DNA from: Trueperaceae bacterium
GTDB taxonomy: Bacteria; Deinococcota; Deinococci; Deinococcales; Trueperaceae
Direction of reading: 5' to 3'
DNA: 64,000 bases
NCBI GenBank assembly: GCA_965213925.1
Contig: OZ243927.1
Coordinates: forward strand, 2,176,001-2,240,000
Shown in pieces: positions 1 through 64,000 of the stretch. Numbering within the stretch: position 1 is the stretch's first letter; every line of letters starts with the position of its first letter. A program made the translations under genes and the position numbers. Under the pieces are notes generated by a model. The model was given only the letters and a program-made list of their open reading frames with translations, made no database searches and had not been told where the DNA came from.

Positions 1-386
1 GGGTCGGCGCGGCGCTGAAAGGTGACGCCTAAGCGGAGGTTGTTTTTTCTCGCTAAAGAGGTGAGGTCATCGGCGTGGGTGGGCTTTAAGGTGATCGGCT
101 TTTCGGTAAGAACGTGTTTGCCCGCTTCTAAAGCCGCTTTTGCCTGCTCGTAATGCTGACCGCTCGGAGTAGCGATGCAGACGGCGTTGAGGTCGGGTTC
201 TTTGAGAAACCGCTCCAAGTCATTGGAACAGGGGACGCCCCAGGCTTCTTCTACGGCCTGAGTATCTCCATCCGAACTGCGCAGCGCCGCTACAAGTTCC
301 GCCCCCTCCAAACGCCGCAAGATATCCGCGTACCACCCGCCTGCCGTTCCTACGCCGATAACGCCAAAACCCAGCGGTTTAGCCAT
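1..386 (-). CDS. Gfo/Idh/MocA family oxidoreductase (3' end runs off window)
   Basis: Not in the ORF track. Manual translation from ATG at 386 gives MAKPLGFGVIGVGTAGGWY...VCIATPSGQHYEQAKAALEAGKHVLTEKPI (Rossmann GxG plus EKP motif). Abuts the TRAP permease stop. Confidence 0.9.
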   Translation of the reverse strand, partial: MAKPLGFGVIGVGTAGGWYADILRRLEGAELVAALRSSDGDTQAVEEAWGVPCSNDLERFLKEPDLNAVCIATPSGQHYEQAKAALEAGKHVLTEKPITLKPTHADDLTSLARKNNLRLGVTFQRRAD

Positions 387-2297
387 CTAATTCGCCCCGA
401 AGAGGCTCGGCAACACGTTCACGAACCAGGGGAAGTAGGTGACGAGCAGAAGCACCACGAGCATCACCGGCCAGAGGTAGAGCATCGCCCTACTCGCCTC
501 CTCGATGCGGATATTGCCGATCGCGCAGCCCACAAAGAGCGCCGTACCGACGGGCGGCGTGGTCAGCCCTAAACCTAAGTTCATCAAGAGAACGATGCCG
601 AAATGCACCGCGCTCATGTTGATGGGGTCGGCGGTGACGATGGGCAGCAATACGGGCGTGAGGATGAGGATCAAGGGAGCCATGTCCATGATCGCGCCGA
701 GTAAGAGGAGCAACACGTTGATCATCAGCAGGAGCAAGAGCGGGTTTTGCGTCAGACTTTGCATCCCTTCTGCCAGCGTCCCCGGAATCCGCAAGTACGC
801 CATGAGCCAGGCAAAGGCGCTCGCCGCCGCGATGAGGAAGATGACGATGGCGATGGTGCGCACCGACTGGCGCGTCGCTTGCCAAAGCTTTGCGGGCGGC
901 AGTTCGCGGTAGATAAAGGTTCCAACGAGCCACGCCACAACGGTTCCAATCGCCGCCGCCTCGGTCGCGGTGAACCAGCCGAACGCGATGCCGCCGACGA
1001 TGATGAGCCCGACGGCTAAGCCGGGAATGGCGGCGAGTGCGATGCGCAAGCTTTCCTTAGCGGGCGGACGTTCGTCCGTCGGATAACCGCGCCGGAGGGC
1101 TAAGATATAAGACGCCGCCATCAGCCCGAGCCCGATCATGATACCGGGGATGTAGCCGCCTAAAAAGAGCGCCCCGATGGAGACACCCCCCGCCGCCAGC
1201 GAGTAGATCACCGCGTTGTGCGAGGGCGGAATGATGAGCCCCTGCGTCGAACTCGCCACCGTCACGCCGACGCTAAAGTCCGTGTCGTAACCCTTCTTTT
1301 TCATCATCGGGATGAGAATCGAGCCGTTCGCGCTCACGTCCGCCACCGACGAGCCCGACGCGCCGCCGAAGAGCATCGACGAGACGATATTGACCATCGC
1401 CAAGCCGCCGCGAATCGGACCGACTAAAACGCGGGCGAAGTCCACGAGCCGCTGCGCGATGCCCCCTTCCGCCATGATCTGCCCCGCCAGGATGAAAAAG
1501 GGGATGGCCAAGAGTGGAGTCGAGTTGACGCCGTTCGCCATCCTCTGCGCGACGATAAGAGGCGGCAAGCCGAGGTTAAAGGCGGTGAGTAAGCTGGCAA
1601 TCCCTAGCGCGATGGCGATGGGCACGCCGAAAATGAGGAGCAGCGTTAAAGAACCGAGCAGCAAGCCCACCGGACTCGTCAGCGTCTCCCAGCCTAAGAG
1701 CGCCACGCTGCCCACAGAAAAGAGCACGCCGATGGTGACGAGCGCGACCCGCAAGAGGGTATTGCGTTGCGGCGTCACCTCGTCGACTTGATCTTGCACC
1801 TGAAAGGCGTTTCTCAGCGCGTAAAAGGCGATGAGCACCCCGCCAAAGGGGATGCCTAAATACATCCAACCGATGGGGAGCTTCGTCGCGGAAAAGGTCT
1901 GCGACATGGTGCGGCTGCTGAGTTCTGCGCCGTACCAGACGAGATAGACGCCGAAGCCCACGACGAGCGTCCAGACTGCGTAAGTCAGCGCTTTTTGCAC
2001 GCCTCTCGGAAACTGCCGCACCACGACGTCCACCGAGAGGTGCTCGCCTGCGCGAATCGCCAAGCCGCTGCCCAGCATCGAGAGCCAGACCATCAGGATG
2101 AGGCTCGTCTCTTCGGTCCAGCGGGGGATGCGCATTCCGGGGATGTAGCGGGCGACGACTTGCCACACGATAATCAGCACAACACCTAGGAGGAGCGAGG
2201 CGGTGAAGGCGCGTACCACACGGGTGAAGCCACGCTCGAGCCGCCCAAGCAGGGAAGGCCCCTCGCGGGGTCCCTGTGCACTCAGTTCAGATGCCAT
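387..2297 (-). CDS. TRAP transporter fused small+large permease (DctQM)
   Basis: N-terminal DctQ-like region (WTEE, HLSVD) fused to DctM motifs LLAIPFFILAG, SGSSVAD, IIPPS, GLTTPPVG. Confidence 0.92.
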   Translation of the reverse strand: MASELSAQGPREGPSLLGRLERGFTRVVRAFTASLLLGVVLIIVWQVVARYIPGMRIPRWTEETSLILMVWLSMLGSGLAIRAGEHLSVDVVVRQFPRGVQKALTYAVWTLVVGFGVYLVWYGAELSSRTMSQTFSATKLPIGWMYLGIPFGGVLIAFYALRNAFQVQDQVDEVTPQRNTLLRVALVTIGVLFSVGSVALLGWETLTSPVGLLLGSLTLLLIFGVPIAIALGIASLLTAFNLGLPPLIVAQRMANGVNSTPLLAIPFFILAGQIMAEGGIAQRLVDFARVLVGPIRGGLAMVNIVSSMLFGGASGSSVADVSANGSILIPMMKKKGYDTDFSVGVTVASSTQGLIIPPSHNAVIYSLAAGGVSIGALFLGGYIPGIMIGLGLMAASYILALRRGYPTDERPPAKESLRIALAAIPGLAVGLIIVGGIAFGWFTATEAAAIGTVVAWLVGTFIYRELPPAKLWQATRQSVRTIAIVIFLIAAASAFAWLMAYLRIPGTLAEGMQSLTQNPLLLLLMINVLLLLLGAIMDMAPLILILTPVLLPIVTADPINMSAVHFGIVLLMNLGLGLTTPPVGTALFVGCAIGNIRIEEASRAMLYLWPVMLVVLLLVTYFPWFVNVLPSLFGAN

Positions 2298-2303
2298 ATG
2301 CTT

Positions 2304-3266
2304 TTACTCGGTATCTAAAATGCGCTGCACCAAGTCGCCGTACTCGCTGCCGTATTGGTCATAAAGGGGCTGCACCGCCTCCTGAAACTCGCTCGTGTCC
2401 ACCTCGATGATCTCGCTGCCCGCCTCGATGACGGCTTGCTTACTTTCGTCGGACAGCTCCGCCCACGCCTCGAACTGCACGCTCACGCTCGCTTGCGCCG
2501 CCTCGCGCACGAGCTGCTGGTCTTCGGGGCTCAGGCTGTTCCAGGTGGACGCGCTGATCATCACCACTTCGGGCACCCGTGCGTGACCGTCCTCGGTGAA
2601 GTGCGGCGCGACCTCGTAGTGGCGCACGCCGTCGGGACCGTACGAGGGGTAGTTGTTCTCCGCGCCGTCGATGACGCCCGTTTGTAAGGAGCTATAGACC
2701 TCACCGAACGCCATCGGCACAGGCTCCGCGCCCAAAAGCTCCATCATGTCCAGCACGACTTGGCTCTGCTGCGTGCGGATGCGCAAGCCCTCCACATCTG
2801 CCACGCTCCGAATGGGCGTCTCGGTGGTGTAGAAGTTGCGGCTGCCCGAGTCGTAGTAGGCGAGCCCGACCAAGTCCGACTCTTCCAAGCCCGCGAGGAG
2901 TTCCTCGCCGATATCTCCTTGAAGCACGTTCACGAAGTGGTCCATGTCTCTGAAGATGTAGGGCAGACTATAAACCCCCATCGGCGTGTAGAATTCGCCC
3001 ACCGGACTCGTCGAAGTGCGCACGATGTCGATGACGCCCAACTGCGTCTGCTCGATGGTGCTGCGCTCGTCACCGAGCTGCCCACCTGCGAAAACTTCCA
3101 TCTGGATGCGTCCGTCCGAGTTTTCGTTGAGATAATCCGCCATCGCGTTTAAGCCGATGACGGTTGGGTAATCCTCGGGTTGGTTGTCGGCGGCGCGGAG
3201 CGTGACCTGGGCGAACGCTGCGCTCCCCAAAAGCAAGACTGCGAGTAAAACGCGGAGCTGAATCAT
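2304..3266 (-). CDS. dctP: TRAP substrate-binding protein (DctP), probably sugar acid
   Basis: Signal peptide from MIQLRVLL (start moved to 3266); motifs GQLGDE, GLRIR, EVYSSLQTGVIDGAENN. Confidence 0.9.
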   Translation of the reverse strand: MIQLRVLLAVLLLGSAAFAQVTLRAADNQPEDYPTVIGLNAMADYLNENSDGRIQMEVFAGGQLGDERSTIEQTQLGVIDIVRTSTSPVGEFYTPMGVYSLPYIFRDMDHFVNVLQGDIGEELLAGLEESDLVGLAYYDSGSRNFYTTETPIRSVADVEGLRIRTQQSQVVLDMMELLGAEPVPMAFGEVYSSLQTGVIDGAENNYPSYGPDGVRHYEVAPHFTEDGHARVPEVVMISASTWNSLSPEDQQLVREAAQASVSVQFEAWAELSDESKQAVIEAGSEIIEVDTSEFQEAVQPLYDQYGSEYGDLVQRILDTE

Positions 3267-3473
3267 GACGACCTCTCGGAGTGCGCCCTTAGATTTTCTC
3301 ACGTGTGAGAAGACGCGCCCGTGCCTACTATGCGTGGTTCTACAAGCGACTGCGCCGTGACCCGCCGCGCTACTTCGCACAGCTACGCGCACGATATTCC
3401 GCTCGCACCCGTTCGTACGCGCTGCCACAACACGCAGAAACGCATGAACCTAGTTAGGACTAATTGAAGCCAC

Positions 3474-3486
3474 TATACCAGGTATA
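3474..3486. promoter_or_regulatory. Palindrome TATACC-A-GGTATA, candidate GntR/FadR-type operator
   Basis: Perfect dyad in the divergent region between the TRAP operon and the hexuronate operon. Confidence 0.45.
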
Positions 3487-3594
3487 CTTTTAGAGAAACA
3501 GGTGTGTATAGAGCGGTGCGCTTAGCGGTAAGCGCCGCGAAGAGGTTGACGACAAGGACGCCGCACGGCGTGAGGCTGCCAGATGAGGAGAGAG

Positions 3595-5076
3595 ATGATT
3601 TTCAGTCCGTCAGCGCAAGACCTCGAGTCTCAGCTAAGTCAAGAGGTCTACCAGAACTCGCTCGTTCACAAGGATGGTGCAACGCTCTGCTTGAGTCGAG
3701 ACAACCAGCTTCTCTTAATTGCGCCGCAGGGCGATAGGGGGCTCGAGCCCTTCGGCGGCGATGCCGAACCCTTCACCGCCGACCTCACCCTCAAGCGTTG
3801 TCCTCTAGGTCACGCCAACGCCGCCGCGCTGCGCCGCACCCTCTCTTACCTGCAACCTAGACCTCTCGGACTCAAAACTTCATCAGGCTTTGGAGACCGT
3901 TTTGGTCTGGCAACACCCGGACACGCGCTAGCGTTGCAGCGAGTGAGCGGCGACATTGCACCTATCTTCGCCCAACAGTCCATCCGCGAAATGACGCGCA
4001 CGAAGCGCACGCCGCAAGAGGTGATGACCGACGCCACTTGGGGCGCGTATCAAGCGGGTTGGCGCGGTCAGGTCGGAGCCGATGCCGACCATTTGAAGAC
4101 GCCCGAAGACGTTGATGGCTGCGTGGACGCGGGCTACAGCTTTTTCACCACCGACCCTGGTGATTATGTGGACAGTTCAGCGCATACCGCCTCAGCGGAA
4201 GAGGTCGTGGAGAAAGTCGAGAAGTTACCCTGGGAGAAGCTGGAGACCTCTCGAGCCGACCTCACAACGCGGTTTGAAAAGATGAGGCTCGAGCTAGAGA
4301 CCTTCACCCTCACTTTTGAGAAAGAGGATGTGTTTCGCGCCGCTGCCAAGTACGGCGCAGCCCTCGCTCACGTCGTCACGATGTACCGGCACTTAGCAAG
4401 TAAAGAGGTCCCCTTTGAGCTAGAGGTCTCCGTAGATGAAACCGAAACGCCGACGACGCACGTGGAGCACGCCTTCATCGCCTCGGAGTTAAAGCGCTTA
4501 AACGTCCAGTGGGTCAGCCTCGCGCCGCGCTACGTGGGGAGTTTTGAAAAAGGAATCGACTATATCGGTGACTTGGACGAACTAGAAAAAGATTTACGCG
4601 GACACGCGGAAATCGCTCGCGTCCTAGGACCTTACAAGCTCTCCTTGCACTCTGGCTCGGATAAGTTCAGCGTCTATCCGCTGATTGCCGAAGCGACCGC
4701 CGGTAGGGTGCACCTCAAAACAGCCGGGACGAGCTACTTGGAAGCCCTGCGCGTTATCTCAACTGAGGACGCTGACCTCTTCAAAAGGATTCTCGACCTC
4801 TCGCATGAAAGGTTCCAGACAGACCGCAAGAGTTATCACCTCTCGTGTGACCTCTCTAAAGTGCCGACCTCTTCGCAGATCGAGGATGCGGAATTCCCCC
4901 AGTTACTCGAGCAGGACGACTCGAGGCAAGTGCTGCACGTCACCTACGGTTCGGCGTTGGATACTTTTGGAAAAGAGATACGCGGTGTTCTGAACGCGCA
5001 CGAAGAGAAACATTATGAAACCTTAGCAGCGCACTTCGAGAAGCATCTAACACCTTTTGTAGAGAGGAGCTATTAG
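3595..5076 (+). CDS. uxaE: Tagaturonate/fructuronate epimerase
   Basis: Motifs SGFGDRFGLATPGH, AQQSIREMTRT, ADADHLK, EVSVDET, HSGSDKF, HLKTAGTSYLEAL; start at 3595 follows GAGGAG. Confidence 0.9.
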   Translation: MIFSPSAQDLESQLSQEVYQNSLVHKDGATLCLSRDNQLLLIAPQGDRGLEPFGGDAEPFTADLTLKRCPLGHANAAALRRTLSYLQPRPLGLKTSSGFGDRFGLATPGHALALQRVSGDIAPIFAQQSIREMTRTKRTPQEVMTDATWGAYQAGWRGQVGADADHLKTPEDVDGCVDAGYSFFTTDPGDYVDSSAHTASAEEVVEKVEKLPWEKLETSRADLTTRFEKMRLELETFTLTFEKEDVFRAAAKYGAALAHVVTMYRHLASKEVPFELEVSVDETETPTTHVEHAFIASELKRLNVQWVSLAPRYVGSFEKGIDYIGDLDELEKDLRGHAEIARVLGPYKLSLHSGSDKFSVYPLIAEATAGRVHLKTAGTSYLEALRVISTEDADLFKRILDLSHERFQTDRKSYHLSCDLSKVPTSSQIEDAEFPQLLEQDDSRQVLHVTYGSALDTFGKEIRGVLNAHEEKHYETLAAHFEKHLTPFVERSY

Positions 5077-5122
5077 CGTTTAGCCGTTAGCTTTTTTGCT
5101 AATCCCTAGACGCTAACTGCTA
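5073..5122. repeat. Inverted heptamer repeat cluster (TTAGCnn x3 / GCTAAnn x3)
   Basis: ttagcgt ttagccg ttagctt ... gctaatc cctagac gctaact gcta. Confidence 0.6.
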
Positions 5123-5123
5123 T

Positions 5124-5930
5124 ATGTTCGATTTAACCGGAAAAGTCGCCCTCATCACGGGCGGAACGGGCGTCTTAGGTGGCGCATTCGCGCACGGTTT
5201 GGCTGCTGCAGGTGCAAAGGTCGCCATCATGGGGCGGCGTGAGGAGAAAGCCGAAGAGGTTGCTGAAGCGATTAAATCAGCGGACGGGGAGGCGTTGGCG
5301 CTGCCCGCAGATGTGTTGGCACGGGGGCAGTTGGAAGAAGCAAGGGGAGACCTCTTAGAAGCCTGGAACCGCTGCGACATCCTCATAAACGCCGCCGGCG
5401 GCAACAGACCTGACGCAACCGTCGTCGGCGACTTGGACTTTTTTGACGTTGAGAAGGATGCATTAGAAAGCGTCGTCAACCTCAACCTCTTGGGTTCAAT
5501 CCTTCCCTCCCAGGTCTTCGGCGAAGTCATGAAAGACCAGCAAAGCGGCTCGATTATCAACATCTCTTCGATGGCGGCGCAAAAACCTTTGACTAGAGTT
5601 ATTGGCTACGCCGCGTCGAAAGCCGCGGTTGACAACTTTACGCAGTGGTTGTCGGTAGATTTGGCGCAGAAGTACGGCGAGGGCTTGCGGGTGAACGCCA
5701 TCGCGCCGGGCTTTTTCGTCGGTGAGCAGAACCGCGACTTGTTGCTGAATGAGGATGGCAGTCTTACAGCGAGAGGTCAACAGATCGTGGACCACACGCC
5801 GATGGGACGCTTTGGCGAGCCGGATGAGCTTGTAGGGACAGCCGTTTACCTAGCGAGTGATGCGTCGAAGTTCGTCACGGGCATCGTCGTTCCCGTTGAT
5901 GGTGGTTTTTCGGCGTTCGGGGGGATTTGA
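5124..5930 (+). CDS. uxuB: SDR oxidoreductase, D-mannonate oxidoreductase/fructuronate reductase-like
   Basis: TGGTGVLG, NAAGGN, YAASK, RVNAIAPGFF..EQNR, HTPMGRFG; hexuronate context. Confidence 0.75.
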   Translation: MFDLTGKVALITGGTGVLGGAFAHGLAAAGAKVAIMGRREEKAEEVAEAIKSADGEALALPADVLARGQLEEARGDLLEAWNRCDILINAAGGNRPDATVVGDLDFFDVEKDALESVVNLNLLGSILPSQVFGEVMKDQQSGSIINISSMAAQKPLTRVIGYAASKAAVDNFTQWLSVDLAQKYGEGLRVNAIAPGFFVGEQNRDLLLNEDGSLTARGQQIVDHTPMGRFGEPDELVGTAVYLASDASKFVTGIVVPVDGGFSAFGGI

Positions 5931-7201
5931 TGGTCGAGGCGGGCGTGATTGGACGAGGGAGCGTGGAGACAACGCTTACCGAATCTGACGTGCGCGGACT
6001 GCTCCACGAGGCGTTTGCGGGCAAAGAGGTCAAAAACAAACGCTTGCTGATTATTATCCCCGACGGCACGCGCACCGCGCCCATCCCGCTTATGTTCCGT
6101 CTGCTCTACGAACAGCTAGGCGAAGCGGTGAAAAGGCTCGACTACCTGATCGCTTTAGGCACGCATCAGCCGATGTCCGAGGCAGCCATCGACAAGCTCG
6201 TTGGTGTTCCGAAAGAGGCTCGAGCAGAAAGCTTTCCCAAGTCCGAGGTTTACAACCACCGCTGGGATTTGCCTGATACGTTAAGAGAGGTGGGGGTCAT
6301 CTCGAGCCCAGAGATGCAGCGCCTCACAGACGGCTACGTGAGCCGCGAAACGCCTATCACCCTCAACGATATGGTCTTCGACTACGACGAACTCCTCATC
6401 GTCGGACCCGTCTTCCCTCACGAAGTCGCGGGCTTTTCGGGCGGCGCGAAGTACCTATGCCCCGGCATCGCCGGGCGCGAGGTCATCGACAGCACGCACT
6501 GGACGGGCGCACTCGCCACGAGCTACGAGACCATCGGCGTGAAAGACACTGCCGTGCGCCGCGTGTTGCACCGCGCGGCTGAATTCGTCGTCAAGGAAAA
6601 GCCGCTGACCTGTCTCAAAATGGTCATGAAAGGCTCTGACTTTCACGGACTCTACATAGGCGACTATCTGAGCGCGTGGGCGGCGGCGGCGGACCTCTCG
6701 GCGCAGCTCAACATCATCTATAAGCCCAGACCGTTCAAAAGCGTCCTCTCCACGCCGTCTGAACGCTACGACGACCTCTGGACTGCCGCCAAAGCGATGT
6801 ACAAAACAGAGCCTGTGGTGGCCGACGGGGGCGAGGTCATCATCTACGCGCCGCATCTTAAAGAGGTCAGCGTGACGCACGGGGCAGAGATTGAGCGCGT
6901 CGGCTACCACGTGCGCGACTACTTTACGAAGCAGTGGGAGAAGTTCAAGGACTTGCCCTGGACGGTGTTGGCACATTCGACACATGTGAAAGGGGCGGGG
7001 ACGTTCGAGGACGGCGTGGAGACGCCGCGTATTCAGGTGACGTTGGCGACGGGGATTCCTGAAGAGGTCTGCCATAAGATCAGCTTAGGCTACCGGGATT
7101 ACCGGACGCTAGATCCGCAAGACTGGGCAAACCGTGAGGACGAGGGTCTACTTCTCGTCGAACACGCGGGCGAAATGCTCTACCGCTTGGAGGAAGGATG
7201 A
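5930..7201 (+). CDS. LarA-family (nickel pincer) hydroxyacid epimerase, GntE-like
   Basis: IIIPDGTRT, IALGTH, PHEVAGFSGGAK motifs; overlaps both neighbours. Confidence 0.85.
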   Translation: MVEAGVIGRGSVETTLTESDVRGLLHEAFAGKEVKNKRLLIIIPDGTRTAPIPLMFRLLYEQLGEAVKRLDYLIALGTHQPMSEAAIDKLVGVPKEARAESFPKSEVYNHRWDLPDTLREVGVISSPEMQRLTDGYVSRETPITLNDMVFDYDELLIVGPVFPHEVAGFSGGAKYLCPGIAGREVIDSTHWTGALATSYETIGVKDTAVRRVLHRAAEFVVKEKPLTCLKMVMKGSDFHGLYIGDYLSAWAAAADLSAQLNIIYKPRPFKSVLSTPSERYDDLWTAAKAMYKTEPVVADGGEVIIYAPHLKEVSVTHGAEIERVGYHVRDYFTKQWEKFKDLPWTVLAHSTHVKGAGTFEDGVETPRIQVTLATGIPEEVCHKISLGYRDYRTLDPQDWANREDEGLLLVEHAGEMLYRLEEG

Positions 7202-8625
7202 TCAAAAACACGTGGACGCTCTCGGAAGACCGCTGCTTCTCCGCCGAGCCTTCTCAGCTCGAGGTGGCGAGAGGTCTCTACAATTCGGTCAAAAACTTGC
7301 CGCTGATTTGTCCGCACGGACACGTCGATCCCGCCCTATTAGCCGACCCCGACGCGACGCTTGGCACACCCGCCGAGCTGTTCGTCATCCCCGACCACTA
7401 CGTCTTTCGGATGCTCTACAGTCAGGGGGTGAGGTTGGAAGATTTGGGTGTGCCAACCGAGGATGGCTCCGCTACCGAAACCGACCACCGCAAAATCTGG
7501 CAGCGCTTCGCCGAGCACTTCTATCTCTTTCGCGGCACGCCGACGGGCTTGTGGTTGGCGGACGAGCTTACCGGTGTCTTCGGTATTTCGGAAAAGCTGA
7601 GCGGTGAGAACGCGGCGCAGATTTATGACGAGTTGGAGGAGAAGTTAGCGCAGCCGGAGTTTAAGCCCAGGGCGCTCTTCAAGCGGTTCGACATCGAAGT
7701 CTTGACGACGACGGACGCGGCGGCCGATACGCTCGAGCCTCATAGGTCACTCTATGAGGAGGGCTGGACGAACGTCCGTCCGACCTTTCGCCCCGACGCG
7801 GTTGTGAATTTGGATATGGCGGGCTGGCGGGAAAACACCGCCGAACTAGGTGAGGTTTCAGGTGTCGAGGTCACGGACTATACCGCTTACATTCAGGCGT
7901 TGGAGCAGCGCCGCACCTTCTTCAAGGAGAGGGGCGCGGCGGCTACGGACCACGCCGCTCTAAGACCCTATACCGGACGCCTTTCGGACGCGGACGCCCA
8001 CGCCATCTTTGCACGCGCCTTGAAGGGCGAATCAGAGAAGAACGACGCCTACCGGTTTACCGGGCACATGCTCATGGAGATGGCGCGGATGTCCGCTGAG
8101 GACGGGCTGGTGATGCAACTGCACGCGGGCAGTCTGCGCAATCACAACCGCGCGGTCTATGAACGCTTCGGGCTGGATAAGGGCGCGGATATTCCCATCC
8201 AAACCGAGTGGGCGCGCAACCTCTTGCCCCTTTTGAACGCTCACGGCAACGACCTGGACTTCACGCTCGTCCTCTTTACGCTGGACGAAACCTCTTACAG
8301 CCGCGAGCTTGCGCCCTTGGCAGGTCACTATCCCGCCTTGCGCCTAGGTCCGCCCTGGTGGTTTTTCGATTCGGTCAAAGGGATGGAGCGGTACTTGGAC
8401 AGCGTGGTCGAGACCGCAGGAATTTACAACCTGGCAGGCTTCAACGATGACACGCGGGCGTTTGCGTCCATCCCTTCACGGCATGACGTGTGGCGCAGGA
8501 CGACCTGTAACTGGCTGGCGGGCGAGGTGGTGAAAGGTCTTGTGGACGAAGCGGACGCGGGCGAGATGGCTCGAGAATTAGCCTACGATTTGGCGAAGAA
8601 AACGTACCAGTTGGACGCTGCATGA
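7198..8625 (+). CDS. uxaC: Uronate isomerase
   Basis: PHGHVDP, PDHYVFRML, PTFRPD, VMQLH, WWFFDS, DDTRAF. Confidence 0.95.
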   Translation: MIKNTWTLSEDRCFSAEPSQLEVARGLYNSVKNLPLICPHGHVDPALLADPDATLGTPAELFVIPDHYVFRMLYSQGVRLEDLGVPTEDGSATETDHRKIWQRFAEHFYLFRGTPTGLWLADELTGVFGISEKLSGENAAQIYDELEEKLAQPEFKPRALFKRFDIEVLTTTDAAADTLEPHRSLYEEGWTNVRPTFRPDAVVNLDMAGWRENTAELGEVSGVEVTDYTAYIQALEQRRTFFKERGAAATDHAALRPYTGRLSDADAHAIFARALKGESEKNDAYRFTGHMLMEMARMSAEDGLVMQLHAGSLRNHNRAVYERFGLDKGADIPIQTEWARNLLPLLNAHGNDLDFTLVLFTLDETSYSRELAPLAGHYPALRLGPPWWFFDSVKGMERYLDSVVETAGIYNLAGFNDDTRAFASIPSRHDVWRRTTCNWLAGEVVKGLVDEADAGEMARELAYDLAKKTYQLDAA

Positions 8626-9050
8626 GTGTCCTTGCTCCTACGCGAGAGGGTAAAGTTCGCCTCGAGCTACCCGATATCTCGAGGCGGCTCAAAACCGCTT
8701 TAACAGACGTTGAATGTGACCTTGTGGTGGGCATCGCAACAGGCGGCACGGTCTTGGCAAGCTTGGCTGCCGTTCAACTGGGAGTGCCGCTTAAACTCAT
8801 GCACCTCAACTACCGAGCACGGGACAACGCGCCGCAGCGCGAGAAGCCGGAACTGCTCGAGCCGTTCGAACTGGCGGAGCGACAGCGCGTGCTACTTGTA
8901 GACGACGTGAGCGTGACGGGCGCGACCTTCCGGGTGGCGCTATCTCACTTGACCGGTCACGGCGTCAGGACGTTGGCGCTTAAAGGTCGGGCGGACACCG
9001 TGCTCTACCCTGAGGTGACGCGCTGCGTGCTGCTGCCATGGCGCGACTAA
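8622..9050 (+). CDS. Type I phosphoribosyltransferase family protein
   Basis: VVGIATGG and PRPP loop VLLVDDVSVTGAT; ATGA overlap with uxaC. Confidence 0.8.
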   Translation: MSVLAPTREGKVRLELPDISRRLKTALTDVECDLVVGIATGGTVLASLAAVQLGVPLKLMHLNYRARDNAPQREKPELLEPFELAERQRVLLVDDVSVTGATFRVALSHLTGHGVRTLALKGRADTVLYPEVTRCVLLPWRD

Positions 9051-9111
9051 TGTTTTTCTCTGACGCTGCCGGGTTCGCATAGAGCGCACTTAGTAAATAC
9101 ACCGTAAACTA

Positions 9112-9247
9112 ATAGCAGGTATCATCTGGTTTGAGACAGTCTCACTTTATAAAGCGGCGTTGCTAGGCAGCAAACTGCGTAACTAGCACGCACATTCGGA
9201 GATGATATCTGTGCTCATCCGTCTCAGTATGTTTTGGAACTGCTATA
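9112..9247 (+). mobile_element. MITE-like element, diverged subfamily B copy 1
   Basis: Begins ATAGCAGGTATCATCTGGT and ends GGAACTGCTATA; homologous to 58587-58720 and to the 115-bp family. Confidence 0.75.
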
Positions 9248-9249
9248 AG

Positions 9250-9364
9250 TATAGCAAGTATCATTTGGTTTGAGCCAATCCGAGAAGAGGGAACGCAGTC
9301 TAGCGCGCACGTTTGGAAATGATACTTGCGTGATTCAAGCTCAGTGCTTATGTGAACTGCTATA
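9250..9364 (+). mobile_element. 115-bp MITE-like element, subfamily A copy 1
   Basis: TATAGCA...TGCTATA termini; identical to 40301-40415 and to the reverse complement of 50388-50502. Confidence 0.9.
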
Positions 9365-9379
9365 TTGGCACCTTCTCAC

Positions 9380-9594
9380 TGATGTCACCCTGTTCACGAA
9401 GTAGCCAGTGGGAACGCAGTGACGCGAAGCTTCGGCGGGTCCGAACGAAGTGAGAACAATAGGGGCGTAAGGGTCTCGGTTGGCTACGCCAAAACTGCGT
9501 AACTCGCAATCTCTGGCAGAGGAGTCAGCAAGGTCAGAGATTCTTCGACTCCACGGAGCCTGCCCTGGTGAGGGTTCCGCTCAGAATGACATCA
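9380..9594. repeat. REP/REPIN-like palindromic repeat (GTCAccCTG...CAGaaTGAC), expanded copy
   Basis: Terminal inverted repeat TGATGTCA..CTG / CAG..TGACATCA; colinear with the reverse complement of 28197-28313 apart from insertions. Confidence 0.75.
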
Positions 9595-9686
9595 CTCATT
9601 CTTTAATTAACAGAGTAGTAAGGTCTCTGACGTAAAAATTCTGATAGACTGATGAGACAGACTAATTCGCAGCGAAAGGTAGCTCT

Positions 9687-11015
9687 ATGACATCAACGCG
9701 CTTTATCCTCGTGCTCCTCCTCTGGAGTGGCGCTCTCGCCCAAACGTCCCCAGCCGCCCAGCAGACGGGCGTCAGCGACACGGACAACCGCATCGACCTG
9801 ATCCGACAGGACGCGCCCGAGCTTGCGGCATATGGACCTTATGACATAGGCGTGCGCACCCTAGACCTCGTCAACGAGGACGAACTCGATATTGTGAACG
9901 CGGCACCCGGCGAGCCGGTGCCGCGCTATGACCGTCCGCTCACCGCCGAAGTTTGGTATCCCGCCGCGCTGTCTGGCGCTGAGCCCAGGGGCGAATACGC
10001 CGCCACGACGAGGGACGGCACTCCCACCACGCTCGTAGGGCGCGCCGTAAGGGACGCCGAACCTAACACCGAGGGCGCGCCCTATCCGCTCATCATCCTC
10101 TCGCACGGCTACCCCGGCAACCGCTTTTTGCTCTCTCACCTGGGCGAGAACCTCGCCTCGAAGGGCTACGTGACGGTCTCCATCGACCACACCGACAGCA
10201 CCTACAGCGATCAGGCGACCTTCGGCAGCACGCTCCTCAACCGCCCGCTCGACCAGCAGTTCGTGCTGGACGAGATGGCGCGGCTTTCGCAGGAGGACAG
10301 TGGCAGCTTCTTGGCGGGGCTCGCCAGCGCGGGCGAGATGGGCATCGTCGGCTACTCGATGGGCGCGTACGGCGTGGTGAACCTGCTCGGGGGCGGCTTC
10401 ACGAGGGCGAGCGTCGAGTCGGACTACGCGCCGCCGAACGGGATTCTCGCCCTCAGACAAGAGGGCGACGAGGCGTATGAGGGGAGCGTAGACCCGCGCA
10501 TCAAAGCGGCGGTGGCGATCGCGCCTTGGGGCATGAACACGGGCTTTTGGGACGCGGAGGGGTTGGCGGGCATCGAAACGCCCATCTTCTTTATGGCGGG
10601 CAGCGCCGACGACGTCTCGGGCTACCGCGAGGGGACGAAAGCGATCTTCGAGCGGGCGGTGAACGCCGAGCGCTACTTGCTCACCTTCGAAAACGCGAAC
10701 CACAACGCCGCCGCGCCCATCCCCGCGCCCACCGAGACGTGGGGAGAGGACAGCTTCATGCACTACGCGGACGCGGTCTGGAACACGGTGCGCATGAACA
10801 ACATCGCGCAGCACTTCGCCACCGCCTTTTTTGACCTCGAGCTTAAAGGCGACGAGGAGAAAGGCGCGTATCTGGACCTGCTCCGCAACGCCGAAGACGG
10901 CGTCTACGCGGTGGACGCCTCGGGCGACTTCACCGAGGAGCACACCTACTGGCGAGGCTTTCCGAACCGCACGGCGGTGGGGCTCTCCTTAGAACACGAG
11001 ACGCCCTCGGAATGA
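9687..11015 (+). CDS. Secreted alpha/beta hydrolase (dienelactone hydrolase/PAF-AH-like)
   Basis: Signal peptide, SHGYPG, nucleophile elbow GYSMG, late H in ANHN. Confidence 0.8.
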   Translation: MTSTRFILVLLLWSGALAQTSPAAQQTGVSDTDNRIDLIRQDAPELAAYGPYDIGVRTLDLVNEDELDIVNAAPGEPVPRYDRPLTAEVWYPAALSGAEPRGEYAATTRDGTPTTLVGRAVRDAEPNTEGAPYPLIILSHGYPGNRFLLSHLGENLASKGYVTVSIDHTDSTYSDQATFGSTLLNRPLDQQFVLDEMARLSQEDSGSFLAGLASAGEMGIVGYSMGAYGVVNLLGGGFTRASVESDYAPPNGILALRQEGDEAYEGSVDPRIKAAVAIAPWGMNTGFWDAEGLAGIETPIFFMAGSADDVSGYREGTKAIFERAVNAERYLLTFENANHNAAAPIPAPTETWGEDSFMHYADAVWNTVRMNNIAQHFATAFFDLELKGDEEKGAYLDLLRNAEDGVYAVDASGDFTEEHTYWRGFPNRTAVGLSLEHETPSE

Positions 11016-11017
11016 GG

Positions 11018-12568
11018 TTAGGCGTCTATTCGGTCCCTTATCTGTAAAGGGATAGGGGCGCGTCCCTGTGCATGGTGGCGTTTCGTGAGGATGTCGGTAG
11101 CAGCTTCTAGTGACCCCTCACGAAAGCCGAAGCTGATGAGTGCAGGACCGGGCAAGTCGGTCACGTGGTAGGGGTTCCATAAGGCGACGTGGACGAAGTT
11201 TCGGTTGTGCTCCCCTGCGGATTGTGCAGCGGCGTCAGCTAAATCCACCTCTTTAGGCTCCATGCGCGTGCGCGAGGTGGAGATGAACAAGGTCACGTCG
11301 TGGTGCGCGGCGGCTGAAAGGACCGCTTCGCGGCTCGAGCCCGGCTCAGCGCGTTCATAAAACAGGTGGTTGACGCTCAAGCCTCGAGCCCTCAGCATCT
11401 CTATCAATCTCTCGGTAGGCGGCGTGAGCACATCACTCGCCGCGCCGCCGACACTATCTTCCGCCGCGATGACCACGAGACTCGTCTCTTCGTCGAGTTC
11501 TGGCAGATCGCCGATGAGGACGACGCCGCGCCGCGCCGCGTCGGTGAGAAGCGCTCTGTCACCCTCTCGCCAGGCGCGCTCAGGGTCAGGCTGAGCGGGA
11601 TAGGTGTGAGCGAGCCTGCGCAGTCTCCGAAGCTTCCCCTCAACCTCTCCTTCATTCAAGCGCCCTTCTCTCAGCGCCTTGTCAATACCTTGCAAGATGC
11701 GTTCATGCGTGCTGATGGGTCCGGTGTGGATATCGAAGAGGGGCATGTCGATACCTGCGACGAGCGAGCGCACCACCGCCTCAGCAGGGGAGAAGAGGTC
11801 GGCGATAGCGTGCATCTCGAGCGCGTCCGTAAAGCTCACCCCGTCAAAGCCGAGGTCAACACGTAAAAGGTCGGTCATGGCAATGCGCGACAGCGTGGCG
11901 GGCAACCCGGCGTCCAAAGCGGTGATGCGCCCGTGGTAGCTCATGACGCAAGCTGCGCCCGCTCCGAACGCCTTTTTGAACGGGACGAGTTCAACCTCTT
12001 GCAAGCGTTCTAGCGGCACATCCAGCGTCGGCAAGCTCAGGTGCGAGTCCGTATCCGTATCGCCGTGACCGGGAAAGTGTTTGACCGTCGCCGCGACGCC
12101 CTCGCTCTGCAACCCTCGGACATAAGCCGCGACGTGCAGAGCGACGTGCGCCGGGTCACTCCCGAAAGACCGCTCGCCGATGACGGGATTACGCGGGTTG
12201 TTGTTCACGTCCGCGACGGGCGCGAAGTTGACGTTGACGCCCACCGCACGCAACCCTCTCGCAGTCGCGGCGGCAACCTCGAAGGTCAGCTCGGAGTCAT
12301 TCGCCGCGCCTAAAAGCATTGTGCCGGGCGAATAGGGAACGTCCAACGCCCGCACCACGCCGCCGCCCTCTTGGTCCGTGGCGATGATGAGGTTTGGTCC
12401 GAGCAATTCACGCAGTTCACTCGTCAATTCCGCCGCCTGGACGCGGTCACGGAAGTTGCGGCTGAAGAGGCACACGCCGCCCACCTTATAATTTGCAAAA
12501 AAAGCGCGTTCGTCCGGGGTGAGCGTGGGACCGGAGAGGTCAGTCATCAACAATCTGTGCGGGTTCAT
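11018..12568 (-). CDS. nagZ: Beta-N-acetylhexosaminidase, GH3
   Basis: DQEGG, APVADVN, KHFPGHGDTDTDSH signature, TDALEM. Confidence 0.9.
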   Translation of the reverse strand: MNPHRLLMTDLSGPTLTPDERAFFANYKVGGVCLFSRNFRDRVQAAELTSELRELLGPNLIIATDQEGGGVVRALDVPYSPGTMLLGAANDSELTFEVAAATARGLRAVGVNVNFAPVADVNNNPRNPVIGERSFGSDPAHVALHVAAYVRGLQSEGVAATVKHFPGHGDTDTDSHLSLPTLDVPLERLQEVELVPFKKAFGAGAACVMSYHGRITALDAGLPATLSRIAMTDLLRVDLGFDGVSFTDALEMHAIADLFSPAEAVVRSLVAGIDMPLFDIHTGPISTHERILQGIDKALREGRLNEGEVEGKLRRLRRLAHTYPAQPDPERAWREGDRALLTDAARRGVVLIGDLPELDEETSLVVIAAEDSVGGAASDVLTPPTERLIEMLRARGLSVNHLFYERAEPGSSREAVLSAAAHHDVTLFISTSRTRMEPKEVDLADAAAQSAGEHNRNFVHVALWNPYHVTDLPGPALISFGFREGSLEAATDILTKRHHAQGRAPIPLQIRDRIDA

Positions 12569-12720
12569 TATCGACTTCCTATCCTCGAGGGCATTGAAGT
12601 AACGCAGTTTTTTGTCTAGCAGAAGCTCGTGCTCCTAAAGGTAGAGGCTCGAGCCTTCTTATACTATTCTACTACCCTAAAAAAGCCACAGTCATCATTC
12701 TTGGTGAGGGCGTGCGGGGC

Positions 12721-12748
12721 GTAGGGGCGATTCATGAATCACCCCTAC
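12721..12748. repeat. GTAG-type REP palindrome
   Basis: GTAGGGGCGATTCATGAATCACCCCTAC, a near-perfect palindrome starting with GTAG. Confidence 0.75.
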
Positions 12749-12789
12749 TGCATTTGCTTCCCAGCGCGTCCAACCTCAACGAGCCGCAT

Positions 12790-13887
12790 CTACAATCCCT
12801 GTACGTCCGCCGCGTCGCGCAGGGCGTCACCTAAGAAGTTGAACGCCAACACCGCCACGACGATGAATAAGCCAGGGATGAGCAACCACGGATAGAGCCG
12901 CAACGTCTCGAAGTTCTGCGCGTCCGCTAGGAGCAACCCCCAAGAGGTCATCGGCTCTTTGATGCCGAGCCCTAAAAAGGACAGGGCGCTCTCGCCCAAA
13001 ATATACGCGGGTAGCGCTAGCGTCGCCGCCACGATGAGATAAGAGGTCAAGTTTGGCAAGACGTGACGGAGGATGATGGGCAAATCGCGCACGCCCAGAG
13101 CCCGCGCCGCCTGTACGTAATCCGACTCCCTCGCCGATAAGACTTGCCCCCGCACCACTCGCGCCAGCGCCGCCCAGCCGATAAAGGATAAGACCGCGAC
13201 GATGCCGACGTAGACCCACGTCGAGGGCCACGTCGCCGGGATGATCGTGGCGAGTGCTAAGAGAATCGGCAGACGCGGAAAGGAGAGCATCACCTCGATG
13301 AGGCGCTGAATGCCCGTGTCGAGCAAACCGCCATAAAAGCCGCTCACCCCACCGACTAAGATACCGATAGAAAACGAAATTAAAATACCGATAAGCCCCA
13401 CCGTGAGCGAGACTTGCGAGCCAACCAAGGTGCGGCTCAACACGTCGCGCCCGAAGCGATCGGTGCCGAGCGGGAAGAAGAGACCTTCTTGGATGCCAAA
13501 GAGGTGGCGCTCGGTGCGGAAGAGCCCCAGAAAGGTGTAGGGCTCACCTCTTACGAAGAACTTGAGCGGTTGCGGGTTCGTCTGGTCCGCCTGGTAGATA
13601 CGCTCGAAGGTGACGGGGTCGCGGGCTTGCTCTAAAGGATACACAAACGGACCCCGAAACTCCCCCTCGTGAAAGAGGTACAACCCCTGCGGCGGCAGGT
13701 GCGGAAAGTCGCGGTGCTGTGTGGTGATGTTGTAAGGTGCTAAAAATTGCGAGAAGAGCGCCATGAGGTACAACATGATGAGAATGATGCCCCCCGCTAC
13801 ACCGACTTTAGAGCGCTTGAAGCGCCGCCAGCCGAGGCGAAAGGGGCTCACGGCACTCGAGTCTCCCCGAGTCGTATCTTTAGTCAT
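12790..13887 (-). CDS. Peptide/nickel-family ABC permease (OppC/DppC-like)
   Basis: LGTDRFGRD, YVQAARALG, ESALSFLGLG. Confidence 0.92.
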   Translation of the reverse strand: MTKDTTRGDSSAVSPFRLGWRRFKRSKVGVAGGIILIMLYLMALFSQFLAPYNITTQHRDFPHLPPQGLYLFHEGEFRGPFVYPLEQARDPVTFERIYQADQTNPQPLKFFVRGEPYTFLGLFRTERHLFGIQEGLFFPLGTDRFGRDVLSRTLVGSQVSLTVGLIGILISFSIGILVGGVSGFYGGLLDTGIQRLIEVMLSFPRLPILLALATIIPATWPSTWVYVGIVAVLSFIGWAALARVVRGQVLSARESDYVQAARALGVRDLPIILRHVLPNLTSYLIVAATLALPAYILGESALSFLGLGIKEPMTSWGLLLADAQNFETLRLYPWLLIPGLFIVVAVLAFNFLGDALRDAADVQGL

Positions 13888-14851
13888 ACCGAATCCTCGG
13901 GTCCGCCCACGCGAGCGCCAAGTCAGCGAGCAAGTTACCGATCATCAAAAGGAGGCTTGTCAGGAGCAAGAGCGTCATGGCGACGTACTGGTCTTTAGCT
14001 AAAAGCGAGTCGTAGAGAAGCCGCCCCACAGCGGGCAAGTTGAGCACAATCGAGACGATGATCGTGCCGTTGATGAGTTCGGGTAAGCTCAGCCCAGCGA
14101 GCGAAATGAGCGGGTTAATGGCGTTACGCACAGCGTGGCGGTTGATGACGACGCGCTCTTTCAATCCTTTCGCCCGCGCCGTGCGTACAAAGTCCGCGCT
14201 CAGCACGTCCAAGAGGTTCGCCCGCATCTGCCGCATCACCGTAGCGATGCCCGCTGTGCCGATGGCTAAAACCGGAATCCACATGTGGTTGAGAAAGTCT
14301 AAGACCTTACCCCAACTCCAGGGCGCACCGATATATTGCGGGCTAAAGAGCCCCCCGACTTGCGAGCCGCCGAAATTCAGCACGAGGGCGACGAGAAGTA
14401 GCGCAACCAAAAAGTCAGGAATGGCGAGACCGATGTAGCCGACGAAGCTCGCCACCGCGTCCGTAAAGCCGTTGCGCCGCACCGCTGTATAGATGCCTAA
14501 GGGAATCGCGACGAGCCAGGAAAAGACGAGCGTCATTCCTGCGACGACGATGGCCCAGAAGAGCTGCTCCCCGACGAGGCTCGAGACCGGGCGGTTCGCA
14601 AAGAACGAAAAGCCGAAGTCACCCCGCGTCACAATCCCCCAAATCCAGCGCAGATACTGCTCGTACGCCGGTTTGTCCAACCCGAGTTGCGCCTCTAACC
14701 GCGCTACCGTCGCCGCGCTAAAACGTGGGTCTTCTAGGTAGCGGTCCGTAAAGCTGCCCGGTTGCAGTTGAATCACGGTAAAACAAACCACCGAGACGAG
14801 CAGCAGGGTGGGGATGAAGATGAGGATGCGGCGTAGGAGGTAGTTGAGCAT
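13880..14851 (-). CDS. Peptide/nickel-family ABC permease (OppB/DppB-like)
   Basis: GDFGFS, FVRTARAKGL, HAVRNA, C-terminal DPRIR. Confidence 0.92.
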   Translation of the reverse strand: MLNYLLRRILIFIPTLLLVSVVCFTVIQLQPGSFTDRYLEDPRFSAATVARLEAQLGLDKPAYEQYLRWIWGIVTRGDFGFSFFANRPVSSLVGEQLFWAIVVAGMTLVFSWLVAIPLGIYTAVRRNGFTDAVASFVGYIGLAIPDFLVALLLVALVLNFGGSQVGGLFSPQYIGAPWSWGKVLDFLNHMWIPVLAIGTAGIATVMRQMRANLLDVLSADFVRTARAKGLKERVVINRHAVRNAINPLISLAGLSLPELINGTIIVSIVLNLPAVGRLLYDSLLAKDQYVAMTLLLLTSLLLMIGNLLADLALAWADPRIRYD

Positions 14852-14884
14852 AGGTCTTAGATTCGTCTTTCTAAGAGATAGTGG

Positions 14885-15250
14885 TCAGGGCGTTTGCGCT
14901 AGGCTGCCACCACACCATGAACCGTAATCGAATTCTTCAGAATGTGTGAGAAGGTGGCGTGAGCGCTTTATCCAAATTCTAATGAGCGGGTTCGTCTCCT
15001 CTTTCGCTAAATTCAGCAGGTGCTCCACCTCGCGGAACGATGTTCCTTTCCCATCCGTTATGACAGCGTCACCAACAAGCAAATATAAACAAGATAGAAC
15101 GTCTCTCTGTTTCGGACATCGATCATCAGAAGCTAGCTCGAGCAGCAGTTCGTTGACACCCAAAGAGATAAGTGTAAGGTCATAGTCTTGAGAGGGTGGC
15201 GGAGTATCTTTACTATAAGCCCAAGCCTTGACTTTATCTTCGACATTCAT
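14885..15250 (-). CDS. Hypothetical protein, AT-richer insert within the ABC operon
   Basis: 121-aa ORF co-oriented with the operon; plausible composition (WAY, CPK, YLLVGDAV, WCGG). Confidence 0.6.
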   Translation of the reverse strand: MNVEDKVKAWAYSKDTPPPSQDYDLTLISLGVNELLLELASDDRCPKQRDVLSCLYLLVGDAVITDGKGTSFREVEHLLNLAKEETNPLIRIWIKRSRHLLTHSEEFDYGSWCGGSLAQTP

Positions 15251-15291
15251 CTAAATCGTGATGGGGCGCGGCGAACCGCACCCCAACCTTT

Positions 15292-17073
15292 CTACTCCTC
15301 GCTGATGAAGTAAAGCGGCAGCGGATTGTAGCCAGGAATCACGCCCAAGCTGTAGACGAAGTTCTGCACGCGGTTGTATACAGCGGCGACGTTCGCGCCC
15401 TTAGCGATCATAATGACGGGCACGTTCTCGGCGTTGAGCCGCTGCCACTCGGCGTAGAGTTCTTGGCGTTGTGACTGGTCGGTCAGCGTGGCGGCTTCGT
15501 TGAAAATCTCGAACACGCGCGTTTCCCATTCGTCCATCGCCTCCATATTGGCGCTGCTGCCCTCTTCGCTGGGCTGCGTGGCGCGGTGCCAGTAGTAGAG
15601 CGAGCCGCCCGGCTGCCAGATGGGTTTGCGCAGCTCGGGGTCGGGCTGGTTGCCGAAGGCGACGAGGATAGCCTCGAAGTCGCCCGCTAAGGCGGTGCCG
15701 AAGAGCGACGAGCCCTGGACACCCTGCAAGTTGACGCGCACGCCCGCTTGCCCGAAGTCGTTCTGCAAAATCGTCGCGATGTCCGTGAAGATGGCGGAGT
15801 CCGAGTCGTAGGTGAGGGTGAACTCGAGCGGTCCTCCACCGGGCAGATTGCGTACCCCGTCACCGTCAGTGTCGGTATAGCCGAGTTCGTCCAACGCGGA
15901 GTTCGCCGCGTCCAAGTCGAACATGTTCATGAGGTCAGTCGTGTCGGTATAGAAGGTGCTGTCTGCAGGTGCCGTGGGTGTGCCGGGAATCTCGGCTAAG
16001 CTGTTATATACGTCGTTGATGACGCGCTCACGGTCTACGGCGTACTCCACCGCCTTGCGGAATTCAACCGAGGAGAACACCTCAGCCAGTGCCTCGTTCG
16101 CCGGGTTGAAGTTGAAGGCTAAGTGCGGCGGCGAGCCGAACAGCGCGTCGCTCCGAATCACGCGGAAGGGTGCGCCGTCCACCTCCCGCGACTTGAAGTC
16201 AGGAAACTGCGCCCCCGAGATGTTGAGCTGGTCGATATTGCCCGCCAAAAACTGCGCCGTTTGCGCCTCCGTGCCGGGCGTGATGAGGTACTCAATCGTC
16301 TCGACGTAAGGGAGGGGCGTACCCGCGCTGTCCACTTTCCAGTAGTTCGGGTTTTTCTGAAGCGTGACGAGTTGACCGGGCGTGTAATTTTGCAGCGTGT
16401 ACGGACCCGTGCCCACCACTTCGCTCGGGTCGACATCGGTGGGCCAGGCGTTGTTGATATCGGCGGGCTCCGCGCCGCCCTGGACGCTAAAGCCCTCTAA
16501 CTTATGCTCGGGCATGATGAAAAAGCGCTGCTGCAGTAAGAACGCGGCGGAGGCGGTCGGCAGCGTCATCCGCACCGTCATATCGTCCACCTTTTCAAAG
16601 GTAACGTTCTCCTCTTGACCGTCCAAGGTGAAGAGGAACTGCGCCGCGTCGCCCGCCCGCGCTTCGGGATTAGTGATGATCTGCTCGTAGGTGAAGATCA
16701 CGTCGTCGGCGGTGAAGGGCTCGCCGTCGTGCCAAGTGACGCCTTCGCGCAGGTTAAAGGTGTAGACGGTGCCGTCCTCGGAGATGTCCCACGAGGCGGC
16801 TAGCGCGGGCTCCAACTCGTACGTTTCCAGATTGAACTCGACTAAGCTGTCGAACATCTGCTGCGACAAGGTCTGCGAGACGCTGCTCACCTCGCCATAG
16901 TAAAAGAAGCGCGGTGGGGCGTCGTCGAGCGCTAGAGTAAGCGTGCCGCCCGCTTCACCAGGGGTGATGTCCAGAGCGCTGTAGTCGGGGATGGTCTTGG
17001 GTTGGGCGAAGGCGGCGCTACTCAGCAAAAAGGCGAGCAGCAGGCTTAGGGCTGGATAGACGGAACGCTTCAT
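15292..17073 (-). CDS. ABC substrate-binding protein, family 5
   Basis: Signal peptide, PALAASW, YTFNLREGVTWHDGEPFTADDV, GTGPY; SD GGAGG upstream. Confidence 0.92.
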   Translation of the reverse strand: MKRSVYPALSLLLAFLLSSAAFAQPKTIPDYSALDITPGEAGGTLTLALDDAPPRFFYYGEVSSVSQTLSQQMFDSLVEFNLETYELEPALAASWDISEDGTVYTFNLREGVTWHDGEPFTADDVIFTYEQIITNPEARAGDAAQFLFTLDGQEENVTFEKVDDMTVRMTLPTASAAFLLQQRFFIMPEHKLEGFSVQGGAEPADINNAWPTDVDPSEVVGTGPYTLQNYTPGQLVTLQKNPNYWKVDSAGTPLPYVETIEYLITPGTEAQTAQFLAGNIDQLNISGAQFPDFKSREVDGAPFRVIRSDALFGSPPHLAFNFNPANEALAEVFSSVEFRKAVEYAVDRERVINDVYNSLAEIPGTPTAPADSTFYTDTTDLMNMFDLDAANSALDELGYTDTDGDGVRNLPGGGPLEFTLTYDSDSAIFTDIATILQNDFGQAGVRVNLQGVQGSSLFGTALAGDFEAILVAFGNQPDPELRKPIWQPGGSLYYWHRATQPSEEGSSANMEAMDEWETRVFEIFNEAATLTDQSQRQELYAEWQRLNAENVPVIMIAKGANVAAVYNRVQNFVYSLGVIPGYNPLPLYFISEE

Positions 17074-17201
17074 ACATCCTCCTTGGAGCTATCTTTGATA
17101 CTCTAGCCTATACCACTTCAAGACCATTTGCAATCGTCCTACTACTTTTGCGTGGGTGACTTGTCCGACTTATAGACTGTGAGGGTGAAGATCGCAAGAT
17201 C

Positions 17202-17257
17202 GATACATCAGCAAGAGGGGCTCGAGTCTAAACTCGAGCCCCTCTTGCTGATGTATC
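17202..17257. terminator. 26-bp perfect hairpin downstream of the lipoprotein gene
   Basis: GATACATCAGCAAGAGGGGCTCGAGT-ctaa-ACTCGAGCCCCTCTTGCTGATGTATC. Confidence 0.7.
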
Positions 17258-17288
17258 TACTTGTTTGAACAAACAACAAACGCTTGCT

Positions 17289-19004
17289 TTACCTGACCTG
17301 ATCAGGGGTGTTGCCGAAGACGTTGTACATACCGTCGTTGCCAACATCGTTACCTGCATAGTCCAAACCATTCAGGGTGACAGCATTGATGCGATATACC
17401 CCACCGCCAGCAGCGGCTGTGTTGTCACTAATGATTGCATTGTCTTGCAGTGTGAGCACGGCATTATTTCTGAGAAACACGCCGCCACCGTTTCGGGAAG
17501 AGCTGTTACCCGTGATCGTTGCGTTGTCCTGTAGCGTGAGCGTGCCATTATCTCTGAGATACACGCCGCCGCCATCATTTGTCGTCTCATTTCCGGTAAC
17601 GGTTGTATTACCTCGTAGGGTGAGACTGCCGTCACTGTATAAACCGCCGCCAGAATTGCCAGTAACGAAACCGTTGGTTATTGTAAGGTCCTCGAGTATG
17701 ACGTTGGCTCCTCCAGCGATATAGAAAATGTTGCTATAAGCGCCGCCATCAATAGTCACGCTACCTACGATGGTTAGATTCTTGTCAACGATAATTCTCT
17801 CTCCGCTTAAGACAACCGTCTGCACATCCTCAGCAAAACCGATAATGTCACCTGCCTGAGCATCTGCTACAACCTGTCGCAACGAGCCCGCACCATCATT
17901 GTTACCGTTTGTAACAACTGCCGAAAATGCCGCTACGCTCGCGCCCTGCTCAACTTCCGTCTGGTTCCCCGAGGTGTCAATCGCCACCACCGTAAGGTCG
18001 TAGTCACCCTCCTCAGGCGTCCAGCTCATGCTCCAGTCGTTTCCCGTGAACGAGACCTCCGCCACGCCCTCTTCGGCGTACTCTTCTGTGTCGCTCGAGC
18101 CGATCAAGACCGGTCCCTCGAACACCTGCACCTTTTGAATACCGATGTTGTCCGAAGCGGTGCCCGTTAAAGTTGTTTCTTGTCCTGCGACGAGCGAACC
18201 GGGGTCGTTCACGGTGAGGCTAGGACGCTCGTTGTCGAGAAAAAAGCCCGCGTTCTCGACGAAGGGCAGGGTGAATTCACTGGTCATCTGCTGGTTCTCT
18301 GTCGCTACGCCGTCTACGATCATCCAGCCGATGACCGTTACAGTGACGGTGAAGTCGTTGTCTTGCGGATTTGTGGTCGCAGTAACGCGCGTGCCTAAGT
18401 CGCTCTGCTCGTTTACATTGCCATCGTCCGCGCCAACCTCGTACACGGCGCTGTAGTCTTCAAAAGGAACTTCGTAACCGCTGGGTGAGGTCACGCTGAG
18501 GTAGAGGTCTAAGAGCTGACCGGGCACGACCGAGCTAATGGGCGCGGTGTGGTCGAGCGTGACTGCGTTCATCAGGGTGTGCAGCCCCAGTGCGACAGTG
18601 TCTGTGTCAATATTGACGACCTGTGTCACTTCGCCGTAGCTCATCCAGGTGCCAGCCCCGTCGAAGCCTTTAGCCTGAAAGGTGTATTCCTGACCGGCGA
18701 CGATACCCACGCTGACGTCGTCACCCGGAGTGTACGGGATAAACGCCACGCTGCCGCTCGGGTCGAGGTTGTAGTCCTCATCAAAAGTGAGGGGATTACC
18801 GTCCGAGTCGAGAATGGTGATCTCCAGCGACTCGACGACGGGTGTGCCATCCTCTTGAAAGGGAACGCCCAAGGTGCTCAGACCGAAGTCGAGCGCTAGG
18901 GAAACGCGGGTAAGGTTGGGGTTGGAACTAGGCGTGTCCGCTTCAGGCTGGCTGGAGCAGGCTGCAATCAGTACTAGCAGGGCGAAAAGGAATAGTTTCT
19001 TCAC
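17289..19004 (-). CDS. Lipoprotein with Ig-like domain and C-terminal GGG[LV][YF] beta-helix-like repeats
   Basis: Lipobox LIAAC; GTASDNIGIQKV...LTVVAIDTSGN Ig-like segment; GAGSLRQ then repeats such as GGGVYLRDNGTLTLQDNATITGN. Confidence 0.8.
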   Translation of the reverse strand: MKKLFLFALLVLIAACSSQPEADTPSSNPNLTRVSLALDFGLSTLGVPFQEDGTPVVESLEITILDSDGNPLTFDEDYNLDPSGSVAFIPYTPGDDVSVGIVAGQEYTFQAKGFDGAGTWMSYGEVTQVVNIDTDTVALGLHTLMNAVTLDHTAPISSVVPGQLLDLYLSVTSPSGYEVPFEDYSAVYEVGADDGNVNEQSDLGTRVTATTNPQDNDFTVTVTVIGWMIVDGVATENQQMTSEFTLPFVENAGFFLDNERPSLTVNDPGSLVAGQETTLTGTASDNIGIQKVQVFEGPVLIGSSDTEEYAEEGVAEVSFTGNDWSMSWTPEEGDYDLTVVAIDTSGNQTEVEQGASVAAFSAVVTNGNNDGAGSLRQVVADAQAGDIIGFAEDVQTVVLSGERIIVDKNLTIVGSVTIDGGAYSNIFYIAGGANVILEDLTITNGFVTGNSGGGLYSDGSLTLRGNTTVTGNETTNDGGGVYLRDNGTLTLQDNATITGNSSSRNGGGVFLRNNAVLTLQDNAIISDNTAAAGGGVYRINAVTLNGLDYAGNDVGNDGMYNVFGNTPDQVR

Positions 19005-19020
19005 AAAAAAACCTCTTTAA

Positions 19021-19098
19021 GGGGTGGAGTGCGCTGGGGGCGTCCCGAGAGCGCGGACTCAGGACACCCTCCTAAAGCGCAACGGAACCCTCCACCCC
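19021..19098 (-). promoter_or_regulatory. Highly structured 5' leader of the lipoprotein gene
   Basis: Nested stems on the mRNA strand: GGGGTGGAG/CTCCACCCC, TGCGCT/AGCGCA, GGGTGTCCTGAG/CTCGGGACGCCC. Confidence 0.5.
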
Positions 19099-19291
19099 TC
19101 ATAAAGGGTGAAGTAAATTACGCTTTATGGGCTCAATATATGAAGAAGATGAAAGTGAGCCCGTGAAGAATTTCATGTGGCGCGCCTAGTATGTAATTAT
19201 TCACACGTTTGAAAAATTCGAAGCGGCTCAAAATGTCGCGTTTCTGCGCAGGCTAAAGTCCCGTCGCGCTTCTAAAGGGTCTCAGGTTCGG

Positions 19292-20371
19292 TTAGCCGTG
19301 AGCGCGTCGCGCTGCAAATTCTCTCGCTACCGCTTTATGAAACGCCCGGCGAAGCGCGTGGATATTCTGCCCCCTGCTGCGGTGCGGGTGCACGCGGTTG
19401 GTGAGGAGCACGGCGAACCATCCCTGCACGGGGTCTATCCACAAACTCGTGCCCGTGAAACCTGTGTGTCCGTAAGCGGCGGAACTCGCGAGGCTGCCGA
19501 CGCTCGAGCCCGCCCCACCAAGCTGCCATCCCAACCCCCTCCTCACACCGTCCGCTTCGACTTGCACCGAAGTCGCCTCACGGAGTAGCGTCTCACGTCC
19601 CAACCTCTCATTTAGTTTCAACCAGGCTTGCGCGTAGGTTGCTAGGTCTTGCGCGGTGCCGAAGAGCCCGGCGTGTCCGGCAACGCCGTCCATCACCCAG
19701 GCGTTCTCGTCGTGAACGACGCCCCCCAGCAACTCCCCGCGCCAACCGCAATCCTCAGTGGCGGCAACCGGAACGTCATGAAGAGGTCCGAAGGAGAGGT
19801 GGGGCAGCTCGAGCGGCTCAAAAATATGCGCCACTGCAAATTCATCCAACCGCTGTTTACTGACTCGCTCCACCACCGCGCCCAAGAGGATAAAGCCTAA
19901 GTCGCTGTAGGCGTAGGTCGGCTCACCCAAAGAGGTCTGCAGTACGTTGGCGAGCGCCGTTCGCCGCCCCTCAACCCAGGCGAAGAGAGGTGTCCAGGCG
20001 GGCAGCCCCGACGTGTGCGTGAGGAGTTGCCTGAGCGTCACGTCGGCGAGCGAGGGCGACTGCGCCCAGCCTGCGTTGCTGAAGAAATGGCTGACGGGAT
20101 GCTCGAGCCTCACCTCTTCCGCGTCTACCAGATGCAGGATACTCGGCAAGGTCACGACGACTTTAGTGAGCGAGGCTAAGTCGAAGCGCGTATCCAGCGT
20201 GACGGTTTCTCCACCAGATTCTTCACCAGAACCACCGCTGTAGCGCCGCACGCCTTTGGCTGCGATGACATCGTGATGATGCGGCGTACCTGCAACGGCA
20301 ACCGCACAGGGAATCTCGCCCTTTGCTACAGCGTCCGTTAGAACGGCTCGAGCCTCACCGAAGGGTCTCAC
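19292..20371 (-). CDS. Serine hydrolase, beta-lactamase family (AmiE-like muropeptide amidase/esterase)
   Basis: LASLTK (SxxK), LLTHTSG, YSD, GVVHDENA, GHAGLF, GHTGFTG. Confidence 0.85.
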   Translation of the reverse strand: MRPFGEARAVLTDAVAKGEIPCAVAVAGTPHHHDVIAAKGVRRYSGGSGEESGGETVTLDTRFDLASLTKVVVTLPSILHLVDAEEVRLEHPVSHFFSNAGWAQSPSLADVTLRQLLTHTSGLPAWTPLFAWVEGRRTALANVLQTSLGEPTYAYSDLGFILLGAVVERVSKQRLDEFAVAHIFEPLELPHLSFGPLHDVPVAATEDCGWRGELLGGVVHDENAWVMDGVAGHAGLFGTAQDLATYAQAWLKLNERLGRETLLREATSVQVEADGVRRGLGWQLGGAGSSVGSLASSAAYGHTGFTGTSLWIDPVQGWFAVLLTNRVHPHRSRGQNIHALRRAFHKAVAREFAARRAHG

Positions 20372-20498
20372 GTCAGCCCGTCCATACGAGGTGAGAAGAA
20401 GGTGTCCCGTTTTAGGGTTGCTAAAATCGGTTCGCGTCCCTTACGAGTATTCCGTTGCTGAATATATAAAACGTGGTACACCGCTGGCGAACAAGAGG

Positions 20499-21647
20499 TC
20501 ACGGCGTCGCTACGTTGAGCTTGCCCGCGATGACCGCGCGGCGTGCGCCCGTCGCATTCGGCAAGGTGTTCGGGAGACCGTGCCGCGCGAAATAACCCAT
20601 CACCGCAAAGGCGAGGGCTTCGCGGTCTTTGGCGTTCCAGCCGAGGTCAGCGAATGTACTGACGTTTGTCTCGAGACGTTCGCGCAGCATAGCTACGAGC
20701 GCCCTGTTGAGCGCCCCACCTCCAGCAAAGACGATTTCATTCACGTGAGGGACAAAGCGTTCGTACGCTTCTACGATGGACGCGGCGGTGAAGGCGGTCA
20801 GGGTAGCGATGAGGTCATCGGGTTCCAACCTCTTTAAGGGGACCTCTTTCTCCACCTCCGCAAGCGTAAAGACCTCTCGCCCCGTCGTCTTGGGCGGTGG
20901 ACGCTGCAAGTAAGGGTGCGCCGTGAGGTCGGAGAGCACTCTGTCATCGGCTTGACCGCTTGCAGCGTGGCGTCCGTCTGAGTCGTACTCGAGTCCGTAA
21001 AATCTCTCCATCGCCTCGTCTATAAGGCAGTTGGCAGGTCCGGTATCGAACGCAAAAACTTCGTTCGGGTCGCCGTTCGCGGGCAGATAGGTGAGGTTCG
21101 AGATGCCGCCTAAGTTGTGAACAGCCCTCGTCACACCGGGCTTGTGAAAGAGGTGCAGATCGCCGAACGCAACCAGCGGCGCACCCTGTCCGCCCGCCGC
21201 CATGTCCCCCTGCCGAAAGTCCGAGTAGACCGGAACAAAGCAGCGCTCCGCGACGAGGCTCGCTTCACCGAGTTGGAGGGTGCTGGGGGTGCGCCAACCT
21301 TTCGCTTCATCTTTTAGAGGGATGTGATAGATCGTCTGCCCGGAGAGCGCGACCAAGTCCACCCTCTCGTTTGCGCTTTCTTGCACCTCGGCGGCGAGGT
21401 TTGCGTAAGCGTGACCTACCTCGGCGTGAAGCTGGGTGAGGAGCGCGACGTCTGAGGTTGCGGGGTTCATGGCGCGTTGTAATCTGCCTCGCAAGGAAGA
21501 GGGGTAGGGCTCGGAAGCCCTCGCTAGGACGCGGTGCTCGAGCTTACTATCCTCACGCCTAAGCCGGACAAGTACCGCGTCCACGCCGTCGAGCGAGGTG
21601 CCTGACATCAGCGCTAAGATGTTGAGCGGCGGTAGGTCAGCGTTCAT
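20499..21647 (-). CDS. anmK: Anhydro-N-acetylmuramic acid kinase
   Basis: LMSGTSLDGVD, GQTIYH, GGQGAPLV, NLGGISN, FDTGPAN, PPKTTGRE. Confidence 0.95.
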   Translation of the reverse strand: MNADLPPLNILALMSGTSLDGVDAVLVRLRREDSKLEHRVLARASEPYPSSLRGRLQRAMNPATSDVALLTQLHAEVGHAYANLAAEVQESANERVDLVALSGQTIYHIPLKDEAKGWRTPSTLQLGEASLVAERCFVPVYSDFRQGDMAAGGQGAPLVAFGDLHLFHKPGVTRAVHNLGGISNLTYLPANGDPNEVFAFDTGPANCLIDEAMERFYGLEYDSDGRHAASGQADDRVLSDLTAHPYLQRPPPKTTGREVFTLAEVEKEVPLKRLEPDDLIATLTAFTAASIVEAYERFVPHVNEIVFAGGGALNRALVAMLRERLETNVSTFADLGWNAKDREALAFAVMGYFARHGLPNTLPNATGARRAVIAGKLNVATP

Positions 21648-21652
21648 TCCGG

Positions 21653-22435
21653 TCAACCGTACCCCTGCCATTCCGGTTCGTGCTCGAAAATCCAGCGGTA
21701 GTAGTCCTGTCCTTGTAACTCAGCAGCGGCGGCTTCGTCCACAATGACTTTGCAGTTCGGATGCAGTTGCAACGCCGTCGCGCTGATCATGGCGGTGATG
21801 GGACCTTCGGTAGCTTTCGCTAAAATGGACGCTTTGCGCTCGCCTGTGACGAGCATGACGATCTCTTTCGCCTCTAAAATCGTACCGACGCCCATCGTGA
21901 GTGCCCGTTCGGGAACGTGTTCCGCGCCGCCAAAAAATTCGGCGTTTTGCTCACGCGTCGTAGGCGTGAGCGCTTTGTCTCTGGTGCGCGACATGAGGGA
22001 GGAGAGCGGTTCGTTGAAGCCGATGTGCCCCGTTTCGCCCAGCCCCAAAAGCTGAAGGTCGATGCCGCCCGCCTCTTTGATGCTCGCTTCGAAGCGGCGA
22101 CATTCGGCGTCGAGGTCCGGGGCGACACCGTTGGGCAGATGCGTATAGTCGGGGTCGATGTCCGCGTGGTCGAAGAGGTGCTCGCGCATGTAAGCGTGAT
22201 AAGAGCGTGGGTCGTCCGGGGTCAAGCCGACGTATTCGTCTAGGTTGAAGGTGCGGCACGCTGAGAACTCGAGCCCCTGCTCGTGATGCTTGACGAGTTC
22301 ACGGTACACACTCTCCATCGTGCGCCCGGTGGCGCAGCCCAAGACGAGATCGGGCTTGCGGCGGAGCCTGTCGGCGACGAGCGCGGCGCAGAGCGTGGCG
22401 GCGGCTTCGGCGGTGGGGCGAATGACGAGGTCCAC
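21653..22435 (-). CDS. nagB: Glucosamine-6-phosphate deaminase
   Basis: LGCATGRT, TFNLDEYVGL, GGIDLQLLGLG..GHIGFNEP, ALTMG. Confidence 0.95.
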   Translation of the reverse strand: MDLVIRPTAEAAATLCAALVADRLRRKPDLVLGCATGRTMESVYRELVKHHEQGLEFSACRTFNLDEYVGLTPDDPRSYHAYMREHLFDHADIDPDYTHLPNGVAPDLDAECRRFEASIKEAGGIDLQLLGLGETGHIGFNEPLSSLMSRTRDKALTPTTREQNAEFFGGAEHVPERALTMGVGTILEAKEIVMLVTGERKASILAKATEGPITAMISATALQLHPNCKVIVDEAAAAELQGQDYYRWIFEHEPEWQGYG

Positions 22436-22436
22436 G

Positions 22437-23324
22437 CTAGTCCTGTGCCTTCTCTAAAGCGTCGCGCAAGCGCGGATAACGCGCCAAGAGGTCGCGGCTG
22501 GCTTCGGGGGAGAGGTCGGTCTCGAGCCTCAAAATCGCCTCGCCTATCGTCCAATTCGTTTCGCGCAGCACCTCTTCTACCTGAGCACGCGGTTTGCCTG
22601 TCGCCGTCTGTACCATCTGCGCTGCCCTTTTGTAGAGCTTGTCATTGACGGGCTTCATCCCCACCATGAGGTTCTTGTAGACGCCGCCGAGTTCGGGCAT
22701 GACGGCGGTGGAGAGGGCGTTGAGCGCAACCTTTTGTGCGGTTCCCGCCGCTAAGCGCGTTGAGCCGGCGATAACTTCGGGTCCGGTGGCTAGGAGGACG
22801 GGGCGTTCGGCAACGTTGAGGAGCCTCGAGCCGGGGTTATTCGCAATGCCGACTGTGAACGCACCTCTTGAGCGCGCCTCTTCCACGCCCGCTACCGTGT
22901 AAGGCGTCCCGCCACTCGCAGCTAAGCCGATGACCGCGTCCCTATCGTCTACCTCAGCCTGACGCACGGCGTCGCGGGCGGCGTCTTCGTCGTCTTCCGC
23001 GCCCTCTTGCGCCTGTTTGCCTGCTGCCTCACCACCGGCGAGTAATACAACCGTCTTGCTAAACCCGAAGGTCGGCGGCAACTCGGCAGCGTCTTGCAGC
23101 GCCAAGCGCCCCGACGTGCCCGCGCCGATGTAGATAAGTCTGCCACCGTTTAACAAGCGTTCGCGGATGCCGGCGGCGGCGTTCGTAAGCTCAGGCAAGG
23201 CGTGCGCCACCGCTTCCACCGCGCGTTGATTCGCCCCGATAAGAACCTCGAGCCGTTTTTCCAAGTCCCACGTATCGAACCGCTCAAAATCTCTGTAAAC
23301 CTCTTCGGTCTGGCTTCTCGTCAT
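22437..23324 (-). CDS. murQ: N-acetylmuramic acid 6-phosphate etherase
   Basis: GAGTSGRL..DAAELPPTF, EGAEDD, AASGGTPY, GPEVIAGSTRLAAGTAQK. Confidence 0.93.
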   Translation of the reverse strand: MTRSQTEEVYRDFERFDTWDLEKRLEVLIGANQRAVEAVAHALPELTNAAAGIRERLLNGGRLIYIGAGTSGRLALQDAAELPPTFGFSKTVVLLAGGEAAGKQAQEGAEDDEDAARDAVRQAEVDDRDAVIGLAASGGTPYTVAGVEEARSRGAFTVGIANNPGSRLLNVAERPVLLATGPEVIAGSTRLAAGTAQKVALNALSTAVMPELGGVYKNLMVGMKPVNDKLYKRAAQMVQTATGKPRAQVEEVLRETNWTIGEAILRLETDLSPEASRDLLARYPRLRDALEKAQD

Positions 23325-23331
23325 AAAACCT

Positions 23332-24063
23332 CTAAGCTCGCAGCTCGAGCAGCAGCCTATACCTATCGCTGCGGTAGGCGCTGCGCACGTATTCGAAGGG
23401 TTGGGTGTCCATGAAGGTGGTGCGCTCGAGCGCCAACACGGGCGTGGTCTCGGAAATCGCCAGCATGTCGCGCTCTCCTCTAAGCGGCAAGCGGGCGCTG
23501 ATGGCTTGTTTCGCGCCGGTTGGCACGACGCCGAACTGGGTTTGCAAGGTTTCGTAGAGGCTGCTCGTCGCTTTAAGCAGGTCGCGGGAGAGGTCCAAAT
23601 ACGGTGGCGAGAGGTGCGACACTTGCAAAGCTAAGGGCTCGTCGTCGGCGGTGCGCAAGCGGCTGATGCGCAAAACAGTATCCATCTCCTCCAACGCCAA
23701 AGCGTGGGCAACCTCTTCGTCGGCTGAAACCTGTTCGATGCCTAAGAGCACGCTGCCGGGTTTGAAACCCAAGAGTTGCGCCTCGTCGGTGAAGCCCTGG
23801 ACGCGGTCTACGGTCTGCTCGAGCCTCCTCCCTAACACGTACGTCCCCGAGCCGCGCCGCTGCTCGACGTAGTGCGCCGCCGCGAGTTCTTCTAACGCGC
23901 GGCGCACCGTCATGCGCGAGAGCCCCAAACGCTCGGCTAACACGCGCTCAGACGGGAGCGCCCTACCCGCCTTGAATTCGCCCGCGCGGATGGCGCGTTT
24001 GAGCTGCTCGGTGAGTTGCAAATAGGCTGGCGTAGGGAGCGTTTTGTTGATGTCTAGGGTCAC
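23332..24063 (-). CDS. GntR/HutC-family regulator (NagR/DasR-like)
   Basis: LPSER.LA...SRMTVRRAL, GSGTYV; UTRA-like C-terminus. Confidence 0.9.
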   Translation of the reverse strand: MTLDINKTLPTPAYLQLTEQLKRAIRAGEFKAGRALPSERVLAERLGLSRMTVRRALEELAAAHYVEQRRGSGTYVLGRRLEQTVDRVQGFTDEAQLLGFKPGSVLLGIEQVSADEEVAHALALEEMDTVLRISRLRTADDEPLALQVSHLSPPYLDLSRDLLKATSSLYETLQTQFGVVPTGAKQAISARLPLRGERDMLAISETTPVLALERTTFMDTQPFEYVRSAYRSDRYRLLLELRA

Positions 24064-24986
24064 GGGTTCGCCTCTCGCTCGCTTACGCTTCCTGCCAGCT
24101 CGAGCGCGAGCCTAGCCGCCGCCCGCACGGGTTCGCCCTGGACGCGCTCTAAAGAACTGCTAGCGGGTAGGTGGTGCTCGAGCGCCGCCTCGACGACATG
24201 ATTCTGAGCGATGCCGCCCGAAAAGATGACGGGCAAAGGTTCACCTAAGCGCGTGAAGATAGCCCCTGCCAACGCCGCGAGTTCTGCGCCCGCTCGCTCT
24301 AAAATCTCCGTCGCCGCTTCGTCGCCTGCCTCGGCTGCTAGGGCGACAGCAGGCGCGAGCGCGGCAACTTGACGCCGCCCGCCGCCGTAGACAACCTCAA
24401 TAATGTCATCCCAATGCTCACTTCCCAACGCTCTGTAGACCTCTCGTGCAAGAGGTCTTACGTCAGGTTGTCCGCCCTTATCGAACCAGCGCAGCACCTG
24501 TTTCAACCCTTGCTGACCGATCCAAAAGCCGCCGCCCGCGTCGTCGATGAGGTAGCCGTAGCCGCCCGCCCTGATGACCTCTCCCCCTAAGCTCACGTGA
24601 TAGGCGATGCTGCCCGTGCCCGCGTAGACGAGCACGCCTTCACCTGGCTCGAGCACGCTCGCATACGCGACAGACATATCATTGTCTAAACGCACTTGTT
24701 CGGGCTCCAGCCCAAGCTCTAGGCAAATCTCACTTTGGAGCGTTTCAGCGGCGGGCGTACCCTTATGAAGTCCGGTGATGCCCCCTACAACCGCGTCCGG
24801 TTGCGCAACCTCAATAGCAGTTTGGAGGACCTCTTTCAAACGTCCCAAGTTCTCCGCTCGCGCCTCCTCCGTAAAGATATGACCCGTAATGGGCGGAGCA
24901 GTGCCGAAGCCGAGTTCGTGACCCTCGTCATCCAAGAGGAGCCAGCGGCTGCTCGAGCCCCCCGTATCCAGACCCAAACCGATCAT
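24060..24986 (-). CDS. BadF/BadG/BcrA/BcrD-type amino-sugar kinase (MurK/NagK-like)
   Basis: GLDTGGSS, ND, AGTGS, GGYGYLIDDAGGG. Confidence 0.85.
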   Translation of the reverse strand: MIGLGLDTGGSSSRWLLLDDEGHELGFGTAPPITGHIFTEEARAENLGRLKEVLQTAIEVAQPDAVVGGITGLHKGTPAAETLQSEICLELGLEPEQVRLDNDMSVAYASVLEPGEGVLVYAGTGSIAYHVSLGGEVIRAGGYGYLIDDAGGGFWIGQQGLKQVLRWFDKGGQPDVRPLAREVYRALGSEHWDDIIEVVYGGGRRQVAALAPAVALAAEAGDEAATEILERAGAELAALAGAIFTRLGEPLPVIFSGGIAQNHVVEAALEHHLPASSSLERVQGEPVRAAARLALELAGSVSEREANP

Positions 24987-25648
24987 GCGCCCTCCAGCAC
25001 GGCAGAGACGAAGCGTTTGGTAATCTCTACAGGATTCGTAATCGCCGTGCCGATGACGACGGCGTGGGCTCCTGAGTCGAACGCTCGAGCGACGTGCTCA
25101 GGGGTCCAGAAACGTCCCTCCGCGACGACGGGAAGGTCCACTGCACGGACGAGTTCGCGCAAGAGGTCAAAGTCCGGTGTGTCCGTGCGCGTCGTATAAG
25201 AGGTATAGCCCGAGAGCGTCGTAGAGACGTAGTCCGCGCCCGCCTCGGCAGCGGCGACGCCCTCTTCCAAGGTGGCAACATCCGCGAAGATAGAGCGTTT
25301 CAATTCGTTCTTGACTCTCTCCAGAAACCCTTCTCCTTCGGGATGCGCCCTCAAAGTGGCGTCAAGGGCGATGATGTCCGCACCCGCCTCCGCGATAGCT
25401 CGAGCACTTTCTAGCGTCGGGGTGATGTAGGGCTCGAAGCCCTCTAGCTCGAGCTTCCACAGTCCGATGACGGGCAACGTACTCACCTCTTTGATCGCCC
25501 GAATATCCTCTGGACCGTTCGCCCTGAGCGCCACCGCGCCGCCCAGCTCCGCCGCCTTCGCCATCGCCGCCATAAATACGGGACCGCGCAAGGGATTCCC
25601 CGGCTGCGCCTGACACGACACGATAAGACCTCTTGGAACGTTGATCAC
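24983..25648 (-). CDS. nanE: N-acetylmannosamine-6-phosphate 2-epimerase
   Basis: GLIVSCQA, PVIGLWK, YITPT, TTLSGYT, VVAEGR, GTAITNP; GTG start at 25648. Confidence 0.93.
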   Translation of the reverse strand: MINVPRGLIVSCQAQPGNPLRGPVFMAAMAKAAELGGAVALRANGPEDIRAIKEVSTLPVIGLWKLELEGFEPYITPTLESARAIAEAGADIIALDATLRAHPEGEGFLERVKNELKRSIFADVATLEEGVAAAEAGADYVSTTLSGYTSYTTRTDTPDFDLLRELVRAVDLPVVAEGRFWTPEHVARAFDSGAHAVVIGTAITNPVEITKRFVSAVLEGA

Positions 25649-25649
25649 C

Positions 25650-26763
25650 TCAGCCCACCACCTTGTGACCCGCAACGTAGACCTCTAAAACTTGCAAGTC
25701 ATTATCCAAGAGGACGAGGTCCGCGCGTTTGTCAACCTCTAAACGCCCTCTATCCGTTAGACCTAGATAGCGTGCGGGCACGTCCGATAAGAGCGTGCTG
25801 ACCTGCGCTAAAGGTACGCCCGCGTTACAGGCGTTACGTAAGGCTTGGTCAAGCGTCAACACGCTGCCTGCTAGCGTGCCGTCGTCTAAACGCGCTGCAC
25901 CTTCTGAAACAGTCACAGATTTGTCCGCCCAGCTCCGTCCCACCTTCTCGCAGACCACACGCCCGAATCGCGTCGGTGATGAGGTGCAAACGTTCAGGTT
26001 TGGCGCTTAGCGCGGCTAAAAAGCTACCCGGATGAACGTGGTGCGTGTCGAAAATAAGTTCGGCGTAGGCGTCCCCTTCTGCAAGCGCCGCGCCGACTGC
26101 GCCGGGTGCGCGACTCCCCAAGGCGCTCATCGCATTGAAGAGGTGGGTAAAGCCGACTATGCCGCCAGCTTCTCTCACAGCGTTGACGAGAGCCTTAACC
26201 TCCTCAAATGTCGCATTCGTATGCCCAACACTCACCCGTACACCCGCTTGTGCAAAGTGCTTTGCGGCTCCAACTGCACCAGCAATCTCGGGTGCTAAGG
26301 TCACGAGCTTGACAATACCAAGGTCTAACACCTCTCGGACGTGTTCGGCGGTTGGCTCTAACGTATACGCAGGCTGCGCCCCCAACCGCTCCGGGCTGAT
26401 GAAGGGACCTTCCAAATGTGCGCCAGGGATGCTCGGCAGCGTCTCATCTCCCTGCTCCGCAACCTCTTTCACGCCGCGCAGTGCACCTAAGACCTCTTCC
26501 CAAGGATTTGTCATCGTCGTTGGCAGAAGCGTCGTCGTGCCGCGTTGCACGTGAAAACGCGCGAGCGTGCGCACGCCCTGTGCGCCGTCCATCGTGTCAC
26601 CGCCATCACCGCCGTGCACGTGGGTGTCGATGAAACCCGGCAGGATGTACGGACCTCCCGCTGCTGCTGTAAAAAGGTTGAGCGCTTCGATTTGTTCGTC
26701 AAAGCGCACTTCGCCCATCCGAACGCCACCGGAAGAAACGAGTTGACCCCTTAGCTTTGTCAT
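25650..26763 (-). pseudogene. nagA: N-acetylglucosamine-6-phosphate deacetylase, split by a 1-nt frameshift (real or sequencing error)
   Basis: PGFIDTHVHG, HLEGPF, TLAPE, THLFNAM, LITDA in one frame; GTLAGS, PARYLG, RADLV in the next; break near 25921. Confidence 0.85.
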
Positions 26764-26857
26764 TCTCGAGCCCGCCACGCGCATCTATTCCTACCGAACT
26801 CACCACGCCATCTTTCCATTTCGCCTAGTATACCCTATACCAATCCCTTACCACTAC

Positions 26858-26888
26858 TTGACAACTTGTGCACCGTGCGCGGTACAAT
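26858..26888 (+). promoter_or_regulatory. Candidate sigma70 promoter for the sugar ABC operon
   Basis: TTGACA at 26858-26863 and TACAAT at 26883-26888; the 19-nt spacer is long. Confidence 0.4.
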
Positions 26889-26940
26889 ATTCGGAGCAGC
26901 GTCACAACAATTGTGTAGGAATATTCCAAGGAGGTAGAAC

Positions 26941-28191
26941 GTGAAGCGTTGGCTTTCGGTTTTGTTGATTGCGTTTTTGGTGTCGGTAGGTGTGGCGCAG
27001 GCGCAAGAAGAGGTTGAACTCGAGATGTGGACCCTAGCCCTCTCGCCCACCTTCGACGACTACATCAACGGCGTCATCTCCGAATTTGAGGAGGAGGTTT
27101 CGAACGAGGAGCGCACCGTCACGGTCAACTGGGTAGACCTCCCCGACGGCGGCTTCCCGGATAAGTTCTTCGCGTCCATCGCGGCGGGCGAAGCGCCCGA
27201 TGTGGTGAACTTGAATACCGCAAGGATGCGCACCGCCGTGCGCGAAGAGGCGCTTGTCAACCTCTCCGAAGCGGCGAGCGAGGAGCAACTGAGCATCTAT
27301 TTCCCTTCGCTTCTGGAGTCCTCCTCAGTCGAGGGCAACGTCTACGCCTTCCCCTGGTATCAAGCGCCCACCGTTCTGATGTACAACAAATCCTTATTCG
27401 AAGAGGCAGGGCTTGACCCTGAAGCTGCGCCCGGCAGCTACGAAGAGGTCTTTGACGCGGCGCTTTCCATTCGCGAAGGACTCCTCTTAGACGGCATCAA
27501 CCTCTTGCCCTTCCCGGAAGATTGGCTCGTGCAGAATGACGTCCCGATTCTCAACGAGGACGACACCGCCGCTGCCTTTAATACCCCCGAAGGCGTCGCC
27601 GCGCTGCAGACCTACATGGACGCCGTCGAAAACCGCGCCATCAGCCGCGAGACGATTAGCAACACCACCGACGAGGCGGGCTACCAAAACGCCATCGGCG
27701 ACTTCGCAGGCGGACAGGTCGCCATGCTGGTCTCGGGACCCCAATTCCTGCGCACCGTCGAGTCGGACGGCCCCGACGTGTACGAGAACTTAGGGCTCGC
27801 GCCGTATCCGCAGACCGAGACGGGCATCATCCCCAACGCGATCCAGAACATGGTGGTCCCTGCAGCGAGTGACAACGTCGAGCTTGCGGTTGAACTCGCG
27901 AACTGGATGACGAACGACGAGAACCAGCTCGAGTTCGCCAAGCTCGTCTCCATCTTCCCCTCTACGGTAGAAGCCGCCCAAGACCCCTTCTTCTGCTCGG
28001 ACCAGGAGAGCTTAGAGGGACGCGCCCGCTGCATCCAAGCGGAGTCGGTCGAGCGCAGCTTCGACAACCAGGTGCGCACCGACATTAGAGACGCGATTCG
28101 CCGTTCGTTCGCCGAGGCGATGCTCGGGCAAAAAGACGCGGAGACCGCGTTAAGTGAGGCGGAGTCGGCGGTGAATAATATTTTGGAGTAG
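26941..28191 (+). CDS. Sugar ABC substrate-binding protein (CUT1)
   Basis: Signal peptide, WTLALSPTF, PDVVNLN, YAFPWY, MYNKSLFEEAGLD; SD AGGAGG. Confidence 0.9.
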   Translation: MKRWLSVLLIAFLVSVGVAQAQEEVELEMWTLALSPTFDDYINGVISEFEEEVSNEERTVTVNWVDLPDGGFPDKFFASIAAGEAPDVVNLNTARMRTAVREEALVNLSEAASEEQLSIYFPSLLESSSVEGNVYAFPWYQAPTVLMYNKSLFEEAGLDPEAAPGSYEEVFDAALSIREGLLLDGINLLPFPEDWLVQNDVPILNEDDTAAAFNTPEGVAALQTYMDAVENRAISRETISNTTDEAGYQNAIGDFAGGQVAMLVSGPQFLRTVESDGPDVYENLGLAPYPQTETGIIPNAIQNMVVPAASDNVELAVELANWMTNDENQLEFAKLVSIFPSTVEAAQDPFFCSDQESLEGRARCIQAESVERSFDNQVRTDIRDAIRRSFAEAMLGQKDAETALSEAESAVNNILE

Positions 28192-28196
28192 GGGGG

Positions 28197-28300
28197 GTCA
28201 TTCTGAGCGGAACGGAGTGGAGAGAAAGAATCTCTGCCCTTGCCTTCTCCAATGTCAGAGAGTGCGAGACGAGACCCTCACGCCTTCGGCTCAGGGTGAC
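28197..28300. repeat. REP/REPIN-like palindromic repeat, compact copy
   Basis: GTCATTCTGAGCGGAA...TTCGGCTCAGGGTGAC; homologous to 9380-9594. Confidence 0.75.
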
Positions 28301-28392
28301 ATCAGTAAGAAGGCATCAATTCCTTGTTGACAGTGTACTAAGCTGTTCTACACAAGCCTCGAGACTCACCTTCATTCACCGAAAGACATCCC

Positions 28393-29328
28393 TTGGCTAC
28401 TTCTGCAAAATCCGTCCCCTCGACCCCCGCTCGCGCCGCCAAGCTCCGGCGCGAGGCTAGCTTCGGGTGGCTCATGGTCTCGCCCGCACTCCTCATCTTT
28501 TCGGCGTTCGTGCTCTTTCCTATTCTCGTCGGTCTTCCTCTCGCCTTTTTCGAAGTCACCATCCGCCGCGCCGGAGTTGACCTCGACTGGGTTGGACTGT
28601 CGCACTTCCGCCGCTTGGCGGGCGACGCGAACTTCTGGAGCGCCATGTGGCACTCGCTTCTCTACCTCTTGGTGGTGCCGCCCCTACAACTCTTCTCCAT
28701 CATCTTGGCGGTGCTCTTAAATCAGAAGCTGCCGGGGACGGTGGTCTTTCGGACGATGTACTACATTCCCGTTGTGACCTCGATTGTGGCAGTCGGCATC
28801 ACGTGGCGGCTCATCTATCAAGATAGAGGGCTCGTCAACGGGTTGCTGGCGTCGCTAGGCGTGATTCATCCCTTAGACCCCATCGGCTTCTTGTCTGACC
28901 CGAACGTCGCGCTGTGGGCGGTCATGAGCGTGACGCTTTGGAAGGGCATCGGCTACTACATGGTCATCTATCTAGCGGGCTTGCAGGGCATCCCGAAAGA
29001 ATTGACCGAGGCGGCGCGAATCGACGGCGCGGGCTACGCGCAAAGCGTCTGGTTCGTGACGATTCCGCTCTTGCGCCCCTTCGTGCTCCTATGCAGTCTC
29101 CTCTCGACAATTGCCGCGTTGCGCGTGTTCGATGAGGTCTGGGTGATGACGAAAGGGGGTCCCGTCGGCTCGACGTCGGTAGCGAACACGTACCTTTACC
29201 GAACGGGTTTCGAGCAAGTTCAATACGGCTACGCGGCGGCGGTGGGTCTAGCCATCGGTGTAGTCGTGCTTATCGTATCGGTGGCGGTGTTTGTCTTTAA
29301 CCGGCGGGGCGGGGTGAGGGCGTACTAA
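28393..29328 (+). CDS. Sugar ABC permease
   Basis: YLAGLQGIPKELTEAARIDGA (EAA loop), MTKGGP. Confidence 0.92.
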   Translation: MATSAKSVPSTPARAAKLRREASFGWLMVSPALLIFSAFVLFPILVGLPLAFFEVTIRRAGVDLDWVGLSHFRRLAGDANFWSAMWHSLLYLLVVPPLQLFSIILAVLLNQKLPGTVVFRTMYYIPVVTSIVAVGITWRLIYQDRGLVNGLLASLGVIHPLDPIGFLSDPNVALWAVMSVTLWKGIGYYMVIYLAGLQGIPKELTEAARIDGAGYAQSVWFVTIPLLRPFVLLCSLLSTIAALRVFDEVWVMTKGGPVGSTSVANTYLYRTGFEQVQYGYAAAVGLAIGVVVLIVSVAVFVFNRRGGVRAY

Positions 29329-29481
29329 ATGGCTCAGGTGTTGCCTGATCACTTACCTAGAATGAAGCTTCTTTTAGGGAGCAATGAGTTGAAAGCACAG
29401 GTGATCGCTGAAACAGGTGAGCACGTAAAGTGCTACGGCGTGAGCCTTAACCTGCGCGACCGGCTTTACGCCGTAACCTGT

Positions 29482-29543
29482 ATGAGCAATGAGTCTAAAG
29501 TCTTTAGTTTTCACTCATTGCCCGTTGCTCATTGCTCATTGCT
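29482..29543. repeat. Inverted heptamer repeat cluster (CAATGAG / CTCATTG)
   Basis: atgagcaatgagt ... actcattg cccgttg ctcattg ctcattg. Confidence 0.6.
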
Positions 29544-29582
29544 AAAAAATATGCAGACGTCAAATAAGCTCGAGGCACAAGC

Positions 29583-30401
29583 ATGACCAGAGCCCTCCGC
29601 TGGACCCTCCTCTACGCGCTCCTCCTCTTCTTCGCGCTGGTTTCTGTCGGTCCTTTCTTGTGGCTCGTCTCGACTTCGCTCAAGTCGGGCAACGTCTTCG
29701 CCTATCCGCCGCAGCTTTTACCGGAGGAACCGACGTTAGAGGCGTACATCACCGTCTGGAACGCCCAAGACATGCCCCGCTTCTTATGGAACACCGTGCT
29801 CATCACCTTTTGGGGCGTCTTTGCGAACGTGGCGCTCTCGTCTACGGCGGGTTACGCGCTGGCGCGGGTGCGCTTTCCGGGGCGCAACGTCATCTTCGGG
29901 CTCATCTTGTCCACGCTGGTGCTGCCCGACACGGTGGGCATTATTGTTAACTTCATTACTTTAGCGCGGCTTGGGCTCATCAATACGATCATCGGCGTGG
30001 TGCTGCCTTACGCGGTGGTGGCGGTCAACATCTTTATCATGCGGCAAGCCTTTATTGGCATCCCGAGCGAGCTAGAGGACGCCGCCCGCATCGACGGGGC
30101 GAGCGCGTTCGGCATCTGGTGGCGCATCATGCTGCCGCTGGTGCGCCCCGCCTTGATGACGGTGGTGATTTTTCAGTTCGTCAACATGTGGAACCTCTAT
30201 ATCTGGCCCCTTATCGTCTTGCAAGACCCGGACAAGTACCCGCTGTCGGTGGCGATTGCCAGTTTGACGCAAGGGGAGCTGTCGCTGAACTTCTCCAACA
30301 TCGCGGCGGCGACGGTGATTTCGATCATTCCGGTGATTATCTTATTCTTAGCGTTGCAGCGCTATTTTATTGAAGGCTTAGCGGGTTCGGTCAAAGGGTG
30401 A
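29583..30401 (+). CDS. Sugar ABC permease
   Basis: AGYALAR, ELEDAARIDGA, C-terminal GSVKG. Confidence 0.92.
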   Translation: MTRALRWTLLYALLLFFALVSVGPFLWLVSTSLKSGNVFAYPPQLLPEEPTLEAYITVWNAQDMPRFLWNTVLITFWGVFANVALSSTAGYALARVRFPGRNVIFGLILSTLVLPDTVGIIVNFITLARLGLINTIIGVVLPYAVVAVNIFIMRQAFIGIPSELEDAARIDGASAFGIWWRIMLPLVRPALMTVVIFQFVNMWNLYIWPLIVLQDPDKYPLSVAIASLTQGELSLNFSNIAAATVISIIPVIILFLALQRYFIEGLAGSVKG

Positions 30402-30413
30402 AGTCGGGCTGAC

Positions 30414-31895
30414 GTGACCCTCCTCCTCGTCCCCCCCGACACGCGCCCGCCGACGCTCGCGTTCCCTCGTAACCTCGCGCTAGCTGTCGGTTTGAACGTC
30501 CTTGTCCCGCCACCGGACGCGCTTAACACAATCAATAAACCTGGCGATACCGAAATCCTACGCGAGTGGCTTTTAGACAACGCCGCTGACGCTTCGCTGC
30601 TTATCGTGTCACTCGAGACCCTCACCTTGGGCGGCATGATTCCGGCGCGGCGGGTAGATACTTCTTCGGAAGAGGTGAGGCGTAGGCTGGGGACCCTCCG
30701 CGAACTGAAAGAGGTCAATCCTGAGCTGCGAATCCTAGCGCACGGCGTCATCGTGCGTGTGGCTCACGACAATGACCCTTTGGAAGAGAAGCCTTATTAC
30801 GGGGTGTGGGGTGACGCACTGCGGCGCTACTCTGAGCTAAGTGACCGCCGTTCAAGAGGTGAGGATGTCTCCCTACCGAGTGACGTACCTATGGATATTC
30901 TGGAGAACTGGCTCACCACGCGGCGGCGCAACCATCAGCTTCACTTGGACGCTTTGGACCTCGTGGCGGAAGAGGTGTTGGAGCATCTCTGTTTAACGCT
31001 GGATGATACGAGCACCTACGGACTCGCCGCACAGGACAGGCGAGCGTTAGAAGCGAAAACGGATAACTCGGGTTTGTGGTCTCAGGTAGACATCTACCCC
31101 GGCGCAGATGAGGTTCCTGCAACCCTACTCGCGAGAGCGCTCAATCCCGAACCGCTTAGGGTAGCGGTGCGCTATCCGAGTGTGAAGAGTCCTCTAGCAG
31201 AGATGCGCTACGAAGACCGTTGCTTGGGCGAACTCGTCAAGGCGCACTTGCGGGCGGCGCACGCGGTAGAAGTCGAGTGCGCCGAGGACGCTGACCTTAT
31301 CTTGGCGGTGAACGCGCCTGCGCTGAAACAAGGAGAGGTGCAGCCGGATTACGCCACGGTAGACACCGCCGAGCGGCACTTACCCTTATTTGTGGAGCGC
31401 GTGAAAGGGTGGTTGGGGCAAGGCGTCCCCGTCACCCTCGCCGACGTCGCCTACGCCAATGGAGCCGAAGCGCGGCTCATAAAGTTACTCGCCGCGCAAG
31501 TGCGGCTGAGCGACCTCTCAGGGTTTAGCGCGTGGAATACGGCAGGCAATTCGCTCGGTGGTGCGTTGGCGCAAGGGCTTCTTGCGCACAGAGTCCAGCG
31601 TCAGGATAAGTGGCTCGGGCTGCGTTTCAACCGTTTCGTGGACGACTACCTCTACCAAACTTTAGTTCGCGCAGAAGCCTACGCTGCGTTGCCCAATCCT
31701 GACCCTTTCGACCTCGGTGAACGGGTTGAACAAGCCGAAATCGCGATTGATAAGCACATCCGACCTCTTGCCGAAACCCTCTGGGCTGAGCACTTCGCTG
31801 ACGAAACGCACGACCTCATCTGGCAGCCTGCCCGCCTCGCCTGGGCTCGACTCTTTACAGGGGTGTTCGAGTTTCAGGTGAAAGTGAAGGGGTAG
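30414..31895 (+). CDS. DUF4127-like protein
   Basis: N-terminal PPDTRP, GGMIPAR, LDD, YPGADEV, YED, ADVAYANG, AWNTAGNSLG, DDYLYQ (family recognised from memory). Confidence 0.75.
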   Translation: MTLLLVPPDTRPPTLAFPRNLALAVGLNVLVPPPDALNTINKPGDTEILREWLLDNAADASLLIVSLETLTLGGMIPARRVDTSSEEVRRRLGTLRELKEVNPELRILAHGVIVRVAHDNDPLEEKPYYGVWGDALRRYSELSDRRSRGEDVSLPSDVPMDILENWLTTRRRNHQLHLDALDLVAEEVLEHLCLTLDDTSTYGLAAQDRRALEAKTDNSGLWSQVDIYPGADEVPATLLARALNPEPLRVAVRYPSVKSPLAEMRYEDRCLGELVKAHLRAAHAVEVECAEDADLILAVNAPALKQGEVQPDYATVDTAERHLPLFVERVKGWLGQGVPVTLADVAYANGAEARLIKLLAAQVRLSDLSGFSAWNTAGNSLGGALAQGLLAHRVQRQDKWLGLRFNRFVDDYLYQTLVRAEAYAALPNPDPFDLGERVEQAEIAIDKHIRPLAETLWAEHFADETHDLIWQPARLAWARLFTGVFEFQVKVKG

Positions 31896-32008
31896 AGACG
31901 TGCCATACTCGCTTTTGGATAAGGTGAATCGACAACGGTTCGATGGGAGATTCGGATGAGCTTTACTTTTAGTTCGACTGGAATAAATACTTTACTTCTT
32001 TGGTTCGT

Positions 32009-34876
32009 ATGCTGACCCTCCAGCAGCGCCTCCTCCGTGCTCAGGCGCGCGTGCTCGAGCTGTCACTCTGGAAGGTGAGAGCGCACGTGCAACTTGGCGG
32101 CTGGCACTGGGATGGTCAACCTCTTCGGATGGGCGACGCTTGGCACGAGCGCGAGGGCGTTCACTATCTGACCTGTAAAGAGGTGCGTGTACCGGATGAG
32201 TGGAGCTTAGACGAGAGTTTTTTGCATCTGAACGTGGGTGGGGAGAGCTTATTGAGCATAGAGTACGAGGGAGAGACCGAACGCTTCGGTCTCAACCCGC
32301 ACCACGAGCACTTCCCGCTGTTGGGACGGAATTTCTCTATTCACACGGAATCCGTCGCTCGCTTCGAGTTCGGCGTGCCGAACCCTGATCCGCGTTTGGA
32401 GGTGGCGCGGCTCGAGTGGCGAGACAGCGGCGTCGCTTCCCTGGTGAGGCTCCTTAGCGTGACGCTCGAGACCGCCGAGTGCCTCGCTAAAAATCAGCCC
32501 GTCCATGAAGTCGCGCCGCTGCTTATCAAGGCGGCTGAACGCGCAATTCGGTCGGTGGCGTTGCCCTCGCACACCCCTCTTTATACTGCCCGTACCCTCG
32601 GAGAGTTCGACACGCCGCCTATCTGGAAAGCCCCCGACGTTGACAGCCATCCGCCCGGTCTCAGCGACGAGGGGCGCGAAAGCGTGCGCCGAGCACAGGG
32701 GACTTTGGAGGAAGACCTCGCGCAACTCCGCACCTGGTTCCCCAAGGTTGGAAAACTCTGTCTGAGCGGTCACGCGCACCTAGACCTCGCCTGGCTCTGG
32801 CCCCTGGACGAATCCAAACGCAAAGCCCGGCGCACCGCCTACACGCAACTCGCGTTGATGAAACGCTACCCCGAGTTCCGCTTCAACCAGTCCTCGGCGC
32901 AGTGGTATGCGTGGCTGGAGGAGGACGCGGACCTCTTCGGGAGTATCCAAACGGCGGTGCAAAGAGGTCAGTGGGAGGTTGTGGGTGGCATGTGGGTGGA
33001 GCCCGATATGAACCTCTTGGCGGGCGAGTCGGTGGTGCGACAGCTTCTCTACGGACAGCGTTATTTCGAGCGGCACTTCGGCGCAACGTGTGACACCGCG
33101 TGGCTCCCGGACTGCTTCGGCTTCTCGGGTTCGGTGCCGCAGCTTTTAAGAGGCGCGGGCATCCGCAACTTCTTCACCGCCAAGCTCAACTGGAATGAGA
33201 CGACGAAATTTCCACACGACCTCTTCTGGTGGGAGGGCTTGGACGGGTCCAGAGTTCTCACCCACACCCTCGACAACAAGCCTTTCGGTGAGGGCTACAA
33301 CGGTATCGTGCGCCCCGAATCGCTACTGCGCACGTGGGGCAACTACCGCGGCAAGACGGCTCACCGCGAGAGCCTCTTTGCGGCGGGCTGGGGCGACGGG
33401 GGCGGCGGTCCGACGCCGGAGATGTTGGAGGACGCCCGCGCTATGACGCACCTTCCCGTCGTCCCCGAAGCGACATGGGGCAGCGTGAGTGACTTCTTCG
33501 CCCGTGCAAGAGAGAGCGCCGAGCGCGAGCCCATTTCCCTCTGGCAAGGCGAGATGTACTTGGAGTTTCACCGGGGCACCTACACCTCGCAGGAGCGCAC
33601 CAAAAACCTCCACCGCCGCGCTGAGGTTGCGTTGGTCGAGGCAGAAATGGACTCGAGCCTCGCCTACCTCCAGTCTCGAGCTGAGCAGAAGGATGATAGG
33701 GGATATCCTAAGTCGCTCGAGTCCAAATGGCACACCGTTCTCCTAAGCGAGTTTCACGACATCTTGCCGGGCACATCTATACGAGAGGTTTACGAAGAGG
33801 TTGAGCCGATGTTAGGGGAGATGTTGGCGTCGTTGCCGCCTGCCGAAGAGGTCCACAATCCTGATGTAAAACAATCTGAGATAAAACAAGAGGTGCGGCA
33901 AGATGGGCTCGAGAACGCCCACCTCCGCGCCGCCTTTTCATCCTCCGGACACCTCACCAGCCTGTTCGATAAACGCGCCGGGCGCGAACTGCTGAGCGAG
34001 CCGAGCAACGCGCTTTGGGTCTACCCGGATAAGCCGCGCCGCTGGGACGCCTGGGATGTCGAGGATTTGCACGCGCCTTACAGCGTTCCCGGTGAGCCGT
34101 TGCACGCCGAGTACGCCGAAGTTGTGGAAGAGGGTCTGGCGGTTCACTACGTTTTTCGCGAGAGTCGCGTCGTGCAAACGTACCATTTAGTAGGGAGGCG
34201 GCTCGAGGTCCAGACCGAACTCGAGTGGCGTGAGCGGCGGCACCGGTTGAACGCCGTTTTCGGGCTGCGCGGAATTGGACCCTTGCTCACAGGAACAGCG
34301 TTCGGCTTTCACACCCGCTCACCTCTTTTGACGAGTAGAGCGCGTCAAGCCAAGTTCGAAGTGCCGATGCAGGGCTTCGCCGCGCTTTTAGGAACAGATG
34401 GCTATGCGCCCGCGCTCCTTGCGAGCGGGCGCTATGGTCTCTCACTGCGCTCACTCGGGAGGGCGACGGAGTTAAGCCTATCGCTTCTGCGCTCACCCGT
34501 CTATCCCGACCCCTACGCCGACGAGGGAGCGCACACCTTTCGTTACGCACTTACAGCAGGTCACTTCGCGCAGGGCGAGGTTCATGCGGAATTAGCGTCA
34601 TTTGAGAACCGTTCGACCTCGGCGGTTTACGAATGGCTGGGGTTGGACGAAAAGGGACCGTTGGAGTTAGCCGCGCTCAAAAGAGCCGAGGACGGGGACG
34701 GGCTCATCGTCCGGTTTGCTGAGCGCTTCGGGCTCTACGCTTCACCTCCCCAGAGGCTCGAGCTAAAAGGTTGGCGCGTCCAAGAGGTTGACCTCTTAGA
34801 GCGCGAGCTTGAAACGACCTCTTTCGACTTCGCCCCTTTTCAGGTGCGCTCATACCGTTTAACCGAGGATGGTTGA
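32009..34876 (+). CDS. Alpha-mannosidase, GH38
   Basis: GHAHLDLAWLWP, GGMWVEPD, WLPDCFG, GDGGGGP, LEFHRGTYTSQ, FHDILPG. Confidence 0.92.
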   Translation: MLTLQQRLLRAQARVLELSLWKVRAHVQLGGWHWDGQPLRMGDAWHEREGVHYLTCKEVRVPDEWSLDESFLHLNVGGESLLSIEYEGETERFGLNPHHEHFPLLGRNFSIHTESVARFEFGVPNPDPRLEVARLEWRDSGVASLVRLLSVTLETAECLAKNQPVHEVAPLLIKAAERAIRSVALPSHTPLYTARTLGEFDTPPIWKAPDVDSHPPGLSDEGRESVRRAQGTLEEDLAQLRTWFPKVGKLCLSGHAHLDLAWLWPLDESKRKARRTAYTQLALMKRYPEFRFNQSSAQWYAWLEEDADLFGSIQTAVQRGQWEVVGGMWVEPDMNLLAGESVVRQLLYGQRYFERHFGATCDTAWLPDCFGFSGSVPQLLRGAGIRNFFTAKLNWNETTKFPHDLFWWEGLDGSRVLTHTLDNKPFGEGYNGIVRPESLLRTWGNYRGKTAHRESLFAAGWGDGGGGPTPEMLEDARAMTHLPVVPEATWGSVSDFFARARESAEREPISLWQGEMYLEFHRGTYTSQERTKNLHRRAEVALVEAEMDSSLAYLQSRAEQKDDRGYPKSLESKWHTVLLSEFHDILPGTSIREVYEEVEPMLGEMLASLPPAEEVHNPDVKQSEIKQEVRQDGLENAHLRAAFSSSGHLTSLFDKRAGRELLSEPSNALWVYPDKPRRWDAWDVEDLHAPYSVPGEPLHAEYAEVVEEGLAVHYVFRESRVVQTYHLVGRRLEVQTELEWRERRHRLNAVFGLRGIGPLLTGTAFGFHTRSPLLTSRARQAKFEVPMQGFAALLGTDGYAPALLASGRYGLSLRSLGRATELSLSLLRSPVYPDPYADEGAHTFRYALTAGHFAQGEVHAELASFENRSTSAVYEWLGLDEKGPLELAALKRAEDGDGLIVRFAERFGLYASPPQRLELKGWRVQEVDLLERELETTSFDFAPFQVRSYRLTEDG

Positions 34877-36383
34877 GACGCTCGAGGCTGACGTCGCTAT
34901 CATCGGCGGCAGCTTGGGCGGTGTCGCCGCCGCGCTCGCGGCTTGTGAGATGGGCTGCACCGTCATTCTAAGCGAGGAGACAGACTGGCTAGGCGGACAA
35001 CTCAGCGCTCAGGGCGTCTCGGCGTTAGATGAGCACGAACGCACCGAAACGCACGCGAACGCTCGCTATCTGGAGTTGCGCCGCCGCATCCGTGAGCATT
35101 ATGTTAAAAGGGGTGCGCCGCGCTTTATGCCGGACTCTGCGTTTAATCCGGTGCCATTAAATCCTGGCAACGCTTGGGTCAGTCGGCTCTGTTTTGAACC
35201 TCTTGTCGGCGTCAAAGTAATACGTGAAATGCTCCGCCCGTTTGAGCGAGCGGGGCAACTCGAGGTGCTGCTTCAGCATCGCCCCGTCGCCGCTAAAGTC
35301 GCGGGTGAAGAGGTGCGAGAGGTGAGGCTCGAGGCTCCACACACGCACGTCACCCTTCGCGCCGACCTCTTCCTAGACGCCACCGACTTGGGCGACCTCT
35401 TGCCGCTGACGCATACACCTTTCGTCACGGGTGCGGAATCTCGGTTTGATACGGGCGAACCTCACGCGCCCGAAAAGGCAAATCCAAATGAGGTGCAGAG
35501 TTTCACCGCCTGCTTTGCGGTTGAGTATTGCCCCGGCGAATCCCACGTCATTCCGGAACCAGAAGGTTACGAAACCCTCCGGGACGCTCAGCCTTACAGC
35601 TTGAGCTTGGATATTGACACAGGGCAAGAGAAGCATTTCAAGATGTTCGCTGAAGGTGAAAACGGCGAACTCCCTTTCTGGACGTACCGCCGCTTGCTGG
35701 ACGCGGAACTTGTAGGCGTGCCGAACGACGTCGCGCTGATCAACTGGGCGAGCAACGACTACAGCGGGCTGAGTCTGTTGGAGGATTACGAACGCGCCTG
35801 GGCAGAAGCCAAACGTCTCTCGCTAGGGTTTCTCTACTGGCTTCAGACCGAAACCCCTCGAGGTGAGGGCGACGGGAAAAATAAGTGTGGCTTCCCCGAG
35901 CTAAAGCTGCGCCCCAACGTGATGGGAACTTCGGACGGGCTCGCTAAAGCGCCCTACGTCCGTGAATCTAGGCGAATCGTTGGCTTAGAGCGCGTCCTCG
36001 AGCAGCACCTCACAGGCGCTCACGATTGGCACATACCCGTCGCCATCGGCTGGTATCCGCTCGACTTGCACCCTTGCGTAGGCAACCCCAAAAGCTCCAT
36101 GTATCACCCCACCCGCCCTTTCACCCTGCCGCTCGGCGCACTGATTCCGCAGACGCGCACGAACCTCCTAGCGGCGTGTAAAAACGTGAGCACGACGCAC
36201 CTGAGTAACGGCGCGTGCCGCGTCCACCACGTCGAGTGGGCGCTAGGCGAGGCGGCGGGTGTCGTGGCGGCGCTCTGCGTTCAGGAGCGGTGCACGCCGC
36301 ATGAGGTGCACGCTTCGCAGAGGTTGCAAAAGAGGTTGGCTGAACGCTTCGCGCAGCAAAACATCCTCATCTCGTGGACGTGA
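34869..36383 (+). CDS. FAD-dependent oxidoreductase
   Basis: IIGGSLGGVAAA, LGGQLSAQGV, DATDLGDL, PYVRESRR, GACRVH. Confidence 0.85.
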   Translation: MVETLEADVAIIGGSLGGVAAALAACEMGCTVILSEETDWLGGQLSAQGVSALDEHERTETHANARYLELRRRIREHYVKRGAPRFMPDSAFNPVPLNPGNAWVSRLCFEPLVGVKVIREMLRPFERAGQLEVLLQHRPVAAKVAGEEVREVRLEAPHTHVTLRADLFLDATDLGDLLPLTHTPFVTGAESRFDTGEPHAPEKANPNEVQSFTACFAVEYCPGESHVIPEPEGYETLRDAQPYSLSLDIDTGQEKHFKMFAEGENGELPFWTYRRLLDAELVGVPNDVALINWASNDYSGLSLLEDYERAWAEAKRLSLGFLYWLQTETPRGEGDGKNKCGFPELKLRPNVMGTSDGLAKAPYVRESRRIVGLERVLEQHLTGAHDWHIPVAIGWYPLDLHPCVGNPKSSMYHPTRPFTLPLGALIPQTRTNLLAACKNVSTTHLSNGACRVHHVEWALGEAAGVVAALCVQERCTPHEVHASQRLQKRLAERFAQQNILISWT

Positions 36384-36406
36384 CGCTGAATTGAATGAGG
36401 TAGCGT

Positions 36407-37030
36407 TTAAGTCTGGCGGAGTTTCTGTCCCATATAGACCTCTTGCGGCTCCTCGAGTAAAACCTCAAAGCCTACCCGTTTATAAAACTCGAAAGCCCTC
36501 TGATTACTCGTCCCCAAACCGAGATGGACGCCCGCTGAGCCGCGCCGCCTGAGTTCGCCCAGTAGCGTTTCCATCAGCTTACGCCCCCAACCTTGACCTT
36601 GTGCGCGCGGCAAGAGGTCGATGTGGAGGTGCGAGGGATACGCGGTTAAATCGACGGGTTTAGAGAGGTCGGGGTGATGGACTCTGTTATAAAGGCGCTC
36701 AGAGGGCGTCCAGTCCGGGTTACCTGATGGGTCGGGCAACGTCGCTTGTAGCGGGGGGAGCCACTCGAGCCGATACCGCTCATTGAACCTCTCCGTACCG
36801 AACGCACCTAAGATATAACCCACGACCTCCCCTTCACCCTCTCTCTCATCCGCAAGCATAAAGGCGAGTTCGGGCTCGAGCGTCACGTAGGGTCCTGCGT
36901 AGAGGTGTCCTAAGATATTGGGGTCACTGTAAAGTTCGCTAGCGTCGTCTCCCGAGTTGCCCGTACGGAGGCAGATGTCGTAGACCGCGCTCAGGTCTCG
37001 CGCGTCATAAGGGCGGATGGAGAAAGCCAT
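36407..37030 (-). CDS. GNAT acetyltransferase
   Basis: ICLRTG, HLHIDLLPRAQGQGWG, N.RA..FY...GF; start moved to ATG at 37030. Confidence 0.88.
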   Translation of the reverse strand: MAFSIRPYDARDLSAVYDICLRTGNSGDDASELYSDPNILGHLYAGPYVTLEPELAFMLADEREGEGEVVGYILGAFGTERFNERYRLEWLPPLQATLPDPSGNPDWTPSERLYNRVHHPDLSKPVDLTAYPSHLHIDLLPRAQGQGWGRKLMETLLGELRRRGSAGVHLGLGTSNQRAFEFYKRVGFEVLLEEPQEVYMGQKLRQT

Positions 37031-37115
37031 AAAAGAGTCTAAGCGTTTTCCTTCACACGTGTTCTTGAATCGCGCCTTACGCCGTCTCACAGGCACTTCG
37101 CGGTAAGGTAAAAGG

Positions 37116-38066
37116 GTGAAAGAGGGTCGCCAAAAGAGCTGTTGTGCTCCTTCGCGTTCGGCGAATGAGGCTCGAATCGGCTCGAGTGAGGGCAGTGCTG
37201 CAAAAAGCTCAATGAACAGTTCCGTAGAAGGAATGGTTTATCTTGAAGGTGGGAGCTTCCTCATGGGCACCGACGAGCCGACCTTTCCCGCCGACGGCGA
37301 GGGTCCGGTGCGCGAGGTGACGCTCTCGCCTTTTTGGATAGACCCCTTTGCTGTCACCAATGCGCAGTTCGCGGCGTTTGTCGAAGCGACAGGTTACACC
37401 AGCGAAGCGGAGCGTTTCGGCTGGTCGTTCGTGTTCTATCAGTTTTTACCTGAAGACGCGCCGCCGACACAGGGCGTCGCGGACGCTCCCTGGTGGCGGC
37501 AGGTCTTCGGCGCGTGTTGGCACCGTCCCGAAGGTTCACGCTCATCGGTGGACGGGCGTCTGAACCATCCTGTGATTCACGTCTCTTGGAATGACGCTAT
37601 AGCTTACGCGACTTGGGCGGGCAAACGCTTACCGACAGAAGCGGAGTGGGAATACGCCGCAAGGGGTGGGCTCGAGCAAAACACCTTTCCTTGGGGAGAC
37701 CGCTTGGTCCCCAACAAAAAGCACCGCTGCAACATCTGGCAAGGGACCTTTCCGAGCAAGAACACCGCCAAGGACGGCTTTGTCGGCACTGCGCCCGTAG
37801 ACGCTTTTGAGCCGAACGGCTACGGGCTCCACAACGTAACGGGCAACACGTGGGAGTGGTGTGGCGACTGGTGGGGCACCTCTCACGGAAAAGGACCCTA
37901 CCTCAATCCGCGCGGACCCGAAGAGGGTGGAGCCAAAGTCATCAAGGGCGGCTCTTACCTCTGCCACGCTTCGTACTGCAACCGCTACCGGGTGGCGGCC
38001 AGAACGTCGAACACGCCGGACAGCACAACGGGGCACATGGGCTTTCGGGTGGTGCGGGATGCCTGA
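37116..38066 (+). CDS. Formylglycine-generating enzyme
   Basis: RLPTEAEWEYAARG, GNTWEW, KGGSYLCHASYCNRYRVAAR with both catalytic Cys, GFR. Confidence 0.92.
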   Translation: MKEGRQKSCCAPSRSANEARIGSSEGSAAKSSMNSSVEGMVYLEGGSFLMGTDEPTFPADGEGPVREVTLSPFWIDPFAVTNAQFAAFVEATGYTSEAERFGWSFVFYQFLPEDAPPTQGVADAPWWRQVFGACWHRPEGSRSSVDGRLNHPVIHVSWNDAIAYATWAGKRLPTEAEWEYAARGGLEQNTFPWGDRLVPNKKHRCNIWQGTFPSKNTAKDGFVGTAPVDAFEPNGYGLHNVTGNTWEWCGDWWGTSHGKGPYLNPRGPEEGGAKVIKGGSYLCHASYCNRYRVAARTSNTPDSTTGHMGFRVVRDA

Positions 38067-38146
38067 GCTAAGAGGTGCGGAGCCCACCGAACAGTCTGAA
38101 TAGATAGGGGTGAGGTAAATTGCACCTAACTTTTTAGGGGGACGAG

Positions 38147-38461
38147 ATGAAACACATTCAGATGCAGCTTGATGGTAGTGGACAGTTCTTTAACGTCATC
38201 GCCGAAACCAGCCGCTCGCAGGTCGCCGCGATGACGCTGACAAAAGGTCAGACGACAGGCGGACCGAACAACAAGCATAAGAGCAGCGACCAGTGGCTTT
38301 ACGTTATTTCGGGCACGGGCGAAGCGGTTGTGGCAGGGGAGAGCGTCCAACTTTCGCCCGGTAGCCTCTTGCTGATAGAAGCAGGCGAAACGCATGAGAT
38401 CAGCAACTCAGGTGATGAGCCTCTGCAGACGGTCAACATCTACGCGCCGCCTGAGTACTGA
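38147..38461 (+). CDS. Cupin domain protein
   Basis: H..SDQWLYVISGTG, AGETHEI, YAPPEY. Confidence 0.85.
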   Translation: MKHIQMQLDGSGQFFNVIAETSRSQVAAMTLTKGQTTGGPNNKHKSSDQWLYVISGTGEAVVAGESVQLSPGSLLLIEAGETHEISNSGDEPLQTVNIYAPPEY

Positions 38462-38701
38462 GCTTTTGCCACAAGCTTAGGGAAGAATCCTGCTCAAGTC
38501 CACCGCCTGCGCACTGATTTCTAAAACTTCAGGCACACTACCTTCTAAGCTCGTCTGCGAGCCGAGCTTAATGATGTTCACTTATCTGCTATACTCACCT
38601 TGCCGAGCTTCGGCGTTCTATGCGTGACTAATACCTTTTCCTAATTCCTATCAGGCGCGTGCTTGTGAGCACGCGAGCTTCCCCTTTGGAAAGGTGTTTT
38701 T

Positions 38702-40247
38702 ATGTCGCTTGCGCTTCAGGCGGAGGGCCTAACCTACCGCTATCCCCAACAGCTAGACTTTCTCTTTCAAAATCTCTCTTTATCGCTCTACACCGGCGAT
38801 AAAGTCGCGCTTTTGGGCGCGAACGGCGCGGGTAAAACGACGCTGCTCAACCTCTTGAGTAGTGAGATAGAGCCGCTCGAGGGGCGTGTCACGCGTCACG
38901 ACGAGCCTTATGTCCTCCGCCAAGAGGACCTGCTCAGTGGCGAGGGTAACGTGTTGGACGCGCTCCTGCTGAACTTCCCTGACCTGGGACCGCTCTGGGC
39001 TGAGCTTAAAGCGGTGGAGCGCTCCGGCGTCCCCGACCCGCTGCGCTACGCCGACACGCTCAGCGCCTTTGCCGAGCGCGGCGGCTATGAGGTGCAAAGA
39101 CGTTTAGAAGCCGAACTCACTGCGCTCGAGTTTCCAGCGGACACGTTAGCGCGACCTCTCGCCACCCTCTCCGGCGGCGAGCGGCGACTTTTGCGCCTCG
39201 TGGCGGCGTTCAGTCGTCCGCAAGGGCTCTACCTCTTGGACGAGCCGACGAACTATTTGGATGAGCGCGGCGTCCGCCACTTGGAGACGCGCCTGCGTGA
39301 AACCTCGGCGGCGTGCCTCATCGTCTCGCACGACAGGAAGTTTTTAGATAACACGGTGAGCGCGGTGTGGGAGCTGGAGCGGGGTGGGCTTACGAGGTAT
39401 AGCGGGTCTTATACGAGCTTCCGCCACACCAAAGAGGTGCGCTACAGAGAACAAGTGCGCAAGAGTCAAAAGCTCAAACGCGACATCGCGCAGCTTAGGG
39501 AGCAGGAGCGCACCTACAAGGTGTGGGGCGCGCAAGGAGAAGGAGAAGTCGGGCGCGGTGGACAAGGGCTTTGTCGGCGCACGCGCCGCCCGCCTCACGA
39601 AGCGCGGTATCCAGGCGAAAGAACGGTTGCGCGAGCAGGCTGAAGCGTTGGAGCAGGAGAAGCCTTGGGTGGAGAAGCGTTACGGCGTCCGCTTCGCGGT
39701 GCCCGATGTGCCGAGCGGTGTTTGTCTGAGGGCTCGAGCCTCCAGTTTTGACCTCTTAGTCCCTTGGGGTGAGCGAATTGCGCTTAGAGGGCGTAACGGT
39801 GCGGGCAAGACGACGCTGTTAGAGACCTTTCTTGGTTTGAGCAGGGTTTGTGCGAGTGAAGTGCACTGGGATTCAGAAGCCGTCATCGGCTACTTGCCGC
39901 AGCGCTGGAACGATACCCAAGACGCTAGACCTCTTGCTGAGCGGTTTTTACGCTCTCAACAGGACGAAGCCCGCATTCTTTTAGGCGCGCTCGGTGTAAA
40001 AGGGGACCACTTCACCGCGCCTCTCGGAGCGCTCAGCGAGGGACAAAAGTGCAAGGTGCGTCTGGTCGAAACTATCCTCAAGCGACCCAACGTCCTCGTA
40101 TTGGACGAGCCGACCACGCACCTCGACTATGTAAGTATCGAGATACTCGAGACCGCCCTCTTCAATTTTCCAGGCACCATCCTTTTAGTGAGTCACGACA
40201 GGTATTTGTTAGAGCGAATCGCGGAGCGAACGGTTGCGCTAGACTGA
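38702..40247 (+). pseudogene. ABC-F ATPase (ribosome-protection type), frameshifted near 39530
   Basis: NBD1 GANGAGKT/LSGGE/LDEPTNYLD/SHD; NBD2 GRNGAGKT/LSEGQ/LDEPTTHLD/SHD in a different frame; no transmembrane segments. Confidence 0.85.
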
Positions 40248-40300
40248 CGCAACGCGAGATGGTTTCATTCTGATCTGGTGAAGTGGTAGCAACAGGAGAG

Positions 40301-40415
40301 TATAGCAAGTATCATTTGGTTTGAGCCAATCCGAGAAGAGGGAACGCAGTCTAGCGCGCACGTTTGGAAATGATACTTGCGTGATTCAAGCTCAGTGCTT
40401 ATGTGAACTGCTATA
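40301..40415 (+). mobile_element. 115-bp MITE-like element, subfamily A copy 2
   Basis: Identical to 9250-9364. Confidence 0.9.
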
Positions 40416-40520
40416 AAGCGTGCGAAACGTATGCAAGGCAAACGCCATTTTGTTCAACGTTGCTAGGAAGGCGCTCGCGGTGAGTGCGTCCCTAAAGTTT
40501 TGGTTCGTTCTCTATGGGTG

Positions 40521-40621
40521 ATACCGTTTCCGGTCAAATTACGATGCGAGTAGAAACAGCGACGGATGCCGTGGGTAACGCAGGGGTGCGAAAGTGTCTT
40601 GTAGTGGATCGGAATCCGTAT
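40521..40621. repeat. Deinococcus SRE/SNR-like small repeat
   Basis: Ends ATACCGTTTCCG / CGGAATCCGTAT; core homologous to the reverse complement of 50612-50718. Confidence 0.7.
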
Positions 40622-42078
40622 TAGGACCAAATAGAGCGCATAGACCAGGCCTCAAAGCTCAGCAGCCTCGAGCCTCCTTCCACAAAAGGTTGTACTGACG
40701 CGCCGCCAGGATGCTCCTGATAGACCCTCGTCGTCAGGCAAAACCGCGCGTTGGCGTAGACCTCGGTAACGGAGTGGTCGATGAAGACGCGCAGCTCGAG
40801 CCTTTCTCCTGCCTCTAGCTTTAGTACACCTTCTTGCAGGTCAGTGGCTAGGTTCGCGCCGTCCAACTGAGCAAGCTTCCTACCTGCTGTCAGACGCCCT
40901 GTCGCCGGTGTATAAGTTATCCGCCTTTCGCCTTCAAGCGACAAGATACTTAAACCGCACTTTCCCTCAGTTACTTCGAAAGTAGCGCAAAGCTCGAGCT
41001 GTCTGCCTTGAAAGGATGCGAGGCGTTTGCTCCTCAATTCGCTCAGCTCCGGCGCTGGCGAAAGGCGTAGCGCGTTTCCTTTTAGGTCGATCAGGCGCGG
41101 CAGCGACATCACCCCAGACCACCCCGCGCGGCGCTGCGCGCGCTCGCTCCGCCCCTCCTGCAGCCAGCCCCACATCAAAACGCGCCCTCGGTCATCTCGC
41201 AGCGCTTGGGGCGCGTAGAAGGAAGCGCCGCCGTGATCGAGCGTTTGCACCCGCTCTATAGTAAACTTGCGTTTTTCACCGTGGGGATTAAATCGACCTA
41301 CGAGCGCAACCGTACCGCAAGTTTTGGGCGTTCCGTTATGTTTGAGGAGGCTGAGGAGTAAAACGTGCCGCTCGCCGAACGTGAGCAGTTGCGGGCACTC
41401 CCACACGTCCGCCCGGATGAGGTCTGCTTGAATGAGGTCTGTTTGAATGAGGCCGTTGTCTAAGTCTCGAGCCGTGAGCAGAGGTCCTAGATAACGCCAG
41501 TCGAGCAAATTATCCGAACGGTAGAGGAGTACCGTGCCGCCCACCCCGCGCAGCCCCGCCCCAACGAGCATGTACCAGGTGCCCTCAACGCGCCAGACGT
41601 TGGGGTCGCGAAAAGCGGTCAGCTCGAGCCCTGAAGGGGCGCTCAAGATGGGGTTCGCAGCGTGCTTCGTCCACCTCTTTAGGTCCGCCGACCCCAGCGC
41701 CGCGCAAATGCTCTGACTTTGCGCCACCTCTACGGGACGCCGCACGCCCGTGTAAAACAGCATCGGCTGCCCGCCGTCGTCCACCGCACAACCCGACCAG
41801 CACCCCTCTTCGTCCGCGCTACCGGGCGTCGGCGTGAGCGCGACATCCAGGTCACGCCAATGAACCAGGTCGCGGCTCACCGCGTGCCCCCAGTGGATAC
41901 CGCCCCAAGCGGCGGCCTTCGGGTTGAACTGATAGAAGAGGTGGTATTCGCCCCCCCAGTAGATGAGCCCGTTCGGGTCGTTCATCCACTTTGAGGGCGG
42001 CAAGAAGTGATAGCGCGGTCTATGAGGGTCGTGGGCGAAGGGGGCACGCATAAAGAGGGGTTCGTTGTGAGGTGGCAC
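40621..42078 (-). CDS. GH32 beta-fructofuranosidase family protein
   Basis: WMNDPNG, FRDP, WECP catalytic motifs; GTG start at 42078 after AAGGAG. Confidence 0.92.
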   Translation of the reverse strand: MPPHNEPLFMRAPFAHDPHRPRYHFLPPSKWMNDPNGLIYWGGEYHLFYQFNPKAAAWGGIHWGHAVSRDLVHWRDLDVALTPTPGSADEEGCWSGCAVDDGGQPMLFYTGVRRPVEVAQSQSICAALGSADLKRWTKHAANPILSAPSGLELTAFRDPNVWRVEGTWYMLVGAGLRGVGGTVLLYRSDNLLDWRYLGPLLTARDLDNGLIQTDLIQADLIRADVWECPQLLTFGERHVLLLSLLKHNGTPKTCGTVALVGRFNPHGEKRKFTIERVQTLDHGGASFYAPQALRDDRGRVLMWGWLQEGRSERAQRRAGWSGVMSLPRLIDLKGNALRLSPAPELSELRSKRLASFQGRQLELCATFEVTEGKCGLSILSLEGERRITYTPATGRLTAGRKLAQLDGANLATDLQEGVLKLEAGERLELRVFIDHSVTEVYANARFCLTTRVYQEHPGGASVQPFVEGGSRLLSFEAWSMRSIWS

Positions 42079-42269
42079 GTCAGATAGCTCCTTGAAGGGG
42101 TAGGGTCTTCGTGTCAAGGCTAAGGGTATCGTTTTTTGGCGGCTGGCCCGAGGTCTGTTCGCGAATGTCGCAACGGTCACGTCTCAAAGTGGCTTCACGC
42201 TAACGCCGACGTTGACCGTGACCATGCGGCGTGATTCTCTCAACCGAATAACTCAGCCGATCACGACGT

Positions 42270-43208
42270 CTATCCTTTCACACCTGACGCCGCCACGCTC
42301 TCGATGAACCACCGTTGGAAGAGCAGATACACGACCAAGATGGGCAGCGTCGCCATCGACGCGAACGCCATGATGGAGCCCCAGTCAATGTCTTGCAAAT
42401 AGAGCTGTGTGATACCCACCGTCAAGGGGCGGTAGGTCTCGCCGCGCGTGGTCATGAGGGGCCACAAGTAGGCGCTCCAGATGCTCAGCGTGTGTAAAAT
42501 AGCGACCGTCGCAAAGGCAGGGCGGGCTAGGGGCACGACGATGCGCCAGTAGACGCCGAAAGGCGACGCGCCGTCCACGATGGCGGCCTCGTCGAACTCC
42601 TTGGGAATATCCAAAAAGAACTGGTAGAAGAGGAAGATCGAGAAGGGGTAGGCGATAAAGGGAATGATCTGCACCTGATACGAGTCGAGCCAGGTCTGCA
42701 CGACCTCGAGGCTTAGCCCGCCCCCTAAGTTGACCCAAGGTAGCTCATTCACCACCACGAGCATGGGAATACTGATAGCCTCCAAGGGCACAATGATGAG
42801 CGCGATCACCGCCGCCAGGACGAACGACCTACCGCCCCAGCGCAGACGTGAGAGCGCGTAGGCGATCATGCTGTTGATAAAAAGTCCCGTTCCGACCGTC
42901 ACCACGGTGATGAAGACCGAGTTAAACAAGTAGCGCAAGAAGGGCGTGCGCTCGAAGACGAAACCGTAGTTCTCCCAGGAGAAGCCGCGCGGCACGAAGG
43001 CGAGCACGACCGTCTGCAAGTCCTCGAAGATAAAGCGCTCAGGCTTAAAAGACGAGGCGAACATGAAGACGATGGGAAAGAGAAAGAAGAGCGCGAGCAC
43101 GCTCATGAAGGCGTAGTCGGCGATAGTGAGCCAGCGCCGCCGCGCCTTGCGGCTGACGCCGGGGCGCGGCGCGGTCTTCGTCGTAATCTGCTTCTGCTGG
43201 TCCATCAC
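42270..43208 (-). CDS. Sugar ABC permease
   Basis: EFDEAAIVDGA, C-terminal SGVKG. Confidence 0.92.
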   Translation of the reverse strand: MMDQQKQITTKTAPRPGVSRKARRRWLTIADYAFMSVLALFFLFPIVFMFASSFKPERFIFEDLQTVVLAFVPRGFSWENYGFVFERTPFLRYLFNSVFITVVTVGTGLFINSMIAYALSRLRWGGRSFVLAAVIALIIVPLEAISIPMLVVVNELPWVNLGGGLSLEVVQTWLDSYQVQIIPFIAYPFSIFLFYQFFLDIPKEFDEAAIVDGASPFGVYWRIVVPLARPAFATVAILHTLSIWSAYLWPLMTTRGETYRPLTVGITQLYLQDIDWGSIMAFASMATLPILVVYLLFQRWFIESVAASGVKG

Positions 43209-44278
43209 ACGCCTCCTTCCGAGGGCAGGACGCGGCGCTGTACAAGTGCGATGACCAAAACAATCACGAAAAAGACGATGGTTACCGCCGAGCCGTAGCC
43301 GATTTGCTGCTGCCGAAAGCCCGTATCCACCGCATGGTAGATGATCGAGCGCGTCGCGTTCTGCGGCCCGCCCCGCGTCATCACGTCGATCTGGGTAAAA
43401 ACTCTAAACGCGAGAATCGTCGTGCTGATAAATACAAAGATCGTGGTATTGCGAAGCTGCGGCAGCGTCACGAAGCGGAAGCGCTGGGAGGCGTTCGCCC
43501 CGTCAATCCGCGCCGCCTCGTAGAGCACGAAGGGGATACCCTGGAGACCCGCTAAAAAGATGATCATCTGCAGTCCTACCGAGTGCCAGATAGACAAGAT
43601 CACGACCGCGATGAGCGCCGTGTCCGTCGAGATGAGCCAGGGGATACCGTCTACCGCGCCGAAGGTGATGACCCCTAGAAACTCGTTGATGAGCCCCTGG
43701 TCGGGGTTATAAAGAAAGGTCCAGACGATGGCGATAACCGCCATCGAGGTGACGATCGGCGTGAAGTAAGCCGTGCGGAAGACGTTGATGCCTCTAAGCC
43801 GTTGGTTGACTAAAAGCGCCAACGCGAGCGCCAAGCCGCCCTGCCCTGGCACGATCAAGATGACGAACAAGAAGGTGTTGACCAGTGAGCGCATGAAAAC
43901 TGGGTCTTTGGCGAGCACCGCGCGGGGCGCGCCGAAGAGGTCTACGGTGAACCACTCGCGGAAGCCCTCGTAACGTTCGCTGCCCCGCACGAGGCTGCGC
44001 ACGCGCGGGTAGACCGGGTCGCCTGCTTCGTCCCGCACAACCTCATCCGCATCGTCCCTTTCGGGCTCGAGCGTCAAGATGCTCAAGCTCAAGAGCCTGT
44101 CGTAGTTTTCAAAACCGATGAACTGCGTAGGCAGGGGCGAGATGAGACGCTTGTCGGTCAAGCTCCAATAGAAGCCTAGTGCCAGAGGTGTCGCGATAAA
44201 GAGGAGTGCGAGCAAAATAGCGGGCGAACTCATAGACCAAGCGGCGCGCACCTCGCGCTGGCGGCGGTTGAGAGCCAT
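43205..44278 (-). CDS. Sugar ABC permease
   Basis: FLAGLQGIP..LYEAARIDGA, MTRGGP. Confidence 0.92.
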   Translation of the reverse strand: MALNRRQREVRAAWSMSSPAILLALLFIATPLALGFYWSLTDKRLISPLPTQFIGFENYDRLLSLSILTLEPERDDADEVVRDEAGDPVYPRVRSLVRGSERYEGFREWFTVDLFGAPRAVLAKDPVFMRSLVNTFLFVILIVPGQGGLALALALLVNQRLRGINVFRTAYFTPIVTSMAVIAIVWTFLYNPDQGLINEFLGVITFGAVDGIPWLISTDTALIAVVILSIWHSVGLQMIIFLAGLQGIPFVLYEAARIDGANASQRFRFVTLPQLRNTTIFVFISTTILAFRVFTQIDVMTRGGPQNATRSIIYHAVDTGFRQQQIGYGSAVTIVFFVIVLVIALVQRRVLPSEGGV

Positions 44279-44289
44279 AAAACCTCCTA

Positions 44290-44356
44290 AGAATTCAGTG
44301 GACAGTAGTCAGAATTCGGCCGTGCTTCCTACCCTGAATTCCGACTACTGAATTCT
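44290..44356. repeat. Inverted repeat with heptamer units between binding protein and permease
   Basis: agaattcagt..cagtagtcagaattc ... gaattccgactactgaattct. Confidence 0.6.
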
Positions 44357-44411
44357 ATTTACCCGAGCCTAACGACCGCCCAACTGAGCAGCCATCATGT
44401 CGCCTTACGCC

Positions 44412-45686
44412 CTACTGCTCCGAAGGGGGCGGATAGCCGCTATTCGCCTCGATGTTCTGGTCGATCTGGTCTACAGCAGCGTCGAGTTCGCTCTGCGCGT
44501 CCGCGCCTTTAATAACGTTGTCCATCGCCGTATAAAAGGCTGAGGTGACAACAGGGTATGCGGGCGTCACCGGGCGGGGGAAGCCCAAGCCCTCTTCTAG
44601 CTGCTGGCGGATGACGTACATGTCGCCCCCTTCACTCCACAGCTCTTGCGAATCTAAAAGCGAAAGACGCGCGGGCATCGAGCCGAACTCGCTCGTCCAC
44701 TCGTCTATCTGCTCAGCTGCCAAGAGGTACTCCATGAGCGCCCACGCGCCCTCTTCGTTATCGCATTCGGCGCTCATCGCCCAGGCCCACGAGCCCATCC
44801 CCGTGAGGTGGCGTGCGCCGAAGTTCGGCAGCGTCATGATGACAAGGTCGTCGCCGAAGGCCTCGTGGTAGTCGTTATACATCCAGTTGACGAACCAGCC
44901 TAAACCCGCTTTCCCGTTGACGAACTCGAAGTTGTCGGTAGGCGTTAAGGTCGCGTAGCCCTGCTCGAAGAGCCCCTGCAGCCACTCCATCGCCTGGACC
45001 GATTCCTCGCCGTTTAGGACGCCCTCCGCACTCTCATACTCGGGGCGCTCGATGAGCCCGCCGCCCCACGACTGCAGCGCGGGCGAGAAGGCGTAGGTAT
45101 ACCACTCGCCCGCGCCGAAATTCATCTTGAGGTCGATGGCGTAGTCCGCCGAGTCCAAGTTCTGCACCGCCTCTAAATACTGGTTGAATTCGTCTAACGT
45201 CCAGGGGTCGTCGATACCCTCGGGGATACGCGCGCCAATCGCCTCTAAAACGGGGCGCGTGCTGACCAAGCCGATGCTCGTGTCCGAGGGGCCGATAGCG
45301 TAGAGGTTGCCGTCGTAAGTGCCTTGGTCGGTAATAGAGGGCAAGAAGTCGTCCATGTAGCCTTCGGGCAGATAGTCGTCTAAGGGCTCCAAAAAGCCCG
45401 CCCAGGCGTAGTTGTAGGCGTAGGGGCCGTCTAGGTCGAGCACACAAGGCAAGTTACCTGCGACCGCAGCGGCGTTCACGGCGTCGTTATAGCCGCTGCC
45501 CGAGACCGAACCACCCGGAATCTCGGTGATGACCGCTTCGTACTCGTCTTGCGACTCGTTGAAGCGCGCGATTTGCTCCTCGTAGATGGGCGAGGCGCTA
45601 GACGAGTGGAACCAGATGGTGACCTCTTCTTGCGCGAAGGCGAGCGCGAAAAGAGAGGCGAAAAGTAGTGTGAACAGTCGTTTCAT
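44412..45686 (-). CDS. Sugar ABC substrate-binding protein
   Basis: Signal peptide, LPCVLDLDGP, GMGSWAW, PRPVTPAYP. Confidence 0.9.
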   Translation of the reverse strand: MKRLFTLLFASLFALAFAQEEVTIWFHSSSASPIYEEQIARFNESQDEYEAVITEIPGGSVSGSGYNDAVNAAAVAGNLPCVLDLDGPYAYNYAWAGFLEPLDDYLPEGYMDDFLPSITDQGTYDGNLYAIGPSDTSIGLVSTRPVLEAIGARIPEGIDDPWTLDEFNQYLEAVQNLDSADYAIDLKMNFGAGEWYTYAFSPALQSWGGGLIERPEYESAEGVLNGEESVQAMEWLQGLFEQGYATLTPTDNFEFVNGKAGLGWFVNWMYNDYHEAFGDDLVIMTLPNFGARHLTGMGSWAWAMSAECDNEEGAWALMEYLLAAEQIDEWTSEFGSMPARLSLLDSQELWSEGGDMYVIRQQLEEGLGFPRPVTPAYPVVTSAFYTAMDNVIKGADAQSELDAAVDQIDQNIEANSGYPPPSEQ

Positions 45687-45752
45687 GAACGTTCCTTTCA
45701 GGTAGCTTCGAAAGAGGTACGAGACTTTATGGATGAACCGTAGACCTCCTCT

Positions 45753-46745
45753 CTAAAGGGAGTGACGCGAGATAAGTGGGCAGGGCAGCTTGTGACATAG
45801 AGGTGGTCCGGTTGCCTGGTTGGTGCCAGTCAGATAGTTCACCGCCCAGCGCCCCATCTCGGCGTGGGGTAGCGCGACGGTCGTGAGCGCAGGTCGCAGA
45901 TAGGCGGAAATGACCTCTTGGTTGTCGAAGCCGATGACCGCAACGTCATGAGGGACGTTCAAACTCAATTCAGCCAGCGCGTTATAGACGCCCATCGCCG
46001 TGCGGTCGTTGCCGCAAAATATCGCGGTGGGCGGCGTGGGTAGCGCCATGACACGCCTTGTGATGTCGTAGCCGCCCGTCGCTGTCCAGTCACCCTCGAC
46101 GACGTAACACTCTTCGTAAGGCACACCGAATTTAGCGAGCGCTTGCGTATACCCTTTGTGACGAGCAGGCGCAGCAAATTCGCCGCGCATGTTGATGAGC
46201 GCGATACGCCTGTGACCTCTCTCCAAGAGCGCTTCGGTTGCCCGGTAGCCTGCGCCCGCCTCATCCGGGACGACGCAAACGAAACCCTCGTCGCTAAAGC
46301 AGTTGAGGAGCACAGTCGGCACCTCGTGTAAAAGAGGCGGCGGCGCGACGCGCCGGAAGTACATCGCGGCGTAGATGACACCGTCGACTTGACGGCTTAG
46401 AAGGTTCTCCAGCATCGCCTTTTCACGCGCGACGTCGCCCCCAGTGTTGGCGATGAAGAGCAACTTGCCGCGCTCCCAGGCGGTGCGCTGCGCCCCCTCG
46501 ACCACGCCGACGGCGAAAGGGGTCGTGGCAATCTCGTCGGTGACGAGTGCGATGACGTTCGTCTCTTGCGTGCGCAGGTGCTGCGCCGCTGAATTCGGAC
46601 GGTACTGCAAAGCTTCGATGATGGCGCTAACCTTCTCCCTGGTCTTCGCGCTTACGTTAGGGTGTGCGTTTAGAACCCTCGAGACCGTGCCCACCCCGAC
46701 GCCCGCCAAACGCGCAATATCTTGGATGGTTTGTTTCTCTGACAT
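45753..46745 (-). CDS. LacI-family regulator
   Basis: TIQDIARLAGVGVGTVSRVLN, YRPN, IGFDN, LTTV. Confidence 0.95.
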   Translation of the reverse strand: MSEKQTIQDIARLAGVGVGTVSRVLNAHPNVSAKTREKVSAIIEALQYRPNSAAQHLRTQETNVIALVTDEIATTPFAVGVVEGAQRTAWERGKLLFIANTGGDVAREKAMLENLLSRQVDGVIYAAMYFRRVAPPPLLHEVPTVLLNCFSDEGFVCVVPDEAGAGYRATEALLERGHRRIALINMRGEFAAPARHKGYTQALAKFGVPYEECYVVEGDWTATGGYDITRRVMALPTPPTAIFCGNDRTAMGVYNALAELSLNVPHDVAVIGFDNQEVISAYLRPALTTVALPHAEMGRWAVNYLTGTNQATGPPLCHKLPCPLISRHSL

Positions 46746-46757
46746 AGCGATCTCCAG

Positions 46758-46775
46758 TTTGGAATCGTTTCCAAA
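46758..46775. promoter_or_regulatory. LacI-type operator
   Basis: TTTGGAATCGTTTCCAAA, a dyad with central CG just upstream of the LacI gene. Confidence 0.7.
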
Positions 46776-46964
46776 TCACTCTCAAAAACGAGCGGTTGTG
46801 AAACAGCAAGTTGTTTAAGACCCCTTTAAGCTAGCAGACACGTTTCAGTCTGTCAATGGAGCGTGTAAAACAGGTGGCGCAACGTCTACCGGGTCGCACT
46901 CGAAAAGGAGCGCAACTGGTGGTGTGAGGCTCGAGCTTCACGCAGAAACTTCGGCAGACCGGTT

Positions 46965-47001
46965 CTGCTTGATTTATACACCTCTTTGCATATACTATCA
47001 G
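46965..47001 (+). promoter_or_regulatory. argF promoter overlapped by candidate tandem ARG boxes
   Basis: TTGATT(46969)-16-TATACT(46991); AT-rich TGC..TATACA and TGCATA..ATCA boxes. Confidence 0.45.
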
Positions 47002-47016
47002 TTCTTTGAGGCTCAA

Positions 47017-47095
47017 AGCAGGTATTATCTGGTCACAGAAGCCCTCGCTGGAAGAAGCGTCGGCTTCGCGCACGCGCTGAGGGATAATACTTGCG
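47017..47095 (+). repeat. Degenerate core of the MITE-like family in the argF leader
   Basis: AGCAGGTATTATCTGGT...GCGCACGC...GGATAATACTTGCG retains the 13-bp stem but not the 3' terminus. Confidence 0.55.
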
Positions 47096-47142
47096 AAAAC
47101 GTAATGATATTGACGTAACGACTCGAGCCGGAAGGACTTCTA

Positions 47143-48093
47143 ATGACCACTACCGCCGACGTACCCGCCGTTGACAGCCTGAAAGGACGCGACCTCCTCT
47201 CTCTCGCCGACCTCTCTAAAGAAGAATTTAGGGGGCTTTTGCAAAGCGCTCACATCATGAAAAACAACTTTAAGCGCGGCGAACGTCCGCTCTATTTGCA
47301 GGGTAAAACGATCGCGATGATCTTCGAGAAGCAGTCCTTGCGCACGCGCTCGACGTTTGACATCGCCATGTACCAACTCGGCGGACACTCGGTGCTGCTG
47401 AGTCAGAACTACATCGGCTGGGGCGTGCGCGAGACCATCAAGGACGTGGCGCACAACTTAGAGCGCTGGGTCGAGGGCATCATGGCACGGACCTATGGGC
47501 ACGGGACGCTCGTAGAACTCGCCCGCTACGCGCACGTACCGATTATCAACGGGCTCTCAGATTTGGTGCACCCCTGTCAGCTCACGGCGGACTACCTCAC
47601 GCTCAAAGAGGAGTTTGGCGTTTTAGAGGGCGTCAAAGTCTGCTTCGTCGGCGACGGCAACAACGTCGCCAACTCGCACCTCTACGCGGCGATGCACGCG
47701 GGAACCTCCCTGACGATCGCCTGCCCGGAAGGGTTCGACCCGGACGAGGGCGTCTTAGAACAGGCGCGGGAGAGCGGCGCGGACGTGACCATCGAGCGAG
47801 ACCCGAGGGCGGCGGCGAGAGGGGCAGATGTGCTCTACACCGACGTGTGGATTTCGATGGGACAAGAGGAGGAGACCGAGCGGCGCAGGGAGGCGTTCGC
47901 GGGCTACACGGTGACACCCGAATGGTTCGCTGACCTCTCCGAAAGAGGTATTTTCATGCACGACTTGCCCGCGCACTACGGCGAAGAGTGCACCGAAGAC
48001 GCCGTCTACCACGAGCGTAGCCGCGTCTTCGACCAAGCGGAGAACAGGCTACACGCGCATAAAGCCATCCTCTTTCAGCTTTTGAGGGATTAG
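47143..48093 (+). CDS. argF: Ornithine carbamoyltransferase
   Basis: FEKQSLRTR, HPCQ, GDGNNV, DVWISMG, HDLP, QAENRLH. Confidence 0.92.
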   Translation: MTTTADVPAVDSLKGRDLLSLADLSKEEFRGLLQSAHIMKNNFKRGERPLYLQGKTIAMIFEKQSLRTRSTFDIAMYQLGGHSVLLSQNYIGWGVRETIKDVAHNLERWVEGIMARTYGHGTLVELARYAHVPIINGLSDLVHPCQLTADYLTLKEEFGVLEGVKVCFVGDGNNVANSHLYAAMHAGTSLTIACPEGFDPDEGVLEQARESGADVTIERDPRAAARGADVLYTDVWISMGQEEETERRREAFAGYTVTPEWFADLSERGIFMHDLPAHYGEECTEDAVYHERSRVFDQAENRLHAHKAILFQLLRD

Positions 48094-48095
48094 GC

Positions 48096-49169
48096 GTGGC
48101 GGATAAAGTAAGAGTCGGCATTCTCGGCGCGAGCGGCTACGGTGGTGCGGGCCTCTTGCGGCGCTTAGCGGTTCATCCGCAGGTGGAGGTGACAAGCGTT
48201 GCCTCGAGGCAATTCATCGACCAGAACGTCAGCGCGTGTTGGCCGCAACTCGTCGGGCACTTTCCTTTAACCTTCCAGGATAACGACGCCGTGATCGAAT
48301 CTTGTGACGTGCTCTTCTGCGCCACCCCGCACGGCGCAACGGCACCTCTTGTCAAACAGGCACTGGACGCAGGCTGCAAAGTCATCGACCTCTCCGCTGA
48401 CTTCCGCTTGCCACCGGACGAGTACGCCCACTGGTACGGCGAGCATCCCCACCCTGAGCTTTACGAACGCGCGGTGTACGGTCTCGTTGAGCTTCACCGC
48501 GACGAGTTGAGGGGGGCGGAGCTTGTCGCGAATCCGGGGTGCAACTCATCGGCTGCCATCCTCGCCCTCGCACCGCTTGCCGCGCACGGGCTGTTAGGAC
48601 GCGGTACAGTCATCAGCAACGCTTCGGGCGTGTCGGGGGCGGGGCGCAGTCCGAGTTTGGGGCTGCACTACCCTGAACTCAACGAGGACATGAGACCGTA
48701 CAAAGTTGCGGGGACGCACCGCCACACCGCCGAAATCGAGGCGACGTTGGGACGGGTACAACACATGGGACGGCATCTGAAGACGCACGAGGCGTTCGAC
48801 AAGCCAATTGTAACGCTTTCGCCGCATCTCGTTCCGATGACGAGAGGTATTTTAGCGACCTGCCATACGAGACCCGAGGAGACAGATAGACCTCTTAGCA
48901 ACGAGAGTTTGCTCGAGCTTTACGGGTCTTTCTATCAAAATGAACCGCTCGTCAGCGTGCAGACGGACTTGCCGCAAACCAAGGCGGTCTATGGAGGTGA
49001 CAGATGCGTCCTCAGTGTGCGCTATGACGAGCGAAGTGGGCACATCGTGGCGATGGCGGTCATCGACAACTTGGGTAAGGGCGCGGCGGGGCAAGCGGTG
49101 CACAACTTCAACCTGATGATGGGTTTCGAGGAGACGCTCGGGCTTTTTACGCAGGGGGTGTGGCCATGA
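48096..49169 (+). CDS. argC: N-acetyl-gamma-glutamyl-phosphate reductase
   Basis: GASGYGG, DLSADFR, ANPGC, SGVSGAGR, DNLGKGAAGQA. Confidence 0.93.
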   Translation: MADKVRVGILGASGYGGAGLLRRLAVHPQVEVTSVASRQFIDQNVSACWPQLVGHFPLTFQDNDAVIESCDVLFCATPHGATAPLVKQALDAGCKVIDLSADFRLPPDEYAHWYGEHPHPELYERAVYGLVELHRDELRGAELVANPGCNSSAAILALAPLAAHGLLGRGTVISNASGVSGAGRSPSLGLHYPELNEDMRPYKVAGTHRHTAEIEATLGRVQHMGRHLKTHEAFDKPIVTLSPHLVPMTRGILATCHTRPEETDRPLSNESLLELYGSFYQNEPLVSVQTDLPQTKAVYGGDRCVLSVRYDERSGHIVAMAVIDNLGKGAAGQAVHNFNLMMGFEETLGLFTQGVWP

Positions 49170-50314
49170 GTATACCTATGAGGTTACCGAAAGGATTTCG
49201 CGGGGCGGGCGTGGCGACGGGCATCAAGGCGTCGGGTAAGCCGGACTTGGCGCTTATCGCTGGACAGGTCGGGCTGAGCTGGGCACTAGCTTCGACGACA
49301 AACACGCTTAAAGCGCCCTTTGTGACGCGAAATGCTCAGCGTTATGGATCGGGTGAAGAGGTTCGCGCGGTTGCGATCAGCAGCGGCAACGCGAACTGCG
49401 CGGCGCAAGGGGACGTGGCGGCGAACGAGGCGTTCGTGGCGGCGGTGGCGAAGAGGTTGGGGGTTGTCTCTCAAGAGGTCTTGACGCTAAGCACCGGCGT
49501 CATCGGTCACGCTCTGCCTGTGGGTAAGATCGAGGCGGCACTCCCGAACGTGGCGCTTTCGGGAGAGGTAGAACCCATCGCCGCAGCGATTCTCACCACT
49601 GACCTTGTACTCAAAACGGCTGAGGTCGAACTGGGGGGCGGCGCACGGGTCGTCGGCGTCGCCAAAGGCTCCGGTATGATTCACCCGAACATGGCGACGA
49701 TGCTGGCGTTTGTTCTAACAGATGCCGACGTGCCGCAAGCCGACCTGCGCGAAGTGTGGGCTGAGGTCGTCAACGGGAGTTTCAACCAAGTGACGGTGGA
49801 CGGGGACACGTCGCCCAACGACACGGCGCTCTTACTCTCGAGCCAGCAAACCCTAGCCGATACGGAAGAGGTCACAGGGGCGCTCCTCAGCGTCTGCCAG
49901 GATTTGGCGAAACAGATCGCCAGGGACGGTGAAGGGGCGACGAAGCTCCTTACCGTTCAAGTGACGGGGGCAAAAGATGTAGAAGAAGCGAGGCGGGCGG
50001 CTAGGGCGGTTGTCCTCAGCCCTTTGGTCAAAGCGGCGGCGCACGGCAACGACCCGAACTGGGGGCGCATTTTAAGTTCTGTAGGCGCAACAGGCGTGGC
50101 ACTCGACCTCGCTAAACTCTCCATTCGTGTGCAAGGTCAAGAGGTTTATTGCGGCGAGGCTCGAGCATTTGACGCGGAGGAGGTCTCCCGTAAGATGGAC
50201 GCGCCCGACCTCTCCATTGAGGTTGACTTAGGCGTAGGTGAAGCAGCAGGGAAAGCGTGGGGTTGCGACCTCTCGGCGGACTACGTGCGGATCAACGCGG
50301 ACTATCACACGTGA
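49166..50314 (+). CDS. argJ: Ornithine acetyltransferase
   Basis: SGNAN, STGVIG, TTD, AKGSGMIHPNMATML, DGDTSPND, DGEGATK, DPNWGR. Confidence 0.95.
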   Translation: MSIPMRLPKGFRGAGVATGIKASGKPDLALIAGQVGLSWALASTTNTLKAPFVTRNAQRYGSGEEVRAVAISSGNANCAAQGDVAANEAFVAAVAKRLGVVSQEVLTLSTGVIGHALPVGKIEAALPNVALSGEVEPIAAAILTTDLVLKTAEVELGGGARVVGVAKGSGMIHPNMATMLAFVLTDADVPQADLREVWAEVVNGSFNQVTVDGDTSPNDTALLLSSQQTLADTEEVTGALLSVCQDLAKQIARDGEGATKLLTVQVTGAKDVEEARRAARAVVLSPLVKAAAHGNDPNWGRILSSVGATGVALDLAKLSIRVQGQEVYCGEARAFDAEEVSRKMDAPDLSIEVDLGVGEAAGKAWGCDLSADYVRINADYHT

Positions 50315-50324
50315 GCATCCTTTG

Positions 50325-50572
50325 ATACGGATTCCGATTGATTCGCTATGTTAGCGAATCAATTCGAGCGCAGCGAGTAAGAAGAAATATAGCAGTTCAC
50401 ATAAGCACTGAGCTTGAATCACGCAAGTATCATTTCCAAACGTGCGCGCTAGACTGCGTTCCCTCTTCTCGGATTGGCTCAAACCAAATGATACTTGCTA
50501 TATACGGATGGAGCGGTGTGGACTGTCACCGAGGCTTTTTCTCGGTGATAGGGCACTAAGCGGGATCCGTAT
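50325..50572. repeat. Deinococcus SRE/SNR-like repeat interrupted by the 115-bp element
   Basis: Ends ATACGGATTCCG / CGGGATCCGTAT; internal hairpins at about 50336-50364 and 50524-50550. Confidence 0.75.
50388..50502 (-). mobile_element. 115-bp MITE-like element, subfamily A copy 3
   Basis: Exact reverse complement of 9250-9364. Confidence 0.9.
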
Positions 50573-50611
50573 GACCTCTCGAAGAGGGTATGGAGCCCTC
50601 TCTAGCAGGTT

Positions 50612-50718
50612 ATATAGATTCCGGGTGAATCCACTGCAAAATGCATTCGCACCCCTGCGTTACTCACCGGCATCCGTCGCTGTTTCAACTCGCTATGCTC
50701 GTTTGCTGGAGCCCGCAT
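50612..50718. repeat. SRE/SNR-like repeat, degenerate ends
   Basis: Reverse complement shares GCGAGT.GAAACAGCGACGGATGCCG..GTAACGCAGGGGTGCGAA with 40521-40621. Confidence 0.7.
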
Positions 50719-51686
50719 TACGCTCGTAGCAACACCGCTCGCGCCGCCGCATCGTCCGTCACGAGCACATCCGTGTAGCCGCCGCGCAGGGCACCTAAAA
50801 TAGCTTGCGCTTTCCCCAAACCGCCCGCAACGGTGACGACTTCGCGCACGTCTCGCAGCGTCTCTAACCCGATCGTGATCGCCCGCTCGTTAAAGAGCGT
50901 GTCGGTGAGGGTTCCGTCTTCATCAAAGAACTGAGCGCACATGTGCCCGACTGCGCCGCTAGCGCTGAGGCGCTCCAAGTCCGCCTTACTCAAGTAGTCC
51001 GCAAAGATGAGCCCCGCCGCACTAGGCGTCAGAGGGCTCACGCCCATCAAAATCACGTCCGCTTGGCGGGCAATTTGTAAGAGGTCTTTGACGAGCGGCT
51101 CCTGTGTGAGTAGCGCGCGCGTCCGCGCGCTCTCGACCATCAAAGGCGCGTGGAGGTAGCGGTACGCCCCGCCGTAGAGGTTGGCGAGTTGCCGCGCCAA
51201 GTCGGGACCGTCTTGCAGAGGATTACCCGAGCCCAACGCGCCGATAACTTGAAGGACGACGATGTCGGCGAGGCTCTTAGACTTGACACGCTGCACGACG
51301 CTCGCCACCGAGCGCCCATACGAGACACCCACGATCATCCCGTCCGTAACGACCTCGTCTAAATAGCTCGCCGCGAGCTGCCCCATCCCGCCGATGACCT
51401 CACCCTCTGAACGTCCAAAACTGCGCAGCACGCGCGCTTCTTTGAGGTCGAAGTGCGCCTTGAGTTCTCGTTCCAGCAAGCTGTCCCTCGCCAGACTGTA
51501 GTCGATCGAAATCTGTACGACGCCGCGCGCTCTGGCTTCTTGTAAGAGCCTAGAGACCGTCGAGCGCGAGGTGCCGACCCGCCGCCCGATTTCGGCTTGG
51601 GTGCGACCCTCTTCGTAGTAGAGCATGGCGACCTCGATGAGGAGGGCTAAGTCGTTGGGGTTGGTTAAGGTGTCGGTCCGGGTCAT
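50718..51686 (-). CDS. SorC/DeoR-family sugar-binding regulator
   Basis: AMLYYEEGRTQAEI..SRSTVSRLLQEAR, GVSYGRS, VAGG..KA.AILGALRGG..LVTD. Confidence 0.92.
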   Translation of the reverse strand: MTRTDTLTNPNDLALLIEVAMLYYEEGRTQAEIGRRVGTSRSTVSRLLQEARARGVVQISIDYSLARDSLLERELKAHFDLKEARVLRSFGRSEGEVIGGMGQLAASYLDEVVTDGMIVGVSYGRSVASVVQRVKSKSLADIVVLQVIGALGSGNPLQDGPDLARQLANLYGGAYRYLHAPLMVESARTRALLTQEPLVKDLLQIARQADVILMGVSPLTPSAAGLIFADYLSKADLERLSASGAVGHMCAQFFDEDGTLTDTLFNERAITIGLETLRDVREVVTVAGGLGKAQAILGALRGGYTDVLVTDDAAARAVLLRA

Positions 51687-51688
51687 AT

Positions 51689-52927
51689 TTAGGTAACCCT
51701 GAGTATAACGCGGTGCGCCTCGTCTGCGTAAGGAAAGTCTGTTTTAGCGATTTGCGCCGCTAAAACAGGGTCGGGTACGGCGTCTTGCCTTGTTCGGTTG
51801 CGGACGAAGAGGTCGGTGACAGAAGGTTGCAGCGCTACGAGCGTCGTCAGCGCGCCGTAGTCGAAACCGAGAGCTAAGACCGCGCTGCGCTGGTTTCTAG
51901 TCAAACTCGTTGCGTCCCATACAACCTGCTCTTTATTACGTAAATGCGCTTTTAGCTGCGCCTTCGCGTTCTGCAATACCTGACCGTTCTTGCTCTGGTC
52001 GCCGCGCTCGCCCGTCAGGTTTTCGCGGATATCGTCGAGTGAAATAACGTGGAACTCCGGCAGATGCTCCGCTATCCAACTGCTCTTACCCGCGCCGCTC
52101 GGACCGCACATGACGGCGAGGTGTGCGAACCCCTCACGGAAAGGGTAGCCCCGCGCCACTGCTTCGTGCGGCGTAGAGATGAGCCCCGCCTCTGCGTCTA
52201 AAATGCCTCTTTGCAGCGTGACCTCGCGTGTTTTTAGGTCGAACGTATTCATTTCGGCGTCTACGACCTCTTGCCAGTGCGCGTAGGGGTCGCTCACGCT
52301 CACCTTCCAAACGCCGACCTCTTGCGCGAGGAGCTTGAACAGCTCCAGCGTATCCAACTGCTCCTCTAAATCTTTCGCTAAGCGACCCCTCAAGTCGGCG
52401 CGCTCGAGCCAGTACACCAGTTCCAAATCTACGAGCCGCGCTAGACGTCTATACGCAGAGTCGGGCGCGTCGTTCATCACCAACCGCTTAGGGTCATGAT
52501 GGTGTCCGACGAGCGCCATCACACCGTTTATTTCAGCAGGGGAGAGGTCAAGCTCAGGCAGTCGGTATGCCAAATATGAGCGTCCTCTATCCGCGTGGCG
52601 CGGCGAGACGGTGCGCTCTTGACCCCCAATCAAGCTGGTGCGCGTCGTCAAGGGTTTACCGGTGTCGTGGAGCATCGCGCCCAGGACAAGGATGGTGCGT
52701 TTTTCGGGAGAGAGGTGCGCGGCTTCAGTTTGGAGGAGGTTGTAGACTTGCCCCAACACCAACGCTGTATGAGTCTCTACGTTCCCTTCGCCGTGCCACT
52801 TGGGGTCTTGCGGCGTAGCGTGCAACTCGCCGAGTAGAGGGAATACAGCGCCCAACACCTCTTTGAACGTCTGAAAGTCCGGCGTTTTACCCTGTTTGAT
52901 AGCGTCGATGAGTAATGCTGGTGTCAC
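51689..52927 (-). CDS. HD phosphoesterase fused to P-loop polynucleotide kinase-like domain
   Basis: WHGEGNVETHT, LHDTGK, HH, AD..GR; GPSGAGKS, SLDDIR, VVWDAT. Confidence 0.85.
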   Translation of the reverse strand: MTPALLIDAIKQGKTPDFQTFKEVLGAVFPLLGELHATPQDPKWHGEGNVETHTALVLGQVYNLLQTEAAHLSPEKRTILVLGAMLHDTGKPLTTRTSLIGGQERTVSPRHADRGRSYLAYRLPELDLSPAEINGVMALVGHHHDPKRLVMNDAPDSAYRRLARLVDLELVYWLERADLRGRLAKDLEEQLDTLELFKLLAQEVGVWKVSVSDPYAHWQEVVDAEMNTFDLKTREVTLQRGILDAEAGLISTPHEAVARGYPFREGFAHLAVMCGPSGAGKSSWIAEHLPEFHVISLDDIRENLTGERGDQSKNGQVLQNAKAQLKAHLRNKEQVVWDATSLTRNQRSAVLALGFDYGALTTLVALQPSVTDLFVRNRTRQDAVPDPVLAAQIAKTDFPYADEAHRVILRVT

Positions 52928-52932
52928 AGAAG

Positions 52933-53562
52933 TTACGTTTCCCTAAGTTTGTTCGGCACGACCGCGCGGTGCATCCAGTGTTCATCCGTCTGCACGTGGC
53001 TCGCTCTCACCCACTTGGCGACGGAACGCCCGAACGCACCGTAAGAGAAAGAGGTTGCCAATCTGACGACGTAGCCTTCTTGCTTTGTGGGGTCTAAGCT
53101 CACGGATTTTAAGACCTCTTCATTCCATAGTCCTTGGTAGAAAACACGGGGCAGCTCGAGCCCCAACCGCGCTGCCCAACGCCTCGTGTCGTCCCAAGTC
53201 AGACACTGGTTCGACTCATCCCATACCGAAAAGAGAATGAAGTAGCTCGGCAAGTCCTCATAGTGAAGCGAATGCTGCGCGTAGAGGTTCTCGCCGCAGA
53301 GCCGCCAACCACTCGGGATGTCGTGGGCGACCCTAGCGTGCAGGGCTTTAATCCAGGTTCTGGAGGGGTGATGCTTAGAGTTCAAGCTGCGCGCGTGCAA
53401 ACCGTCGGAATAGAGTGTCGTATTCTCGCCGTCGTATTTCTCAGTGATAATGACTTCTCGACCTCCGAAAGCGTACGTGTCCACGAGGTAGGTGTCACCG
53501 CCCGATGCGCCCGGCGACCAGGGAAGATGCGGCGTGCGCGGGTATTTGTAGCGTTGTGTCAT
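52933..53562 (-). CDS. ATP-dependent RNA ligase family protein
   Basis: KYPRTPHLPWSPG, motif I TEKYDGEN, LCGEN, FILFSV, EGYVVR, AKWV; start ATG 53562. Confidence 0.88.
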   Translation of the reverse strand: MTQRYKYPRTPHLPWSPGASGGDTYLVDTYAFGGREVIITEKYDGENTTLYSDGLHARSLNSKHHPSRTWIKALHARVAHDIPSGWRLCGENLYAQHSLHYEDLPSYFILFSVWDESNQCLTWDDTRRWAARLGLELPRVFYQGLWNEEVLKSVSLDPTKQEGYVVRLATSFSYGAFGRSVAKWVRASHVQTDEHWMHRAVVPNKLRET

Positions 53563-53659
53563 GGGATGACCTCTAAAAGGAACGGTGCAAAGAGATAAAC
53601 TCACTGCTTGTGAAGTCGGCGCATTGAGCGCTTTAGACGCTCAACATGCAGCCCCGAGT

Positions 53660-54601
53660 TCACTTCAACCAGAATTTGTCATGGGGTAGCGGGTTTCCGG
53701 CGGTGTAGGCGTCTAGCTCGAACACGCCGAGTATCTCCATCACCCGCCGCTCCTCCTCCGGCGTCACCTTGTCCTGCCACTTCTTGATGAGGTAGTCGCG
53801 TTCGTACGCGCCGCTGAGCATCTGCTGCGTTTTCTCATCTGACTTGTACGTCGACTTGGACCTCACGTGAAGTTGCTCTTCCATGAGGTGCGGCGCGGGC
53901 AGCTCGAGCTTGCACGCGAGTTCTCTAAGCACCGGGGCGGGGTCTACAACGAGCTGTTCGTAAGAAGCGACGACCCAGTCGTCCGCTGCGTGTTTGAGGG
54001 GCACGGCCATCTGAAAACACCACGACAGCGTCGCGCGTTCGAGGTGCGACCCCGAGCGAACGATCTTTTCGGCGAACGCCAACTGCTGGTCCGTAAAGTG
54101 CTCTTTATAGTCGCTCGTCATAAAGGCGTCTAAGCGCCACAGCTCTTTGCGCGAAAGGCTCACCGCGATGGGGTGTCGCAGCAACAGAACGACGCGCCCA
54201 TTAAAGGTGTCGCGAAACCAGTTAATCCTATCCTCGCCGCCGTGAAGCATTTTGAAGACGATGCGCCGCGTCAGGAAGCGGTAGTGCTTGTTGTGCCGGA
54301 AGTTCGTGTCCTTAAAGTGCAGCTTGCCGCTGCATATATCCCCGAAGTAAGCCTGCAGCGCCGCTTCTGCTCGCTCACCGTGGAGCCCTTGCCAACTGCT
54401 GATTCCTAAACGGTCTCTGATTCGCTTCTGTTTGAGGTTGAGCGGCTCGTCGATCGCCTTGAAGGTCGGCTGACTTAAAACAAGCTCCGCGAGCCAGGTC
54501 GAGCCGCCGCGCGGCATGGCGAAGACGAAGACGTTAGGCGAACCGTCAGGTCTGTGAATATTCATGGCGGACTTTACAAGGCGTTTCAACGTTTCGTTCA
54601 T
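53660..54601 (-). CDS. Sulfotransferase-like protein, paralog 1
   Basis: 5'-PSB loop PRGGSTWL, DEP, RHPIAVSLS, YEQLVVDP, KKWQ. Confidence 0.8.
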   Translation of the reverse strand: MNETLKRLVKSAMNIHRPDGSPNVFVFAMPRGGSTWLAELVLSQPTFKAIDEPLNLKQKRIRDRLGISSWQGLHGERAEAALQAYFGDICSGKLHFKDTNFRHNKHYRFLTRRIVFKMLHGGEDRINWFRDTFNGRVVLLLRHPIAVSLSRKELWRLDAFMTSDYKEHFTDQQLAFAEKIVRSGSHLERATLSWCFQMAVPLKHAADDWVVASYEQLVVDPAPVLRELACKLELPAPHLMEEQLHVRSKSTYKSDEKTQQMLSGAYERDYLIKKWQDKVTPEEERRVMEILGVFELDAYTAGNPLPHDKFWLK

Positions 54602-54887
54602 GATCACCGTTCTATTCATAAGGTCGTGGTTTCGGCAACCGCTACAAACTCTCGGCTGAGCCGTTTGGTCTAAGCCGGAAGACGCGGCGCGCGTGCAGCA
54701 GCCAACGTCACCACTGAGCTTGTACCGCGCGGACATCAGCTTCTGATGCGCGCGGGCGTCCTCTCAAGCGATAGCTCAAACCAGATCTTACTCGCCAGGG
54801 TGCTCTTTGCGCTCGTAATTTGCTCACGCTTAGCGGCGGGACGTTGCCGCTGAGCCGCGCAGCCCTACTCGTGGCGCAGCTAAACGC

Positions 54888-55829
54888 CTACCGTATCCAG
54901 AGTCGCCGATTGGGTAAGGCGTCGCCGGCGCTATAGGTATCTAGCTCGAAGCAGGCGAGTATCTCCATCACCCGCCGCTCCTCCTCCGGCGTCACCTTGT
55001 CCTGCCACTTCTTGATGAGGTAGTCGCGTTCGTACGCGCCGCTGAGCATCTGCTGCGTCTTCTCGTCTGACTTATAGGTTGAGTTAGAGGCGACGTGTAG
55101 CTGCTCTTCCATGAGGTGCAGCGCGGGCAGCTCGAGCTTGCGCGCGAGTTCTCTAAGCACCGGGGCGGGGTCTACGACGAGCTGCTCGTAAGAGATCACC
55201 GCCCAGTCATCCGTCATCTGTTTGAGCGGCACCGCGACCTCGAAGCACCAGTGCAGCGTCGCGCGTTCGAGGTGCGACCCCGAGCGGACGATCTTTTCGG
55301 CGAACGCCAACTGCTGGTTCGTAAAGTGCTCTTTATAGTCGCTCGTCATAAAGGCGTCTAAGCGCCACAGCTCTTTGCGCGAAAGGCTCACCGCGATAGG
55401 ATGACGGACTAAAAACACGATGCGCCCATTAAAGGTGTCGCGAAACCAGTTGATCCTGTCGCCGCCGCCGCGAAGCATTTTGAAGACGATGCGCCGCGTC
55501 AGGAAGCGGTAGTGCTTGTTGTGCCGGAAGTTCGTGTCCTTAAAGTGCAGCTTGCCGCTGCATATACCCTCAAAATAGGTGTGTAGCGCCGCCGTTGCCG
55601 ACTCGTCGTAGAGCGCTTGCCAACTATAAATGCCGGAGCGGTTTCTGATCTTTTCGTATTCGAGGTTGAGCGGCTCGTCGATCGCCTTGAAGGTCGGCTG
55701 ACTCAAAATAAGCTCCGCGAGCCAAGTCGAGCCGCCGCGCGGCGTCGCGAAAACGAAGACGTTGGGCGAACCGTCGGGTTTATGGAGATTTGTTGCGAAC
55801 TTGATGAAATTTTTGAGAGGCTCTTGCAT
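54888..55829 (-). CDS. Sulfotransferase-like protein, paralog 2
   Basis: Same motifs and same 313-aa length as paralog 1. Confidence 0.8.
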   Translation of the reverse strand: MQEPLKNFIKFATNLHKPDGSPNVFVFATPRGGSTWLAELILSQPTFKAIDEPLNLEYEKIRNRSGIYSWQALYDESATAALHTYFEGICSGKLHFKDTNFRHNKHYRFLTRRIVFKMLRGGGDRINWFRDTFNGRIVFLVRHPIAVSLSRKELWRLDAFMTSDYKEHFTNQQLAFAEKIVRSGSHLERATLHWCFEVAVPLKQMTDDWAVISYEQLVVDPAPVLRELARKLELPALHLMEEQLHVASNSTYKSDEKTQQMLSGAYERDYLIKKWQDKVTPEEERRVMEILACFELDTYSAGDALPNRRLWIR

Positions 55830-56183
55830 GACGTATGGCTCCGTTGATCGGCTACGTGGTTTCTCACATGACCGCTAGATTAGATAAAGCTTACCTCGAG
55901 CCGCCCGGCTAAAATTCTCACTGCGCACAGCCGCGCGCTTTCCCTGTAGAACCTCTGCCGAGGGTAAAACCGCGCTAAACCTGTGTGGGAGGCAGTCGAG
56001 CAGCGTACGCGTCAGGGGATACTTTTGTATTCCCGATTTAGATTAAAGCGAGGTTAAGACGAAACATGACTTTGCCTCACAGACTTCACCGCCTTCATGA
56101 GAGAGACTCATAGCGGGTGGGTAAGCTTATAGCTAAGATTGCAGGGCTATCCCTAAATAGGACAATCTAAGAGGAGTGACATA

Positions 56184-57944
56184 GTGAACGCGAGACGACT
56201 ATTTCTTTCGCTAGGCGTGATGGCGCTGCTAGGTTTCGGCGCGTTTAGTGTGGTCGGAACGGGCGCAGTTACCGCGCAACAAACGGGCGGCCAGAGCGGC
56301 GAACAGACGAGCGCGCAGAGCACGTCGCCGGACGGCGGGCTTTTGGAGTACGAGCAGAATACAGTCAGTGTGGTCGAAGAGTATGGTCCGAGCGTGGTGT
56401 CGGTCAACGTGACCGCGCGGGGGCAGCAGGTCACCAACCCTTCACTGCCCGAGAACCTGCCCGATGACTTTTTAGAGCAGCTCCCCCCGCAGTTCCGCGA
56501 GTTTTTTGACCAGCTTCCGGGGCAGCCTGGGCAGGGTCAGCAGCCGCAACAGCCGCAGCCCGTCGAGGGCGCAGGCAGTGGTTTCGTGATCGACGAGCAG
56601 GGGCGCATCATCACGAACTACCACGTGGTGCGCGCCGCCTTGCAAGACGGTAGCGTGAACCTCACCGAAGGTTCCGAAGTCACGGTGACGTTTCCCAGCA
56701 ACGACGAGGCGTACCCGGTGCGCGTCGTGGGCGCGAACGCGCTTTACGATCTGGCGCTTTTAGAACTGCAAAATCCTGACGAGTTGCCAGAGAGCGTCAC
56801 GAGCGTCCCGCCGATCCCCTTCGCCAACTCGGACGAGCTGAGTATCGGTCAGAAGTCCATCGCCATCGGCAACCCCTTCGGCTTTAACTCATCCGTGACC
56901 ATCGGCATCGTCTCGGGCGTGGGGCGCAGTTTGCCAGGTGTTGGCGAGGCGGACATTCCCCTGATCCAAACCGACGCGGCGATCAACCCCGGCAACTCGG
57001 GTGGTCCGCTTCTGAACTCGAGGGGTGAACTCATCGGCGTGAATACCGCCATCATCCCCGGGCAAGGCGGCGGTTTAGGACAGCGGGGCAACATCGGCAT
57101 CGGCTTCGCGGTGCCTAGCAACCTCTTGCAGAGCAGCTTGGCGCAGTTGGAGTCGGGCGGCGTCACCGACCTCTCGACGCGGGCGCGGCTCGGCGCGAGC
57201 ATCGCCAGCGTCGACGTCTACCCCGACAGCGTTCGCCAGGAGCTGAATTTGCCCGAAGAGGGCGTGGCGCTCCTAGAGGTTGCGCCGGGCAGCGCAGCCG
57301 AGAGAGCCGGCCTGCAGGGCGGTCAGTTCGAAGTCACGGTGGACGGTCAGCCCATCCCGGCGGGCGGCGACGTGATTCTCTCCGTAGACGGTCAAGAGGT
57401 CTCGAGTTCGGGTGAACTGCAGCGGCTTATCTTCGCGCAAGAGGAGGGCGACACCGTCGAGCTGCGCATCTGGCGCAACGGCGAAGAGATGACCGTGCCC
57501 GTCACGCTCTCCGTGGTGCCGCAGGAGAGGCAGGCGCAAGCGCCTCAAGAGGACACGGGCGGCGCAGCTGAGCAACCTTCGGGTCCGCGCCTAGGCGTCG
57601 GCATCTTCGACGTGCAAAACTATCCTGAAGGGGTGCGTAGCAGCTTAGGCTTGCCCGACCAAGGCGTCGCCGTGACCGCCGTGCAGCCGGGCAGCCCTGC
57701 CGAGCAAGCCGGGCTGCAAGCGGGCGAATTCACAGTCGACATAGACGGTGAAGCTGTGCCCGTGGGCGGCGACATCATCCTCGCGGTGAACGGTCAAGAG
57801 GTGACGACGCCGCAGGAGCTTCAGCAGGTCATCTCGAGCCAAAGCGCAGGCGACACGGTCGACTTGAGAATCTTACGCGACGGCGAAGAGCAAACGGTCC
57901 AAGCGACGCTCGCCGCACCCGAGGGTCAGGGCGGCAATAACTAA
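56184..57944 (+). CDS. HtrA/DegP-family serine protease with two PDZ domains
   Basis: GSGF, TNYHVV, DLA, QTDAAINPGNSGGPL; two similar PDZ units (GSAAERAGL / GSPAEQAGL, GGD.IL). Confidence 0.93.
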   Translation: MNARRLFLSLGVMALLGFGAFSVVGTGAVTAQQTGGQSGEQTSAQSTSPDGGLLEYEQNTVSVVEEYGPSVVSVNVTARGQQVTNPSLPENLPDDFLEQLPPQFREFFDQLPGQPGQGQQPQQPQPVEGAGSGFVIDEQGRIITNYHVVRAALQDGSVNLTEGSEVTVTFPSNDEAYPVRVVGANALYDLALLELQNPDELPESVTSVPPIPFANSDELSIGQKSIAIGNPFGFNSSVTIGIVSGVGRSLPGVGEADIPLIQTDAAINPGNSGGPLLNSRGELIGVNTAIIPGQGGGLGQRGNIGIGFAVPSNLLQSSLAQLESGGVTDLSTRARLGASIASVDVYPDSVRQELNLPEEGVALLEVAPGSAAERAGLQGGQFEVTVDGQPIPAGGDVILSVDGQEVSSSGELQRLIFAQEEGDTVELRIWRNGEEMTVPVTLSVVPQERQAQAPQEDTGGAAEQPSGPRLGVGIFDVQNYPEGVRSSLGLPDQGVAVTAVQPGSPAEQAGLQAGEFTVDIDGEAVPVGGDIILAVNGQEVTTPQELQQVISSQSAGDTVDLRILRDGEEQTVQATLAAPEGQGGNN

Positions 57945-57969
57945 GTCCAGATTCTTGTGTAGGTCAAAG

Positions 57970-58000
57970 AGGGGCGCACCGCCGGTGCGTCCCTATTTTT
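57970..58000. terminator. Intrinsic terminator between convergent genes
   Basis: AGGGGCGCACC-gcc-GGTGCGTCCCT followed by ATTTTT. Confidence 0.65.
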
Positions 58001-58556
58001 GTGCTTCCACTTGCGTCACCGCGTAGATGCGAGTGTCGCGCAAGGAGCCGTCTACGCCCCTCGAGTAGCGCCTCAAAACGCCCTCGAGCCCGTACCCGCA
58101 CCGCTCCGCGACTCGCGCGCTTCGCTCGTTTTCATCGTCGCACTGAATCTCGACCCTCGCCGCCCCGAAGTCCTCCAAAGCGAGTTTTGTCAGCGCACGA
58201 ACAGTCTCCGTCACGTAACCTTGTCCGGCTCTCGAAGTGCGGCACCAGTAGCCGATCTCGAACTTGGGTACCTTCCAGTCGATCCGGTGGAGGCCGCTGT
58301 TGCCGATATGCTCGCCCGTCTCCTTGTCGTGAAAGTGGTAGCGCAAGTTCTGACAGGTGATGAACTGGGCGACGGCGTCGCGGGTGTTCTCTTCGCAGCC
58401 TTCGCGCGAGTACACAGGCGTCGCCCAAGCCATCCAGGGTGAGAGTTCGCTGAGCGATTCGCGCACCGAGGTGTAGATCGCGTCCACGTCCTCCACGCGC
58501 GGTCGGCGGATGGTGAGGCGCTCGGTTTCTAAGCGTTCGGGCACTCGGGGAATCAT
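57993..58556 (-). CDS. RimJ/RimL-family GNAT acetyltransferase
   Basis: LETERLTIR, PWMAW, EIGYW, GQGYVTE, N.RS.RVAER.G. Confidence 0.88.
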   Translation of the reverse strand: MIPRVPERLETERLTIRRPRVEDVDAIYTSVRESLSELSPWMAWATPVYSREGCEENTRDAVAQFITCQNLRYHFHDKETGEHIGNSGLHRIDWKVPKFEIGYWCRTSRAGQGYVTETVRALTKLALEDFGAARVEIQCDDENERSARVAERCGYGLEGVLRRYSRGVDGSLRDTRIYAVTQVEAQK

Positions 58557-58586
58557 CAGGCTACAAGTATAGGGTTTTTCGTTCAC

Positions 58587-58720
58587 ATAGCAGGTATCAT
58601 CTGGTCTGAGTGTACGTAGTTCTGCGAAGCAACACTCTCACTCTACAAAGCAGCGTTTAGCACGCACCTTATAAGATGATATCTGCGGCATTCTGTCTCA
58701 GTATGTTGTGGAACTGCTTA
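58587..58720 (+). mobile_element. MITE-like element, diverged subfamily B copy 2
   Basis: ATAGCAGGTATCATCTGGT...AGATGATATCTGC...GTCTCAGTATGTTGTGGAACTGCTTA. Confidence 0.75.
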
Positions 58721-58766
58721 CATTCACACCCTTAGGGTTCATCTAGCGGTGGTAGAGTAGTCTCCT

Positions 58767-59693
58767 ATGGAGTTGACGGAAGGTCCCGCTAAAAATAAGG
58801 GCAGAACGCGCAAGGTCGGGCTTATTCTGAGCGGCGGCGGCGCGCGGGGCTTCGCGCATATCGGCGTGTTGCGCGTGTTGGAGCGGGCGAATATCCACGT
58901 GGACGTGGTCGCGGGAACGTCTATCGGCGCGATCTTAGGGGCGCTCTACGCGAGCGGCTACAGCGCCGACGAGATCGCCGATCTATCCAAGTCGGTCTCG
59001 TGGCGTCATCTCCTGGACTTCTCCATGCAAGCGGGTCTCCTCAAGGGCGAAAAGCTCCACGACCTCTTGGCGCTGCACCTGCCCGCCGACTTCAGCGCGC
59101 TAAAGAAGCCGCTCGCGATTGCGACGACGGACGTGGAGACGGGCGACGAGGTCTTCATCTTAGAAGGCGACCTGGTGACGGCGGTGCGGGCGTCTAGCTG
59201 CTACCCCGGCGCGTTCGAGCCCGTGAATTTCAACGGGCGGATGCTGGCGGACGGCGGCATCGTGAATAATTTGCCCGTGAACGCGGTCGCCTTTTTAGGC
59301 GCGAACTACGCGGTCGCCAGCGACGCCACCGCGCCGCGCCGCGCCGCCTTTTCGGACCCCCCGGGCGACGAGAACTGGTGGCGGCGGATGACGGCGACGA
59401 TCAAGCTCGAGCGCCGCAGCCTCATGGCGCAGATGGTTTTGCGCTCTACGGACATCATGCAGAGCATCCTGACCGAAATCCAGTACAACATGCACCCCGC
59501 CGACGTGCGGGTGCAACACGCCATGCCCCACGTGCGCGTCGAGTCGTTCTGGGCCTTCGACGAAATCGTAGCGCTCGGCGAGTGGGAAGCGATGCGCGTT
59601 CTCGGCCAGGCGGGCTTGCTCTCTGAAGAGGTCATCGAGGCGTACACGCCACCCGAAGGGATACCTAAGCACCTCGCTATGAATATGAAGTAG
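58767..59693 (+). CDS. Patatin-like phospholipase
   Basis: LSGGGARG, GTSIG, DGG. Confidence 0.92.
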   Translation: MELTEGPAKNKGRTRKVGLILSGGGARGFAHIGVLRVLERANIHVDVVAGTSIGAILGALYASGYSADEIADLSKSVSWRHLLDFSMQAGLLKGEKLHDLLALHLPADFSALKKPLAIATTDVETGDEVFILEGDLVTAVRASSCYPGAFEPVNFNGRMLADGGIVNNLPVNAVAFLGANYAVASDATAPRRAAFSDPPGDENWWRRMTATIKLERRSLMAQMVLRSTDIMQSILTEIQYNMHPADVRVQHAMPHVRVESFWAFDEIVALGEWEAMRVLGQAGLLSEEVIEAYTPPEGIPKHLAMNMK

Positions 59694-59896
59694 GTGCAGC
59701 AAAACCCAGCGTGCGTCAAGTCTGCACCAAAATTCCACATCGTTAAGAAAGAATCCAACCATGAATTCAGCAACAATCTCCCTTTCAACCTACCGCGCCA
59801 CGCCGCACCTCGGCACCGCACCTGTCGCCCCATTTGCAAGTGCTCACGTAGCCCTAGCCGAAGGAGCCGTCAACGCGAAGGGGTACACTACACGTT

Positions 59897-60808
59897 ATGG
59901 CAACTGAAGCGACCGCACCTGAACAGTCGGGTGAAAAACCAGCAAAAAAAACCGCCTCTCAGCGCTTTTGGGCAGAAGTCCGGGGCTACGCCGAAGCGCT
60001 CGTCGTGGCGTTTCTCATCGTCACCTTCATCTTTACGACAGTGGGCGTCGTGGGCCGCTCGATGCGCCCGAACTTAGACGGCGGCAGCGGCAGGCTCCCC
60101 CAGTCGCTCTTCACGGGCGACAGGGTGTTTATTCCTAAATACGACACCTGGCTGAGGCGCGCTGGAATTTTAGGACCGTATGAGCGCGGCGATATCGTGG
60201 TGGTCCGCGAGCCCGCCAACTCGCCTAACTCGCAGCGTTCGGGGCGGCGCAGCTTCTTCATTAAGCGCGTCATCGGTGTGCCGGGCGACCACCTCTACAT
60301 TCAAGAGGGGCAGGTCTACGTCAACGGCGAAGCGCTCGACCAGAGCTTTATCACCGAGAGCGGCGAGATTCGCCCCGAGCCCATCACCTTTCCGGTCGTC
60401 GAGGCGAATAACGGCGAGGTGACGGACTTTCAGGGGCTCATCTCCGGCACCTTCGAGGGCGGCTTGGGCGGTTTGGAGCCCGCTCCCGTCAGCAACCCCG
60501 AGACGCAGTTCTTTTATGGCGGCACCGTAGACGCCCTCGCCCCGATTCCGGCGGACGCGCCCGAAGGCGAGCCCTTTCTGCACGAACTCATCGTCCCCGA
60601 AGGTCACTACTTCATCATGGGCGACAACCGCTCGCCCGGCGGCAGCGAGGACTCGCGCTACTTTGGACCGATCGACAGCATCGCCGTGGCGGGTCAGGCG
60701 AGCGCCGTGATTTGGCCGCCGCGCCGCGACGGTGAGTGGAACTGGCGTCTTTTAAGCTCGCCCGAAGCGTTTGAAGAGATTCCAAACGAGCCGCGGGGGA
60801 GCAACTAA
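59897..60808 (+). CDS. lepB: Signal peptidase I
   Basis: Transmembrane anchor, SM.P.L, FIKRVIG.PGD, YFIMGDNR..SEDSRYFG. Confidence 0.92.
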   Translation: MATEATAPEQSGEKPAKKTASQRFWAEVRGYAEALVVAFLIVTFIFTTVGVVGRSMRPNLDGGSGRLPQSLFTGDRVFIPKYDTWLRRAGILGPYERGDIVVVREPANSPNSQRSGRRSFFIKRVIGVPGDHLYIQEGQVYVNGEALDQSFITESGEIRPEPITFPVVEANNGEVTDFQGLISGTFEGGLGGLEPAPVSNPETQFFYGGTVDALAPIPADAPEGEPFLHELIVPEGHYFIMGDNRSPGGSEDSRYFGPIDSIAVAGQASAVIWPPRRDGEWNWRLLSSPEAFEEIPNEPRGSN

Positions 60809-60843
60809 ACCAACGAAACAGGGTGAAATAGTGTGATTCGCTA

Positions 60844-60879
60844 AGGGGCAGAGGTCGTGGTGACCTCTGCCCCTCTTTT
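60844..60879. terminator. Intrinsic terminator between convergent genes
   Basis: AGGGGCAGAGGTC-gtggt-GACCTCTGCCCCT followed by CTTTT. Confidence 0.75.
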
Positions 60880-60884
60880 ACGGG

Positions 60885-61463
60885 TTAGGCTAACCGCCCG
60901 TCAAGCCCCAACGTCTCGGCGTCGCGCTGCATCGCGGCGAGCACAAAGGCGACGTGCTCCCACAACTCAACGTCCAATTCCTCCGCGCCGCGCACCACAT
61001 CCTCACGGTTTACACCCTTGGCAAACGCTTTATCCTTAAATTTCTTTTTTAGACTCTTGAGCGTCTGATTGCGAATATCTTTGTCAGGGCGCACCAGCAC
61101 GGCGGCGGTAATGAGCCCCGTAATCTCGTCGCAGGCGTAGAGCGTCTTGGCTAGGAGCGTCTCGCGCGGCACACCCGTGTAGTCCGCATGTCCCATGATG
61201 GCGTCTGTAACGATGTCGGGATAGCCTCTCTCTTCAAGGTGCCTAACGCCAACATAAGGATGTCCTTCTTCGCTGGGTTCGGGGTACTTTTCGTAGTCGA
61301 AGTCGTGCAGGAGCGCGGCGGTGCGCCACAGCTCCTCGTTCTCGCCGAACTCGCGGGCGTAAGCGGCTGTGGCGCTCTCTACAGCGAGCATATGTTTGCG
61401 CAACGACTCGGACTCCGTCCACTCGGTCATAAGGGCGTAGGCGTCTTCTCTGGACACATCCAT
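60885..61463 (-). CDS. HDIG/HD-domain hydrolase
   Basis: SLRKHMLAVE, LLHDFDYE, AIMGHA, ACDE.TG, KKFKDKAFA. Confidence 0.88.
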   Translation of the reverse strand: MDVSREDAYALMTEWTESESLRKHMLAVESATAAYAREFGENEELWRTAALLHDFDYEKYPEPSEEGHPYVGVRHLEERGYPDIVTDAIMGHADYTGVPRETLLAKTLYACDEITGLITAAVLVRPDKDIRNQTLKSLKKKFKDKAFAKGVNREDVVRGAEELDVELWEHVAFVLAAMQRDAETLGLDGRLA

Positions 61464-61552
61464 ACGCCCAGCTTACCAAGCACGACGGCGCACTGCGCAC
61501 TTTTAGAGCTACCGCGAAATGTCGGAGAGGCTCGGCGCGTAAACTGCGGCTT

Positions 61553-62071
61553 ATGAGACTTGGCCGCATCTTCGAGTGGATTCTGATACAGGTGCGTTGG
61601 CTGCTCCTCGCACCCGTTTTGGCGCTGATCGTCGGCGCGGGATTTCTATGCTACCGCACCGTCATGGACATCGTCTCGGCCTTCTATAAAACCAAACCTG
61701 AAGATTCTATCTCTGAGATTCTTAAAGCGGTGGATTCGGGGCTGCTCGCCGCTATTGTAATCATTGTTGCGCTAGGGCTGTACGAACTCTTCATCGACCG
61801 CATCGAGCCAGCGGACGACAAGACGCTCGGCTCGACCTTGAAAGTGGGCGACTTAGAGGGGCTTAAAAACCGCTTAGGCAAGGCGATCATCCTCGTTTTT
61901 ATCATCCGCTTTTTCGAGTACCTGACGCAGATTGAATTCAAAGAGTCGCTCGATCTGCTCATCTACGCTGGCGCGATTGCCCTCCTAGCGCTTACACTCT
62001 ACTTGATTCGCGACCTCAAACAAGACGATGATAAAGGAGACGAAGATGCAGCGAGAGGTTCAGACGGTTGA
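61553..62071 (+). CDS. YqhA/UPF0114-family membrane protein
   Basis: Four hydrophobic segments, GLYELFI, L..LK..LGK.I. Confidence 0.8.
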   Translation: MRLGRIFEWILIQVRWLLLAPVLALIVGAGFLCYRTVMDIVSAFYKTKPEDSISEILKAVDSGLLAAIVIIVALGLYELFIDRIEPADDKTLGSTLKVGDLEGLKNRLGKAIILVFIIRFFEYLTQIEFKESLDLLIYAGAIALLALTLYLIRDLKQDDDKGDEDAARGSDG

Positions 62072-62738
62072 AGATGTCGGCGCAGCAGGAGCGCAGCTTT
62101 TTGTAGAGGCGGCGCAGCGGAGCATCGAGGCGAGAGGGCGCTTCTTCGTCGCGCTTTCGGGAGGGAGTACGCCGCTCGAGGTCTACGCCCATCTGGTCGA
62201 GGCGTACCGCGACGCCCCCTTTTGGACGCAGACGCAGCTTTTCTGGGGCGACGAGCGCTTCGTCCCGCACGACCATGACGACAGCAACTTCGGCGCAGCT
62301 AAAGAGCACCTCGTCCGGCACGTGCCGATACCGGACGGGCAGGTGCACCCGTGGCCCTACTTAGCGGACGAGCCGGAGCGCTCGGCGCATTCCTACGCGG
62401 CGATCATCGGCGAGGTCTTAGGCGATACGCCGCACTTCGACCTGACCTTTTTAGGTTTAGGCGACGACGGACACACCGCGAGCCTCTTTCCAGGTACGGA
62501 CGCTGTGCACGAGGAAGGCTGGACCACCGTGGTCCAGCCCGAAGGAAAAAACACGCGGCTCAGCTTCACGGTACCTTTGCTTAGCCAGAGCCGCACGGTG
62601 GCTTTTTTGGTGCAGGGTGAGAAGAAGCGTGACGCGCTCCAGGCGACGCTGCACGGCGAGAAGGACGTTGAAAACTACCCCGCCCAAGCGGTCAGCGCTC
62701 ACGAGCAGCTTCTGTGGCTGACGGACTTAGAGGTGTAG
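62046..62738 (+). CDS. pgl: 6-phosphogluconolactonase
   Basis: ALSGGSTP, FWGDERFVP, SN, LGLGDDGHTASLFP. Confidence 0.93.
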   Translation: MQREVQTVEDVGAAGAQLFVEAAQRSIEARGRFFVALSGGSTPLEVYAHLVEAYRDAPFWTQTQLFWGDERFVPHDHDDSNFGAAKEHLVRHVPIPDGQVHPWPYLADEPERSAHSYAAIIGEVLGDTPHFDLTFLGLGDDGHTASLFPGTDAVHEEGWTTVVQPEGKNTRLSFTVPLLSQSRTVAFLVQGEKKRDALQATLHGEKDVENYPAQAVSAHEQLLWLTDLEV

Positions 62739-62750
62739 ATTCGGGTAAGT

Positions 62751-62783
62751 GGAGGGGGCTCGAGTCTGACTCGAGCCCCCTCC
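62751..62783. terminator. Hairpin terminator between convergent genes, built on CTCGAG
   Basis: GGAGGGGGCTCGAGT-ctg-ACTCGAGCCCCCTCC. Confidence 0.75.
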
Positions 62784-62801
62784 TTTCTGCACTTTACGCG
62801 G

Positions 62802-64000
62802 TTAGTTGAGCGACGCGGCTTCGGGTGCGTTCGGCGAGACGTTCTCCAACTCGTCCGTGCGCCCGTTCACGAGGTCGTCTACCCACGAGACGAAGGGCGT
62901 AGAGATACTGCCATCACCGTTGTCTGGGTACTCATAGAACTCTGGCCTGCCGATGATGCAGTGCGTCGTGCCGTTCTCCAGGCTGTCATCGTTGTCGAGC
63001 AGCGAGGTGTAGAAGTAGAAGTTATCTGTACCTTCCGCGATCGCGCCGAGCGAAGCGTCTAGGCCCGCTGTCCACTCCCGCGTCGCCCTCTCCAGCTCCT
63101 CCGGGCTCGGCTGAAAAGACGCGCCCTGCTGCAGCGCGTAGAAGTAAATCTGAATGCCGTCGAAGGCTGAATTGTACTGCGAGACGACGCTCTCGGGGTA
63201 GGTTTCTCCCACCGTTTCGTAGATGTTGGTAAGAAAGGTTGCGTTGAGACCACCGCTCAGGTCAAGCTCGGGGATAAGCTCGGTGAGTACGCTCTCGGTG
63301 TTCCAACGGCTGACGCCGTCCTCGCCCTCGAAGAACGCCTCCGGGGTGACGCCCGCGCCGCAGTCGCCCATCTGGTAAACCTCTGCGTCAGGGTACCTCT
63401 CTTGAATCTGCGGCGTGTAGGCGATTGAGCCATATGCGCCCGCACTGCAACCCGTCACAAAAATTGTTTCGGGCGCTTCAAATTCTTCAAAAACCCAGTT
63501 TAAGACCGCTTGTGCGTTGACCTGACCCTTGTGCTGCACGGTGATCTCTTCCCCACTGGTCGTATTCGTATAGGTCTGTGTGCTGTTACCGATATGGATG
63601 TCCGCTGTGCAGTACGGGATATAGGCGTGGTACCAGTCGCCGACGGGGTTGTCGGGGTTGGTTTTGTCGTAGATACCCAGCGGTGTGGGCTCGCCAAACA
63701 CGCGGCTATTGTAGACGCCGAAATCGTTTGGTTCGTCGATGGGCAATGAGCACGTCCCGTCGTTCCAGCACGCGCCGCCGCCCTGAAAGTCGACGACGAG
63801 CTTGTTCTCGGTGCCCGGATAGGCGTAGTACTTGTACTGTGAGCCGTCCGCGCAGGTGGTTTCGCCGCCCGGCGAAAATTCGTTCCAGGTGTCCGCCATA
63901 AGCTCGGGTACTCTGGGTTCGGTTATCGCCTCTTCGCTGCACGCCACTAAAAATAGGGCGCACACGCCGAGCAACAACACTGCGTAACGCTTGAGATAAC
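62802..64000 (-). CDS. Pectinacetylesterase/Notum-like lipoprotein (start probably just outside window)
   Basis: Lipobox LVAC, CADGS, FQGGGAC, YCTADIHIG, GCSAG, HC; frame stays open to the window edge. Confidence 0.82.
   Translation of the reverse strand, partial: YLKRYAVLLLGVCALFLVACSEEAITEPRVPELMADTWNEFSPGGETTCADGSQYKYYAYPGTENKLVVDFQGGGACWNDGTCSLPIDEPNDFGVYNSRVFGEPTPLGIYDKTNPDNPVGDWYHAYIPYCTADIHIGNSTQTYTNTTSGEEITVQHKGQVNAQAVLNWVFEEFEAPETIFVTGCSAGAYGSIAYTPQIQERYPDAEVYQMGDCGAGVTPEAFFEGEDGVSRWNTESVLTELIPELDLSGGLNATFLTNIYETVGETYPESVVSQYNSAFDGIQIYFYALQQGASFQPSPEELERATREWTAGLDASLGAIAEGTDNFYFYTSLLDNDDSLENGTTHCIIGRPEFYEYPDNGDGSISTPFVSWVDDLVNGRTDELENVSPNAPEAASLN

Follow-up and report, generated by a model that had tools for sequence, protein, structure and literature searches.

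Short repeats of one family recur in the window, the whole 64-kb stretch of Trueperaceae DNA that was analysed, and in the genome to which it belongs. The best explanation overall, to which we give a probability of about 0.6, is that these repeats are non-coding MITEs of IS630 type carrying one conserved hairpin, P1. The cargo is that one 13-bp hairpin, with its 5' arm in the spacer of the left inverted repeat and its 3' arm ~50 nt inside the element. P1 is kept by compensatory change and is conserved across genera of the Trueperaceae, while loops and inverted repeats vary.

Of the six copies described in the initial annotation, the three of 115 bp agree letter for letter, and the three diverged relatives were recovered by an iterated nhmmer profile at 9112-9245, 58587-58718 and 47017-47097, with ends within ~2 nt of those proposed (Table 1). 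The profile found these six family matches in the window and no others. Allowing up to 2 mismatches, the window contains 8 instances of the stem motif GCAAGTATCATTT; shuffled sequence would give 0.51, and none of 100 shuffles reached 8. The copy at 9112..9247 owes its extra length to a nested hairpin module. The host repeat of the copy at 50388..50502 has uninterrupted paralogues, which represent empty sites. The 5' end of the copy at 58587..58720 directly adjoins (gap 0) the start of an oppositely oriented gene from the crude calls. The family is a mosaic, with optional ~22-nt modules.

Table 1. Copies of the family in the 64-kb window and their parts.
Feature	Position	Strand	Remarks
A-subfamily MITE copy	9250..9364	+	TA + TAGCA...TGCTA + TA; one of 6 identical genome copies
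Left terminal inverted repeat, A copy	9252..9276	+	Chimeric: outer TAGCA and inner TTGAGCC block, with the P1 5' arm in the spacer between
P1 5' arm, A copy	9254..9266	+	GCAAGTATCATTT
P1 3' arm, A copy	9317..9329	+	AAATGATACTTGC
Right terminal inverted repeat, A copy	9335..9362	+	IS630 type: inner GCTCA block, spacer, outer TGCTA
B-subfamily copy	9112..9247	+	In tandem with the A copy; right end vs IS_L001 IRL 24/30
P1 arms of the B copy 9112..9247	9115-9127 and 9200-9212	+	Two G-T pairs
Hairpin module, ~24 nt, nested in the B copy 9112..9247	9159..9182	+	Boundaries within about 2 nt
A-subfamily copy, identical	40301..40415	+	
A-subfamily copy, identical	50388..50502	-	Sits within another ~140-nt repeat
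B-subfamily copy	58587..58720	+	~23-nt module after GAG
Short form (model positions 3-82)	47017..47097	+	P1 hairpin and loop only; without the right inverted repeat

Over successive nhmmer iterations the matches in the genome rose from 71 to 200 and then to 222, all on one contig (C1), with 116 on the + strand and 106 on the - strand. The family thus has at least 222 copies with a core of ~112 nt. Near full length are 107 of the 222, including 44 of 111-112 nt, and 30 hairpin-only forms stop before model position 90. Gene positions come from crude ORF-based calls, in which stops are exact for the called ORF and starts are those of the longest ORF; by these calls, 217 of the 222 copies are intergenic and 5 lie inside genes. 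The genome has 6 identical copies of the 115-bp A element at unrelated loci, 3 copies at 99.1% and 1 at 97.4%, and a lineage-specific insertion of the family lies between infA and rpmJ. In other words, the family is small, non-coding, multi-copy and recently mobile. A congener carries a 98% identical copy whose flanking genes there are only 76-80% identical. The literature searched, outside subscription journals, on Truepera MITEs, Deinococcus small noncoding repeats and IS630, MITEs and TA targets did not describe this family.

The family is very probably the MITE of an IS630-type IS, as had been proposed from its TA-flanked ends. The right ~30 nt of the element is an IS630-type terminal inverted repeat, and a search for transposase genes with the same termini found two IS630-family ISs in the genome. 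One of them, IS_L001 (~1005 bp), has an orfA that matches HTH_Tnp_IS630 (7e-10) and an orfB that matches DDE_3 (2e-31) in Pfam. Its IRL, TAGCACTTCCAAAAGACATTGAGACAGAGG, agrees with the right end of MITE-B at 24 of 30 positions, which equals the agreement between the IRL and IRR of IS_L001 itself (24/30). The left end of MITE-B agrees with the IRL at 16 of 30 positions, with TAGCA and TTGAGACA in register; this end of the MITE retains just the outer TAGCA and the inner block of the repeat, at unchanged spacing. The end of the other IS, IS_L002, is TAGCATTTCCATTTCTCGCTGCTACAAG and matches the GCTACAC/GTGTAGC subfamily of the MITE. Inner blocks of the MITE subfamilies are those of different cognate ISs. 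In the congener, related ISs with TAGCA ends are present in 8 copies.

The flanks point to a TA target. The profile of 165 left and 117 right ends, in percent, reads T54 A60 and then T73 A100 GCAGG at the left, and CTGCT A60 followed by T63 A58 at the right, and the flanks of 100 copies with the right repeat read T65 A68 T90 A100. One paralogous empty site is consistent with duplication of TA, and both TA|GCA and TA|TAGCA fit as the boundary. No orthologous empty site was found for the window's A copies in three relatives, whose intergenic DNA is too diverged and rich in other repeats. In the two contig sets of one sample, compared over 40000-51000, contigs break at repeats and none spans an element, and neither an empty allele nor a duplication was obtained from them.

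Several observations weigh against this assignment. Each of the two cognate ISs has one copy only, and a frameshift is required to join orfA to orfB in IS_L001. No IS carrying the A subfamily's own inner block was found in the genome, though A is the recently amplified subfamily. Use of the left end by the IS_L001 transposase is only putative because the conserved outer block matches at 6 of 11 positions (by eye). Among other genomes, G001 has the most motif copies (232), yet no match to IS_L001 orfB at E<=1e-10; in G298, which has 43 of them, DDE_3 gave no match. Other candidate partners were rejected on their ends. The two-copy IS630 L004, beside the family copy at 3387734, has unrelated ends (TATACCAACCTGAA); L003, an intact 308-aa IS630-like gene, is without TAGCA ends; and the ends differ, too, for the IS630-type genes that were sampled from G001, G005, G020 and G361.

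The stem P1 is a different matter. Pairs were counted in MAFFT alignments, and the diverged set consists of 40 copies that are <93% identical. In this set P1 is paired in 96.3% of cells and is the sole helix returned by RNAalifold. The three pairs that the initial annotation saw changing between subfamilies alternate here as well: G-C with A-U at columns 10-81, and C-G with U-A at 18-73 and 15-76. Thirteen double compensatory changes from one Watson-Crick pair to another fall on single branches, two positions are changed in both arms in the A subfamily, and a copy that is orthologous in the congener shows an A-T to G-C change in P1. Taken together, P1 is probably selected for pairing. It is not explained by IS ends. 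A scan of mutual information, in which subfamily structure dominates, gave no new helix. Folding z-scores were -0.6 to -2.8, and the element's strand did no better than the other.

P1 also favours one strand. Its cells are paired at 96.3% on the element's strand and at 89.4% on the opposite strand, and WC-to-GU events outnumber WC-to-AC events by 78 to 31 (baseline 55%, binomial p=5e-4). The excess is independent of flanking-gene direction, with values of 0.73-0.84 in all four contexts. It had been claimed that every stem mismatch is G-T on one strand. This holds for the copies in the window but not genome-wide, where the 13 pairs of P1 comprise 242 G-U and 58 A-C cells. Four of these pairs account for 196 G-U against 8 A-C, and the remaining nine for 46 against 50. 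The strand asymmetry of P1 is thus modest and limited to four pairs.

The second complementarity noted earlier (TTGAGC/GCTCAG, TTGAGAC/GTCTCAG), which had been read as a pseudoknot crossing the stem, is present: 71.8% of its cells (P2) are paired, and 5 of its 8 pairs change on both sides. However, it consists of the inner blocks of the left and right terminal inverted repeats, and between subfamilies it shifts in step with the two different cognate ISs. It shows no G-U bias, with 43 WC-to-GU and 50 WC-to-AC events (10 and 20 for P0), and it pairs no better on the element's strand (71.8%) than on the other (74.3%). The second pairing is very likely the inverted repeats themselves, and the pseudoknot claim is not supported. 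If, as would be expected, a transposase binds both ends as double-stranded DNA, the complementarity is merely that of two inverted repeats. A match to a known IS end, which the initial annotation held would count against its reading, was found for this second pairing because it equals the inner inverted-repeat blocks of the cognate ISs, and was not found for the 13-bp stem.

Conservation within the element is uneven. Terminal-branch substitutions per site are 5.4 in the 5' arm of P1, 10.5 in the 3' arm, 14.4 in the inner inverted-repeat blocks and 18.1 in the loop. The 5' arm is kept in copies that were detected without using it, and its conservation continues beyond the paired segment into GG and T. 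Both arms persist even in copies with an overall difference of 25-30%. Furthermore, both arms are identical in three other Trueperaceae genera (G020, G298 and G361), whose loops differ from those of this genome; the loops of G020 and G298 are unrelated in sequence. The loop motif TAGCACGCAC is conserved within the genus and replaced by unrelated sequence in other genera. The exact 15-mer GCAGGTATCATCTGG occurs in 19 of 127 other Trueperaceae genomes (reversed control 0); outside this family it gave a single match, in one of the 125 sister-family genomes, and 0 in the other 111. The 5' arm is also found unpaired and partnerless in tandem arrays with periods of 23-32 nt, and a 17/18 variant of it occurs in an unrelated small repeat. 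Matches to the left end with up to 3 mismatches number 172, of which 147 are in family copies; of the remaining 25, 11 were examined and none lies at the terminus of an IS. Neither arm is a palindrome by itself.

The hairpin end of the element also lies close to gene boundaries. The 5' (hairpin) end falls within -5 to +10 nt of a stop codon in 22 of 79 cases, compared to 4 of 74 for the 3' end (p=2e-4), and lies up to 30 nt from a gene start in 39 of 112 cases, compared to 4 of 47 (p=4e-4). GGAGG occurs 0-5 nt outward of the 5' end in 17 of 191 copies and of the 3' end in 0 of 121 (random background 29/5000). In all 7 copies located 3-6 nt away from a tRNA gene, it is the 5' end that points to the gene. 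Between tandem genes the element's strand is antisense in 78 cases and sense in 48. No sigma-70 consensus promoter was found within or beside the copies at 9000-9700 and 58400-58900, and inspection by eye for -10 and -35 hexamers at element ends gave nothing convincing.

How would such an element move, and what would P1 do? The transposase of ISY100, as described in PMC2170065, binds 24-bp inverted repeats via two HTH motifs and duplicates TA. By analogy with ISY100 in vitro, an IS630-type DDE transposase acting in trans would bind both ends of the MITE as double-stranded DNA, and would then cut the element out and paste it into TA. The step that follows is the least certain. P1 would act as a hairpin in the transcripts of flanking genes, placed just past stop codons and tRNA 3' ends or, on the other strand, just ahead of ribosome-binding sites and tRNA 5' ends. 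Insertions at gene boundaries would thereby be harmless or useful, as proposed for the hairpins of REP, ERIC and Correia elements. If P1 acts in neighbouring transcripts, the position of the hairpin end against gene boundaries would be accounted for. That P1 acts in RNA at transcript boundaries is a tentative suggestion, and the odds are somewhat against it. Unfavourable to it are a G-U excess that is indifferent to the direction of neighbouring genes and restricted to four pairs, the prevalence of antisense over sense placement between tandem genes, and a 5' arm that is conserved beyond the needs of pairing and also stands alone in tandem arrays.

The conservation of the arms can also be read without RNA. 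They may be double-stranded DNA sites for a protein, either a DNA-binding protein of the host or the transposase of an IS that is extinct or was not sampled. P1 would then be old inverted repeats or operator-like, and the 80-nt short form would be the original, to which the IS630-type right end was added later. This alternative is unlikely on balance, though several observations favour it. Conservation is much stronger in the 5' arm than in its partner and reaches beyond the paired part, which is more than pairing requires; the 15-mer is spread over other Trueperaceae genomes; the arm occurs without a partner in tandem arrays and, as a variant, in an unrelated repeat; and 30 copies consist of the hairpin only. 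However, the arms change together, in 13 double compensatory events and at two positions of the A subfamily, which is unexpected for a site read by an unchanged protein. The internal arm is without the TA and inner block of a true terminus, and no IS ending in this sequence was seen in the genome among the 11 examined of the 25 left-end matches outside the family. It is also improbable that P1 has no present function, in which case its conservation would reflect recent descent from active master copies and its polarity an insertion bias of asymmetric ends. Identical and near-identical copies do mark recent bursts, the copy in the congener is far more similar than its flanking genes, and the ends are truly asymmetric (24/30 and 16/30 to the IS IRL). 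Yet both arms are kept in copies 25-30% apart and in genera with unrelated loops, compensatory changes occur, and the 5' arm varies less than the inner inverted-repeat blocks on which transposase binding depends (5.4 vs 14.4).

The initial annotation had favoured a mobile structured ncRNA (a ribozyme, a riboswitch-like or a guide RNA) with a stem, a crossing pseudoknot and selection on one strand. Its notion that the cargo is selected as a folded strand survives in part, in that P1 is kept by pairing and pairs better on its own strand, but nothing was found beyond one hairpin. The covariation of P1, its strand preference, its surplus of G-U changes and the loop motif conserved in the genus speak for this reading. 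Against it, the supposed crossing helix belongs to the inverted repeats that the family shares with its cognate ISs, the G-U excess is confined to four pairs, the loop including its motif is swapped for unrelated sequence in other genera, and a single helix with weak z-scores is all that folds. The Rfam search that had been recommended returned nothing, either for the whole window at gathering score or for 9080-9400 at E<=10, and membership in an Rfam RNA family was rejected. The search for a guide-RNA partner covered TnpB (PF07282), which had 0 matches in the genome, itself 96.9% complete. A ribozyme or guide RNA is very improbable. The strand specificity would also be accounted for if P1 were a hairpin of single-stranded DNA that an HUH (Y1) transposase recognises, like those of IS200/IS605 ends, PATEs and REP/REPIN-RAYT systems; sequence-specific arms with a variable loop and hundreds of intergenic copies would fit as well. 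This is the most improbable reading, since the same 96.9% complete genome gave 0 matches to Y1_Tnp (PF01797) as well as to TnpB, and since the copies have TA flanks and inverted repeats, neither of which is a feature of HUH elements. Derivation from IS200/IS605 (PATE, TnpB omega/reRNA) and from REP/REPIN with RAYT was rejected on these grounds, the latter also because the arms are not palindromic. REP/BIME sequences are intergenic hairpins co-transcribed with their neighbours, for which an orientation-dependent effect on mRNA stability has been proposed. REPs go with RAYT Y1 transposases, unlike the present family.

An IS630-type MITE with one hairpin has several relatives in kind. Correia/NEMIS elements of Neisseria have the end sequence TATAG.... 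As described in PMC2229807, they are TA-flanked MITEs of ~107-155 bp with length variants, located near genes, and MITE hairpins, theirs among them when transcribed, affect neighbouring mRNAs. In Correia elements the hairpin consists of the inverted repeats themselves, whereas here the stem joins the left end to an internal site and end-to-end pairing is weaker (79%, 72%); the passages on Correia in PMC2229807 give no cognate IS, and one has been identified here. RUP of the pneumococcus (107 bp) is also ~110 nt, non-coding, intergenic and present in at least ~100 copies. Its inverted repeats resemble those of a same-genome IS630-family IS, IS630-Spn1, to which it was attributed by that similarity; its target is TA, and near-identical copies indicate recent mobility (PMC2229807). 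Unlike RUP, the present family has a chimeric left inverted repeat in which an invariant 13-15-mer, paired with an internal arm, forms the spacer, and its subfamilies match different ISs; the account of RUP in PMC2229807 reports no further structural or functional motif.

ERIC/IRU elements are intergenic, as is the present family, and are co-transcribed with flanking genes, with a proposed orientation-dependent role in mRNA stability; an RNA role is only putative here. According to the section on ERIC in the same source (PMC2229807), their 7-bp inverted repeats have no assigned IS, whereas this family has cognate ISs. CIR elements of Caulobacter and Brucella are also ~110 nt and hold a conserved short DNA motif in a conserved secondary-structure context, but as summarized in PMC2229807 they are without inverted repeats and the motif is a methyltransferase site in the loop, while here the motif is the stem and the ends are of IS630 type. 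The SNRs of Deinococcus radiodurans, from the same order, are described as hundreds of short intergenic repeats of unusual, mosaic structure (PMC1978522). They are likened to this family by description; the search with the 15-mer showed no sequence link, its single match outside the family lying in one of the 125 sister-family (f2) genomes.

A bolder reading of P1, which we consider unlikely, is that the hairpin GCAGGTATCATCT / AGATGATACCTGC with its free loop may be a self-standing module, a signal for a conserved Trueperaceae protein or an RNA-processing enzyme. It would have repeatedly acquired the ends of different IS630-type transposons to spread, and it would either direct or survive only in a polar arrangement in which the hairpin end lies tight up to a stop codon, a ribosome-binding site or the end of a tRNA. 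Such a module would amount to a mobile transcript-boundary element and not to inert filler.

An autonomous partner has been identified for few bacterial MITE families; here, two subfamilies are each matched to their own IS630-type IS in one genome. Such a two-subfamily system is suited to testing which inverted-repeat positions a Tc1-like transposase needs. It also carries a caution for covariation-based RNA discovery, as inverted repeats that co-evolve with a transposase mimic a covarying helix and even a pseudoknot. What the IS ends do not account for is the stem. Its sequence stays constant from genus to genus, whereas loop and transposase-binding blocks differ, and the element end that bears it adjoins gene and tRNA boundaries. 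If the position of P1 reflects function, it would represent either a new protein-binding site or a transposon whose cargo has been shaped by what it does to transcripts nearby.

The chromosome contig (C1) of the source genome (4.75 Mb, six contigs, 58% G+C; the window is C1:2176001-2240000) carries a family of short repeats whose anatomy is that of an IS630-type MITE, with cognate insertion sequences (ISs) and TA flanks. Six members, and no others, were found in the window. The three identical 115-bp copies (A subfamily) and the diverged relatives reported in the initial annotation were confirmed, and BLAST of an A copy against the whole genome extended the set to six identical copies, three at 99.1% and one at 97.4%. 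The stem motif with up to two mismatches occurs eight times in the window versus 0.51 expected. In the window copies, stem mismatches are all G-T on the element's strand, as the initial annotation states.

Iterated nhmmer rounds enlarged the family from 71 to 200 to 222 matches, all on the chromosome (116 on the plus strand, 106 on the minus strand), and 217 of the 222 are intergenic according to our crude ORF-based gene calls. A core of 111-112 nt is present in 44 of the 107 near-full-length copies. The remainder form stepped length groups including ~133, 155, 178, and 200 nt because optional hairpin modules of ~22 nt are nested in them at a small number of recurrent sites; one of these modules matches the genome 18 times, six of them outside the family. 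By 5' inner block, there are 36 GAGAC-type and 39 GAGCC-type copies, of which 32 and 35, respectively, have a right inverted repeat, and 13 GCTAC-type copies. The right terminus is missing in 40 of the 52 copies starting with TCAC or TCAT. An A-subfamily copy that is 98% identical occurs in a congener (G002) amid coding DNA that is 76-80% identical; the likeness suggests recent transfer, or an active master copy shared very recently.

Locations of family members and associated features (G000, source genome; C1, its chromosome contig)
Feature	Location	Strand	Remarks
A copy, 115 bp	window 9250-9364	+	letter-identical to the other two window A copies
A copy, 115 bp	window 40301-40415	+	letter-identical to the other two window A copies
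A copy, 115 bp	window 50388-50502	-	letter-identical to the other two window A copies
Diverged family members	window 9112-9247, 58587-58720, 47017-47097		
Hairpin modules, ~22 nt	window 9159-9182 and 58611-58633 (approximate)		nested in family copies
Intergenic repeat, ~140 nt, around an A copy	window 50300-50387 and 50503-50590		GATTCGCTA..TAGCGAATC ... CACCGAG..CTCGGTG
Same ~140-nt repeat elsewhere	C1 4198251, 4094674, 1375520 and others		
IS_L001	C1:1889061-1890065		~1005 bp; Pfam matches in orfA, orfB
Minimal hairpin	C1 ~1800541-1800580		both arms and a 10-nt loop; beside or within coding sequence
infA-rpmJ copy (L087; with L091, L092, L094, L095)	C1 16350-17050		
tRNA-Ser with flanking copies	C1 1856811-1857103		copies on both sides at 5-6 nt, 5' ends facing the tRNA
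15-mer arrays, G000	C1 near 2572217, 663223		
15-mer arrays, other genomes	L097 (G327), L098 (G265), L099 (G326), L013 (G001)		
A-subfamily copy in a congener (L034)	G002:C7:2745-2859		

Searching the genome for Pfam DDE_3 yielded 11 matches, the best of which lies within IS_L001. Its orfA matches HTH_Tnp_IS630 (7e-10) and its orfB matches DDE_3 (2e-31), with a run of seven A between the two frames. This IS terminates in TAGCACTTCCAAAAGACATTGAGACAGAGG and TAGCACTTCCACGACTCATTGAGACAGATA. In the B-subfamily copy at 9112-9247, the right end matches the TAGCACTTCCAAAAGACATTGAGACAGAGG end at 24 of 30 positions, which is as close as the two IS ends are to each other. The MITE left end agrees at 16 positions out of 30, retaining TAGCA and TTGAGACA with their 14-nt spacing unchanged. 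IS_L002, a second IS that is likewise single-copy, has termini TAGCATTTCCATTTCTCGCTGCTACAAG that match the MITE subfamily with GCTACAC and GTGTAGC ends, and the congener G002 has eight copies of related ISs with TAGCA termini. The assignment to IS630/Tc1-type MITEs was thus borne out by matching IS630-family ends in the same genome together with the TA flanks. No IS in the source genome was found to carry the inner block specific to the A subfamily, yet this subfamily is the recently amplified one. Another congener (G001, 232 motif copies) gave no match to IS_L001 orfB, and G298, from another genus (43 motif copies), gave no DDE_3 match. One Trueperaceae genome of a further genus (G361) has an unusually heavy IS630 load, with at least 150 DDE_3 (IS630-type) matches of several kinds, and 88 copies of the 15-mer GCAGGTATCATCTGG.

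The flanks of the family fit a TA target duplication. The percent profile compiled from 165 left ends and 117 right ends reads T54 A60 / T73 A100 GCAGG ... CTGCT A60 / T63 A58; for the 100 copies that have a right repeat it reads T65 A68 T90 A100. The A copy on the minus strand of the window splits a ~140-nt repeat, and the unbroken paralogues of this repeat provide an empty-site comparison. They agree with TA duplication and an element of the form TAGCA...TGCTA, the exact boundary being ambiguous. An empty allele was not seen in the DNA contigs examined, which break at repeats. Some copies of the ~140-nt repeat host a different small repeat (AAGAGTCTTTAACAGCAGGTAGCATCTGGTCAT...) having 17 of 18 nt in common with the family's 5' arm.

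The TATAGCA/TGCTATA ends are the outer block of the inverted repeats, and the TTGAGC/GCTCAG, TTGAGAC/GTCTCAG, and GCTACAC/GTGTAGC complementarity their left and right inner blocks. In other words, the second pairing (P2) covaries between subfamilies because each subfamily matches its own transposase. This reading of the ends agrees with ISY100, whose transposase protects the entire 24-bp repeat and contacts it by two helix-turn-helix motifs with an AT-hook-like linker between them (PMC2170065). P2 underwent 43 WC-to-GU versus 50 WC-to-AC events and a further scored pairing (P0) 10 versus 20, with no G-U preference, and P2 gains nothing in pairing on the element's strand (71.8%, versus 74.3% on the other). 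The pseudoknot proposed earlier is therefore not supported: its second pairing matches the IS end, an outcome that the initial annotation had itself named as refuting, and shows no G-U preference.

The 13-bp stem (P1) is maintained by pairing, with one arm fixed in sequence. The IS does not explain P1; the 5' arm occupies the left-repeat spacer, where the IS sequence is unrelated. Across 40 copies less than 93% identical, P1 is paired in 96.3% of cells, and RNAalifold reported it as the sole helix in this set. When changes were placed by parsimony on a FastTree built from 150 distinct copies, 13 branches had a double WC-to-WC change, and WC-to-GU, WC-to-AC, and WC-to-other events numbered 78, 31, and 54, respectively. 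An intergenic infA-rpmJ copy, common to the source genome and G001 and absent in G002, G020, and G024, has undergone an A-T to G-C exchange within P1 in the source genome. Both arms in three other genera (G020, G298, and G361) are letter-identical to the source consensus, with loops that are unrelated in sequence in G020 and G298 and different but related in G361. No Rfam family matched, and folding energies of family copies were weak. The infA-rpmJ copy, with ~35 further nt, was inserted 2 nt past the infA stop and precedes rpmJ. In G020 and G024 this gap is only ~10 nt and contains the ribosome-binding site; therefore, in one lineage (the source genome and G001) the insertion took the place of the rpmJ leader.

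The strand asymmetry of P1 is real but modest. On the opposite strand, pairing drops to 89.4%. G-U resulted from 78 of 109 transition events, where unpaired columns set the baseline at 55% (489 versus 403); the excess has p=5e-4, or p=6e-3 with arm composition allowed for. It is confined to pairs 7-76, 8-75, 9-74, and the terminal 16-67 (together 196 G-U versus 8 A-C cells, compared with 46 versus 50 in the remaining nine pairs), and plain mismatches are also frequent at the adjoining position 73. The G-U share (0.73-0.84) is the same for every direction of flanking genes. The covarying stem of the initial annotation stands in its compensatory changes, its retained pairing, and its independence of the IS end; genome-wide, its strand bias is modest.

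The 5' arm is more than a pairing partner. Terminal branches carried 5.4 substitutions per site in this arm; the corresponding values were 10.5 for the 3' arm, 14.4 for the inner repeat block, and 18.1 for the loop. The low value is not a detection artefact because, among 150 matches beginning at the start of a profile lacking the first 19 nt, 107 have the arm (up to 8 mismatches); most of the remaining 43 contain inserted modules. Of 364 Deinococcota genomes, 21, the source genome included, have the exact 15-mer GCAGGTATCATCTGG. Within the source's family it is present in 19 of the 127 other genomes (10 of 60 genera; up to 232 copies per genome), with one match among 125 genomes of the sister family and none in the remaining 111; the reversed 15-mer occurs in none of the 364. 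In public genomes the stem pattern has at least 37 loci, and all listed ones are titled Trueperaceae or Truepera MAGs. A 17/18 variant of the arm lies within another small repeat. In several genomes the 15-mer is also found on its own, repeated in tandem at periods of 23-32 nt. These arrays have 2 to at least 6 units and an apparent element start at the array end, with no complementary arm in any; they may stem from slippage, nested insertions, or one-ended events. The main rival reading, that the P1 arms are a DNA site for a protein or an old inverted-repeat pair, draws support from the unpaired arrays and from the excess conservation of one arm, but the compensatory changes in P1 do not fit it.

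Insertion at gene boundaries is expected because TA occurs in stop codons and beside ribosome-binding sites; however, the TA content of boundaries does not account for the polarity of placement. In one genome with crude gene calls, the 5' (hairpin) end lay -5 to +10 nt from the stop of a co-oriented upstream gene in 22 of 79 cases, and the 3' end did so in 4 of 74 (p=2e-4); the stop codon often overlapped or immediately preceded the element's TAG. The 5' end lay no more than 30 nt from a divergent gene start in 39 of 112 cases versus 4 of 47 for the 3' end (p=4e-4). GGAGG was present 0-5 nt outward of 17 of 191 5' ends versus 0 of 121 3' ends (random background 29/5000). Seven copies lie 3-6 nt from tRNA genes (6 of 46), four at the tRNA 3' end and three at the 5' end, and all seven turn their 5' end to the tRNA. 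No consensus promoter was found in or beside the copies examined.

RUP with IS630-Spn1 is the nearest known case, and Correia/NEMIS, ERIC, and CIR share features with the family (PMC2229807). The mosaic SNRs of Deinococcus radiodurans (PMC1978522) are a parallel in a related family; a 15-mer search of Deinococcota genomes found no sequence link to them. No description of this family was found in the literature searched. As a MITE it is ordinary; what is unusual is the chimeric left end, the invariant hairpin spanning genera, and the polar placement. No TnpB and no Y1 transposase/RAYT was found in the source genome. By analogy with the IS630 family, an IS630-type transposase supplied in trans would move the MITE by cut-and-paste as double-stranded DNA. 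One tentative possibility, held with low confidence, is that P1 acts in transcripts as a boundary hairpin, by which insertions beside genes would become harmless or useful.
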